Positions 1 through 64,000 of a DNA stretch of 64,000 bases are shown here, piece by piece. The DNA is from Octopus sinensis. Lineage: Eukaryota. Each line of letters opens with the position of its first letter. Position 1 is the first letter of the stretch. The stretch spans positions 170,376,001-170,440,000 of the forward strand of contig NC_042999.1 of NCBI RefSeq assembly GCF_006345805.1. The letters are read 5' to 3'. The translations under genes were made by a program, and so were the position numbers. The notes under the pieces were generated by a model. It was given only the letters and a program-made list of their open reading frames with translations, did not search any database and had not been told where the DNA came from.

Positions 1-197
1 GATGTTTATTTTATTTCTGTTCGTCATATTGAATGTAATTGTAATCTTTTCTGATAAATTCGGGTTTAAGTGTTGCATAGAGTATACGTAGAAAAACAAA
101 GAATGAGAGATTGTTTGTAAGATATCTAGTTACCCCAAATGGTTACGGTTTCATTAACGTGAGGTGACCTTTTGTTATATAATAGAATTACATAATA

Positions 198-617
198 GGC
201 GCAGGAGTGGCTGTGTGGTAAGTAGCTTGCTAACCAACCACATGGTTCCGGGTTCAGTCCCACTGCGTGGCATCTTGGGCAAGTGTCTTCTGCTATAGCC
301 CCGGGCCGACCAATGCCTTGTGAGTGGATTTGGTAGACGGAAACTGAAAGAAGCCTGTCGTATATATGTATATATATATATAAGTGTGTGTATATGTTTG
401 TGTGTCTGTGTTTGTCCCCCTAGCATTGCTTGACAACCAATGCTGGTGTGTTTACGTCCCCGTCACTTAGCGGTTCGGCAAAAGAGACCGATAGAATAAG
501 TACTGGGCTTACAAAGAATAAGTCCTGGGGTCGATTTGCTCGACTAAAGGCGGTGCTCCAGCATGGCCGCAGTCAAATGACTGAAACAAGTAAAAAAGTA
601 AAAAGTAAAGTAAAGTA
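198..617 (+). mobile_element. tRNA-derived SINE, family A (full length; internal TA/TG microsatellite; GTAAAA-type tail)
   Basis: A-box-like TGGCTGTGTGG and B-box-like GGTTCAGTCCC head, conserved body, tail ...AAATGACTGAAACAAGTAAAA; near-identical copies at 6811, 18833 and 19980. Confidence 0.85.
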
Positions 618-2594
618 ATCATGACTTCGTTAAGTCGTCAGAGACTGGATTGGAAGTATGACATGATTCATCATTTTGGAGATGGCTATCCTTTAAGTAA
701 TTTATGTTAATGAATTGTACGTAAGATAGTATCTAAATATATATATTGGGTTCTCCCAGTTTCTACGTTGAAAGGGAGCTCACGAGTAAAAAGCTACAGA
801 TGACCAGGCAGCTTTTAATGAATATATGCATACATGGCAACTATTGCTATCGTATAAAAATCAGCTTTTACGCTTCCCTTCTTTTTCTTTTGAAGACGTA
901 AAAGATCTTCCATGATGATGAGGACATAACCTATGCCAGAATGAAATAATCAAGACTATATCTCCTAGACACCGATGGCATTTCAACGGAGGACGCAGCT
1001 GCACAGGTGATCAGAAGATTGTGGCTGCTCTCAGCTTGACTGCGATCATCATAAGGTTTCTTATTCTTGAATATGTTATATTACTAAACAGGATTAGAAC
1101 TAAGGAACCTTTATTTCTTAAAAGTACTTACCATATTACCCTCAATGCCACTGAAGTATGCGCATGTCCAAGGATAAGACATTTGATGACGATGGTACTT
1201 CAAGCGATCGGAACGTAGTGTAGATGTAGCTTTAAAAAAGAGAGCTTAATAGTCCTAAATATTATTATCTTTTTAACCACAACTCATTTATATAAAATTA
1301 TAAAAAAGAATTTGACTCAGAGCTGTCTTATGATCTGGGGACTTTGAATAGTTACCCAGGTCCCTCACAAGGCCTAAGGACCCAATTCTGATCTATGAAT
1401 GCTGTGGCTAGCCGTCAATAGATAAATACCAGTGGGTCCAATGCATTTATTTGCTCGGGAGTCAATAATGCTGCTAAGACGGCCGTGGTTCGACATTGAT
1501 AGAATAGCATAATATATAAAGACGATACACATATTCCAAGTGACATAACATTTAAGATTTCATACTATATATTATATATATATTATATTATTATTATATC
1601 ACCTGAAAGTGTGTGGCCTAATGTGTAGGGCGTTGGGCTCACAATCATAAAATTGTGAGTTCAATTTGTGGATCGGTTGATAAGCTGAGTCCTGGAACAA
1701 GGTGCTTTATCTCATGTTGCTCCAGTCTACTCAGCTGAAAATAAGTATCAGCCTGGTGCTGTTGCAACCCTCTCTTCATCAAGCTGTTATCGATCGATAT
1801 TCCGCTGGTCAAAGGATAGGAGGGTCGAGAGACTTTTAATGTCTGCTTGTGATTACATAATTACCTAAAGCAATAGCGAAATTATGGTACGAATTACCAA
1901 GTCAAACATACCCACTTGTTAGTGACGGTTATAATATATATATCTGAAACTTACTAGATATATGCAAATTTAAACTGTTACAAATTGAGAAATAGGAATA
2001 AAAGCAAGTACGAAAGCAATATCTTGCCAGTAATGACCATGCTTTTAAATATAATGTCACAATATTAGTTTTCTTATTTCCTTAGATGTTGCCTATAAAT
2101 CCATACTTTAATTGTGACTGCAGATACGAGGCTCAGGCGCTGACGTGTATTTCCGGTTTCATGCAACGAAAAGGAAAGCATAGACTATAATTAGTTACTA
2201 CTATCAGATAAACATAGATTAGACATGTGTAAACGAGTTTTCTGAGGGTAATCACGATGCCGAGAGCGCTGGAACAGTCAGACAATCTCACAAATATATC
2301 CTGATACTTTAGTGAAATGTGTGACAAAACATGCTGTCAGCGGCCCAGTTCCTCTTGTGTGTATTTAAGCGGTCAGCTTACTGGCAACTTCCTATTGAGT
2401 GCAACAAAATAAATGGTAAATAATCTTTTCCACTCTACGCACAAGGCCCGAAATTTTTGGGGAGGGAGCCAGTCGATTAGATCGACCCCAGTACGCAACT
2501 GGTACTTAATTTATCGACTCCGAAAGGATGAAAGGCAAAGTCGACCTCGGCGAAATAAATGGTAAATAATGTGCTGCCGACGACGTCCGTTTTA

Positions 2595-2760
2595 GGGGCA
2601 AGCGTGGCTCTATGGTTAAGAAACTCGCATTACAACTATGTGGTTTCAGATTCAGTCCCTCCACAGAACACCTTGGCCAAGTGACTTCTACTATAGCCCT
2701 GGGCTGACCAATGTTTTGTGAGTGAATTTGGTGGAAGGAAATTGCGTAGAAGCGCGCTGC

Positions 2761-2851
<91 letters not shown>

Positions 2852-2852
2852 C

Positions 2853-2895
<43 letters not shown>

Positions 2896-3070
2896 GTATA
2901 TATATATATATATATGTATATATATGCAGGCGTGTGTGTGTGATTGTGTTTGTCCGATAGAATATCAGATTTTAAGATAATAATAAGGATTGGGGCTTAT
3001 TTATTCAACTAAACCCTTCAAGGCGATGCCCCAGCATGGCCGCTCTCCAACACTGAAACAAGTAAAAAGA
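2595..3070 (+). mobile_element. Diverged family-A-like SINE with internal (ATCT)n/(TA)n expansion
   Basis: Degenerate head and body matching family A; (ATCT)n about 2761-2851; tail CAGCATGGCC...CTGAAACAAGTAAAAAG. Confidence 0.6.
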
Positions 3071-3465
3071 TAACAAAGACACACGTTACTTTAGCAATAA
3101 ACCAATGTACGAGCAACGAGAGGAACCTCTATATGATCGATCGATCTCTTATAAATCGCAGCGAAACCCCACGTCCTCCTTAACTCACGTCTTCTACCGA
3201 AGTTTGAAATGACGTTGATTTTTATCTTCTAAATACATAATTGCATTGTTCTGAAGTATCATAAAAGTGACGAGTTTAGAATCCAAAACACCAGAAATTA
3301 CAGATGAAGGAACATTTACAAAATCATTCAATCTGCTAGAAAAAAAAAAGAACAACCGAATCTCTTTCTTAGAACAGAGAAAACGCTTTGTTTATTGTCG
3401 ACCTAACTCTACTCTTTTACTTGTCTCAGTCATTTGACTGTGGCCATGCTGGAGCACCGCCTTTC

Positions 3466-6320
3466 AGTATGGCTACTACGCAGAAAAAGCAAGCCTTCCT
3501 TTCCCTGTTAAGGGTAGGAGGCGGCACAATCTCAATGATAGATTCAGCTGATAGCTGTACTCTACCCATTGCAGCTACTCTGCAAAAACTATCAGTCCCG
3601 TTAATTCCGGACACTCCACAAATGCGTGCAAGACGGTTTCCCTGTTCTGACCGCACTTCGGACATGTCGGCGAGACGGCACTTCCGTGCCTTGACAGTTT
3701 ATCACGAACTGGTAACGCGCACGGAAGCACTGCCAAGCCAGAGATTTCTGGTAATTGTCCAGATACCCCGGACCGAAAGTTCTCCGGAACAGGTTGATTA
3801 ACTGATTTTCATCGTAGCCCAGAGCGTCTTCGGACTTAACCTCCACTAACCCGCTATAGAAATCCGCGGTGGAACTCTTATTACCGGCATTGTCCGCCCG
3901 AGAGAGTAGCTGAAGTGCCGGGCGGCACTCCAATTGCCAGTCCCCCAGCCTGGGTCTCTGCTTGATCCAATTACCAATGTCTGTTGAGGACGTTAATTGC
4001 GGAAGGTAGAACCGAACGTGCGGTGACCACACCTGCTCTCCATCCAAGGCATCCCTAGCCCACCCTTTAGGGGTTTCTGGCAGCAGACAAAGCGCTTCAC
4101 GAGTGGATTTCCTCCTTTCCACAAAAAGTGGAAAAGGATTCTTTCCAACTTGTTCAGCCACAAATCGGGGCAAGGCACCACGGTCAGACGGTAGGTGACT
4201 ACTGATGCTATGAACATCTGCACCACCTCCGCCCTCCCTAGCAGGGATAACGCCCGTCCAGACCAGGTCTGGGTTAGAGCGGTCAGCCTGCCGGCCACCT
4301 CACTCCAATTTTTCTCTATCTGGAGGTTTGAACCAATCCAGACTCCGAGCAGCTTAACAGGACCTTCCGTCCAACGCCCCACGACGTTATTGGACTGCAT
4401 CGGATTGCCCTTCCAGGTGCCGAGTTGCAAGCCGACCGACTTGTCCTTGTTAACCGCCTCGTAACTTTTGATGGCTCCTTCCACCACTGGAAGCTGGCCT
4501 TCATCTGCCACGATGATGGAGATGTCATCCGCGTACGCCGTAGCTCCTCTTCCACACCATAGATCATGCTGTGCGCCCCCTAGTGCATCCAACTTCCGCA
4601 GCAAAGGCTCAAGAGCCAACACATATAGAAACGGGGACAGGGGACACCTCTGACGAACTGAACGCTCGATCCTGAACGGCTTCGAAAGGAAACCATTCAC
4701 TTTTACGACAGACTCGATGTCGCTATACAACGCAGCAATCCAACCTCGAAAGGTCGGGCCCAGGCCAGCCTCCCCGAAGACCGCCGCCAAGTACCGATGG
4801 TCGACCCTATCAAATGCCTTAGACGGGTCTAAATGTACCAGTGCCCCCCCCCACTGTTTGTGGGGGTTGGTGTGTTTGCGGTGGTGGGTTTTTTTATTTG
4901 AGGGGCCTGGTGTTTGCGACAACGTTTTTTTGTTTTCTTCACAATCAGCTCGAATGTGGCCCTTTTTTCCGCATTGGTAACAGGTGGGCTTACGGCCTTC
5001 CACCTGTACCCTAAGGGCCACATTCTCCCCAACGAGCACTCTCTCTGGTAGGACCTGAATGTCCTCCTGTTTCCCTAGTATTAAAACAGTGATGTTCCGC
5101 CCTAACCAATTCTGTGTGGCGGAACTTGTAGTTTGTGGTATTTTTATACGGTCCGTCCTATTAAACAGTAGGGCGGCCACCACTTCTTTAGAGTCCACTT
5201 TAGGTGGCACTTCATTGATTCTTACACGGGATGTTCTTCGTCCCATATAAGTTGGCAGAAGTACCACTTCTTTGGTCTTCAGGGGACACACGGAATGCCC
5301 GCGAGCCGCCTCTTCCTTTGAGAATTAGACCTCAACAGAACCATATGCCCGTCCCTTCGAGATATACACTATATCCCTCCATATCGGGGACAGGCATTTT
5401 TCTATTGTTTCTTTTCCGAAGTGTTTAAACCTTTTGTCTTGTGGGCAGAAGGTTTTATACACTACAGTCCTCTTTTTTGTTTCTAACACAGTGGAGGAGG
5501 GTGATATCACAACATCACCTCCCTCTTCCTTCATCCTTTTAAAATATCCCTGCAACATGTCTGCCGATATATCAATATTTTCGGTTGCCACTGCGGCAAC
5601 TGCCGAAAATGTTTTCACAGTGTTGGCGCAATTGCCAGCATCAACATTGCTCTCTACAAGAGCAGATTTTTCATGAATGATTTCAACCGACATGGTTGAA
5701 ATAAGTATCAGAGAAATTGGTTTCCCACAAAACTGGGAAACCTTTAGAAAATGTTTTCCGACAAAAATAATCAACTTTTATTTCCGCAGTCCAAAGTTCA
5801 AATCCCACTCCCGCTGAGGGGCGAGACGTAGCAACAAAGTCTACAACGATTCGAAATTAATTTTTTTCACACAATAATGAAATATAGAATCCCGAAAAAA
5901 GGGAAACAGTTCAAATCTCACTCGCGCTACGGCCGGATGCCACAATAGAGCCTACAATGGCTAAAATTTAATTTTTTCCACAACAACAATTTGCTTATCC
6001 CAAAAACGGGAAGCCTATAATATTTTTTTCCCTCTTAATGAGGATAACAGTTCAAATGCCACCCCCGCTGGGGGCGGGGGGGGACAATAAAGCCTACAAC
6101 GGCTTTAACAAGTTCAACACTAATAATATTAATAAATTCAATATTAATGACTTCAATGTTTCAACAATTACTCCTTCCCGTCACCGGGAAGAAAGCACAA
6201 AAACTTTCAAAGTTCACGAAAACATTTAACAACAAACATTCAACAGTAGAAAAATTATCCTTGTGCAACAACACGCTTGACTCACCGCCAAAAAACACGT
6301 CTGACTTCGACGAAGGTTAA
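3466..6320 (-). mobile_element. Tx1-clade non-LTR retrotransposon copy 1, internally deleted and 3'-truncated
   Basis: ORF1 from ATG 5693 (one in-frame stop near 5325) with zinc knuckle CYQCGKKGHIRADC, fused in frame to RT (DPSKAFDRVDH, YADD, LLGV); C-terminal C-x2-C...H...C region near 3640-3690; homologous to ORF2 at 34690-38126. The 5' boundary is approximate. Confidence 0.9.
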
Positions 6321-6810
6321 GCGAGCTACTTACCACACAATGATTGTCTTAGTAAGAAATTGAATTCAATCAAGGATATTTTATATGTTCATTAAAGAAT
6401 GCAAGAAAGACATACTGTCCCATATTTGCGCATTCATTCGGTAGAGATAGCAAGTTGTAAATTGAAAAGGTGGTTAAATTTAGTTGTGTTGGGAGCCGGT
6501 TTATTGGAAACGTTATGTGAAACCTATATCTGAAGAATCACAACGATTATAAGCGATACTTATTCAGAGATGAAGGAAACACTGCTTTAGTTAAGAGTGC
6601 CAAATATTAGAACAGCATAAAGCAGCGAGCTGTCAGAACCGTTAGCCAAATGCTTAGCGGCATTTGCTCTGTCTTCACGTTCTGAGTTCAAATTCTTCCG
6701 ACGTCAACTTTGCCTTTCATCCTTTCAGGTTCGACAAAATAAGTACCAGTTGAGCACTGGGATCGATGTAGTCCCCTCCCCTAAAATAAATTTCAGACTT
6801 TGTGATTATA

Positions 6811-7197
6811 GGCGTAGGAGTGGTTGTGTGGTAAGTAGCTTGCTTACCAAACACATGGTTCCGGGTTCAGTCCCATTGCGTGGCACCTTGGGCAAGTGTC
6901 TTCTATAGCTTCGGGCTGACCAAAGCCTTGTGAGTGGATTTGGTAGACAGAAACTGAAAGAAGCCCGTCGTATATATGTATATATATGTATGTGTGTGTG
7001 TTTGTGTGTGTTTTGTTTGTGTGTCTGTGTTTGTCCCCCCAGCATCGCTTGTCAACCAATGCTGGTGTGTTTACGTCCCTGTAACTTAGCGGTTCGGCAA
7101 AAGAGACCGATAGAATAAGTACCAGGCTTACAAAGAATAAGTCCTGGGGGTCGATGGCCTCAGTCAAATGACTGAAACAAGTGAAGAGCAAAGAGTA
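6811..7197 (+). mobile_element. tRNA-derived SINE, family A (partial tail deletion)
   Basis: Colinear with 198-617. Confidence 0.85.
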
Positions 7198-7319
7198 ATC
7201 ACCCTTTCAACTCTTTGCTCTTTGCTCTTTTGCGTTCTGAATGTAAAACCCCTGAATGTAAAATGGAAACTGTTTTTCACCATTCCGAGTTCGTTAAAAT
7301 AAAGTACTAGTGAAGTACT

Positions 7320-7562
7320 AAGGTCGATGACATTGGTTTCAAAGTTTGGTACAAAACCAGCAATTTCGATGGAAGGTATAAATCGATTACATTGAACCCC
7401 ACCACCACCACTGTTTAACTGGTACTTATTTTATCGATCGCAAATGGACGAAAAGCAAAGTCGACCTCGGTGACATTGGAATTCAGAACGTAAAGACAGA
7501 CGAAATGCCGCCGAGAATCTTTTTGCCCTGCGTGCTAACGATTCTGCCAGCTTGCCCCCTTA
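7320..7562 (-). mobile_element. Family B SINE, older copy with alternative tail
   Basis: Same core (GTCGACTTTGC...AATAAGTACCAG) on the minus strand; similar copies near 6625-6810, 8110-8330, 23965-24170, 25690-25895 and 27778-27890. Confidence 0.7.
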
Positions 7563-7640
7563 ACTACGGTCAATGATATTGGCAAATCTTTCGCTTAAAT
7601 TCCAAGGCCTTTGCCTGTGCTAGAAACAGTTATTATTACA

Positions 7641-7871
7641 AGGCGGCGAACTGGCAGAAACGTTAGCACGCCGGGCGAAATGCTTAGCGGTATTTCGTCT
7701 GCCGCTGCGTTCTGAGTTCAAATTCCGCCGAGGTCGACTTTGCCTTTCATCCTTTCGGGACCGGTAAATTGAGTACCAGTTACGCACTGGGTCGATGTAA
7801 TCGACTTAATCCCTTTCTCTGTCCTTGTTTGTCCACTCTATGTTTAGCCCCTTGTGGGCAATAAAGAAATA
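7641..7871 (+). mobile_element. tRNA-derived SINE, family B, with 19-bp target-site duplication and Tx1-like 3' tail
   Basis: Head GGCGGCGAACTGGCAGAAACGTTAGC...GAGTTCAAATTCC; TSD AGAAACA(G/C)TTATTATTACA at 7622-7640 and 7872-7890; tail resembles 38383-38427. Confidence 0.85.
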
Positions 7872-10165
7872 AGAAACACTTATTATTACAGGGTTGTACT
7901 TTTTTGAGGGAAGATTTAATCCATCACCTAGTTTAACACTGTTTCCTAGTCCTTGGAAGCTTTTAATAGAATCTACTCCGATACAAGCATTCAGATAAGG
8001 TTTCCTGTCAGAGAATAACTTTCTCTCTTCTTCTCACTAGTGTCGGAATCACTATAAAGGATTAGAGGTACTACCAATCTGCCTTTGTCTTAATCAGGTA
8101 AAAATTTATAGTGGTTTCAAATTTTGGCACAAGGCCAGCAATTTTGTGGGATGGGGTAAATTGATTATATCGATCCCAATGCTCACTTGGTATTTATTTT
8201 ATCGACCCCGAAAAGAGGAAAAGCAAAGTCGATCTCGGTTGCATTTGAATTCAGAACGTAATGTCAAACGAAATGCTGCTAAGCATTTTTTTCCGGTGTG
8301 TTAACGATTCAGCCAGCCCTCTGCCTTTATAAAAATATATATTAAACCATCAGCAACAACGATGAACCACCAAAACCCCAAAATGATCCCCTTCTGTGTT
8401 ATGTTGCACATATGTTAAGTTAGATAACTGCATCAACGACAAAGAAGTAAAAGGTAAATCGCGCTCAGTCTGACTTCATCGAATGAAACTATAAGCGAGG
8501 AGAAATACATTCTGTTACAAAATTAATTTCTTTATGTTCTTATATCATTACGTTACTTACGTATTTGAACGTTAATTCGACGTCTGGGTAATCGGTATTC
8601 AAACGCCAACGAGTATTTCCTGCTGTGTACAGCAAAAAGAGAATCAGTAGGTCTTGCTACGGCCGTGGCTTAGCCTCGTCAGCTCTAATCCAGTAGATTT
8701 ATGATCGAAAACACTTCAACTGCGTGCATTATAGTTTTTAGAGGCATTGTGTAATTTGTGTTGACATTATTAAATGTACCCTTCCATTTTTAAAGCAGTA
8801 GGATGTGATTTGCAGGAGAATTGGTTGCTATTTCTAGCAGATTAAGTAACAGCATAGAAACTCTCACATTGATTCGATTAACTATTCCAGCAGCTGCATC
8901 CCCAGGATGATGGGACAGCGAACAACAACTAACATTCGAGGTATCGTTATTCACTATGACCTGCGCCTTGGTGACCTCCCATCCCTTTCAGACGTGACGA
9001 AGGGGGAGGTCAGGCTGACACGGATTAAAATCAAGTGGGTTCAGCTATTTGACATGAATTATTTGTCACAGTTTGTTAATTTGAAATTACGCTGGCAGAA
9101 CATAGCAAAAATCACAAATTCTTGGTATTTCTTGTAAATATATTGTTGCTGTGTTCTACTTCCAAATACATTATTTCATTGTTCCAAAATATCACATTAC
9201 ACAATAATATATTATTTCAGCATATTTAGTGTTTTATTGTTATTTGCTTATGTTGTTTTGGTAGTTATTTTAGTTATCATTTAGTTTTCTTATTTACAAT
9301 TTTTGTCCCTGTAGTGTATTTCTTAGTAGCCGCAGAATTAGTGAGTTTGCAGTTACTGTTGAAAATTGCTTGTAATCCAATATGAAGAACTACTTAGGCT
9401 TATATTGAAAAGCTGTATCGCAACGTAGTTCTAAACTGCTTTGCTATAAACCGTTGTTATATTTCTAATTCATTTTCATGTGGTTTCTTTAATAGATGTT
9501 GACAAAGTTGCACCATCGGATACGTTTATGTACAACATTATCCACAGCTTGGTAAGTTCTTTATCTGGGAGTTACTAGGTTAATTTTCTGGAAAATATCT
9601 TCTCGCAGAGAAATTCCATTTAAAATGCTTGTCAATGTTTGTTCTTGCTTTATAATATATTTCCATCACATTGAGACATAATAATGTTTGCAGTAAAAGT
9701 TTAAAGATCTTTGAGTGATGTATAAGTGCTTTTAGTTAGCGATACATTTCGAACTAAAATCTGGAAAGGGTTTAGTCGATCAAAATTTCGTAGAAAAGTG
9801 GTAATGTGCATCATTAGGAGGCGGAATCTATAAGCTATTCTGAATCGATAGATCATTATACTTAACTTTTTCCAAATAAAATGATATAATTTGAACTTTA
9901 TTAAAATAAATCCAGTTTGACATTGAATGATTTGTTATAATATTCTAATTTACGGAATTTAACATAATTTTAATAAAATATCCTTAGGTTGAACATTTTG
10001 GTTGATACTAAAAAAATTCTGTTATAGAAATACTAGAACTTTCCATTTTAAGCCAATATAGGATTGTAGTAAATTAAAATATCGATTTTGTAATTGCTGG
10101 TTAAATAAATGGGTTAAATCTAACGATAGTTGTGTTTTTTCCATGACGCCACCAAAGCATTGCAA

Positions 10166-10173
10166 TGACGTCA
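10166..10173 (+). promoter_or_regulatory. Palindromic CRE (TGACGTCA), with a TGACG half-site at 10144, upstream of the EB1-like ORF
   Basis: Exact motif about 190 bp before the ATG; function not shown. Confidence 0.3.
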
Positions 10174-10362
10174 TACAGAATTATAGCGTAAGTGATACAA
10201 GAATACAATGGATTCTTGGTTCGAAAGAACAATCAGTACAGAATTATAGAATAGAACTAAGGCTTCTCGGGAGTATTATATTTCTTGTTTCTGGTACTAA
10301 GATATGATTCTTTCGTAACTTTGTCGTTTAATCGTATATAATATATACAGAGAAGAGAAACT

Positions 10363-11493
10363 ATGAAAGTTCTGGACCCTCCGTCCGTTGCTGTCGTCAG
10401 CCAAGAAAAACTCGTTGAATGGTTTCGAAAAACCGTTTCTACACAGATTCATTCCGTTAAAGATTTAGCGAGTGGCTATGAATTTTGCAAAGGTATGTTT
10501 ATGCTTTTCCCAACTGCGCTCAATTTAAACAAAATTAAATCGCAAAACCTAACCATGTATGATAGACACATGAACTACAAACAGCTCCAAGCAGCCTTCA
10601 CATATATCAACTTGAATAAAGAAATACCGATACAGAAATTAATGGAAGGTAACTTGGCAGAGAACTATCATTTTGGACTTTGGTTTAAAGCTTTTTATGA
10701 AATTAACTCTCCTCTACCGACACCCAAAGAAGATCCAGTGACTGAGTGTCGAAAAATTAAGGGTGTAGGTTGTGGTGATATACTGAAAGCTCCAACAGAA
10801 CACGAACTGAAAAGCTGGCCCAAACCAGGAAATACAAAATTTATCAAACGAGCAGTTAATGAGTGTAAAATCGTAGAAAACGAGTATAAACTTATAGACG
10901 AGTATAAACTCGTGGACAATGAGGTTCAAACGGACTTTTATGATTATTTGCAATATGAAGAAATCGCTAATCAGATGAACAATCAGAATGCTATAACTAA
11001 CGAGCTAGCTGAAGCTAACGAGTTCAACCAAATGATTATAGAAACCCTAAAAAATGACAATATGAGCTTAATAACTGAAAATAAAGAGTTAGATATGGAA
11101 AATAAGGCACTTGCCATGGAAAAAAATAGCTTGGAATTTAGTGTCAATCTATTACTCCAGCGCAATGAAGAGCTGGAGAATGCTAATTCCACGCTAATTC
11201 AACAGATTGAAAATCTTGAAGAAGGTTATTTGAATTTGTCAGAAACAAACAAAGAAATAAATATACGTAACCGTGAATTACAAGTCCATTATGAGGATTT
11301 AAACTTACATTCTCAAATCTATAAAAAGGTGCTAGACTGTTCAAACATGGAAGCTAATCTTTTTTTCAATAAACTGCAAAGTATTGACAGACTTTGCCGT
11401 AATGCATCGAGCAATCGTTTGAGGAAATTAATAGTTTCTATATTGAACGAAACGAAATATCAACCAGGTTCTATGTCAGTCGCTTTACCCTAG
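10363..11493 (+). CDS. EB1-like: Divergent RP/EB-family (EB1/MAPRE-like) microtubule plus-end protein, 376 aa, single coding exon
   Basis: N-terminal CH domain aligns by eye with EB1 (LVEWF...[16 protein letters not shown]...LNKIK...NYKQLQAAF...[28 protein letters not shown]); long heptad region; EBH-like motif [16 protein letters not shown]...IVSIL versus EB1 ERDFYFGKLRNIELIC...IVDIL. Uninterrupted 1.1-kb ORF in AT-rich DNA. Confidence 0.85.
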
Positions 11494-11822
<329 letters not shown>

Positions 11823-13823
11823 AACACACAGTTTTTTTCCCCTTTCGTATTCGTAGAAATATCTAAGTGAAATGGGCAATAAAACTATTAAATTTTCCAA
11901 TCATAAAATTGAACTATTCTTTTAAGTTTTCTTTTAAAATGCTTATGTCCCTTTAATTATTATCTTCTAGATTTTTTTTTCAGTCTATCAGGTCTTTCGA
12001 TTATTCGCTGATTTACAACTTAACTACTTTCATTTTTAGTTTGTGCCAGTATATCCGTGTAATAGAACCGCTTAGCTCGGTCATATTTATGTTTGAAACT
12101 TTTTTGCTGAATAGTGTGTTAAAGAAAATTATATACATCTACGTAAAGGACAGTTTCAATGGTAGTAAGAGTGGAAAAAGCGGGCAGCGAACTGATAGAG
12201 TCATTAGAGAGTCGGAGAAAATGCGATTTAGTATTTTCCCCAGCTCTCTACGTTCTATTTCAAATTTGCTTTTCATCTTTTCGGGGTCGATAAGATAAAT
12301 GAGCAATCAAATACGTACTCGACTAATTGCAAAATTGCTGGCCTTGTTTCTAAATCGGAAACTATTGTTAATGTTGGCAAACTGGCAGAATCGTTAGATT
12401 GCTGGGTTTGCAATTTTTATTCTATCTCTTTGCGTCCTGAGATCAAATCACGTCAGGACCAACATTGCCTTTCACTCTTTCTAGTTTGAATGGTTTTGAT
12501 TATAGGTCCGCTCGATCATGATAGCCACAGGCAGTGATGGCTCGTAGATAGAATTAGTCGGGGTGCTGCTTCAGAAAGTTTTTAGCCGTTGTTTTAATAT
12601 TTAATGTAAAAGGAAACAAACATGTAAAAAGAACATTTATACATAAACTTGATCTATTCACGCTTTAGCACTGCCGTGTAGCGTGTTCAATTTGTTTACT
12701 AAATACCGCTGTGAATTCCCCCTTGCTTTTCAAAAATCGCTTAAGCCTAAGGATTCTATAATATACAAGTATAAAGAAAGAATTAAAGAAAAAAAGGAAC
12801 TCATTATATTGAATGTTATCGATAATATCGAATGGAAATAGGAGGTGCTGCAGTAATATACTGTAATATACTGAAGAGGGTTGGTCAGATAGTTTGTGTG
12901 GAAGATGACAGAATTAAAAAGTGTGTTCGTTAAGGTCGACCACATTCTGAAAGAAAAATCTTTCACAAACCGCAGTTAAGAATACAAAGACTACCTTAAA
13001 TCTGTTCTGTGGAGAATTGATGAAAAATTCAATTGACAGCGCATCATGGAAATAAATTTCTCAATGTGGCCAAAAGTTTTGAAGAGAAATGCATAAATCA
13101 AAATAGGATCCAAGAAATCCTTTTAAATGCTGTAACCGGGTTTATTGTTTTAAGGCTGATATTGTTTACCCCCAGGGTCAAACGAATCAAAGAAATGTAA
13201 TAAATCATTGCCATTTGAAAGAATGTATGCCTCCCATCATATAACAAACATATTCTTTCTCTTGGTAGTCTGTACAAATTATTCTGTATTGCATTTAACT
13301 GATAGGAGACATCTCTATTACAGTTGTGGTAAAAACTGTAAGTGATCAGTTCTCATTGAAAAGCCTTGCTCAAACGCATTTGTCTCCCGTCACGTATCTA
13401 TATATGCATGAATATATGTGCGCTACATATGTACACATACACATACATACATATACACTGTTTTTACTGGTTCCTGCTGCAGTTTGTTGGCTTTGGAATT
13501 ATCAGAGCACCACCATATATGCATTTAGGTACATTTGTGTGTATATATGTGTATGAGTGTGTTTATACACATAAGTATATATGCAAGTTGCTCAGCTCAA
13601 TGTCAGCACTAATGACGTTCCAGTCATGACCATCTCATCTTTTACTCAGGTATAGTCTATTTAGAGCTACATTATTTAATATCCTTGTCTTTTTTTTTAA
13701 GACAGTAGGATCATTATTTGAAAGAGATTTGGTTACTATTTCTGTCAAGTCAACGACCACATAAGAGGCTCTCTTCTTGGCTCGTGCGCGTGTGTGTTTA
13801 TAAGAAGAATACTATAAATGTTC

Positions 13824-15021
13824 ATGCTTCTGTATTTCATGTTTCTGTATTCCATTATTGTTTTTTGTTTTTTTATATTCGTCCCTTTTGCTGTCCTGGT
13901 GTTCGTAGGCATTCGATCCTTCTTCCAGGAAATCTACGCTCCCAGCTTAGTTTTTCTAATGCTCGTTGCTTCGTTTTTCTTGGAGGGCTGGCCGTGATCT
14001 AGTAATCTCAAGATTAATCAGCCGAAATTACTACGATGATCCGGTTCTTGACTGAAGACTGAGGGTTTCGAATGTCCTGTCCGTGTTTATTGTATCGTCT
14101 TCGAAGAGTTATACGTTCTTGTCCATGTTGTATTTTTCTACATACCTTAACATATATTCCAGGCGCCACGTACCCTCTTAACATTAATGTGAGCACATAT
14201 TCTTAATAATTGGTACGACTCTCTGTTTGTCTCTCTCTCTCTCTCTCACTTTTACTTGATCTGTCCCCTTCTCTCTCTTTTCTCTCTACTCATCCTCTTT
14301 TTCTCTTCTCTTTCCCCTGATTCTTTGGTCTAATCTTCCCCTACCCTCCTAATTCTTTGTCTCGCTCTGCACTCACAGGTCAATCTTCGACACCCATCCC
14401 TTCTCCTCTCTGATTCCTTCTTTCTCTCTCTTCTCTCTCTTTGTTGCGTTTGTCCCTCCTCTCTCTCTCTCCTCTCTCTCTCTCTTCCTTTGCTTCTCTT
14501 TCTTTTCTTTTCTCTCTTCTCTGTCACGTGACTGCTGGCCGAAATCTGCCTTTCAGCTTCTCACCAGCGTCGCGTTAACATCGTTGTTTTTCGTCCGCCG
14601 CTAAGGCATCGCCGATAAGGCTCCTTTCCAATGCGCCAGAGAAAAAATTTGTTTGCTTGTTATCAGTCGTAAGACACTTGTTGTTGTTTTCACCGTTAAT
14701 GCTTCTGTATTTCATGTTTCTGTATTCCATTATTGTTTTTTGTTTTTTTATATTCGTCCCTTTTGCTGTCCTGGTGTTCGTAGGCATTCGATCCTTCTTC
14801 CAGGAAATCTACGCTCCCAGCTTAGTTTTTCTAATGCTCGTTGCTTAGTTTTTCTTGGAGGGCTGGCCGTGATCTAGTAATCTCAAGATTAATCAGCCGA
14901 AATTACTACGATGATCCGGTTCTTGACTGAAGACTGAGGGTTTCGAATGTCCTGTCCGTGTTTATTGTATCGTCTTCGAAGAGTTATACGTTCTTGTCCA
15001 TGTTGTATTTTTCTACATACC

Positions 15022-15025
<4 letters not shown>
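13824..15025. repeat. Pair of 327-bp near-identical direct repeats (13824-14150, 14699-15025) around a 548-bp spacer
   Basis: Both run ATGCTTCTGTATTTC...CTACATACCTTAA; very few differences by eye. Confidence 0.9.
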
Positions 15026-15095
<70 letters not shown>

Positions 15096-15423
15096 GAAGG
15101 CACTACATGAGCACTCACATCGCTAACAATAGAAATCGAAGATACTTCTGTACCACAGAACAGTCACAAATCTACTACAGGCATGGTAGGGAAAAAATAT
15201 ATATACGAGAGTTAAAGAATGGAGCAGATAAGATCCGGGCTACATCCGGGCTTCTTCAGACACAGAAACAAATAATACTAATAATATTATTTGCTTCTTT
15301 ATCTAAAGAATTTCTAATAGGAAATTTGTTACATCTTTTATCTAACATGCAAAACTTTGCAGTTCCTTTTAGCAAATGGTGAACAAATAATATCCTAAAA
15401 TTCCATCCATGGACTATTATTAT

Positions 15424-15470
<47 letters not shown>

Positions 15471-16135
15471 ATATTATTTCATATATCATTTCGACATTCT
15501 CGTGCAATATTTTGTTCAAGTGATTGTAATAAAATGTCGTGATAATTTCAATGATGTAAACATTTCTCAGGATTTGGTATTTTAGGTCTTTAATGATCAT
15601 AGCAAAGCGTAAAGAGTATTGCTTTCTCGGCAAGTATGCAACGTCTTGTAATCTTTGATTTTGTAGCGAAAGTCAAGACATCTATAAAAAAGAAAAACAC
15701 CAAAATTCTGCTTTTATGACTTAGAAGCAATTTTTGTTTGTTTTTAACGATCAGCTTATCTTTAAAATAGAAATATCGCCCCTATTGAACAATGGGTATC
15801 ATAATACCATTAACATAGAAAGTTGAATAAAATATATTCTATGTGGTATCAGTGATGCAAAAGACCATATATAAACTATAAATTGCACATTACTGTCAAA
15901 GTTACGTTGTTGTACTTAATACCCGACACTGAAGTTTTATGTCCATTAAGAATTCAAGAAGCCAAATAAAAACATGTTAACGAATGCATGTTAACACCTA
16001 AAATTGGCCATGGAGTAAGAAACTAAATGAAACCGCAGAAAACGGTAACTAATATTTTCGAATAGTGAATAGAACTTAGTGTTAACTAGATTAAAATGGA
16101 AATTGCTAAGTTAAAATTCTTATACGATTATACAA

Positions 16136-16171
<36 letters not shown>

Positions 16172-16642
16172 TCTCTCTCTTTTTCTCTTTTTCTATCTCC
16201 CTCCCTCTCTCTGTTTCTCTATCTCCCCTCTCTCTTTCTCTATCTCCTTCCCTCTCCCTCTTTCTCTCTCTCACACACACACACACACATATATACGCAT
16301 GACGGATTTCCATACAGATTCCGTCCACCGAATTCACTCACAAGGCTTTGGTTGGCCCGGTGCTATAGTAGAGGACACTTGTCCAAGATGCGGCGCAGTG
16401 GGACTGAAACTGAAATTATGTGGCTGCAAAGCGAGTTTCTCAACAACGCACCAGCCATTATATTTTTTTTATAGTTGAAAATGATACGAAGCAACGAAGA
16501 CTATTTTAACAAAATATCTTGTTCTAGAACCCTTCTCAGAAAAGAAAGAAAAGCACAAATAATCAGGTTTGACAGTTGCTGAAACGCAATGTGCATTGGC
16601 TGGAATTTTATCCCCAAATGACAAGCTTGTCACATTTATTAA

Positions 16643-17030
16643 TAACTAGCAGTATCACCCGGCGTTGCTCGGGTTTGTAAGGGAAATAACTATAAAGCAT
16701 TTTTAGAGAGTTATAGCCAAAAAATAGCAAAAAAATGGAAAAAAAATTATGGTAAATTTTTTTTGAGAGTTAAAAAGGTGGAGTTGCGTCCCCATGACAG
16801 TCTGTGGTTTGTGTTTCTGATTCTCGACCCCATGTCGAATTTATCGATTTTTTTCAGAACTGGGGGAACTTTTCAAAATTTTCGCTGCGTTCGTTTTGAA
16901 TTATGACATTGGGCTATGTGTGTGTCAAGTTTCATCAGAATCGGTTGAAAGCCGTGGTCAGGGTGAGGGTACAACCAAACAGACACACAGAAACACACAC
17001 AGACAAACTGCCGTTTATATATAGAGAGAT
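16643..17030 (+). mobile_element. Non-autonomous Helitron-like element (Lep1/DINE-1 style)
   Basis: 5' TAACTAGCAGTATC then hairpin CCCGG-CGTTGCT-CGGG; 3' ACAGAC repeats and TTTATATATAG; related copy at 49042-49432. Confidence 0.55.
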
Positions 17031-17272
17031 ACATTTGATTCTATCAATATAATTGAAGTAATACAAGACAATGTTCTGGAGTCATTTGATGAGTCTAGAA
17101 GCTTAGTATTACTTATTAAGGTAACTTCGATTTATTGTTTGGAGATAAGTTCGTTACTGAATGTCAAAAGAGTAACGCAGGGGAACGTTTGTAATAGATC
17201 ACCTCAGTCAGAACTGATGTAGGGGCTCCTATGATCGTAGACTAAACAACATCATTTATAGTTTGTTAATTA

Positions 17273-17528
17273 ATTTACATTATTTACATTTGACAGATAT
17301 TAGTTCTCATCTTGTTTGTTGTTAACACAACGTTTCGGCTGATATACCCACCAGCCTTCTTCAGGTGTCTTGGGGAAATTTCGAACCTGGGTTCTCATTC
17401 CTAAGGTATTTTTCGATGTTATTATTATTATTATCATTATCATTATTGTCACTGCTTGGAATCGAACTCGGAATCTTGGAGTTGGTAGCCCGTAGGCCAA
17501 ATATCCGTCGAATGTAAATAATGTAAAT
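17273..17528 (-). mobile_element. Inverted-repeat-bounded, Penelope-like/SINE-like element containing a hammerhead motif
   Basis: 29-bp inverted termini (17273-17301, 17500-17528; 2 mismatches); B-box GTTCGATTCC on the minus strand at 17458-17467; hammerhead at 17324-17369. Confidence 0.7.
17324..17369 (-). ncRNA. Type I minimal hammerhead ribozyme (Penelope-type, palindromic stem III)
   Basis: GACAC-CUGAAGAA-GGCUG-GUGGGUAUAU-CAGCC-GAAAC-GUU-GUGUU: stem I GACAC/GUGUU, stem II GGCUG/CAGCC, stem III palindrome ACGU, cleavage triplet GUU. Confidence 0.75.
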
Positions 17529-18199
17529 AATGTACATAATTCTTCATCTCTTAAATATAGAACTGTTTATTAATTGTTCTAAACTATGTCTCACAAGGTA
17601 CATGAGAGAATTCATGAATCTTATGAAGAGCCACGAAATCTCCAAATCGGTATTTGACTCAGTCGCATGAATGTTTTAATCTTTTGAAAAATTATTTTCA
17701 AGTGAATACAATTACAAAAATTTTGGGTGGCATATTTAAAAAATATTTTAAAGAGAAAATTACTTTAAAAGCGGTAAATATTTTGTAAAAGACCCGTTCG
17801 TAACCTCGGTGTGAAATAATTTTTTCCATAAGTTTTTTCGAGTGAATTCAACGTATCTCACCTCCAAAGATTCGGCTGCTATTTCTAGCACGCCCTGTTG
17901 CCAAGTAGCAGGTACATGCGATAAAGGACCCGAAATAGCTGTTACGTTGTAGCAGGGTGTGCAAGAAATAGCAGCCAAATTTTTCTTTTTCTAGGGATAG
18001 GAGCTGTTTACGCGTGATTTCGATTACACGTGATTCGTTGAAAGCATGCAAAATAACCGGGAAAAGAAGAAAAAAACACGAAATAAAACTCCGTTGGTGG
18101 GAATCGACAATCCAGGTGAAGTGTTTTCGAACAATTGCATCTTAGTACCTCTCAATCAAATGTTGAGAAGTATCGGTTCCACCTGTATCAGACGCTTCC

Positions 18200-18760
18200 C
18201 TGGAATCATAAAAGAGTACCGATCCTATAAGTGATGGTGCCAATGCCACTCATTTCCCGACTGAATTCCTTGATTCGGTTGAACTATCAAGACAGCGGCC
18301 ACATAAGCTGCAATTGAAATAAAAAAAAGGATCTCCCATAATTCTAATGAGAAACTTGAATCTTCCAAGCCTTTGTAATGGGATGCGTATAATCGTGGAA
18401 GAACTGCTCGACAATCTCAAAGTAGCGAGAATCAACAGAACCGCTTTCAGAAATGAAATCACTACGATACCAAGAATAACAATGAATCTCTCCGAAGGTG
18501 AGGATATCCCTTTGCAGCGAAGCCAATTCCCAGTTCAATCATGCTTCGCTATGACAATTCATAAAGCACAAGGACAAACTATGGACAACGTCTTGATTGA
18601 AGTGGAACGACCTGTAATTCAACACGGTCAACTGTATGTGGCTCTTAGTCGCGGAAGACGAAAGGAGAATGTCAGAGTGTTTTTGAAGGATACCCAGTCA
18701 ACTAAGAATGTTGTTATTAAAAGCTTTCTCTCGAGCAAACTGCAACAGCGTCAAAATGAG
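18200..18760 (+). mobile_element. Helitron RepHel fragment (PIF1-like helicase C-terminus)
   Basis: ILMRNLN...LCNG...IPRI...QRSQFPV..CFAMTIHKAQGQT...HGQLYVALSR motifs in ORF 18347-18808; upstream part is frameshifted. Confidence 0.85.
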
Positions 18761-18832
18761 AAAATATTCCTTCTGACGTCAGAACGTGAAAGGGAAAGGC
18801 AAAACTAATACAAGTAGGAATGATTTCCTTCA

Positions 18833-19220
18833 GTAGGAGTGGCTGTGTAGTAAGTAGTTTGCTTACCAAACACATGGTTCCGGGTTCAGTCCCACTACGT
18901 GGCACCTCTTCTACTATAGCCTCGGGTGGATCAAAGCCTTGTGAGTGAATTTGGTAGACGGAAACTGAAAGAAGCCCGTCGTATATATATATGTATGTGT
19001 GTGTATATGTTTGTGTGTCTGTGTTTGTCCTCCCAACATCGCTTGACAACCGATGCTGGTGTGTTTACGTCCCCGTAACTTAGCGGTTCGGCAAAAGAGA
19101 CCGATAGAATAAGTACTAGGCTTACAAAGAATAAGTCCTGGGGTCAACTTGCTCGACTAAAGACGGTGTTCCAGCATGGCCACAGTCAAATGACTGAAAC
19201 AAGTAAAAGAGTAAAAGAGT
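18833..19220 (+). mobile_element. tRNA-derived SINE, family A
   Basis: Colinear with 198-617. Confidence 0.85.
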
Positions 19221-19941
19221 TCAATACAATGTTGAATTCAGCTTCAATGTTTTTATAACTTGAACCGTCAGTGACCGTTTACGCGTGACATTGATGTCAC
19301 AGTTGTTGAAAGCATACGAAATAACCTGGAAAAAATACCTACGATACAAAACTCCGTTGGAGGTGAGATACGTTGAATGCATTCGAAAAAGCCTGTGAAA
19401 CAAATGATTTCACACTGAAATACAAACGTGTCCTTTACGAAATATTTAGCCGAGATGAGGACAGGCATACGATGAGACTGATAAAACAAGGATTGAGCGT
19501 CTGACAGAACAGAGGAAAAGAGAGAGACGTAGAAGAGATCAGGAATGGGACACTTGAAGAGCTGAACGTCTGGCGAAACAGAGTGAAAGAGACAAAAACA
19601 TGTGACGTCATGAATCGGATGCTCACGTGAATACAAGCGAAATAAAACAAGTTTTGGGTAAATCGGCGCACAGGTTACCGAGATACACGGGGGTTTTTTC
19701 GGGTGCCTCTTATAAGTAACCAAACCGGCGTGTAATGGGGAAAATGCTTTGAAAGTAAGGTACCACAGATTGATTAATTCATTTTACGCGAGAACGTTCG
19801 TGAACGTCCAGATTTATAAATATAAATACAAAATATGTGCAGTTACACACACACACACGTATATATGTGTGTGTGGGGGCTTGCGTGTAAGTGTATGTGT
19901 GTGTGGGGGCTTGCGTGTAAGTGTATGTGTGTATGTGAGTG

Positions 19942-19979
<38 letters not shown>

Positions 19980-19981
<2 letters not shown>

Positions 19982-20389
19982 TCTTTTTTTCTCTTTTTAC
20001 TTGTTTCAGTCATTTTGACTGCGGCCATGCTGGAGCACCGCCTTTAATCGAGCGACTCGACCCCGAGGCTTATTTTTTGTAAGCCTAGTACTTATTCTAT
20101 CGGTCTCTTTTGCCGAACCGCTAAGTGACGGGGACATAAACACACCAGCATCGGTTGTCAAGCAATGGTAGGGGGACAAACACACACACACAAACATACA
20201 CGCACATACATATATATACATATATACGACGGGCTTCTTTCAGTTTCTGTCTACCAAATCCACTCACAAGGCTTTGGTCGGCCCGAGGCTATAGTAGAAG
20301 ACACTTGCCCAAGGTGCCACGCAGTGGGACTGAACCCGGGACCATGTGGTTGGTAAACAAGCTACTTACCACACAGTCACTCCTGCGCC
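19980..20389 (-). mobile_element. tRNA-derived SINE, family A
   Basis: Reverse-complement copy of 198-617. Confidence 0.85.
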
Positions 20390-21610
20390 ACATATATATA
20401 TATATATCACGCACACGTACACATACACACACACACACACACCTACATACATACACTACACTTGTATACACACACACTTACATTCATACACACACACACC
20501 TACACAGCCATACCCTCACTCAGACACACACATCTACCTACACACACACAAACACACACAGACACACACCCATACATACATACATCTACACACACACGCC
20601 TACACACATACATACACACATACATAAACACACACACATACACATACACACACATACGCACACACACATATACTTATACACATGCACACACACACACATA
20701 CATACATACACCCATACACATACACACACACATACCTACATACTCCTATACGCACATACATACACACAGACATACACACATACACACTCACACAAACATA
20801 CACACACACATACTTACACACACACTCATCTGCACGCGCACACACATGCATGACAAACACCCATACACTCACACTCACATACGCACACACACACCTACAC
20901 TCCCACACACATACACACGCACCTACATACACACACGCACGCATACACACGCACACACACGCATACACACATACATTACACACGTACACACACACCTACA
21001 TACACATGCATGCACACACACACACAAACATGCACGGACACACCCAGACATACATACATACACCTATATACACACGCCCACACACCTACATACACACACA
21101 TATACACACGCCGACACACCTACATACACACACATGCATACACACACACACATGTACGCACATACACACACATATACGCACATACATATATACCCACACA
21201 CATGCACACACACACACACACATACGCACATGCATGCATGCATGCACACGCGCACACCTACACGCATACACACACACACACGCACGTACACATACATACA
21301 TACACACACGCATACATACACCCATACACATACATGCATTCTACACACACATACATACACACTCACACATACATACACACACACTCACTCACACACCTGT
21401 ATGTACGCGCGCACACATGCACATACACACACTTCCCCACATCCACACGTACATACATACACACTCATACACATACACACACACACACACACGGACATAC
21501 ATCTATGCACACACATATATACACACATACTCACATACATTCATCGGACACACTGCCACCCAGACATACACACAGACACACTCACACATCCACACACATA
21601 CATACTTACG
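20390..21610. repeat. Long degenerate (CA)/(CATA)-rich compound microsatellite
   Basis: Direct reading; source of the spurious His/Thr and Cys/Val ORFs. Confidence 0.95.
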
Positions 21611-22472
21611 CGCATACTCGCAGGCGCGCGCACACACGCGCTTGCGCCGGTTCGCGCACACATACGCGCCGCATGCACCTCGCTCTTGGACCCGACGAGA
21701 CCTCCCGCGCGTTCCTGGGACCGTCGCTTGTCGTTGGGTTTTCCCATGCCCGTCTCCGCGGGACCACTCTTCCATCTTCCCCTCAGCTGGAGTCCTTTTT
21801 CCTTAACCTCCCCCCCCTTTTTGTTACACACACGCGCACACATATACACACATTGCTTAAATATATACATTACTCTTACACACATTCAATATACTCGCCA
21901 TTAATACTACCACGACACTGGACACACACACACACTACCACTCAACACACGCTGGCACGCTACATACGCCCCCACCCCTTCCCCTCCCTCCCTTCCTCCT
22001 TCCTTCTTTTTCTTACTACTGACCTTTGTCTGCTATGCCGACCACTGTCTCGCCCTACCTCACACGCCTACACACAGACGCACACACTAACACATACATA
22101 TATTTTTTGTTTTTTTTATCTCGCCTCACACACACACATACACACACGCACACGCACACACTCACACATACACACACATCTGTTGCGTTACCAACCTTGT
22201 CTCCACTCTTTTGCCTTTAAAAACCTACTTTGCTCTTGTTATCGTAAACTTCCGCCTTCACCATGTGTAACTCGTAAACACCAGTCGTTTTTTTTCTCTA
22301 TCCCTGTTGCCCGCTTTGGGATCTTTCTTTCCTCTCTCTTCCTTCTTTATGTTTCCGACGAAGAGCTCCGCTCGAAACGTCATACCCTCCTGCTTCCATT
22401 TCCTGAGCGCCTATTAATAATAATACTGTAATTGTTCCATTGTTGTTGTTTTTTTGTTTTCCCGTTTGGATT

Positions 22473-22527
<55 letters not shown>

Positions 22528-22538
22528 ATATAGATATT

Positions 22539-22669
<131 letters not shown>

Positions 22670-25600
22670 CAGACAGATAGATAGGTAGATAGATAGATAG
22701 ATGTGTGTCTTTGTGTTTGTGTTTGTCCTCCACCACTGTTTGATAATTGGTGTTAGTTTGTTTACGTCCTCGCAACCGAGCAGTTCGGCAAAATTTACCG
22801 ATAGACTAAGTGCCAGGCTTAAAAACAAAAAAAGAAAGCAACAAATACTGGAGTTTATTCGTTCGACTAAAACCTTTCAAGGCGGTGCTCCAGCATGGCT
22901 GCAATCCAATCACTGAAACAAGTAAAGATAAAAGATATATATGATATATATAATATACTAGACTACTCCTGACCCATTGGGTCATCAATAGTTCAAGGTA
23001 CCCGAGAAAACCGCGTATCTCGGTTCTGTGGTCCGGATTACGCGAAACTCCTATAAATTACCTCGTATGAATTGTATATTTATTTATTTATTTATTTATC
23101 CCAAAGCAAATCTCGTATGGTCTCGTGTAGCATTGTGTATTCTCATCCCAGATGGAGACGAGTACCACCGTTCCAATGTGGCAGGCTTGATAATCGTTGA
23201 GAGATTTCTTTTTACATGAAACCATTGGTAGCTTTGTTAACCCACGAATAAATAAGTATAAAATATGTAAGTATAAAATCTGTGTGCGTGTGTGTATGTG
23301 TGTGTGTGTGTCTGTGTTATAGATAGATAGATATGTACATATATATACATAGGTCTACACTATCTTTTTTCTGGCTGTCTTATGACCTTTGACCACTAAT
23401 CTTATTCAACAGACTTGTGACAGTGTTGCACGGTTTCTTTCATCTTGAACAAATATCGTAGCAACTTAACTGTGACCGACCTCATTGCGATCCTCTTTAC
23501 TTGACATGTTAATGTTAAATTTTGTTGCACAAACGTAAAAAGCAATTTTAAAATATTTTTATTGAGTTGTAATTAATTTTTCACCACGATATACAGAAAT
23601 TGAAACATCTTGGTCATCTCGTACTTGGACTGCATCACAAAAGATTAAATCCGCTAAACTATCCAGGATCACCTTTGACCATCATAAATATTTTCTCATA
23701 ACGGTGAAGAGAAGAAAAATGGACGAACAACACGATGGAACAGACTAGTAAGTTATTAGCAGAAACGCAAGCTGAAGCACGCAGCCGCGACAGCTGAAGA
23801 CAAGTATTCAGTGTTCAGAATGTCACAACAGCATACCTACAACTCCGTCAGAAATTGATGGCTCAAGCAAGCAAACAAGCAAATTTGTACACTTAAGTAA
23901 ATCTGAACTTGAAAGACACTGGTGGTAGTTTATATTATTTGATATTCTCCATCAGTAAGGCAGAGAGAGGCTGGCAGAATTGGTAGCACGCCGGAAAAAT
24001 GCTTGGTGACATTTCATCTGTCTGTACATTCTAGGTTCAAATTCCGCCGAGGTCGACTTTGTCTTTCATCCTTTCGGAAGTCGATAAATTAAGTACCAGT
24101 TGTAATCGACTAGCATCCTTCCCTAAAATTCCTAGACTTGTGCCAAAATTTGACACCGATATTCTCCATCAGTATGGTGGCAAGCTGGCAAAACTTTGCC
24201 TTTCATCCTTTCGAGATCGATAAAATAAGTACCAGTTGCACTCTGGGGTCGATGTAATCTGCTACTCCTTCAAAATTTCAGGCCTTGTGTCTATAGAAGA
24301 AAGAATATTCTTCAACAATAAACCGTTCAATCTATTAATTTTTGAACAAGTCTTGTAACACGCCACACATTTTTCGTTTCTCCCCCTTCAGAAGAGCTCT
24401 AACGATATGTGAAAAAATTGTCTTGTCTCTTCACGGCATACACAACTCATTCCATTTTTTATAGGTGCATATATGGTTGTTTGGTTAACAGGTTTTCTTC
24501 GCAACCAGGTGGTTTCAGGGTCAGTTCCACTATGTGTCACTTTGAGCAAGTGTCTTCTGCTATAGCCTCGTCCCGATCAAAATACCCTATGAGTGAATTT
24601 CTTTGACGTAAACTGTGAGGAGCTCGTCTTCTGTGTGTGTGTGTGTGTGTGCGTGTGTGCGTGTGTGTGTGCGTGTGTGTGCGTGTGTGTGCGTATCTGG
24701 TTTAAAATAAGTCTTGGGATCGATTTCTTCGACTAACCTTACATGGAGGTGTTGCAACCTGGCTGCACTCCAGTGATTGAAGCAAATAAGAGATTTAATA
24801 AAGATTCAAAACCGAAAGCAAAAACAAAACAAAACAAAACAGAAAACTGCGTTTGTTGTCAAATTCGATGTCTTGATTTACCTTGAGATATTGTTTCTAC
24901 CGCGTTGGAGTTTGTTTTTAGGTTGGAACAGATCAGGTTATCTGTCTCAGATATTTATATTTCAGGTTATTTTTTTGTCGAATATCTTTCAGACAATTGT
25001 GTGCATCTGAAGCAATCTCGATAAAACGGAAGCTTTTTGTGTTGTAAGTGTTAAAAAGCCATGTCAATTTTCTTTGTTTATCAATAAAATCTCGAATTTT
25101 CGTAAAAGCCGCAGGAGTCTCGCTAGTTTTACTGAATTATAAACAACGGCATTTCTTTCATTCAATCGTAGCTAATTATCAGTCAATTTAAACAATGAAT
25201 ATTCATGATTAGCATCGTTTTCCGTTTAACCTTCATTTTCCATTTAGCATGTTGACGTTTATTGCTAGCAGAGGTCGCCGTGGTAGTCGTCGACGTCGTC
25301 AATTGGTTGAATCGTCGTTGTTGTTGTTGCTACTGGTGTGCTGTTGTTGTCGTTCAGCGCTGACTGAGAAGACCTATGATCAGAGGCTGTTCTAACCACG
25401 AACATTTTGTCTTTCTCTCAAACATTGTGTATCTACGTCATTTAGTGTGACATTCTTATTTCAAGTCGGTAGCGTGTAATTTGTGGGAGATTTGGCTGCT
25501 ATTTCAAACGGGTTAAGTGGGCGACTACATGGAAGCCATACACGTTAAATGGCGCAATAGAAGATTACCAAATCTCGATATCCATGTCGGTGCATTTTAA

Positions 25601-25940
25601 CCGATTATCAATATTAAGTACTTCACAGAATATCGTTGACGTTCTGGTGAAAGAAACTGCAGTACACTCCGGAAACAACTATTCTTATATTGCTTTCAAA
25701 TTTTGGCACAAGGCCAGCAATTTCGAGGGAAATTACATCGATTCTGTTGCTCAACTGGTACTTATTTTATCGAACCTGAAAGGATGAAAAACTGAAATCG
25801 ACCGCAGCGGGATTTGAACTCAAAACGTGAAGACGGATGAAGTGCCGCTAAGCATTTTGCCCGGCGCGCAAACGATTCTGCCAGCTCGCCGCCCTAATAA
25901 CTATTCTTACATTGACCAATGGTAATATGAATAATTTTAC

Positions 25941-26154
25941 TTGGAAGGAAATCTTGAAACCGTCAGTATTATCTAGTAGGGAGTCCTCTGTTGCAAAACT
26001 CAGATTAGGTCTTCCATAAGACCTAGGATAACTCGACATTTTGACACCACGCTTCCTCCCTTCTACAATAATCTATGAGTTGTGGATTTCTCTTCTCTAT
26101 CCGCCTCACTAATATCGGAGTCGACGAGAAAATATCACAAGTGCTGACCTTCTT
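25941..26154 (-). other. Candidate first coding exon of an unidentified gene (33 aa: MSSYPRSYGRPNLSFATEDSLLDNTDGFKISFQ)
   Basis: Minus strand: pyrimidine-rich acceptor ...TTTTTACTTCATCAG, AAAATG start at 26039, phase-0 donor CAA/GTAAAA at 25940. No recognisable homology. Confidence 0.25.
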
Positions 26155-26629
26155 CTGATGAAGTAAAAAGTTATAAAAAGTGACAATTTTTTAAAACACT
26201 TGCATCCATTTATTTTTCTTCCAAAATACAAGTAAGGAAGATAAATCAAGCTAATTATCTTTATGATTCCTAAAGACAAAAATCAGGAAGTTATTTTTTA
26301 TTTTTTTTTTTTTTGTCAGGAATTAAAAGAGTCGGAATAATTTATGGAGCAGGAGGTACTGGTTAATAAATATTTTGCTTTACGATTAAACGATTTGATA
26401 CTTATAAAAATTAACATAATATATTACTTGTTTTTACAACTAAAATTTCGCATCACTCATTAGCTCGATGTTAATTCCTTGTACTGTCCTTAAACTATGA
26501 AAATATCACACCATAATAAATGGTTTCCTTACTTATGCGTTTTTCCCTTAAAAATCGCTATGTATCATGGCTTCTCGAGATCTTCTCTTAAATTTGCATA
26601 GCTTGTTGGCCGTTATTTAGAGAAACAGG

Positions 26630-27050
26630 AGGAAAAACAAAGAAGATGAAGAGAAAAATAAGAAAGACAGAAATGAAAAGTGAGTATAAGAGAGAAACGA
26701 TAACAGACAACAGCAGGTAAGAAGAAAAATTTAAAAGAATATTATTACAAAGGAGACGTGAAGAAACGGAGAGAAAGACAAGAATAAGTTTGAAGATAAG
26801 AGATAAAAGGATACAGAAGAAGTAAGATGAAGAGCGAAGGGTCGAGAAAAAAGAGCAGAGATCGTCAGTAATACTGAAAGAAAGAGAATGTAGATGAAAA
26901 TAGAAAATAGAAATTGCAGAAGAAAGAAAAGTGAAAGTAAAGAAGCAATAAGTGAAAGAAGATAGAAAGTGAGAGTGAAGATGTGTGAGAGTGAATGTGG
27001 GATGGAGGGAGGAGATGATAAGAGCAAAAAAGTGAAAAAGTGAGAATAAA
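26630..27050. repeat. Degenerate purine-rich (GAA/GA) low-complexity tract
   Basis: Direct reading. Confidence 0.8.
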
Positions 27051-27548
27051 TATTTTGTTGAAAGATGCAATGATCTTAGTCTGGCTTCTCGTCTGATAGC
27101 AGCCTGCGTTGTTTAGACTGAAATTCCGCCCTCGGATCTAATGAAACAGTCGTTAGTTTCACTCTATTACAGAGTTGTTCTATGGCATCTTCTATGGCAT
27201 CTATTTACAATTGCATGGACGCAGCCGAAAGTACTTGTTTTGGTCATGAATTTTATATGGTGCAATTGACGAGTATTTCGCCTTTCGTTAGTCGTCTGCC
27301 TTCGTATACAACTGGTCCTTATTACTTATGTGTATGTATTCAATGTTAGACGAACACAAGATGGTAGACAGGCAGAATGCACCGATGCCATTAAAAGAAA
27401 CTCTTTAGTAAGAGTCGATATAAATGTTAGTTGGTTTCTTAGTTGACTGAATTCTCCAAGTTACGCTTTGTTGTTTGAGTCAGATTTATAGTAACAGGTA
27501 GAGTTAATGCTAGGTTTAAGATTTAGGTTTGGATTATTGTTAGGATGT

Positions 27549-27778
27549 GGAGGCGCGTGGTTTAGTGGATAGGGTGTCAGCATCATGATTGTAAGATTGT
27601 GGTTTCGATTCCTGGACGGGGCGACGTGTTGTGTTCTTCAGCAAAACACTTCATTTCACGTTGCTCCAGTCCACTCAGCTGGCAAAAATGAGTAACGCTG
27701 CGATGGACTGGCGTCCCGTCCAGCTGGGGAACCACACACCATTGAAACCGGGAAACCGGGCCCATGAGCCTGGCTAGG
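27549..27778 (+). mobile_element. tRNA-derived SINE, family C
   Basis: GGCGCGTGGTTTAGTGG A box, GGTTTCGATTCC B box, core TTCACGTTGCTCCAGTCCACTCAGCTG; related copies at 1610-1760, 44360-44590(-), 45615-45948(-), 55656-55930 and 57445-57570(-). Confidence 0.8.
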
Positions 27779-27905
27779 ATGAAAGGCAAAGTCGACCCCG
27801 GCGGAATTTGAACTCAGAACGTAGCGACATGCGAGAGACCGCTAAGCATTTCGTCCAGCGTGCTAACGATTCTGCCAGCTCGCCGCCCTTCCTTCTTCTA
27901 CTATA

Positions 27906-28160
27906 ATGACAGCATTTAATGTTAGATATCTGAATGTTCGTAACTTGGGTCCCTCCAACAAACAGAGTCACCAGCTCAACAACGTCTGCTCGTTTGTTCT
28001 AAGCGTGATAATTACCGCATATGCCGGATCCTACTTAGATACGATCATCTTTTGGGGGCAGTTGATAGTGATGGCGTATTTTGGAGCCGTTAGCTTCACT
28101 GACCACGACTTTGTAATCTGTGTTCAATTTAAATAGGGCTCACTTGCGGCAACCAAGTGG
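27906..28160 (+). pseudogene. Heavily deleted relic of a Tx1-type APE endonuclease
   Basis: FNVRYLNVRNLGPSNKQSHQLN resembles ORF2 start LRIGSINVRGLGSPWKQGYLLN; GSYLD..I and VSFTDHDFV resemble RSYLDRV and VSYTDHKFV. Confidence 0.5.
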
Positions 28161-30989
28161 AAGCCAAAAATCTGTTTACAGAGTTCGTTGTTGTTTCGTT
28201 CGTGTGTTTTCCTTTCTTTGCCAATTGCGAAGATGCTGGCGATAGTGATGACGGACTTGTTATTATGGATTTAGCATTGTTTGAGAATGTGAAGTTGGTG
28301 GGTTTGTGTTTTGTCCCTTTATTTATTATTTTTTTAGGCTTCCTTTTTTATCCCCTTACCACCGCCACTTTATCCTCACGGCTGTAATCGGAAGACTTCA
28401 ACTTGAACGGGGGCAATGGCATGCTTCTTATGTATGTGTGTCTGAGTTTGTGCATGTAGGAAGAAGTAAGGGTCAGGGACAGGAGATTGAAAGTGTTGGG
28501 AGTCACTTGGGTGGTGATTATTTTGTTATAGCCATTGCTTTTCGCCATCTTAGTTGCTCCTGCTGAAGATAATATAAGCACTTGCCAAGCACCGGAATCG
28601 GTTTGATACAAATGGCCTGACATGAAGAGATTTATTCTATATCGTGTCTCACCCTTTGTCTCTTTTAGAAACCATTGTAATTTTTTCAGTCAAAAACTGA
28701 GTTCAATAAAATCGACGATAACTGATCTGCAAATCGATAATCTTGTCCACAGCCATATATCTACGGAGGGATATAATCACGCATTCATTGATATATTTTA
28801 TTTGCTCGTCCCTCAGACTTCACAATTTGTTCAGCACAACATGAACGGGAAAGTGAAGATACAAATTTACTACTGAATTTCAAGGGGAAAAATCCGTACT
28901 GTCGCTTATATCAAATGTCAAACCTATCAAACATACATTTGTGTTTACCTACGCTGAGTTAAAAACAAAAACATAAAAAATAAGAGATATTTTTCATTAT
29001 CGTTTCCAGCCAATGTTGTTTTCGTTCCGTAAATCTATTTTCAGCAATCATTAAAATGAGCACGTGACATCTGGCGGGTCAAGGTGTTCTTTAGCGTGAC
29101 CACTTAGGTTGCCAATATAATCCAGCCATATTAAAATTATTGCTTGAAGGCTAATCTAATCTACATAAGTCGACAACGAAATTCCAAAATTTTAGATTTG
29201 GCCAACCACTAAGTGACCCGTAAGAAAGGCATCATTTAACATTATATCAATCTTTAAATGGTGAATTACTTATGGACCACTTACTATTTTTGTTATTTCT
29301 GCTAATCTCAATTTAGTTAAACATCTAGAGACGTCATTGCACAATCGATAAAAATATCTGTTATTGTGCCAAACTCTATCAGACTTCTGATATATTAATG
29401 TCCAGGAATGTTGCTTCTGCAACACACACACACATTATATACATACATACAAATATATATATATATATACACACACATTTATACACATACATATATATAT
29501 ATACATACAGACGTACATACATACATACATACATACATACATACATACATACATACATACATACATACATACATACATACATACATACATACATACATGC
29601 ATGCATATTAGATTCTGTTCTCTGAGTCTATAATTCTGAAACTGGAGAATGTAAAACGAACAGAACCGTTCAACTTTAAATTTCTCCCATATATCACTGC
29701 CGCCAGAAGCTCTTACACTGAATGCCTAAAGGTGTTGTTGAAAGGTACATACATATGGCCTGGGTCAGTGGTTTCAACTTATGGATTACGTCTCAAATTG
29801 GTATGTGCCGTGAAGACAACATATTTTGAATGAATGAATGAATGAATGAATGAATGGATGGATGGGTCCCATCCTTCCTGGTGACGCTGGTGTCCCGTAA
29901 GACACTGGTGTCTCGTGAGACTCTGATGCTGGTGTCGCACTGGTGTCACGCTGGTGTCTTGTGAGATAGATGTACCCTCCGCCAGGCTTCTCGCTATTCA
30001 TTCCCTGCTGTCATTAATCAATCTTCGTATTTGCCACTTGCGAACCAGATTAACGAAGCCCCGAAGATACTAGCACGAATATTTTAATTTGAAATATTAG
30101 ATAGAATGTTAAATTTTCGTGAATAAAAATATACAACATATTGAAGTGCAGACGTGAACGTTCAGCTAAAAGGTTTGCTTCGTAGTCGCGTACACGACAC
30201 CTTGGGTAAGTGTTTTCTACTATAGCCCGGACCTGGTAAATCTGGCAGACAGAAACAGTGCACAAACCTGTCATGTGTGTATAATGTGTGTGTGTGTGTG
30301 TGCGTGTGTGTGTGTGCGCGCATGTGTATATGCTTGTGTGTATGTGTGTGTATATGTGTGTATTTGTGTGTGTGTGTGTATCTGTGTTTGCTTCTCACTG
30401 TGTAACTTAGCGGTACGCCAAAAACGGACGATAAAATTAGAACCCCATTTTAAATAAGTACTTGGGGCGATCGACGACAGTTTTCAAGGCGATGCTCCAA
30501 CATAAACGTAGTCCAATGACTGTAGCAAGGAAAAGGATAAAGAATAATTCATACGCAAAATATTCTTTTATGGCTCAGTAGTTAGAGCGTGGGAGGCACC
30601 TGGTCTAGTGGTTAGAGCAGCGGAGTGGCGGTCGAGAAACACTTTCAGTCACTCCCACTTCCACCTCAAGCTGTTTCTGATGAGCTACGTGTGAAGCACC
30701 TCAAATTAAATTAAGTTTAATACGACCAATGAGCTGATCTGAAAATAAACGTTGAAAATCAGGAGAGTTTGGTGTGTCGGTGAGGGTTTTGTGGATGAGA
30801 TGAAACTAAAAAATGTCTCAAGGAAAACGGCTGAGTGTGCAGAGTCTACCTCGGTATTCAGACTCCGAATGCAGGAATCGATGTCTCGTGAGGCAGTGAA
30901 GTAGCTCTGCGCATGTTCCGGCCCAGCCCCTTCACTGCCACATGTCTTGCCTAGGACAATCCATCGATGTAGGCGACAAAACTTCCATA

Positions 30990-31360
30990 CTGCATGAGCT
31001 TCGTTGAGTCAGCTGTGTCTCAGTGCCACATGTTTCCACCACCTTAACTGCTTGTTCTTGCTGCACTATTCGTCCCCTCTCTTCAGCTAGACGTAATGGC
31101 TGACTTTCTCTGTGGTTTCCAACAATATCTTCTCTTTCGCAGCTAGCTTAAGACTCCTGAGTATCGAGTATCCTCTAACACCAATCCCTAGGGGAAAGTA
31201 TATGCCTCCTATCCATTGTTTTTTTTTTTAGAGTTCAAACAAGTCACTGTATTTTCTCTCGTTCCTGAGGAAAAGTATTCGAGCTTGCAAGGAAAAATCA
31301 CTTTGGCATCAGTGATATCAGCATGAAATAAGTCTGAAATACAAAAATGAGTTGTGAACA
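30990..31360 (-). mobile_element. Degenerate 3' fragment of a restriction-endonuclease (HERO-like) retroelement
   Basis: Broken minus-strand peptides ERKYSDL, EAYTFPLGIGVRGY and KILLETTEKVSHY resemble the C-terminus of 42859-43212. Confidence 0.35.
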
Positions 31361-31384
31361 TTGGAATCAGTGAAAACGATAGCT

Positions 31385-31620
31385 TTAGTGAAGCGGGAAG
31401 TAAAATGTGTTACCGATACCGGAAGAGATTTGATACCGGAAGTGTTGTTGATGGTTGGAGGAGCTTTGAAGAGTGTTAGAGGAATCAGTTGTATTCAAAT
31501 GTGTGAGAAAGAGGGATTTTGTGCTTTTGTTACTAAAGTCCTTATTACTGATATCAACGAGTGAGAAGTGAGAGGTGAGGATACTAGAATCTATATATGA
31601 AACGAACACCACATATTTCC
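31385..31620 (-). mobile_element. Possible Penelope-like RT C-terminal relic
   Basis: SLVDISNK...SLFL...TDSSNTLQSSSNHQQH resembles the FLD..I...LY.KPTD...YLH..S.HP.H consensus; weak. Confidence 0.3.
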
Positions 31621-31773
31621 GAGTGAACTTTGAATACAGAGACAAGCTTGGACAGTACAGATAATTAAATTTTGAAAAGTAATAGGATGCGTGGTGTGTG
31701 CGTGTCAGCATAATGTAATCTGTGAGCGTTTAGGATGGGTATCAAGTAAAGTTGAGATGGAAGGCAAACACAG

Positions 31774-31826
<53 letters not shown>

Positions 31827-32185
31827 TACACACATACATACACATATACACACACATATAGCCGATTTTAGTGCTATATTTTGGCATCTAAGCTGGTATA
31901 AGGAGTAATGATGAACAATGGGGTTCACGGTTACAATAATCCTGTACTGGCACTCTGGCTCACTTGCCTGTAACAAATCGAACTCCCCTAAAGGCAACCA
32001 TGGGAAAGAAGTTGGTATTAAAATGCGTGTTAAGAGCTTATCGTCCCCATCCAGCAAAATGAAAAGGGGATCTTTTCGGGCTGGTTCAAACCACCACAAA
32101 AAACGATACTTAATTAGTCAACGCAGAATCAGCCATATGATCACCCAGGACCAAACAACACAACAGCTTTAGAAGTAACCGATAG

Positions 32186-32286
<101 letters not shown>

Positions 32287-32503
32287 TGACGGATGTGATG
32301 TCGTTTCAGCTCCGAAGGTAATCATTTATTTTGACTATTTAAAAGTGTATATTGACAAACATTTTGTGCTTAAAAGTTGTGCAACAACATCCACTGTAAA
32401 CCTTTGATAAATATCGACACAAAATTTTGCCCCCTGTGGGCAAAATTTAAAAGAAAAAATTCTCATAGCCTTCGTGGTTTCATTTAGCCATTTTATTTCC
32501 AAA

Positions 32504-34647
32504 ATGGCCACTGGCCACCACGAGGCTGAGCTGCAAGTCAAGCGTGACGCAGAAACAGAAAAACAGGATGCTCTGTTAGCATACGCCGAACCTGACAACT
32601 CCACCACCACCAACAGCAACAAATACAAAACAAAGGTCGCAAGGCCAAGCACCGTCAACACCATCAGTGAGTCCACCACCACCACCAACACCATGGCAGA
32701 ATCTGCTACTAAAACTGCTATCCCTACTAAAGATATCGCCACCAATAACAATACCAACATCACCGCCACCAAAGACCGTGCCGTCAATGCTACTAATAGT
32801 ACCAACACCACCGCCGTCACCAAGAACGACAATAACAACAACAACAACAACGACGACGACAACAACAATTCCCTTCAACCACTGCTCACTCCATCACCAA
32901 CAAGTGAAAAAATAACGACGACAAGCAAACGAAATGTCGAATTTTGCCCCAGTGCAGGACTAAAGTACGCAGGCAATTTTCCACCCCTTCCTACTTGCAC
33001 GATCGAACCAAACACACCAATTTTACAAACTGCAGCCAACAACAACATCACCACAAGCAACAACAATAACAAAACAACAACAAATTTCGCTGAGGCGATT
33101 AAAGAAAAAAAAACAACAATATACTTTACGGCTCAACAAATACAGGACACGAACATCAAAATAACAGAATCAGAAGGTATAGTAAAAATAAACATACCAG
33201 AAGACATTTTGGAAAATGAAAAAAGACGAACAATCATTTATAAAATAGTTAACAAAAAAACAAAAATCCCAGAGAAGGCCAACACAAGCAAAATAGAGAA
33301 GTGCTTGAAACCCATCTGGGATCACAAAGAATATGTAACCTGGTGGAACAAATTTGCCCACATACAAGTTGTTTTCTACACCGAAGAGTTAGCTAGACAT
33401 TTCTCAACGCTAACTCTTCACTCAGATGAACTCCAACTTACACCAAGCTATCGGGGACAGAAAGTGACTAAGATCACTCTAAACAATGTCCCCAAAATAG
33501 CCAATAGTCTATGGCTTGTAAAGGCCTTATGCGTAAAAATGGCGAATTATACTATTTTGGAAACCACAGTCACAGAGCATAAAAACTGGGTGGGAAAAAA
33601 AGTAGAATTTCTTCTACATATACATCATGAAGATATAAAAAAAAATACCCACCCAGATATGTGTATCAGACGACCACAAGTTATATGTGGTCGTCGATGG
33701 CAGAAGACCACGTTGCTACATATGCGGCAGTGAGCAACACATAAAAAAAGACTGCAAATCTGCCGCAAGAAAACAACAGCAGCCGGAAACAAAAACAAAT
33801 AAACAAGGTTTACTACCCACACCACTTTTTGCAGGAACAAACCTCACCAAACAAACAACCACACCAACGGCAGCACCAAGAACAGAAGCAGCATCACCAA
33901 CAACAACAACCAAGAATATACCAACTCCCAAACCAAGGACATCTGCCAAAAAGACACCCAGCAAAAATGAAGAAACAATTACAACTCCAAATCCCCACAA
34001 AATTGAGACCCTAAACAACACAACAATACCCACAATCACTCAAACACAAAATACCCAAACCCCACATCCAAAACCGCATACACCACAACCAAACGCTCAC
34101 CAACCAACACCAACAACAAAACCAACACAGTCGACAATAGACCCCAATACTTTCCCTCTTCCAGACTCCGATTCGTCTGATCTGTCATTAGACGAAGAAG
34201 ACACGGAAGATTGGCAAATAGCCACAGGGGGGAGAAGAAAAAAGGGGAAAAAAAAGAAAAGAAAAAATAACAAACAAAGCGGGAAGATACACCACTCCCG
34301 AAACAAAAACATCCACAGAAAACACACACATCAACACAAACACACCATCATCAAACCCCACAAAAATGTTGACAGCCATTAACACAAACAACCACGACCT
34401 AATGGAACACATTAGGTCAAACACTAACATTACTGAAAACGACATAAAAACAAGTAACCACCCACACACAACACCACCACAACACATTAAAATAATACAC
34501 GTGACACAGAACACATACAGCACCCTGAAATCTCTTTACCCTGATGCAGTAGGGAGATTTCAAAAGTACTCATCGAAAAAACTGTATAAAAGCCTCATAG
34601 AAGAAGACCGTGAGGTGAAAGACAAAGAACTTTCGAAAAACAAGTAA
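32504..34647 (+). pseudogene. Tx1 ORF1 (Gag-like; T/N-rich N-terminus, zinc knuckle CYICGSEQHIKKDC, P/T-rich tail), 2 frameshifts
   Basis: Segments 32474-33733, 33687-34382 and 34366-34647 join at an A9 run (about 33637-33645) and an A/G run (about 34227-34266). Confidence 0.85.
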
Positions 34648-34689
34648 CCTTTTCTCTCTCCTTTTCCTTTTTTGCACTTTTATCGGAAC

Positions 34690-37600
34690 ATGCTCAGAAT
34701 AGGTAGTATAAATGTACGTGGCTTGGGGTCGCCTTGGAAACAAGGCTACCTGTTAAATGACATCAAGTCACTAAATCTGAACATCATAGCCATCAGTGAG
34801 ACCAGACTCCACAGCTTGCGGGCACTCCAGCACATTTTCGGTACACATTTCAACATTTATTTTTCTCCGTGTCTACCGAGAATGGGCGGAGGTGGCACCG
34901 CGGTGCTTATCCGGAAGAGTCTGGATCTCAAAGTAAGAGCAAATTTCCTAGATTCGGAGGGTAGGCTGGTCGTTTTAGATGTCGATGGCAGCAATGAGTG
35001 TGCTTTTCGACTGATAGCAGTTTATGCTCCGTCCTTAACAGGCCGACCAGATTTCTTTCGACGTCTAGAGTCTTTCATGGGAACGTCTCGTCCTTTACTT
35101 TTAGTGGGGGATTGGAATGCCACCCTGGACACGCATCTAGACTACGTGGGCAGAGATAGCAATAGAAGGGGATGCAAATGCCTCAAAGACCTGCTCAGAC
35201 GTTTCCAACTGTCTGACAGGTACCGACTGGACCACCCGAATGTGCCAATGTGGACATGGAGTAACCGCATCGGGTCGTCCAGATCATACTTAGATAGAGT
35301 ATTCTGTAGGACAATAGATAAAAATAGTGTAGGTTGTCCACAATTTCATATAGTCAGTTACACAGATCACAAGTTTGTGACTTGTACACTTGACTTAGAT
35401 AAGACACATAGGCAGGGTCCTGGTTACTGGAAACTGAACGCGTCTTTTACAGCACGACAGGTTTACAGGGACCGGATCAGCACATTAGTTAAGAGAGCTT
35501 TGACGGGTACCATCATCAACAACAGATGGTGGTATGCCCTAAAAAAAGCGATTAAAGCAGAATCAGTCAGATACAGTAGAGCCCTAGCATTAGACCGAAA
35601 TAGAATAGAGGGAGATTTAGTTAAGGTTTTAGAAGAGGCACTTAGAACTGGCATCGCGTCCAACGTACTGGCGGCGAGATTGGCCCTCGACCAACACCTC
35701 AACGCCAAACACGAGGGATGCGTTGTCAGAGCTAGGATGCGTGCTCTGAGGAACGAAGGAGTTGGAGCCGCCCAAGAGGCCCGAGTGGTGGAGACGCAAC
35801 GAGGCAACAGAGCCACCATCAAGTCTCTTATAGATGAACAGGGGCGCGAATTGCTCGAGCCTAAAAGGATGTGTGGGGTTTTTCAACAACACTTCACCCA
35901 ACTGTTTGGGACAAGTGGTGAGTCAGAAAGCAGAGTGGACTTTAGTGCCTACCTGCATGCCTTGCCACGACTCTCAGCAAGGGAGGTGGAGTCTTGTGAA
36001 AAGCCTATCACAGCTGCGGACGTACAGGATGCGATGGTAGGCTGCGCGAGAGACAAGTCACCAGGCTTGGATGGTCTGCCCTACGAATTTTATTTTCATA
36101 TGCCAGACTTGTTTGGAGGCGTCTTGGCAGCTGTCTACTGCAACTGGCAGCAGAACGGGAGTATTCCTGCTTTTGTAAAGCGAGGAGCAGTGGCACTGAT
36201 CAAGAAAGACCCAAACAAGGGGGACGTCATAGATAATTTCAGGCCCATCACTCTGCTCAACGCAGATTTGAAAATTTTGGCCAAGGTGTTAGCCGAGAGG
36301 TTGGCGCTTGTCATCAAGAAACTAATCGACAAGGCGCAAACATGCGCCGTGCCGGGTAGAAGTATTCATGACAACCTCCATCTGATGCGCTACATCATAG
36401 ACAGGGTAGTTAAAAATCCTGGCATGGGTGGGGCGCTGATCAATTTGGATCAATCAAAAGCCTTCGATAGGGTAGACCATCACTACTTGGAGGCTGTCCT
36501 CAAAGCGGCTGGTTTCGGTCCAGTTTTCCGCGGTTGGATCGCTGCCTTATACAGCGGCATCCGCTCAGTAGTTCGCGTAAATGGTCATCTATCCAGACCT
36601 TTTAACATCATGCGTTCGGTTCGTCAGGGATGCCCCCTCTCATCGCTGCTGTATGTACTGACTCTTGAGCCACTACTGCGGAAACTGGCGACGCTGAGGG
36701 GCATCCCACGAGAGCTGGGATGCGGGAGGAGCGTGTCTGCATACGCGGATGACGTCACCGTCATAGTGTCGAGCTACGAGCACATCGAGCTGGTCGGCGA
36801 GACACTGAAAGAATACGAAGCGGTAACGGGAGCAAAAATTAACCGGGAAAAGTCAGTGGGCTTGCGGCTCGGCACCTGGAGAAGCAAGCCCATGCCGTCC
36901 AACAGCGTCTCCATCGTGGGACGCTGGACGGACGGACCTGTTAAATTGCTCGGGGTCTGGTTCGGTCCGGACCTCCAAATGGAGAAGAACTGGGGCGAGA
37001 TAACGACTAGGGTGGCTACTCTCACCCAGAAATGGACTGAGAGAAAGCTATCCCTAAAAGGTCGGGCGGAGGTGGCGAACGCGTACATCGCATCCGTCAT
37101 CGAGTATCGTCTGACCGTCGTGCCTTGTCCCGACCCTACCATCACCAAACTGGAACGCATACTCTTCCGCTTCTTGTGGAAGGGAAACGTTCCGATGGTT
37201 AGGCGATCCATTTGCTGCCAACACCGCTAAATGGAGGGCTGGGCATGCCGTGGTTGATGATGCGCAGACATGCGCTGAGACTGCGACATCTCCGGCGCTT
37301 CATAGACAACGGTGAACAGGGGTGGCCGCCTTTTGTGCGGCGCGCTTTCCCGCAGCTCGTCTCCTTGGACGAACTACAGTCATGGATCAAGCAGAGACCG
37401 AGGCTAGGCGAATGGCACCGCGAGTGTCGCGTTGCTCTCAAGCAACTCTGCCGTCCGGGATCGAACTTGTGCGACTCCATCACAACAAAGGCATTCTATA
37501 GAGGATTAGTGGAGGGGAGGTGCGACGACGAACTCGGGCAGAGTCTGGGCGTCGACGAGGAACACCTGACCCGCCTGTTCAGGACAACTTTCGGGCCGGG

Positions 37601-38126
37601 ACCTATGAACAATCACCAAAGATCCCTGGCCTGGCAGTGCTATCGAGAAGCATTACCTGTTCGGGATAAGCTCTACAGACACGGTTCCAGACACACTGGA
37701 CCGACTTGCCCGAGATGCGGTCAGAGCGACGAAACCGTTCTGCACGCACTCGTGCAATGTCCAACCATTTCCGACCTGTGGGCTTATGCCGAACGGCTGC
37801 TGTCACGTGTGGGACGAATCCGCCTATCGGCCGAGTCTATCTTGAGAATTGCTCCGCCCCCTTCCCTCAACCGGGAAGGCAAGGCAGTTTTCATCGTACT
37901 GGTGGCCATGGTGAAAGAATGTGTGTGGTGGACTCGAGCGAAAGGATTAGAGACAAACACTTACCTCTCTGGCCAATCGCTCATCAACTTTTTCAAGTAC
38001 CACTTGAAAAGGAAGGTGAGAATGGAGAGGGAAGTTTTGTCTCGCGAAAGATTCAAAAAAAGATGGGTGAATGTTGCAAAGATGGTGCGTGCTAGTAACG
38101 AAACCATTTTGAGCATGATCCTGTAG
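34690..38126 (+). pseudogene. Tx1 ORF2: APE endonuclease, reverse transcriptase and C-terminal zinc finger, 1 frameshift
   Basis: INVRGL, ISETRL, VYAP, GDWN, TDH; DKSPGLDG, FRPITLLN, DQSKAFDRV, RQGCPLS, YADD; CPRCGQSDETVLHALVQCP. One-base loss at about 37224 (CACCGC versus CACCCGC in copy 3). Confidence 0.92.
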
Positions 38127-38428
38127 ATCGTAATAAAAGAAAGAAAGAGAGCATTTTTGACCTCATGTGTTTATTTCTCCCTGACTGGGGTTCCCGTGGT
38201 CTTTTCTGTAGGCTTTTCTTCCCACGGATGAACCCAATCTTGTTATATCAATGTTTACACCATTATTTCTGTGATACACGATTTTCTTTTTTTTTCCTTT
38301 TTTTCCTCCTCTCGATCCCTTTTGATCGCAATCTTACATTTTTTATTTTTTTGCACCCTCGAAAAGAAAAGCTCTGCATTTGTATTTGTCCCCTCTGTAT
38401 TCAGCCCTGTGTGGCTAATAAAAGAAAG

Positions 38429-38881
<453 letters not shown>

Positions 38882-39063
38882 CGAAAGAAGGTTTGAAAAT
38901 GCAATTTAAAAGATGTTTATTTACTTTACCGGTTTCACTCTTCGGAAAAAGATTGTCAATAGTAACATGTAGAAGTTTGGTTGCGTTAATTATTGGTTGT
39001 TACAAATTGCTACATTACATATATACAGTCTTTGGTAAGAGGGACATCTTAAGGACATAAAAA

Positions 39064-39142
39064 AGTTCAACAAGTTCCTTAAAATATTGGGCACAAAAGT
39101 AGTAATCTTTTGTGCCCAATATTTTAAGGAACTTGTTGAACT
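39064..39142. repeat. Perfect 36-bp inverted repeat with 7-nt loop
   Basis: AGTTCAACAAGTTCCTTAAAATATTGGGCACAAAAG-TAGTAAT-reverse complement. Confidence 0.95.
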
Positions 39143-39484
39143 CGTGCGGTACCCTACAACTCCACTTTGTTATATATAATTTAAAACAGTTTGATTCGGT
39201 TCTATGCGACTTAAAGTTTTGCAGGCTTCTAAGAGAAGCCCAGCTCGTTCAGGCTTAGATTACTTAATCAAATTGTATTAAAGAGTAATGTAGGTAACTC
39301 CTACTAAATACATTGAGTGCCTTTCTGTTTTGCATGTCCACTCACTCGAGTAGTGTGTGTGTGTGTGTGTGTGCGTGTGTGTGTGTGCGTGCGTGCGTGC
39401 GTGAGTGCATGTGTGTGTGCCCGTTTGTGCGTGTGTGTCTGTGTGTACATTATAATTGTACTTGCATTTCTGAATAATTAGTCA

Positions 39485-39542
<58 letters not shown>

Positions 39543-40447
39543 GTATCATTGATTTTCTAGAACGTGCTGTAAATTCGAATTTTGGTTTATTTATAATATT
39601 AAACTGCAAGGTTTGTTAAAAAAAGTCAACGTCTTATTTATTTATTTAAAGTGTTCAAAGCTGGTAAGCTATGCCAGACTGAAAAGGGTATATAATGCCC
39701 TTATATGAATGAAGAAACAAAATCAACACCTGAACTATAGTTCAAAAAAGTATAAATGTGTGTGTGTGCCCGTGTTTTAAGAATAGTTAAATGTTTCTGT
39801 TAAATATTTTGGCAGCCTCCATGAATTGTGGAAGTGGGTGCGCGTGGTTTATGTTGCATTTCTGTACAAGTATTATACTTATATTATAATGGAGAAAACT
39901 GTTTATTAATTAGGTATGTAACAATTATTAAATCTATATTAAAATGGAGAAAGCTGCTGCTAATTAATTAGGTATGTAACAGTTGCTAAAAGAAAGCAAT
40001 TATTAAAGGCTTGGCGGTCTGGAAATTTTTTTATAAATTCAAGTTCCAAGAAATTTCCTGTAATATCGATTTCTGAAGTTTACTGAATTTTTGAACTTCA
40101 ATTTTTCACAAATTTAGATATTCTTTGCATTCACAGCGCAATATTTCCGTTTTCATTTGCAAAATCTCCCCCTCTCTATTTCAATTTTTAATTTGCTATT
40201 TGCAAAACCCATGGTTTATTCTGCCAGCAAATCTACCCATCTACGATGGAGGCATAAAATGAGGGTGGGGAGTTATAACAGCAGTATGTATTGAGAAATG
40301 TGTAAATGGACTTTGATAGATTGCTGGGTGATGTCTTCGAGAAATCACATTGTCGTTGGTGATACAGCAGTCTATGACGTCTTTGTGACTAAGTGCCATG
40401 TGATATGATTCTCTCCGAAACTGAAACAGGCTCCCAGCCTCTGTATC

Positions 40448-41706
40448 ATGAATGGTTATGTGGACCACTCCTAATGAAAGCCAGAGTTTCCTTCGCCCGC
40501 TAAACAAAAGTGTTAAGAAAAAACGTTATTTAGATATACTTTCATTTTAGTTGTTTACACTATTTTACGCTTGTTTATACTCTTACACATTCAAAGTTCA
40601 CAAATTTCCTTATTTAAATTATGAATGATATTCCTTTCTATAATATCAATACGATTAAAAAACTTCCTTGTAGACGATATTTTCTGTTTGGTGGACACTA
40701 ATTTTCAAATTACTGGAGTATATCTGGACGTGTGTAAACATCGGAGCGGGTAAAAATACACCTACACGATTTAAAGTCTGGTCCTGTGCCTTGTTTGCTG
40801 TGAATGCGCGGGCGGATTCTTTAGGGTTGCAAAGAATCAAACTAAGACTTACCTTTCACTGTTCTATGCGAATAATGTTTGGCTGTTTTGGTACCATGGG
40901 TTATTTTTTTGACAAATCTGAGATGATATAAACAACAGGCGCTTCGAACCCTGCCGTTTTGAACCCTGCCCAAGACTGATGCACTTCAATAATCACTAAA
41001 TAATCACACACACTATATACCCTCACACACTTTTACCATTTTATTTTCGCTATTAACCATCCTCACGACTCCCTTCGTATCTACGATGGGACCACAAGCT
41101 ATATGAGGAAAATCAGAGTTCCTCGTGGTCGGTGAATTTTTAATAAAAATTTTTAATTATCAATTCAAAAACCGATATCCACGAAATAATCCTACTTTAT
41201 GATTTTTGAATGCTAAAAACCTTCCTGACGACCGTCTTTGTAATCCCGAAAAATATCGTAACCATTGGTCCAGCTGTCTGGCCATGAAGAGGGAACAGAC
41301 AGAAAGACAGATGGACATAACACCTATTATAGTAAGATAGCAAATCTGCCCATCTACGAAGGGAAATTGAGGTACAGTATCGCAAATCTAGACCCCTCTA
41401 AATTCATGAACTACACTGGGGTGGGGCAATCCAAAGTTAATCCTCGTTCCTGGAATTTTAGCCCCCAAAATCAAAGCTGATTTATTAATACAAAACTCAA
41501 TATCCACAAATTAATCAGACTTTTTGCATTTTTATTTTTGCTAAAATCCTTCCTGGTTACCTCCTTCATAATCCCCGAAAAACATCGTGAGCATTGGTCC
41601 AGCTGTTTTGACCGTGAAGAAGGAAACAGACAGACAGACAGACGAACGCCCATTATGGTAGGATTATGAAATCGAGTCTCCCGAATGTGAACAAAAGTAT
41701 ACTGGA

Positions 41707-41745
<39 letters not shown>

Positions 41746-42140
41746 AGTGTGTGTGTGTGTATGAGTGTGTTTCTGCATTTATTAAATGAATTTTTTTTTA
41801 ATATACCGGTATAAATAGGTGATTTTGTTGTTATAGCTGTTTGGAACGCTACACACGTCCAGATATACTCCAGTAATTTGAAAATTAGTGTCCACCAAAC
41901 AGAAAATATCGTCTACAAGGAAGTTTTTTAATCGTATTGATATTATAGAAAGGAATATCATTCCTAATTTAAATAAGGATATTTGTGAACTTTGAATGCG
42001 TAAGAGTATAAACAAGCGTAAAATAGTGTAAACAACTAAAATGAAAGTATATCTAAATAACGTTTTTTTCTTAATACTTTTTACGTAGTGGTCGAAGGAA
42101 ACTCTGGTTTTCGTTAGGAGTGGTCCACATAACCATTCAT
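40448..42140. repeat. About 290-bp inverted repeats (40448-40736, 41850-42140) enclosing a 1.1-kb spacer with two small Helitron-like (GACA) units
   Basis: Arms match as reverse complements with few differences; similar inner units at about 41190-41345 and 41480-41670. Confidence 0.85.
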
Positions 42141-42409
42141 ATGTATATGAGTATATATATGTATGCATGTGTGTACGTTTGTAAGTATGTATTCTTCATA
42201 TTCATGTGTTTGTGTGTATATATTTGTGTGTGTGTGTGTACAAATACACACACACACAAACATGACTATGCAGAATACATACATACAAATGCACACACAC
42301 ATACATATAATCATACAAACACACGTGCATACATACACACACATTCATACATGCATGCGTACATACATACATACAAACATGTATATACACATGCACGTGG
42401 AGCTTAACT

Positions 42410-44140
42410 TGCTCGGCATTATCTGGAATTACAACCGTGTTTCGTGGTCTGCTCCCACAACAGCTCCTTTATAGGATTCAGTTTGCGCAGGACATCATCA
42501 GGAGGAACCACGTCCGGTTTCGGCCCCTACTCCTCTGCCATTTTGACGTGGCGGGGCCCTCCCTTTTGGAGGTGTCTTCAGCTCTGGTGTCGGGTGCATG
42601 TCTTCTATCTTCTGTTCCCTGGCCTCTTCGATGTATCGTCAGCGAGTGTCAGCCGGTGACTGACTGACTTGTCAAATTTTTCCCTTTAAATACCTGCCGC
42701 CAGGCTCCAGCAGGCAGCCCCAGCAAGTTGTCACGTGACATTGTCTCACCTTAACTGACTAGTGAAGGCGCGTAGTTTTAGCCCTCGCATTCTCTAAACG
42801 ACCGTCACCTGTCAGTCAGCGAAGCTGATTCAGTGTCAGCTTGTGTCACCTAATGATGTTATTTCCCGCCGGCGTCAAGCCATGGTCGGTCTTCCCGCTT
42901 CAGCCATATATAGAAGCTGGCTTTTTCAACCGCCTTCTGTACTCTCCTTAGTTTTCGCAGCTCGGAGCTAGAAAAATAAATCACTGCCAGGTGATAATAT
43001 TCGACATTCCATCCCTGTTCTCTACATTCTTCGATTAGCTTTTCATACCTCTTCTCCTTTCGTTCCTCTACATTGCCGATGTTCTCTTCCCAAGGTACTG
43101 TCAGTTCTAGTAAAATTCCCATTTTCCGGTCCCTGTTCCATAGGACTAAATCCGGTCTTCTTGTTGTTTTTATTAGTGGAAATATTACTTGTCTTTCTAA
43201 GTCCGTGGTCACCTCCCAGTATCCCTTCCATCTTTCGTCTATCTCGTATACTTTACTTGAAGGCCTGGTTTTATAACCTTTTCCCTCCTTGTGGAAGTAT
43301 ACTTTCCTGTGCTTTTCTACTCTTGGGTACTCTCCCCTATTGTACCTCTCGATCTTCTCCTTGAGTGCTGCACTTATGACGCCGGAAACTTGATTATGCC
43401 GCCATGTATATCTTTCTAATGCTAGTCTGCAACTTGACAGAACATGTCTAACCGTCGCTTTCTCTCCGCATCTACACTCATCGGTTGTTTTTATGTTCTA
43501 CCGGACTAAGTTCGCCGGTGAGGGTAGAACGTCGAAGGTAGACTTGATCAGGAAGGATGTTCTTGCTTGTTCCCAAGCCCAAAGTTCCTTCCATGATATT
43601 CTGCGGTTGATCACATATTCCTCTCATCTCAGGCACTGTCCCTGTTGACTGCATTGCACCAAATGTACATTTTGCCTTTCTTCTTCCTCCTTTCTCACTT
43701 CGTATACCACTGCCTCTTTCATCTCTTTTATACTGCTCTTGCAAATTGGCCTGAAATTGTACGACCCTAGGCTGGCTGTTGCTTCTTGCATCACTCTGAC
43801 TAAATCTACATGCCTTAGTTTTCCAATCGCCCTGTTTACTGCCTCTTCCGCCTTCCATTTCCTCCCTGTTCGTACCTTTAAGGGGTTTTCCCGGATGCCA
43901 TGATCTTTTGAATACCTTAGCATCATTACTGTCCTTGCCTTTCCTGCCTTATATTCTTCGGCGATTGATGTTATTGGTAGTTGCAGCACGGGTTTTCCAT
44001 ATAGTGCAGTTGTATTCAGTGGTTTCGGCAGACCAAACCATTTTCTGATAAACACACTGCATCTTTGTTCCATCCTTTCTACTCTACTCGAGGCTATTTC
44101 GTACATTTCCAATGGCCACATTATTCTTGGGTCTTATTGA
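42410..44140 (-). mobile_element. 5'-truncated restriction-endonuclease non-LTR retrotransposon (HERO-like)
   Basis: PRIMWPLEMYEI...FIRKWFGLP; TGRKWKAEEAV; CCHC CRCGEKATVRHVLSSC...YTWRHNQV; RLE RPDLVLW...LLELTVPWEE...ERKEKRYEKL; about 450-bp 3'UTR. Clade assignment is by motif recall. Confidence 0.8.
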
Positions 44141-44202
44141 CACCATTGGCTCTCATAACCTCTCCCTCTCTCTCTCCATCTCTCTCTCTCTTTCTCTCTC
44201 TG

Positions 44203-44353
<151 letters not shown>

Positions 44354-44656
44354 AATAAATGCGCCCTTTTAAAGCCTAGCCAGGCTCCCGGTTTCAATGG
44401 CGTATGTGTTCCCCAGCTGGAAGGGACGCCAGTCCATTGCAGCGTTACTCGTTTTTGCCAGCTGAGTGGACTGGAGCAACGGGAAATGAAGTGTTTTGCT
44501 CAAGAACACAACGCGTCGCCCGGTCCAGGAATCGAAACCACAATCTTATGATCATGGTGCTGACACCCTAACCACTAAGCCACGCACCTCTACACACACA
44601 CACACACACACATACATATACATATATATATATGTGTGTGTATATATATATATGTG

Positions 44657-44691
<35 letters not shown>

Positions 44692-44844
44692 GACGGGCTT
44701 CTTTCAGTTTCCGTTTACCAAATCCACTTAGTTTTGATTGGCCCAAAGCTATAGGGGAAGACACCTGCCGGAAGTGCCGCGCAGTGGGACTGACCCGGAG
44801 TTATGCGACTGGGAAGCAAGCTTCTTACCACAAGCCTGCGCCTC

Positions 44845-44931
44845 TGTGTGTGTTGTGTGTGTGTGTGCGTGTGTGTGTATGTGTGTGTGTGTGTGCGTGC
44901 GTGTGTGTGTATGTGTGCGTGTGTATGTGTG

Positions 44932-44973
<42 letters not shown>

Positions 44974-45255
44974 TGTCTGTGCGTGCGTGTGTGTGCGTGT
45001 GTGTGCGTGTGTGTGTATGTGTGTGTGTGTGTGTGTGTGTATGTGTGTGTGTGTGTGCGTGCGTGTGTGTGTGTGTGCGTGCGTGTGTGTGTGTGTGTAT
45101 GTGTGTGTGCGTGCGTGTGTGTGCGTGTGTGTGTGTGTATGTGTGTGTGTGTATGTGTGTGTGTGTGCGTGCGTGTGTGTGCGTGTGTGTGCGTGTGTGT
45201 GTATGTGTATGTGTGTGTGTGTGTGTGCGTGTGTGTGTGTGAGTGTGTGCTGTGT
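44845..45255. repeat. (GT)/(GCGT) compound microsatellite
   Basis: Direct reading. Confidence 0.95.
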
Positions 45256-46395
45256 ATGATGTTCGGTTACAGGAGTCGTTAGAATCTAGGTATTTCAACG
45301 TGTAGGATACCAGGAAAGGCGATGTACTGGGCTGTAAGCCCAGTACATCGCCTTTTTGATCTCTGAAGTATTTCATGTTGCTCTTTAATCATTTCATCAT
45401 CTGACATGTGGCAACCAGTTGTACCTGTACAGGTAATGTCGATTGACGGAAGGAGTGAGCTGATGTCTAAACAAACATTTGATCACTATAAACAAATCAT
45501 CTGTGTGGTTGTTGGACAAGAAATTGACGAACCCTCATATGTCGTCTAATGACGGGAGAGTCCAGCATATGCGTCTATGTATATGTGAGTGTGTGTGTGT
45601 ATATATATATATATTGAGACCCCCTTCGGCCACGACTGACCATGGGATTGCACCTAGAAAGTTACCCTCCGAGGTACAAGTCCGAGCAAGGTTGTTTATA
45701 GAAAACCAGCAGTCGCCCATGCATACCGGCCTCCCATCTTCATGCCACCAGTGTCATCCAAAGGAAAAGCAACACCCGATACAGCTTGGCACCTGTGACG
45801 TCGCAACTCATTTCTACATCTGAGTGAACTGGAGCAACGTGAAATAAAGTGTCTTGCTCAAGAACACAATACGCAGCCCAGTCCGAGATTCGAACTCACA
45901 ACCTCACGATCGTAAGCTCGACGCTCTAACCACTGAGCCATGCGCCCTCACTTGTATATATATATTTCGTTTTGGGATTTGGTTTGCAAGATTCATTATG
46001 TGAGTTCGTGTGTTGAAGCATATTCTGTTGTATCTGGGGAGAGTCATTCTCTTTTGGTGCCTTATAATTTAACACACTCACCGGTAAAATTTCCACTTAT
46101 TTCCTTCTTTATTTTTCTAAAATTTTCGAAAACAAACATGGAGGGTCGTTAGACCAGAACGAGAGGAAAATAGTGAACGCTGGGAGAAACATTTTTTTGA
46201 AAAGAGAAACGATAGAAGAGAGAAAAAAACACGACCGCTCTTTTGAACGTCCGTTGCAGGAAAAGAAAGATGGTCAAGTGAGGAAAAGAAAGATGGACGA
46301 TGGTTACTTGTGAGCAACAAGAGAGAAAGAAAAACAGAAAGATGTGAGGGAGAGCACTGTCTTAAGGCATGGGGATCCCAAATCTGACTTACATA

Positions 46396-47655
46396 CGAGG
46401 GACGTTCAATAAGTAATGCTTCTGACCCACTTGTAGTTGTTTGATCTAGCTGAAATTTTGCATGTGCAATTATTTATATATCTATAGATTAAGTGGCAAA
46501 TTACAGGTGTTTGAACTGAGTCAAGTGTGAAATGGAACTTGCTGAGTGTCGAGCAGTGATCCGGCTTTTGTATTTGAAAGGACGCACACCACGGGAGACT
46601 TTTGATGAAATGGAAGTAACTTATGGTGATGATGCCCCATCATATGACCTTGTAAAACGCTGGCATCGTGAATTCAAACATGGTCGGAACTCTGAAGAAA
46701 CAGCTCCCAGATCTGGTCGCCCCCTTCTGCCATTGATGAGGCATCTGTCCGTCAAGTTGAGGCTGCCATTTTGGAAGATCGACGCATAACTATTCACCAA
46801 ATAGCCCATGAGGTCAAGATTAGTACCGGGTCTGTGGAAACTATCATTCATGACCATTTGCATATGCAAAAGGTGTCTGCCAGATGGATTCCCAGGTTGC
46901 TCACACCTTTCCAGAAGCAAGAACGCGTCGAGTGCTCGAGGATGAATTTGGAGATGTGCCAAGAAGATGAGTCAAAATGTTTCAAAAGACTGATTACTCA
47001 GGATGAAACCTGGGTCCATCACTATGATCCAGAGACCAAAGCCCAGTCAATGCAGTGGAAGCACCGTGACTCACCTCCTCCAAAGAAGGCAAGGGTGCAG
47101 CCCTCCGCTGGCAAGGTCATGCTCACAGTCTTCTGGGACCAGGACGGAGTAGTGATGACAGATTTCCTGGCAAAGGGTACCACAATTACAGGAGCCTATT
47201 ATGCTTCACTTTTGAGGAAATTAAGAGAAGCTATCAAAATCAAGAGGCGGGGCAAGATCAGCAAAGGCATCCTCCTCCTGCAGGACAACGCTCCGGTCCA
47301 CAACTCGCTTGTTGCCAGATCAGAAGCACAAGCGTATGGCTATGAACTCCTCCCCATCCCCCCTACTTTCCTGACCTTGCACCCTCTGATTTTCCCCTCT
47401 TCCCAATCATGAAGTTGTTTTTGAAAGGAAAGCGTTTCCCAGATGATGCAGCCTTGATTTCTGAAGTCACGTTGAGGTTGGAGGACCAAGCTGGGGTCTT
47501 CTACAAAAATGGTCTCCAGAGCCGCATCAAACGATGGGAGAAATGCGTAACTCTGGGTGGTTCCTATGTAGAAAAAGACTAATAACTGTGCCAAGTTTCG
47601 TTGCTCCACTGCTATGGGAAGTGGGTCAGGGGCATTACTTATTGAACGCCCCTCG
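46396..47655 (+). mobile_element. Full-length mariner (D,D34D) transposon, irritans-like; transposase 46532-47582 with 2 frameshifts
   Basis: 37-bp TIRs CGAGGG(A/G)CGTTCAATAAGTAATGC.. with TA duplication; WIPRLL, TQDETW, QDNAPVH and PY.PDLAPSDF motifs. Confidence 0.92.
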
Positions 47656-49041
47656 TATGTTGTAGCTTGCTGTCAATAAATGAATACAGTAGGCCGGAGG
47701 GGGGGGGGGCTCTAACGCTGCTTCGACGTCCCTGATCCCCACATTTGTATAAGTTTGTGCTGAACTATTGCTGGATCAATACTGGAATAACTACATTATT
47801 CTCATCCCTTCGTTCAAAACCTATTCAAATATACACCCAGCCCCGCACAGTATGAACTCCTACACATTTATGATAAACAACCATGTTTCTCAATGTCTAT
47901 ATGCCACCATGCTTGCCTGTATGTGTGTGTGTGTGTGTCTATCCATATATGTGTATGTGTATATTTATGTATGTGTATATAATTGAATGTGAATTGTGTA
48001 TGTTTGTCGATGAATATGAATGTGTGTATGTGTATGTGCATGCATGCGTGTGTGTGTGTGTGTATGAGAGAGTATGTTTGTGCGCAGAAGCGTGTGTAGA
48101 TGTGCATAGCTGTGTGTATGTGTGTGTGTGTGAAGGTAAAGGTAAACAGTTAACGATCTCATCTCAATATAACATTGATATTGATAACGTCAGCAGTCAC
48201 GTCAAAACTGGACAATCACACACACACACACACGGATACACAGACATACACCCACGCACACAAACACACACACAGCTATGCACATCTACACATGCTTCTG
48301 CACACTAACACACTCTCTCATACACACACTGATATCTACACAGGAACAAACACATACGCATGTACATTCACACATCTGAAAACACCTACACTCCAATGAA
48401 TACACATATATGTACACAAGCTCACAAGCACACACGCACACACACACACACGCACACACAATTATATTCATGAAAACACACAAGCAAGTATATAAACGCC
48501 CACACACGGATACAAGGATTTGCGCATAAACAAACATATATAACCAAAAACAAACATAAACACATATATACACACAGAGAAGGAAACACACACACTCACA
48601 TATAAACACACAAACATGTAAATGCGCGCACACACACACACATATATAAACGCCTACACGACACACATATACATGCACATCTACACGTAAATATGTTTGT
48701 GATAAAAAAAGGCAAAAAAAAGCAGTAAGATGAAATTAAAAATGATCCTCTGTCGATTTCGACAATGACTAATTCAGTTGTTCGATAAGTGGTTGAGTGT
48801 TCCACAGATGTGTGTCTCCCCCACCTTGGCAGAACCCATGTAACATTCATTGTGTTAATCCTTTGAACTGCATATCGTCGTTAGTAAATCACAGCAGAGT
48901 CGCGGACGATTGTCGGCCAGACTTGACTTTTTGGGGACTCGGATGTGACTAAGAAGACACAAAATCGAATGCAGAGATGATCGTCGGCGCCTTGGAGATA
49001 TTAAGAATAAAATCCTATTAAGATTTCTTTCTTTTTATTTA

Positions 49042-49432
49042 TAACTAGCAGTATCGCCCGGCATTGCTCGGGTTTGTTTCGACCCTTTAGAATTGGAATT
49101 TTTGTAAAGTAAAAATTCTGCATTATGTAGCTTATTATTCTCTTTAAGTGAACAGTTTTCTGGTTGAAATACATCGAAAAATGGTGACACAGCAGTGAAA
49201 AGATCGTAAAAAATAGGGATTTTCATAGAAAAAAGCACCCTATTTATGTAAATAATTTTTGGTGTTAACATGGTCCGATTTGAATTTTTTCTTCTACGGA
49301 AGAAAGAGCAAGCCTTCTTTTATTATACTCTTAATTTTGGTCTCGGAGGAGATAGTGGTCTCGGAGGAGATAGTGTTAGTTGAAGACTACCAAACCTGCC
49401 ATACACAGACAACTTCAGCTTTATATATAGAT
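49042..49432 (+). mobile_element. Non-autonomous Helitron-like element
   Basis: Same 5' TAACTAGCAGTATC plus hairpin and 3' TTTATATATAGAT as 16643-17030. Confidence 0.55.
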
Positions 49433-50879
49433 TTTAGCCAATCAGATCAACCCATTCTTGATACACCGTCGCGATGTTAAGCAATGCACAATGTCTATTG
49501 TATTTTAGTTTTATTTTTCGAAACGCGAACTTACAACTTTCACAAATTGTTATTTTCATTTATCTATTTATTTATTTTAGAAAATAATAAAAAATTACAA
49601 AATCTTTGAGCATGAAAATATAAATGAAAACGAAAGAAAACAAATACACTTTTATTTGAATGCAAACGATCATGTCTGCATTCGATTTTGTGGCTTCTTA
49701 GTCACATACGAGTCCCCCCAAAATTTTGCCACGCACTGTCAACCTTAACTCTAATCCTAAACCCTAACCCTAATCCTAAAACTCTAATCCTAATTCTAAA
49801 CAACATCCCTAATATTAAATCCAACCCAACGATAGTATCCATTAGTTACTATGAGAACATATGCAAATAATAAAAAAGTGGATTTCTGTAAAACTGAGAA
49901 TAGGGGTTCTGATTGGCTAAAACTACAATTTCAGTCTTTTAAAGATTTTTTTCATTTTTCTCTAAAAAACCTCAAGCCTTGAGCTTCGAATGGAAAATAT
50001 CTCCCCCCCCCCTGTATTTGCAAAATCAAAAGAAAATAGTCACAGATGGGATGCTTTTGATCGTCGTTTTAACTTATCAGGGCTGACCAACACATAAATA
50101 AACAACTACTGCAACAGCAAGAATTGGGATAATTATGTATTTATCGGTATACTAACCCGGAAAAGAGGCGGGATGGTCATAATTAGAATGTATCAGATAA
50201 CAGGCGTGTTTGATCAGGGCTGACCTGAGAGTGTATAAAACAGACTGAAACACACACACACACCCACATGTATTACGCCTAGATCAAGGATCAGAGAACA
50301 TTTTAAACCAATTACCCCAAAATATATTTGCCTACGCCATCGTTACTCCCTTGATTTGAAAGGAAGAAAATCATAGATTCTTTGAATTCAAAAAGTCTAT
50401 TGAATCTATTTGGTATTATGTCTTCTAAACACGTCCATTACATTGGACAGATAAGTGTTGCCAGAAGAAAACATTCTGTCGTGACAAGGAACACGTTTTT
50501 TTTATATAATTTTACTTATGCCTAATGAGTCCCCATTACCCACAAGGATTCCATTTTTACCCCACTTGGAGTAATTTACCCCGGTTCGCCGACCCCTGGC
50601 CAATATACCACATTTTTCTTATTATACTGTATATATCGTTAAAAAAAACAAGAAAATAATGAATTTCTATTAGGGACGATTTCAAGTGGACTGGAAAACA
50701 TTTGCGAAGCTGATTTCAAAACTATCTCCAGCCTTTTTGCTGCACGTAGTGTGTGAGATGTGACCAATTATACATACATACATACATACATACATACATA
50801 CGTGTGTGTATACAGACACTCATACATGCACACACACACTCATACACTTACAAAATGGCTGACGGTTAGTAAGGAGAGA

Positions 50880-51067
50880 CACAAATAAAAAAGAAGAAAA
50901 CAAAGGACCACTGATGCGGTCACAGGAGTGTGACGAAAGAACTCTGGCCGAAATAAGATTAAGATTAATGTAAAAAATAAATAACACTGAAGCAAAATAA
51001 CACCAAATATATAGTGCGTGTGTTTTTATTGGCTAAACTGGCAATATGACCATTCCGAAATATAACA

Positions 51068-51070
<3 letters not shown>
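50880..51070 (+). mobile_element. Penelope-like terminal-repeat fragment with hammerhead-like motif (50905-50949)
   Basis: GGACCA-CUGAUGCG-GUCACA-GGAG-UGUGAC-GAAAGAACUC-UGGCC; same family as 59590-59896. Confidence 0.5.
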
Positions 51071-51140
<70 letters not shown>

Positions 51141-51154
51141 ATACATACATACTA

Positions 51155-51980
51155 CGAGGGGAAGTAAAAAATTATCCGCACTCTCCCCATGACATATCTT
51201 TATTATTGTCACACTACCTTCTGCGTATGGGTGCTTATAGTTGGTATTATTGTGGTCACGTGATCGACTTTTGGTCCTGATCGCGCCATTTTTCTTTCTG
51301 GCTTTACAGTAATGTGGACTAGTAATGTGCACCGATTTCTCTGGTCGGAAGGGTTGTCAGATGTTGAAATACATCGGAGGCTTTTAGCACAATACGGGGA
51401 CAGTCCACTACCGCGTAGAAGTGTGTATGAGTGGATTGAGAAGTTTATAAATTTCAAAGTTTCAAAATTTTTGGACTCAAAATTGGAAGACTACCTGGAA
51501 AATGGGTGTACGATCAGCAATGCAAGATACAGTTCTTTGCTGGCCAACAAACTGACACCAGCAATTCGCACAAAAACCCCGAAGCTTATTGTCGAAGGTT
51601 TTGTTGTTGCATGAAAATGCACGACCACACACAGCCTCTCAGACCGTTGAAACCATTAACCAACTGGGTTTTGAGGTACTGGAACACCCTGCCTACGGCC
51701 TAAAACTTGCCCCTTCCGACTATCATCTCTTTGAACCGTTCAAAGATGGTTTACGAGGTCATCGATTTCCTACGGATGAAGATGTGTTGGAGGCGGTACA
51801 TAAATGCTTGCACGACCAATCGAAAACCTTCTTCTTGGAGGGAATACGCTAGCTTGTAGACTGATGGACCAAGTGCATCGAAAAGAAAATATATAGAAAA
51901 ATGACGTCCTTATTTATCCCTTGCTTCTCTGTAAATACATTTAAAAAACAAAGGTGCGTATAATTTTTGACACTCCATCG
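51155..51980 (+). mobile_element. Internally deleted mariner
   Basis: Imperfect TIRs CGAGGGGAAGTAAAAAATTATCCGCAC / GTGCGTATAATTTTTGACACTCCATCG with TA flanks; HTH start, then LLHENARPH and HPAYGLKLAPSDYHLF. Confidence 0.85.
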
Positions 51981-52672
51981 TATACACACACACATATATA
52001 TATATACATACATGCATACATACACGCATATATATATATATATATATATATATGTACGCACATACATTCACACCCATACACACACAAACACCCCCCACAC
52101 ACACACACGTATTGTTTGTGTCTCGCTGCATGACTACCGGAATTGGTTTGTTTGTGTCCTGTAACAGCGCCCTTAGGGAGGTTAAGGAATCGATAAAATA
52201 AGTGGTAGATTCAAAAAGTTAGTGTTGACGACCATTTTAATTGCCTACAACGCTACGTGGCGGTGCCCCAGCATGACCGCACACCAGTTACTGATACCAG
52301 GAAACTGGGAAAACATAACTAATTCTCATATGTTGATGGTTCAGGATTTGTGTTTCACTGCGGAACATTGAGTAAAAAGCTTCCGTTTTCGGAGAGAGGA
52401 TGGGTAGCCGCGAATTATACAAATAGGAAATAAATAGTTTGTCTAATCTGGATAGCTCGATTAAAAATTCTGAATGTTGAGTAAACCAACCGATTTAGCT
52501 GAATGTCAGAATATTTCCTGATTCAGAATTCTTATTTTTCGGAATTGCGAAAATTATTTGAAAAAAGAAAAAGAACAACAACAGCAACAACAACGGAAAA
52601 AGAAGAGATACAAAAACTTGGCAGTCCGTCGGTTACGACGAGGAGGTTCCAGTTGATCCGATCAACGGAACA

Positions 52673-54017
52673 GCCGGCTCTACCTAAAACGAAAACAAGG
52701 CGGAAGAGGTTTAACATCGATCCAAAATGCCTTTGAAGGTCGCATCATATCTCTTCGGCAAGATCTTTTAACCACCAAGTGTCGAAGTGCATCCCTTGAC
52801 CAAGTTTGCATACATGAGGCTGATAACATCATAAGACTTGTAAGGAAGCTCCTTGAGCAACACTCCTTGTTTGATAACTAGAATACAAGCTCAAAGAAGT
52901 CGCACGACTCTACCGCAACGTATCATCAGATGAAAGGATGAGCCAATATGAGCAAAAGACTATGCATTGACATGTTACTAGAAAGCTCCGAGATGACGGT
53001 AACATTGATCATCAAAGCAGTCTATCCTGGACCAATAACCGGATTACTACTTCCCACTTTGAAGGGTATGCGTTTGCAATCCAGGAACAGGAAATATCAA
53101 TCAAATACCTGATGCACAAAAGGAATAGAGATGCAGATAAAGCCGTAAGTGTAACAATCGATGCAAACTTGTGGCGTTCACACTGAAAATATCACCCACA
53201 TCATAATCAGTTGTCCGAAAATGTCATCACGCTATTATCTACCGATGAGACATGACGTTGTAGCTAGGAACTCTATAATGAAATCCGTCGGAAGGATAAT
53301 CTCGAGGAGAAAGAAATAAGAACTCACAGTATGGTAGAAGCCATAGCCACTCATAATGAAAAGGATTACTGGTGGAATGTCTCAGTGAAAACCGCAATAA
53401 AATGTTAGCACAACGGACCTGATATAATGATTTAGGATAGAGGAGAAACTGTGCACAGTTGTGGAAATTAGCTACTCAGCGGATGTTGACATAAAACTGA
53501 AGATCAGTGAAAAAGAGAACACCTATGCTAAATTATTGAGGAATCTGCAGTTACTCTGTACAGATTACTCTGTTCAGGCTTATACCTGTAATTATTGGAG
53601 TCCCCAGATATGTAACACACTGCCTAAATACAAATCTTGAGAAATTAGGCTTCTCAAAACCAGAAAGGAGAAAGTTAATTCGAAGACTTCAGATCCATCA
53701 CTAGAACTGTAAAAATCTGTAAAACTTTCCAGAAGTTTATCATTTAAATATATATGAACATGTCTAGATATACAACTATATGCATGAGAATACATACATA
53801 AACATACGAATCTGCACATACATACATACATACATACATACATACATACATACATACATACATACATACATACATACATACATACATACATACATACATA
53901 CAAAAATAACCTGTTGTTGATGTTGAAATTCCACTGAAGGAGCCTTGGATTTACGTTAGAAAACGGCTCTTTCTCTATTGGTAAGAAATCTTGTAATAAA
54001 ACTGAACAATGACATAC
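52673..54017 (+). mobile_element. 5'-truncated R4/Dong-like RLE retroelement, fragment A
   Basis: RLYLKRKQGGRGL, FEGYAFAIQEQE, C..CG...E...H...CP...MRHD, YWWN...PDIMI...VEIS, IPVIIG; many stops; 3'UTR with (CATA)n at 53815-53901. Confidence 0.75.
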
Positions 54018-54029
54018 ATATATGCATAG

Positions 54030-54556
54030 AAAATCCCTCAGTTATGGAATACATTCATAAACACCAACTCAAAGAATACTGGTGGAATATTCCTATCAAA
54101 ACTTCTGTCAGATGTAAGCATAACAGGCCGGATATTGTTGTTTGAGACAGTGGGACAAAGGCATGTACCATCATAGAGGTTAGTTGCCCTGCAGTTATAA
54201 ATATATCTTTGAAAACCAAAGAAAAAGAGGATATCAATGGACAACTGCATCGAAACCTCCAGCTTCTATATCCAGACTATGAAGTCATACTCATACCAAT
54301 AATAATTTGAGCACTAAGTTTTGTTAGTAAATGCTTAAAGGAGAATCTGGATAAACTGGGATTTTCAGAAAGAGAAATTGACCGGCTGATTCGTACATTA
54401 CAAGGGCTATCTGTGAATGGAACTTTAAAAATATGCAAGACTTTTCTGAAGTTCCAAACGTGAATTTGCCTGTGTTAATTACATCCGAAAGATGGAGCCT
54501 TGTTGGAAACCGGGTCCCTCCTCAGCGGAAGATTTATAGTAATTAAAAATAGAAGA
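54030..54556 (+). mobile_element. 5'-truncated R4/Dong-like RLE retroelement, fragment B (different subfamily)
   Basis: EYWWNIPIKTSVRCKHNRPDIVV...IIEVSCPA...LQLLYPDY..ILIPII...KICKTFLKF; paralogous to fragment A. Confidence 0.75.
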
Positions 54557-55189
54557 TACATACATACAGAGATGAAATGTTATGAATTTGTTCTCTGTAA
54601 TATTATACAATAACGTGTTCCCTTGATGATCAATTGTACATCGAACTGCACTTGAAACATTCAATGCAAAGATTCTAGTTAACCAGAACGGTGAAAGTAC
54701 GCAGGGAACAATATATGATTTATGTTTATCATAATTTCTTATGTATATACATGTGTCGAGGCATTCAATGGTGAAAGGAGGAAGGGCGGTGCCTATGACA
54801 CCTTTCGGGGACTCCGAGTCCACTTAAAAGAAGGAAGCCTTCTTCAACTCAGAGACCTGGCCCGAATGCTGCAATAAAGAGGAATCGTTAGAAATCACCC
54901 AAGAGAAATAAAGTGTCTATGTGGCGCAAACTGGATCATAAATAAGTCCAGTACAAGAACACTCTATTTAGGGTTTCCATACTCTTTGTAATAGCTCCAG
55001 AGAGAGTCAGATTGACATACAGAAATCCAACCATTTCAACATATATGTAATAATTGTGGTTCAAGTAAGAATCGAACTTGTGTCACATAATTGACTTCCT
55101 GAGAGTTTACCACCATCAACCCTTACCAGCATGCCATCCATTATTATACAGCCGTTTTGCAAATGCAGTAAAAGTTACTACCGCGTCGT

Positions 55190-55227
<38 letters not shown>

Positions 55228-56559
55228 TAGTAGTAATGGCATATGTATCGTGATTATGAGAAAGAGCGAGGTAGGGGAATCTAATGGAATTGGTATGTAA
55301 AGTTTGTCTGGTCAGTTACGTTAACCGGAGATGTTATCAATAATGTTTTGATTAATATAAAAACAAAGTCTAGAGAGAGAAAAAAAAAAAGCAGAGACAG
55401 CGCTAGCATTACTAGAGCCAGGAAGACTCATTATGCTTATTTATTGAGTTTGAGTCGATCCGAAATGGCAAAGAAATCAGAGAGTAGAGTTATGGAGTGG
55501 AAGCGGAAATAAGAAAATATAGCAGACAGTGTAAGGGAAGGTATGTGTGTGTGTGGTGTGTGTGTTGAATGTGCGTGAGTGTGTTTGTGTGTTTGTGTGT
55601 GTGTTGAAGGTGCGTGAGTGTGTTTTGTGTGTGTGTGTGTGTGTGTGTGTTGTTGAAGGTGCATGGCTTAGTGATTCGGGTATTCGGCTCACGGTCATGA
55701 GTTCGATTCCTAATGGCGCGTTGTGTCCTTGAGCTAAACACTTTATTTCACGTTGCACTAGTCCACCCGGCTAGCAAACATGAGTTGTACCTGCAATATC
55801 TGTAGCTACATTAAGAATACACGTGTGTGTGGAGTGCTCAGCCACTTGCACGTTAATTTCATGAGCAGGCTGTTCCGTTGACTTGATCTATGGGAACACT
55901 CATCGTTGTAACCGACAGAATGCCAGTTAATATGTGTATGTGTATGGGGGAAGTATTTGTGTGTGTAAGCGCGTGTGTGTTAGCATAAAGTAGCATGAAG
56001 TTTAAAAAAAGAAAGGAGAAAAAAATCCAAGTGCAAACAAGGTTGATAAAAATGACAACTGTTTAAATATTCCGTTCACTGAGCATACTTTCAGTTATTC
56101 ATATGAGCTTATGTTTAATTGAAAACCAAGTTGTTTTTGTTTTAATGATTTTTATCGGGTAAATCATACAAAGAAGAGTAACACATGTCGTTGTATGGTT
56201 GAGTTACAAGAATTATAAAATCTGAACCGACGATAAATTATAGATCTATCGTGAGAGTTTGAACAGTTCAGCGACCGTCATTAAGTTCAAATTAAGTGGG
56301 TAAAAATGAAGGACATAGATGAAACTGCAGCAAACAACGGTGATGGATGAGTAGCAGCGGCGTTAATCACGTCAATGAATGTAAAATGATCGAATGAAGG
56401 AGCCTTTACACAGACATTCAGTTTGCGAAGAACAGGAGCGAAATCTAATTAAGATTTCACCCTTTTTTTAATGGCTTAGAGGAAAATAAGCAATCCCATA
56501 ACATTTGCAGTGATTAAGAATGTTGAATGTAAGGGAGGATTTGGGTTTCAGATGGACTG

Positions 56560-56730
56560 TGGTCCCTACACATTCCAGGCATTGAAGCTTTTCTTATTTT
56601 CTCTCCATTCAAACTGACTGGTCTTGTGATTCGCAAAAGCGAAGAAAATCCAACAAAATTCGATTTACGATGATGCACGTCGGATGATGTCTTTTAATCG
56701 TTTTACTGCGGATATCAGATATATCCACTC
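56560..56730 (+). mobile_element. Possible piggyBac-like transposase relic
   Basis: EAFL..LTGL and MMSFNRFTADIRYIH resemble the piggyBac MS.NRF..I...LHF motif; short and broken. Confidence 0.3.
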
Positions 56731-57577
56731 AAAATTTCATTACTATTAAATGTGAAAAGCTGTTCTATGTACCAACCAGTGGTGGCTCGTGTATAGGCAC
56801 TGTGGAACTGCAGCTCCCCCCATTTCCACTCGATATTATCGATAACATTCAATATAATGAGTCCTTTTTTTTCTTTAATTCCTTCTTTATACTTGTACAT
56901 TATATAATCCTTAAGCTAAATGTCTGTAGCCATCTCCCAGTTTATGAAAAAAACTAAAACATCCTTGTATAGAACTGTGCGCTTCGCAGTCCCAGCGACA
57001 CGGTGTTTGACTGTTGTGCGCATGCTCATATGTTCGAGATAGGAAGCTTCACGCTGGGGAGAGAGAGCACTGTCGTTCACGTAGTGTTGGTGAAAGGTAG
57101 AGTTTCTTTTTGACTTTGCATGTGTTGTGCTTAAAAACGTGTTTATATTCTTGAATATGATACAGTGTAGAATTAGATTATTATCCTGCTTCCAGCTTCA
57201 GTGTTGCTGCCAGGATTTGAAAAATAGGGCAGATTTCCCCGCTTATTTTGTGATTTAGGGGATTTTTGAAAAACAAGGAGAAATTCACGGCAGTTTTCAG
57301 TGAACAAATTCTACACACTTCCCGACAGTGGCCCAAAAAGTGAAAGGATCAAGTTTATGTATAAATTTTCTTCTTATATGTTTGTTTCCTTTGTTTATGA
57401 AAGGTTTGTGCAGCACATTTTCTCCCTCCCTCAATCAGATGTCGAAATGATCCCAGAGCAACTTGAAATGAAGTGTTTTGCTCAAGAACATAATGCAGCA
57501 ACCGGTCTGGGAAATGAAATCACTATTTCGCGATCGTGAGTGAAACACTGTAACCGCCAGGCCAAGTGCCTTCACTG

Positions 57578-57630
<53 letters not shown>

Positions 57631-58537
57631 CGTATGGTTCGGTGGTATGTTCCATACTTTCGGTTGTTGCTTGGGACATGGATGTTATTGCGAAGAGGCC
57701 CAGGCAATAAAACTTGACCTAACAAAAGAGCCAAGATGGGTCTGCTGGGACAATAGGGAGCTGCCCCAGCTCTAAGCTATTGCTCATTTTTTAGCTGAGT
57801 GGATTCGAATCACAAGTAACAAAGCGTCTTGCTGAAGGACATAACGCGCTGCCAAGCTCCGGAATCGAACCCAGTTGACGACAATTAGATCAACATTCTT
57901 AACCGCTAGGCTACGAGCCTTACTTAAACGCACACGCATCCTTTGCTTGGGTTTGGGTGTATTCTGGTCACTTGGTGACCACATGACCTTGCATAAATTT
58001 ATTTTGTATTATATAATTTATATATAAACGTGTATATGGTTGGTATATTGGTAGAGAACTCATATGTGATGTATAAATAGCAAAAATAGCTTCCATTTCA
58101 TCATAGAACATTGTTTCGATCTACAGATGCTTTCCCTTCACCACTCTCAATACAAATTTTTACAAATCTATAATGTACTATTTCTTTTAATTTCCTTACA
58201 GTACTTCTATTACATCATCCATTACATGTTGTTTATTTATTTCTATGCTTTGTACTGTGTTGAACGTACGAAGTATAATAGCTACACAATACACACTGCA
58301 GAACTAGGACATTAATTTGCATACTGACAGGCGACATGTCATTGCTATTCCGAGAGATACATTTGACAAACTATGTATTGCAAATTTTTTTCTGGGTGTT
58401 TCTTCATTTGCCATTTTCGACTCAGCTAGAATCAAATCAATTCTATAAATGTTTCCCCAGCGCAGTGCAGCAATCGAGCTTGCTAGTATATACAATATAT
58501 ATACATTTCTACACATTTACACACATGCACACATATA

Positions 58538-58758
58538 GGAGGATGCGCTGGAAAGCTTCTGGCTTTAAGGGTATCGCGAAAGGCGTTGCTGGTTGGAAGC
58601 ACAACCTTCCCAGTGCTTCTATAGGGCTTAGAAAAACTGAAGGACCACTGCAATAAGTGTGTGAATCTGAGAGGGGAATACGCTGAGTAAAATCCTAATT
58701 AATTGCTCCTCCTGTATTTTCTCTTACCCAAAGCCAGGAACTTTTCAGCACCGCCTCG
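58538..58758 (+). mobile_element. Mariner-derived MITE
   Basis: Degenerate TIRs (GGAGGATGCGCTGGAAAGCTT / AACTTTTCAGCACCGCCTCG) around a transposase C-terminal remnant GLEKLKDHCNKCVNLRGEYAE. Confidence 0.6.
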
Positions 58759-59589
58759 CATCTTTTTTGCTGTGTTGATGCTGCCTATTAAGACACAAAC
58801 ACGCGATCACGGCTGAAAGCAGAATGAAAGCAGACTTTTACTTAATGCAAATTTTACTCGTGCAAATTCCAGATAGTTCTTGATTCCTTAAGATTATCTT
58901 TCCTCTTCGACATCGGTGGCAATAGCCGCTAGACGTTGGTCTACCTTCTCTCGCAATCTGAATAGTTTCAGTAAATCAATTAATTTGGTGAACTTCTTGA
59001 TATTATTGTTCAAATTAAGTCCTGACCGCACTGAACGTGGTTTTACACTTTGTATACTTCCTTATGTTTTTTCTGTTTTGTTTTTTCTTGTGCTTGTGCG
59101 TATATAGACGTATGTATGAACTTTTACGGTGCGCGCGTGTGTGTATGAGTTTGTATATATATGCATATACATTTGGCGAAAAATGCGAGTGAAGATGTGT
59201 ACGTTTTCATAGTGACGTACACGTACGCACGTGTATGCGTATGAGTAAGCATGCTTACGTGTTTACTATGAACTTTTAACCTTATTTTAATTAGCGGTCA
59301 TTGGATTAGCACTTTTATATAAGTAGCGGAATTATAACACAGTAATTTCCCTTTGTATAACGGTCTTTTTTCATAGCGTTTTTCAGATGGCCAGATAACC
59401 GAAGAAATGGTGTTGTGGATTTCCACCTCGGCATCCGAAACTCAGAGTTTTATCTTGGCTATTGAATGATTGTCACATATTATTTTACAGATATATATAT
59501 ACATACATATATATGTATATGTATATATATACATACGTTTATATATTTGTTGTGCAAGATTTTTTATGTGAAATCGTGTGTTGAAACAG

Positions 59590-59886
59590 ATATTGTTGTA
59601 TTTCGGAATGGTCATTTTGCCAGGTTAGCCAATAAAAACACGCACTATATATTTGGTGTTACTTTGCTTCAGTGTTATTTATTTTTTACATTAAACTTAA
59701 TCTTATTTCGGCCAGAGTTCTTTCGTCACACATAAGAAAGAAGAAAGCAAAGGACCACTGATGCGGTCACAGGAGTGTGACGAACGAACTCTGGCCGAAA
59801 TAAATAAATAACACTGAAGCAAAGTAGAACCAAATATATAGTGCGTGTTTTTATTGGCTAAACTGGCAAAATGACCATTCCGAAAT

Positions 59887-59896
<10 letters not shown>
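59590..59896. mobile_element. Palindromic (inverted terminal-repeat) Penelope-like fragment with hammerhead-like motif at 59752-59796
   Basis: Arms 59590-59731 and 59775-59896 are reverse complements apart from a roughly 20-bp indel. Confidence 0.6.
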
Positions 59897-59944
<48 letters not shown>

Positions 59945-60005
59945 GTATTTCGGACGGTCATTTCTTTTTACCAAATAAACTCACTATATATTTTTTCTCA
60001 CTCGC

Positions 60006-60267
60006 TCGTTTATTACTGTTCTTATTATATTATTTTAACTCATGTGCATTGTCCGGAAATCTTTCGTCACACATCTGTGACCTCTTCTGTGACACTTTTC
60101 ATTTTCTTGTGTGTTTTTGCTTCACTTCCAAGAACAGAATGGAGTAAGTGGAGCAGGAACACATACGAAAACGAAAAGTGTTGCTGAAGAGGTCACAGAT
60201 GTGTGGCGAAAGATTTCCGGACAATGAACATGAGTTAAAATAATATAATAAGAACAGTAATAAACGA
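60006..60267. mobile_element. Second palindromic Penelope-like fragment, with a hammerhead-like motif in each arm
   Basis: Arms 60006-60100 and 60173-60267; CUGAAGAG-GUCACA-GAUG-UGUGGC-GAAAGAUUUC at 60184-60217. Confidence 0.6.
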
Positions 60268-60423
60268 CTGAAGAAAAACTCTATGGTGCATGGGATTATT
60301 TAGCAAAAAAAAAAATGACCATTCCGAAATACAACAATATCGGTTTCGGTTCCAGCACACGATTTCATGTCAAGAATCTTGCAACACAAACTGATAGATA
60401 GATATATATATATATATATATAT

Positions 60424-60458
<35 letters not shown>

Positions 60459-60459
60459 T

Positions 60460-60529
60460 GTTTCTTTATTAGCCACACAGGGCTGCACACAGATAGAACA
60501 AATTACAAGTAGAGCTTTTCTTTTGAAGG

Positions 60530-60566
<37 letters not shown>

Positions 60567-63243
60567 AAGGGGAGGTTCGATCAAAAGGGATCGTAAAAGG
60601 AGAGAAAGAGACAAAAATAAGGGGGGTTAAAAAAAAAAAAAAATGGGGGAGGGAGAGGAAAAAAAAATGATCAATAGGGATCGTTATCACAGAAATGTCA
60701 ATATGAAGTGTAAAGGGGGGACAGGTGAGGTTTACCCGTGGAAAGAAAAGCCTGCGGAAAAGACCACGGTAACCTCGGTCAATGAAGTCACATTTTATAT
60801 TTTTTTTTTTTTTTTTTTTTTTTTGCAAATAAGCAACTCTCTGTTTCGATTTCTGGGTTCATAGGACTATGCTCAAGGTGGCTTCGTCATTCATACGTGC
60901 CATTCTTGGCTACATTCACCCATCTTTTTTTAAAACATTCGCTAGACAAAACTTGCCTCTCTACTCTCACTTTCCTTTTCAAGTGGTACTTGAAGAAGTT
61001 GATGAGAGATTGACCAGAGAGGAAAGTGTTTGTCTCCAATCCTTTCAGACGCGTCCACCAGATACATTCTTTCGCCATAGCCACAAGGATGATGAAAATA
61101 GCTCTTCCTTCCCGTTTGAAGGAAGGAGGCGTGACAATATTGACGATAGACTCAGCTGATAAACCGACTCGTCCCACACGTGACAGCAGTTTTCGACATA
61201 AGCCCACAGGTCGGAAATTGTGGGACACTGAACGAGTGCGTGCAGAACGGTTTCGTCGCTCTGACCGCATCTCGGGCAGGTCGGCCCCGTGTTCTCGAGC
61301 CGTGTCTGTAGAGCTTATCCCGAACGGGTAGCGCTTCTCGGTAGCACTGCCAGGCCAGGGATCTCTGGAAGTTGTCCATGGGCCCTGGCCCGAAATCGTC
61401 CCGAACAGGCGGGTCAGGTACTCCTCGTCGACCGTCCAGGTTCGCCCCGAGCTCGTCGTCGTACCTCCCCTCCACTAAACCCCTATAGAATGCTTTGGTT
61501 GTGTTGAAGTCACTTAAGGTCGACCCAGGACGGCAGAGTTGCTTGAGAGCAACGCGACACTCACGGTGCCATTCGCCCTTCCTCGGCCTCTTTTTGATCC
61601 ACGACTGCAATTCGGTCATGGAGACGAGCTGCGGGAAAGCGTGCCTCACAAACGGCGACCACACCTGTTCACCGTCGTCTACATAGAGCCAGAGATGTCG
61701 CAGTCTCAGCGCGTGTCTGCGCATCATCAACCACGGCATGCCCAGCCCTCCTTTTAGCGGGTGTTGACAGCAAATGGATCGCCTGACCATCGGGACGCAT
61801 CCTTTCCACAAGAAGCGAAAGAGGATGCGTTGTAGTTTGGTGATGGTAGGGTCGGGACAAGGTACGACGGTCAGGCGGTAGTAGATGACGGACGCGATGT
61901 ACGTGTTCGCCACCTCCGCTCGACCTTTTAGGGACAGTTTCCTCTCGGCCTATTGCCGGGCGAGAGTGACCACCCTACTCGTTATCTCGTTCCAGTTCTT
62001 CTCCACTTGGAGGTCCGGACCAAACCAGACCCCGAGCAATCAAACCGGGCCGTCGGTCCAGCGTCCCACGACGGAGGCGCTGGTGTGGACGGCATGGGCT
62101 TGCTTCTCCAGGTGCCTAGTCGCAAGCCCACTGACTTTTCCCGGTTGATTTTCGCTCCTGTCACCGCTTCGTAGTTTTCAGTGTCTCGCCGACCAGATCG
62201 ATGTGCTCGTGGCTAGACACTATGACGGTGACGTTCGTCCGCGTATGCAGACACGCTCGTCCCGCATCCCAATTCTCGCGGGATGCCCCTTAGAGTCGCC
62301 AGCTTCCGCAGTAGTGGCTCAAGAGTCAATACGTATAGAAGCGCGAGAGGGGGGCATCCCTGATGGACCGAACGTGCAATGTCGAAAGGTCTCGATAGAT
62401 GTCCATTTACGCGAATTACCGAACGGATGCCTCTGTACAAGGCAGCTATCCAGCCGCGGAAGACGGGACCGAAACCGCCGCTCTCAGGACGCCTCCAAGT
62501 ATCGATGGTCTACCCTATCAAGGCTTTTGATTGATCCAAGTTGATCAGGGCCCCACCCATGCCAGGTTCGTTAACTACCCTGTCTATGATGTAGCGCATC
62601 AGATGGAGGTTGTCATGGATGGTCCGGCCTGGCACGGCGCATGTTTGCGCCTTGTCGACCAGTTTCTCGATGACAAGCGCCAACCTCTTGGCTAGCACCT
62701 TGGCCAAAATTTTCAAGTCTGCATTAAGCAGAGTGATGGGCCTAAAGTTATCTATTACATTTCCCTTGTTTAGATCTTTCTTCAGCAGTGTTACGGCTCC
62801 TCGGCTCACAAAACCAGGAATGCTCCCGTTTTGCTGCCAGTTGCAGTACACCGCCGCCAAGAGATCTCCAAACAAGTCTGGCATACAATTGTAAAGCTCG
62901 TAGGGTAGACCATCCAAACCCGGTGATTTGTCCCTCGAGCATTCTGCCATCGCTTCCCGCACTTCCGCCGCCGTGATGGCACCTTCGCAGCACCCTGCCT
63001 TTCTTGTCGAGAGTCGTGGTAGGCTATGTAGGTAGGCACTGAAGTCCACCCTACGTTCTTGCCCTCCACTCGTTCCGAACAGTCGGGCAAAATGCTGCTG
63101 AAAGGCCTCACACATTTTACTTGGCTCGAGCAATTCGCGCCCCTGTTCATCTACCAGTGACCGAATGGTGGCTTTGTTGCCCTGTTGCGCCTCTGCCACC
63201 CGGGCCTCTCTCGCGGCTCCAACACCTTCGTTCCTTAGAGCAC
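60460..63243 (-). mobile_element. 5'-truncated Tx1-clade LINE (copy 3), same family as copy 2
   Basis: Minus-strand ORF pieces match ORF2 of copy 2 closely; multiple frameshifts; same 3' end; (TATC)n at both junctions. Confidence 0.93.
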
Positions 63244-63345
63244 AGATAGATAGATAGATAGATAAACTTACTTGGAAATGGATGCGTGACGTTCTATCAA
63301 ATAATAATATAAATAATATATATATATGCATACATATATGTATAT

Positions 63346-63393
<48 letters not shown>

Positions 63394-64000
63394 GCATATA
63401 TGTCTTTTTTTCTCTGTCTCGAAATGGTGCTTATAATGTCTTATGATATTTTACGGTAAAAACCTTAATAGTTGAGTCAGTCGTCAAATATTTTAATAAT
63501 AAGAGAGAAAACTCATTTCATGAGAAACCAAGCAAGGCAAAATGGGAGACTACACAGAGTTAGAAAGATTCATGCTTCAAGAGTTACCCTGTGCGTGCAC
63601 TCGTGTATGCGTGTGTATGTGTGTGTGTGTAAATTTATACACACATATATACATACATAGGTACACGTAAACATTTATGCACACACACACACACACACAC
63701 ATTTCAATACGGAGCAAATATTTCACGAAAAAATAATTTTCAATGATATCATTGACTCTGCTATTATCTAGTATAACAATTTAAAAATGACAATAACAGA
63801 ATCAATAATATAGGCGAATGCAGGCCCAAGAACAGCATTAAATAGCTGAAGGATTAAAATTAATCAAAGGACATACTTAGCATGTCCTTTGATTAATTAT
63901 ATATTGTCGGCTGTCCATCTGCTTACTCCTCATTTCGAGCACTGAAAGACAATATGAGTTTTCGAAGGGCCGTTGCTCCTGCAAACCAAAATAAAATTTG

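Follow-up and report, generated by a model that had tools for sequence, protein, structure and literature searches.

Comparison across octopod species indicated that LOC115209593 of Octopus sinensis is a real gene encoding an unusual relative of EB1, and that it has been maintained by natural selection. EB proteins act as the central hub of the plus-end network of microtubules, with an architecture that has been strongly conserved between yeast and humans. The octopus protein keeps an EB-type calponin-homology (CH) domain and an EBH-like domain, but the two are separated by a long predicted coiled coil, and the C-terminus lacks the acidic tail of canonical family members.

Results

The coding sequence of LOC115209593 occupied positions 10363–11493 on the forward strand of the window (the whole 64-kb stretch of O. 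sinensis DNA that was analyzed). It formed a complete single exon of 376 codons with an ATG start and a TAG stop, and the frame was free of disruption; the original prediction of an intronless open reading frame (ORF) at this site was borne out for the coding region only. This was the sole host-like ORF in the window. The remaining sequence consisted mostly of LINE, mariner and helicase fragments and microsatellites. A near-complete APE/RT LINE was present at 34672–38126, indicating that retrotransposition machinery exists in the O. sinensis genome. When the window was searched by tblastn for a second copy of the gene or a relic of P0006, its tandem paralogue in Argonauta, only LOC115209593 itself was returned; the O. 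sinensis counterpart of P0006 may lie beyond the start of the window.

Orthologues were found at corresponding loci in O. vulgaris, O. bimaculoides and Argonauta hians, with protein identities of 100%, 94% and about 65–68%, respectively. The O. bimaculoides copy has already been annotated automatically in RefSeq as 'RP/EB family member 1-like'. Relative to O. bimaculoides, there were 26 synonymous changes, 24 non-synonymous ones and no indels, corresponding to a dN/dS of 0.21 (binomial P = 3e-7). Against Argonauta, for which synonymous sites were saturated (dS about 1.4, dN 0.20), the dN/dS was 0.145, with values of 0.07 in the CH domain, 0.05 in the distal coil (aa 250–320) and 0.03 in the EBH-like domain. 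The ratios of 0.21 and 0.15 therefore indicate that LOC115209593 is not a pseudogene, in agreement with an earlier suggestion, made from the single sequence, that the frame had stayed open under selection. A pseudogene or chance ORF was excluded by these ratios together with the intactness of the ORF across species.

The Argonauta gene model contains two predicted GT..AG introns, yet the same genome carries a continuous ORF. Comparison of the spliced Argonauta tail (SITVSI) with the Octopus tail (SMSVALP) was dropped, as homology at the DNA level was not clear. None of the Logan contigs encoded the O. sinensis protein, and those bearing its relatives had microsatellite ends and appeared genomic rather than transcript-like. 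A search of the literature and supplementary files for LOC115209593, XP_014780879 and other accessions found no mention of them.

The N-terminal region (aa 8–118; 10384–10716, + strand) was identified as an EB-type CH domain. In a phmmer search against the PDB, aa 13–126 aligned without gaps to residues 16–127 of human EB1 (E = 2.7e-18), and the significant chains were all EB1, EB3, Bim1 or Mal3. AlphaFold2 modeled aa 8–118 with pLDDT >90, and the best 15 Foldseek matches were CH domains of the same four proteins throughout (TM 0.75–0.86). Identity to the CH domains of human EB1 and EB3 was about 32–34%, with an RMSD of about 1 Å. The EB1-like identity originally proposed, with a CH domain at about aa 13–117, was thus supported by both sequence and fold. 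The opposing case named at that time, a CH domain grouping with HOOK or SPEF1, was also checked. Foldseek E-values ranged from 2e-7 to 1e-2 for the EB family, whereas they were 0.07 for SPEF1 and 0.23–0.3 for HOOK, and phmmer returned no sequence matches to either; membership in these families was therefore ruled out.

In the Pfam HMM search, the EB1 C-terminal model PF03271 was found below threshold and the CH model PF00307 was absent from the nine families listed for the protein at E ≤ 1. The best Pfam match, FBF1 (E = 9e-5), reached 21.6 bits where the cutoff is 45; this match and the other coiled-coil families below it were rejected as compositional similarity.

The CH-to-EBH spacing and the tail charge were compared with those of 75 canonical EB representatives. 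The net charge of the CH domain was +3, equal to the canonical median. K89 of EB1 was retained as K86, whereas K100, Q102 and K98 were replaced by N97, A99 and E95, respectively, and all three replacements were kept in O. bimaculoides and Argonauta. Microtubule binding by EB1 is impaired in the double mutant K100E/Q102E (PMC5042579) and abolished by K89E (PMC7240100). The N97, A99 and E95 substitutions could have weakened microtubule binding or led to its complete loss.

The CH domain was followed by a rapidly evolving linker predicted to be disordered (aa 119–199; 10717–10959, + strand). The pLDDT was below 50 over aa 120–208, the linker dN/dS was 0.67 and 0.42 in the comparisons with O. bimaculoides and Argonauta, respectively, and indels separated it from the Argonauta linker. 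Within the linker, an in-frame 18-bp tandem duplication was located at 10882–10917 (+ strand), its units agreeing at 15 of 18 bases. The duplication had been noticed earlier and is real, but the position first given, 10880–10915, was off by 2 bases from the codon-aligned one. Two units were also present in O. bimaculoides (ECRLID/ECKVVD), and several related units in Argonauta; TRF detected only a weak period-10 signal at this site.

Beyond the linker, AlphaFold2 modeled aa 200–347 (10960–11403, + strand) as one 148-residue α-helix with pLDDT >90, a predicted parallel coiled-coil stalk of about 22 nm, with helix A of the EBH-like domain as its C-terminal end. The model is a monomer built on an alignment of only 14 sequences, and from it and the sequence we infer that the stalk would dimerize as a parallel coiled coil. 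The heptad register was continuous from about aa 191 to 337, and hydrophobicity showed a sharp 3.5-residue peak (power of 45, a value reached by 39 of 2000 shuffles, which averaged 10.8). The distance from the end of the CH domain to the EBH motif was 213 aa, as compared with a canonical median of 103 aa (IQR 88–120), consistent with the greatly extended coiled coil of the original prediction.

The EBH-like domain (aa 319–362; 11317–11448, + strand) comprised the end of the coiled coil with an LFF-K-L-x-x-I-D motif, a loop and a second helix (aa 350–362) ending in ...SIL. PF03271 matched the protein at E = 0.005 with 17.5 bits, under the 27-bit gathering score. When a profile of the C-terminus was aligned by hhalign to one of 20 canonical EB C-termini, the probability was 95.1% (E = 2.9e-8) over 47 columns, and AlphaFold2 produced the expected EBH hairpin, so that the EBH-like motif seen in the first reading was probably identified correctly. 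The C-terminus is likely to be homologous to EBH, although its Pfam score stayed below the curated threshold.

In the cargo groove, the equivalents of EB1 F218, K220 and I224 were kept, whereas F216 was changed to L, Y217 to F, E225 to D, R222 to Q, D215 to N and Y247 to N. Partner binding is lost in the EB1 mutants F216A, Y217A, F218A, K220A, I224A and E225A, Y217F has a mild effect, and binding is altered by R222A and D215A (PMC2171753). The protein ended in a short, non-acidic tail without EEY/F (11449–11490, + strand), confirming an absence already predicted; the net charge of the last 20 aa was 0, as compared with a median of −5 among the 75 canonical representatives. The motif NETKYxP was kept in Argonauta and in the paralogue P0004, and the final 8–10 residues were variable.

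A neighbor-joining tree of 153 CH domains grouped the O. sinensis protein with the products of other divergent EB-like genes in a clade with 90/100 bootstrap support. The named members came from Argonauta hians, O. vulgaris and O. bimaculoides, octopods without exception. The clade included P0004 (559 aa), Argonauta P0006 (695 aa), P0003, P0009 and P0014, and O. vulgaris P0012. The original prediction of a lineage-specific paralogue therefore holds in that the named members are all octopod, but the gene is one member of this clade rather than a lone paralogue. Clade members were gathered by an exhaustive HMMER search. A word-indexed search for full-length homologues returned the Argonauta orthologue only, the corresponding CH-only profile search returned zero matches, and the family-profile search was flooded by coiled-coil words. 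All seven other members checked (P0006, P0012, P0009, P0003, P0014, P0005 and P0015) had their coding sequence in one exon, and the clade was dispersed over different chromosomes or scaffolds.

The clade was marked by the CH-domain changes N25 to R, A43 to D/E, Q46 to L/K and E106 to Y/H, at positions with canonical conservation of at least 70–95%. The changes at N25, A43 and E106 were common to the O. sinensis protein, as were the single coding exons and the lack of an acidic-aromatic tail. P0004 resembled it further in its long coil, its EBH-like domain and its ...ILNxTKYxP ending. In contrast, the C-terminal halves were highly varied among members: P0003, P0005 and P0156 had tandem CH domains, P0006 had a very long coil without EBH, and P0007, P0009, P0015 and P0024 had a short EB-like architecture with EBH. 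No literature on EB expansions in cephalopods was found, and the cephalopod genome papers found were silent on such a clade; the sole lead was a 'MAPRE1' model among the non-Hox genes of the giant-squid Hox cluster. As far as the literature found goes, LOC115209593 belongs to an octopod family of similar single-exon genes that had not been described before.

Upstream of the gene, a putative core promoter block (10144–10194, + strand) was almost unchanged between Octopus and Argonauta despite the saturation of synonymous sites. The block contained a half-CRE TGACG (10144–10148), a full palindromic CRE, TGACGTCA (10166–10173), and a TATA-like sequence, ATTATAGCGTAAGTG (10180–10194), that included GTAAGT at 10188–10193, all on the + strand. 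Of 6 paralogue genes, 5 had similar paired half-CREs upstream, as compared with 3.9% of background windows, which were mostly non-promoter DNA, in a test designed after the O. sinensis promoter had been inspected. The conserved promoter with its paired CREs suggests that a CREB/CREM/ATF-type factor controls the gene.

The interval from 10195 to 10362 (+ strand) was assigned as a putative 5' UTR or proximal promoter from its conservation with Argonauta and O. bimaculoides. Identity over 10141–10362 was 67% between Octopus and Argonauta, as compared with 48% farther upstream, and 96.8% with O. bimaculoides. On the + strand of this interval were a conserved upstream ATG with its uORF (10208–10249), a conserved 17-nt block, GATATGATTCTTTCGTA (10301–10317), overlapping a mini-uORF (MILS*) at 10304–10318, and a possible splice acceptor AG (10349–10350). 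On the 3' side, TRF detected an (AT)~164 microsatellite (11496–11822) that began 3 bases past the stop codon, in the presumed 3' UTR. The tract spanned about 320 bp in both O. sinensis and O. vulgaris, whereas that of O. bimaculoides had only about 20 bp. A candidate polyadenylation signal, AATAAA, followed at 11878–11883 (+ strand), and its context, GGGCAATAAAACTATTAAATTTTCC, was kept in O. bimaculoides and O. vulgaris.

Discussion

The evidence makes it fairly probable that LOC115209593 encodes a functional, selected, divergent EB protein of the octopod single-exon clade, with an altered binding mode and altered partners. In the mechanism that we propose, the protein would form a parallel homodimer through the coiled coil of about 22 nm, capped by an EB-like four-helix bundle, and its two CH domains would bind microtubules, the K89 equivalent and the net positive charge being retained. 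Because N97, A99 and E95 stand in place of K100, Q102 and K98, the binding mode would likely be other than classical GTP-cap comet tracking, e.g., lattice binding or bundling. Without EEY/F, there would be no recruitment of CAP-Gly proteins (CLIP-170, p150Glued) and no tail-mediated autoinhibition. The groove appears to retain its hydrophobic core (L333-F334-F335, K337, I341 and D342) with an altered rim (the changes at R222, D215 and Y247), and different, lineage-specific partners would probably be recruited and held about 20 nm off the microtubule surface.

Two of the alternatives accept an EB protein but dispute what it does. The gene might be a redundant additional copy encoding an ordinary EB that tracks growing plus ends and serves the usual SxIP partners, the long coil and the missing tail being simply tolerated. 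The complete EB domain order would fit such a copy, as would the K89 equivalent, the net charge of +3, the retention of most buried or hydrophobic EBH residues and the Y217F change, which is nearly neutral in EB1. We nevertheless consider this unlikely: the clade to which the protein belongs is a separate one that has changed throughout at N25, A43, Q46 and E106, the K100/Q102 equivalents are N and A, K98 has become E, Y247 N and R222 Q, and the acidic tail is missing. Moreover, these derived states have been under strong, long-lasting selection, which therefore favors a distinct function over spare-copy drift. It is likewise improbable that the CH domain no longer binds microtubules and that the protein serves as a scaffold for other partners, or modulates or poisons canonical EB1 by heterodimerizing through the EBH-like bundle. 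The replacement of K100 and Q102, the charge reversal at K98 and the conservation of the bundle-core residues I224 and C228, plus L221, are in line with that idea. A heterodimer of the Mst27D C-terminus with Eb1 or CG18190 was speculated on by the authors who described Mst27D, a Drosophila EB1-family protein, although Mst27D-Eb1 co-immunoprecipitation was negative (PMC10359004). On the other hand, the CH domain is strongly constrained (dN/dS 0.07) and has lost neither the EB fold nor K89 nor the canonical net charge, and the 148-residue coil is mismatched with the canonical EB coil of roughly 40–50 residues.

The other two alternatives deny that there is an EB gene at all, and both are extremely improbable. 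A neutral relic, whether a processed pseudogene, a chance ORF among repeats or an annotation artifact, might be suspected from a lone host-like ORF in a repeat-dominated 64-kb window. However, the ORF is indel-free across Octopus and intact in Argonauta despite saturated synonymous divergence, and the upstream block is conserved; dN/dS, at 0.21 and 0.15 overall and 0.03–0.07 in the domains, argues so strongly for constraint that this explanation appears effectively refuted. Least probable is a CH domain of another family (HOOK, SPEF1/CLAMP or NDC80-type) with a superficial EB resemblance, for which the unlisted PF00307 and the sub-threshold Pfam EB1 motif might speak. It was refuted by phmmer, whose PDB sequence matches were all EB, by Foldseek, which favored EB, and by the EBH profile match of 95% in hhalign.

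As for the origin of LOC115209593, retroposition is plausible but unproven. An EB mRNA would have been retroposed and then duplicated, giving the single-exon structure across the clade, and the idea is plausible because the entire clade, in the members checked, has that structure. Metazoan MAPRE genes generally have introns. No poly(A) remnant was seen 3' of the stop codon, where the (AT)n tract lies instead; the gene is old enough for poly(A) and target-site marks to have decayed.

Compared with canonical EB/MAPRE proteins (human EB1, EB2 and EB3; yeast Bim1 and Mal3), the octopus protein has the same domain order and still carries a counterpart of K89, the FF-K-L-x-x-I-(D/E)-x-x-C core and, in helix B, the ...IL. 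The canonical proteins differ in their shorter coil, their acidic EEY/F tail and their K98, K100 and Q102; the octopus protein exceeds them three- to fourfold in coiled-coil length, and its gene has a single coding exon and belongs to a distinct clade with only octopods among the named members. A closer parallel is provided by the testis-specific EB1-family paralogues of Drosophila, Mst27D, CG15306, CG32371 and CG2955 (PMC10359004). Mst27D is of retroposed origin, dimerizes, binds and bundles microtubules, and binds the non-canonical partner Nup358 through its C-terminus (PMC10359004). Like the octopus clade, the Drosophila paralogues are lineage-specific and divergent, with an EB-like CH domain and a coiled coil but no EEY tail, and both groups are multi-gene expansions with variable C-termini. 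The two expansions are independent, one in arthropods and the other in cephalopods. Furthermore, Mst27D has no recognizable EBH, whereas the octopus protein has a conserved EBH-like domain, and testis expression and function have been shown for Mst27D. By analogy only, we hypothesize a role of the octopus protein in the spermatid manchette. The germline or sperm idea draws only on the analogy with Mst27D and on the upstream CRE motifs.

In a broader and quite tentative picture, to which we give only a small chance, octopods, and perhaps all coleoids, would possess a retrogene-derived EB-like family with a modified CH domain in common, swapped C-terminal modules (long coils, tandem CH domains, EBH present or absent) and paired-CRE co-regulation, serving a specialized microtubule array (spermatid manchette or neuronal). 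If this is true, the family would be an independent parallel to the Drosophila testis EB1 paralogues and a second independent case, after Drosophila, of EB1 retrocopies recruited to specialized microtubule arrays, with the O. sinensis protein as a long-stalked, CAP-Gly-independent adaptor. As a constrained EB that differs in four ways, namely coil length, tail, lattice/nucleotide-state residues and groove rim, the protein offers a natural experiment on which EB features serve tip tracking and which serve lattice binding and partner choice. If it proves to be spermatid-specific, this would connect it with the cephalopod manchette and sperm-head shaping.

An EB1-like gene shared by octopods

The EB1-like open reading frame of the microtubule end-binding (EB, or MAPRE) family lies exactly where the original prediction had placed it: it runs from ATG to TAG over 376 codons at 10363-11493 on the plus strand. 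The window itself matches chromosome CM016861.1 of the O. sinensis assembly GCA_006345805.1, near 170.38 Mb, with complete identity. An identical protein (100%) is encoded by Octopus vulgaris OX597816.1, and a 65-68% identical Argonauta hians orthologue bears a name that refers to O. sinensis LOC115209593. Because the protein is also encoded or named in other octopods, the gene is a real feature, already recognised by automated annotation. Literature searches found no mention of it in any paper.

In the Argonauta orthologue model (locus L003), an in-frame 96-nt segment (10476-10571; GTGTAA...TCATAG, GT..AG) is spliced out, and a 620-nt 3' GT..AG intron containing (TA)n occupies 11145-11764. 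The same genomic sequence can also be read as a continuous 386-codon ORF colinear with that of Octopus, in which the 96-nt segment encodes additional copies of an NYKLID-type linker repeat. An (AT)~164 microsatellite (11496-11822) starts 3 bases past the O. sinensis stop codon and falls in what is presumably the 3' UTR; the tract measures about 320 bp in both this species and O. vulgaris, against about 20 bp in O. bimaculoides. (TA)n tracts follow the Argonauta orthologue, too, some 130 bp beyond its stop.

Protein anatomy

A phmmer search of all PDB chains returned EB-family proteins only. The calponin-homology (CH) domain matched human EB1 and EB3 at 2.7e-18, with aa 13-126 aligned gap-free to EB1 16-127, and Bim1 and Mal3 matched more weakly. 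An AlphaFold2 model built from a 14-sequence alignment (mean pLDDT 75) predicted a CH domain at aa 8-118 (pLDDT above 90), a disordered segment at aa 120-208, a single continuous helix at aa 200-347 (pLDDT above 90), a turn leading into a second helix at aa 350-362, and a disordered C-terminal tail after it. The 15 best Foldseek matches in the PDB were all EB1, EB3, Bim1 or Mal3 CH domains (E 1.8e-7 to 1e-2, target TM 0.75-0.86), superposing with an RMSD down to 1.0 A. The original prediction had named HOOK and SPEF1 as families to which the CH domain might instead belong; this grouping was rejected, because the EB-family domains ranked far better than SPEF1 (E 0.07) or HOOK (E 0.23-0.3).

The long helix keeps one heptad register from about aa 191 to 337, and its hydrophobicity showed a sharp 3.5-residue peak (power 45.1 vs a shuffle mean of 10.8; 39 of 2000 shuffles were equally high). 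In a comparison with 75 canonical EB representatives, 213 aa separated the end of the CH domain from the EB-homology (EBH) motif (canonical median 103, IQR 88-120), and the net charge of the last 20 residues was 0 against a median of -5, in agreement with the predicted great extension of the coiled coil and absence of an acidic EEY/F tail. The predicted EBH-like motif was supported in part: the Pfam EB1 C-terminal model matched aa 332-361 at 17.5 bits, under its 27-bit cutoff, whereas profile-profile alignment of the orthologue C-termini with those of 20 canonical EBs gave a probability of 95.1% (E 2.9e-8). An 18-bp in-frame duplication is likewise present, with 15 of 18 bases identical, but its codon-aligned position is 10882-10917, 2 bases to the right of that first reported; it sits within a fast-evolving linker.

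Purifying selection on the coding sequence

The coding sequence differed from that of O. bimaculoides by 50 substitutions (26 synonymous, 24 non-synonymous) and zero indels. By the Nei-Gojobori method, dS was 0.128 and dN 0.027 (dN/dS 0.21), and so few non-synonymous changes would be improbable under neutrality (binomial P 3e-7). Regional dN/dS values were 0.07 for the CH domain, 0.67 for the linker and 0.08 for aa 230-376. Against Argonauta, where synonymous sites are near saturation (pS 0.63, dS about 1.4), dN was 0.20 and dN/dS 0.145; the regional values were 0.07 for the CH domain, 0.05 for the coil (aa 250-320), 0.03 for the EBH-like region and 0.42 for the linker, which also carried indels. 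Neither overall ratio is near 1, as expected if the frame has been held open by selection, and the possibility that the gene is a pseudogene was rejected.

An octopod clade of single-exon EB-like genes

What is chiefly new relative to the original finding is the family context. When 1.84 billion representative proteins were searched exhaustively with HMMER, 889 were matched, a small subset of which were far closer to the query than canonical EBs are. A neighbour-joining tree built from 153 CH domains placed the query in a distinct clade comprising 17 representative proteins (19 CH domains), apart from every canonical EB, human EB1 and EB3 included. Bootstrap support was 90/100 for the clade and 100/100 for the lineage of the query, O. 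bimaculoides and Argonauta. The gene is thus a lineage-specific paralogue, as had been proposed, and one of several. We call the clade octopod rather than cephalopod-wide because the term is based on the source-named members, all of which come from Argonauta hians, O. vulgaris or O. bimaculoides; the other members stem from Logan or ENA assemblies. Clade-wide CH changes were N25 to R, A43 to D/E, Q46 to L/K and E106 to Y/H, at positions 72-95% conserved among canonical EBs.

The C-terminal halves are highly variable, with tandem CH domains in some members and short EB-like forms with an EBH in others. One relative, P0004 (559 aa), has a long coil, an EBH-like domain and an ...ILNxTKYxP ending in common with the query. 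Another, P0006 (Argonauta hians BAAFZT010000014.1, L003 2443-4530, 695 aa, single exon), combines an EB-like CH domain with a coil of about 500 aa and lacks an EBH; it lies 7.5 kb upstream of the Argonauta orthologue on the same strand, and no counterpart was found in the 10.3 kb upstream of the query within the window. Every readable member locus (P0006, P0012, P0009, P0003, P0014, P0005 and P0015) had a single coding exon, and these genes are scattered over different chromosomes or scaffolds. P0014 is represented by two copies with identical proteins (L014 and L015; BAAFZT010000020.1, 47.64 and 33.10 Mb), 14.5 Mb apart in opposite orientation with identical 260-bp upstream sequence, the duplication being either a recent event or a product of the assembly. 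The Logan contigs carrying relatives look genomic. Literature searches found no paper that describes this clade.

The clade pattern is consistent with an EB mRNA having been retroposed long ago, after which the copies duplicated and scattered, and retrotransposition machinery is present in the genome (a near-complete APE/RT LINE at 34672-38126). We infer rather than observe retroposition, since no poly(A) remnant follows the query stop codon, where an (AT)n tract is found instead.

Upstream region

Octopus and Argonauta are 67% identical over the 222 nt that precede the ATG, compared with 48%, with many gaps, farther upstream. One block within this stretch has hardly changed and includes a half-CRE TGACG (10144-10148), a full CRE TGACGTCA (10166-10173) and ATTATAGCGTAAGTG (10180-10194). 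A putative 5' UTR intron could extend from the GTAAGT at 10188 to the AG at 10349-10350. The conserved 5' region also holds a 13-codon uORF (10208-10249), whose ATG is kept in Argonauta, and a 4-codon uORF (MILS*, up to 10318) inside a 17-nt block, GATATGATTCTTTCGTA, that starts at 10301 and is identical in Octopus and Argonauta.

Paired CRE or half-CRE motifs (TGACGTCA, TGACG) were noted at 10144-10194 of the window, at L003 2043-2442 and in the upstream regions of L011, L012 and L014, with a dense cluster (TGACGACGTCGTCA...TGACGTCA...TGACATCA) upstream of O. vulgaris P0012. Pairs of CRE half-sites spaced by at most 30 bp and within 400 bp of the ATG occurred in 5 of 6 distinct paralogue genes (the query and 4 of 5 others) vs 37 of 944 background 400-bp windows (3.9%), in a test devised after the query promoter had been seen and with background windows of mostly non-promoter DNA. 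For these two reasons we treat co-regulation of the paralogues by a CREB/CREM/ATF-type factor, which the promoter sequences may suggest, as a lead and not as proof.

Other elements in the window

A near-complete non-LTR retrotransposon occupies 32474-38126 (plus strand). Its ORF1-like frame (32474-34382) is serine/threonine/asparagine-rich and had no Pfam match; its ORF2, split into two frames near 37212-37230, matched APE endonuclease (PF03372, 1.7e-13), reverse transcriptase (PF00078, 7.5e-32) and zf-RVT. Truncated RT copies of the same type lie at 3993-5291 and 61152-63397, both on the minus strand (RVT_1 1.8e-11 with a zinc knuckle, and RVT_1 6.8e-7), and the ORF at 61152-61913 resembles the C-terminal part of the full-length element. 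A mariner/Tc1-type transposase remnant is found at 46771-47412 (plus strand; PF01359 Transposase_1, 7.1e-26). An isolated 153-aa ORF at 18347-18808 (plus strand) has superfamily-1 (UvrD/Pif1-like) helicase C-terminal motifs (UvrD_C_2 1.2e-6, Herpes_Helicase 3.5e-6) and may be a Helitron- or Pif1-like fragment; TGACGTCA also occurs within it, at 18774. An imperfect CA/CACATA-type microsatellite of about 2.3 kb (20155-22431) shows extreme strand asymmetry (GC skew -0.56, AT skew +0.30) and yields long spurious His/Thr-rich ORFs, and similar tracts lie at 44496-45376 and 47883-48678.

Functional residues and proposed mode of action

In the CH domain, where EB1 numbering equals query numbering plus 3, EB1 K89 is kept as K86, and K98, K100 and Q102 are replaced by E95, N97 and A99; the O. 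bimaculoides and Argonauta proteins carry the same four residues as the query. Tubulin binding is lost in EB1 K89E (PMC7240100), and EB1 K100E/Q102E is impaired in binding to microtubules (PMC5042579). With a net charge of +3, the query CH domain sits at the canonical median. Slep et al. (2005) reported that EB1 F216A, Y217A, F218A, K220A, I224A and E225A lost MACF2 binding, that Y217F had only a mild effect, that R222A, D215A and others altered binding, and that dimerisation requires I224 (PMC2171753). The query has L333, F334, F335, K337, I341 and D342 at the first six positions, which leaves the hydrophobic and bundle cores largely intact; R222, D215, R214 and Y247 are changed to Q, N, A and N, respectively.

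The likely picture is of a parallel dimer that has retained microtubule binding but in an altered mode, with lattice binding or bundling likelier than GTP-cap comets. Partner specificity has probably changed. The protein would be unable to recruit CAP-Gly proteins or to undergo acidic-tail autoinhibition, and a stalk of about 22 nm would carry its cargo site at the far end.

Comparison with known systems

The query is a strongly constrained, long-stalked, tail-less EB paralogue of the octopod clade. It most probably works like the EB family proteins and is homologous to them, but two of their hallmarks are missing: it has neither an acidic EEY/F tail nor the recognition residues K100 and Q102. 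It also scores below the Pfam EBH threshold. The observation behind the original prediction was confirmed, and its interpretation was supported in part.

By analogy, the nearest functional precedent is the testis-specific EB1 paralogues of Drosophila. One of these, Mst27D, combines an EB-like CH domain with a coiled coil; it forms dimers that bind microtubules and bundle them, and it connects them to Nup358 in sperm nuclear elongation (PMC10359004). Octopus spermatids are reported to have a manchette (PMC3004946). Given this precedent and the manchette, a role in sperm microtubules is a reasonable hypothesis for the query. A 'MAPRE1' model was listed among transposon-like non-Hox genes in the expanded Hox cluster of the giant squid (PMC6962438), which hints that decapodiform cephalopods, too, carry dispersed EB1-like copies. 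The interest of the octopod gene would rise if its expression were restricted to spermatids or neurons, or if its mode of microtubule binding were non-canonical.
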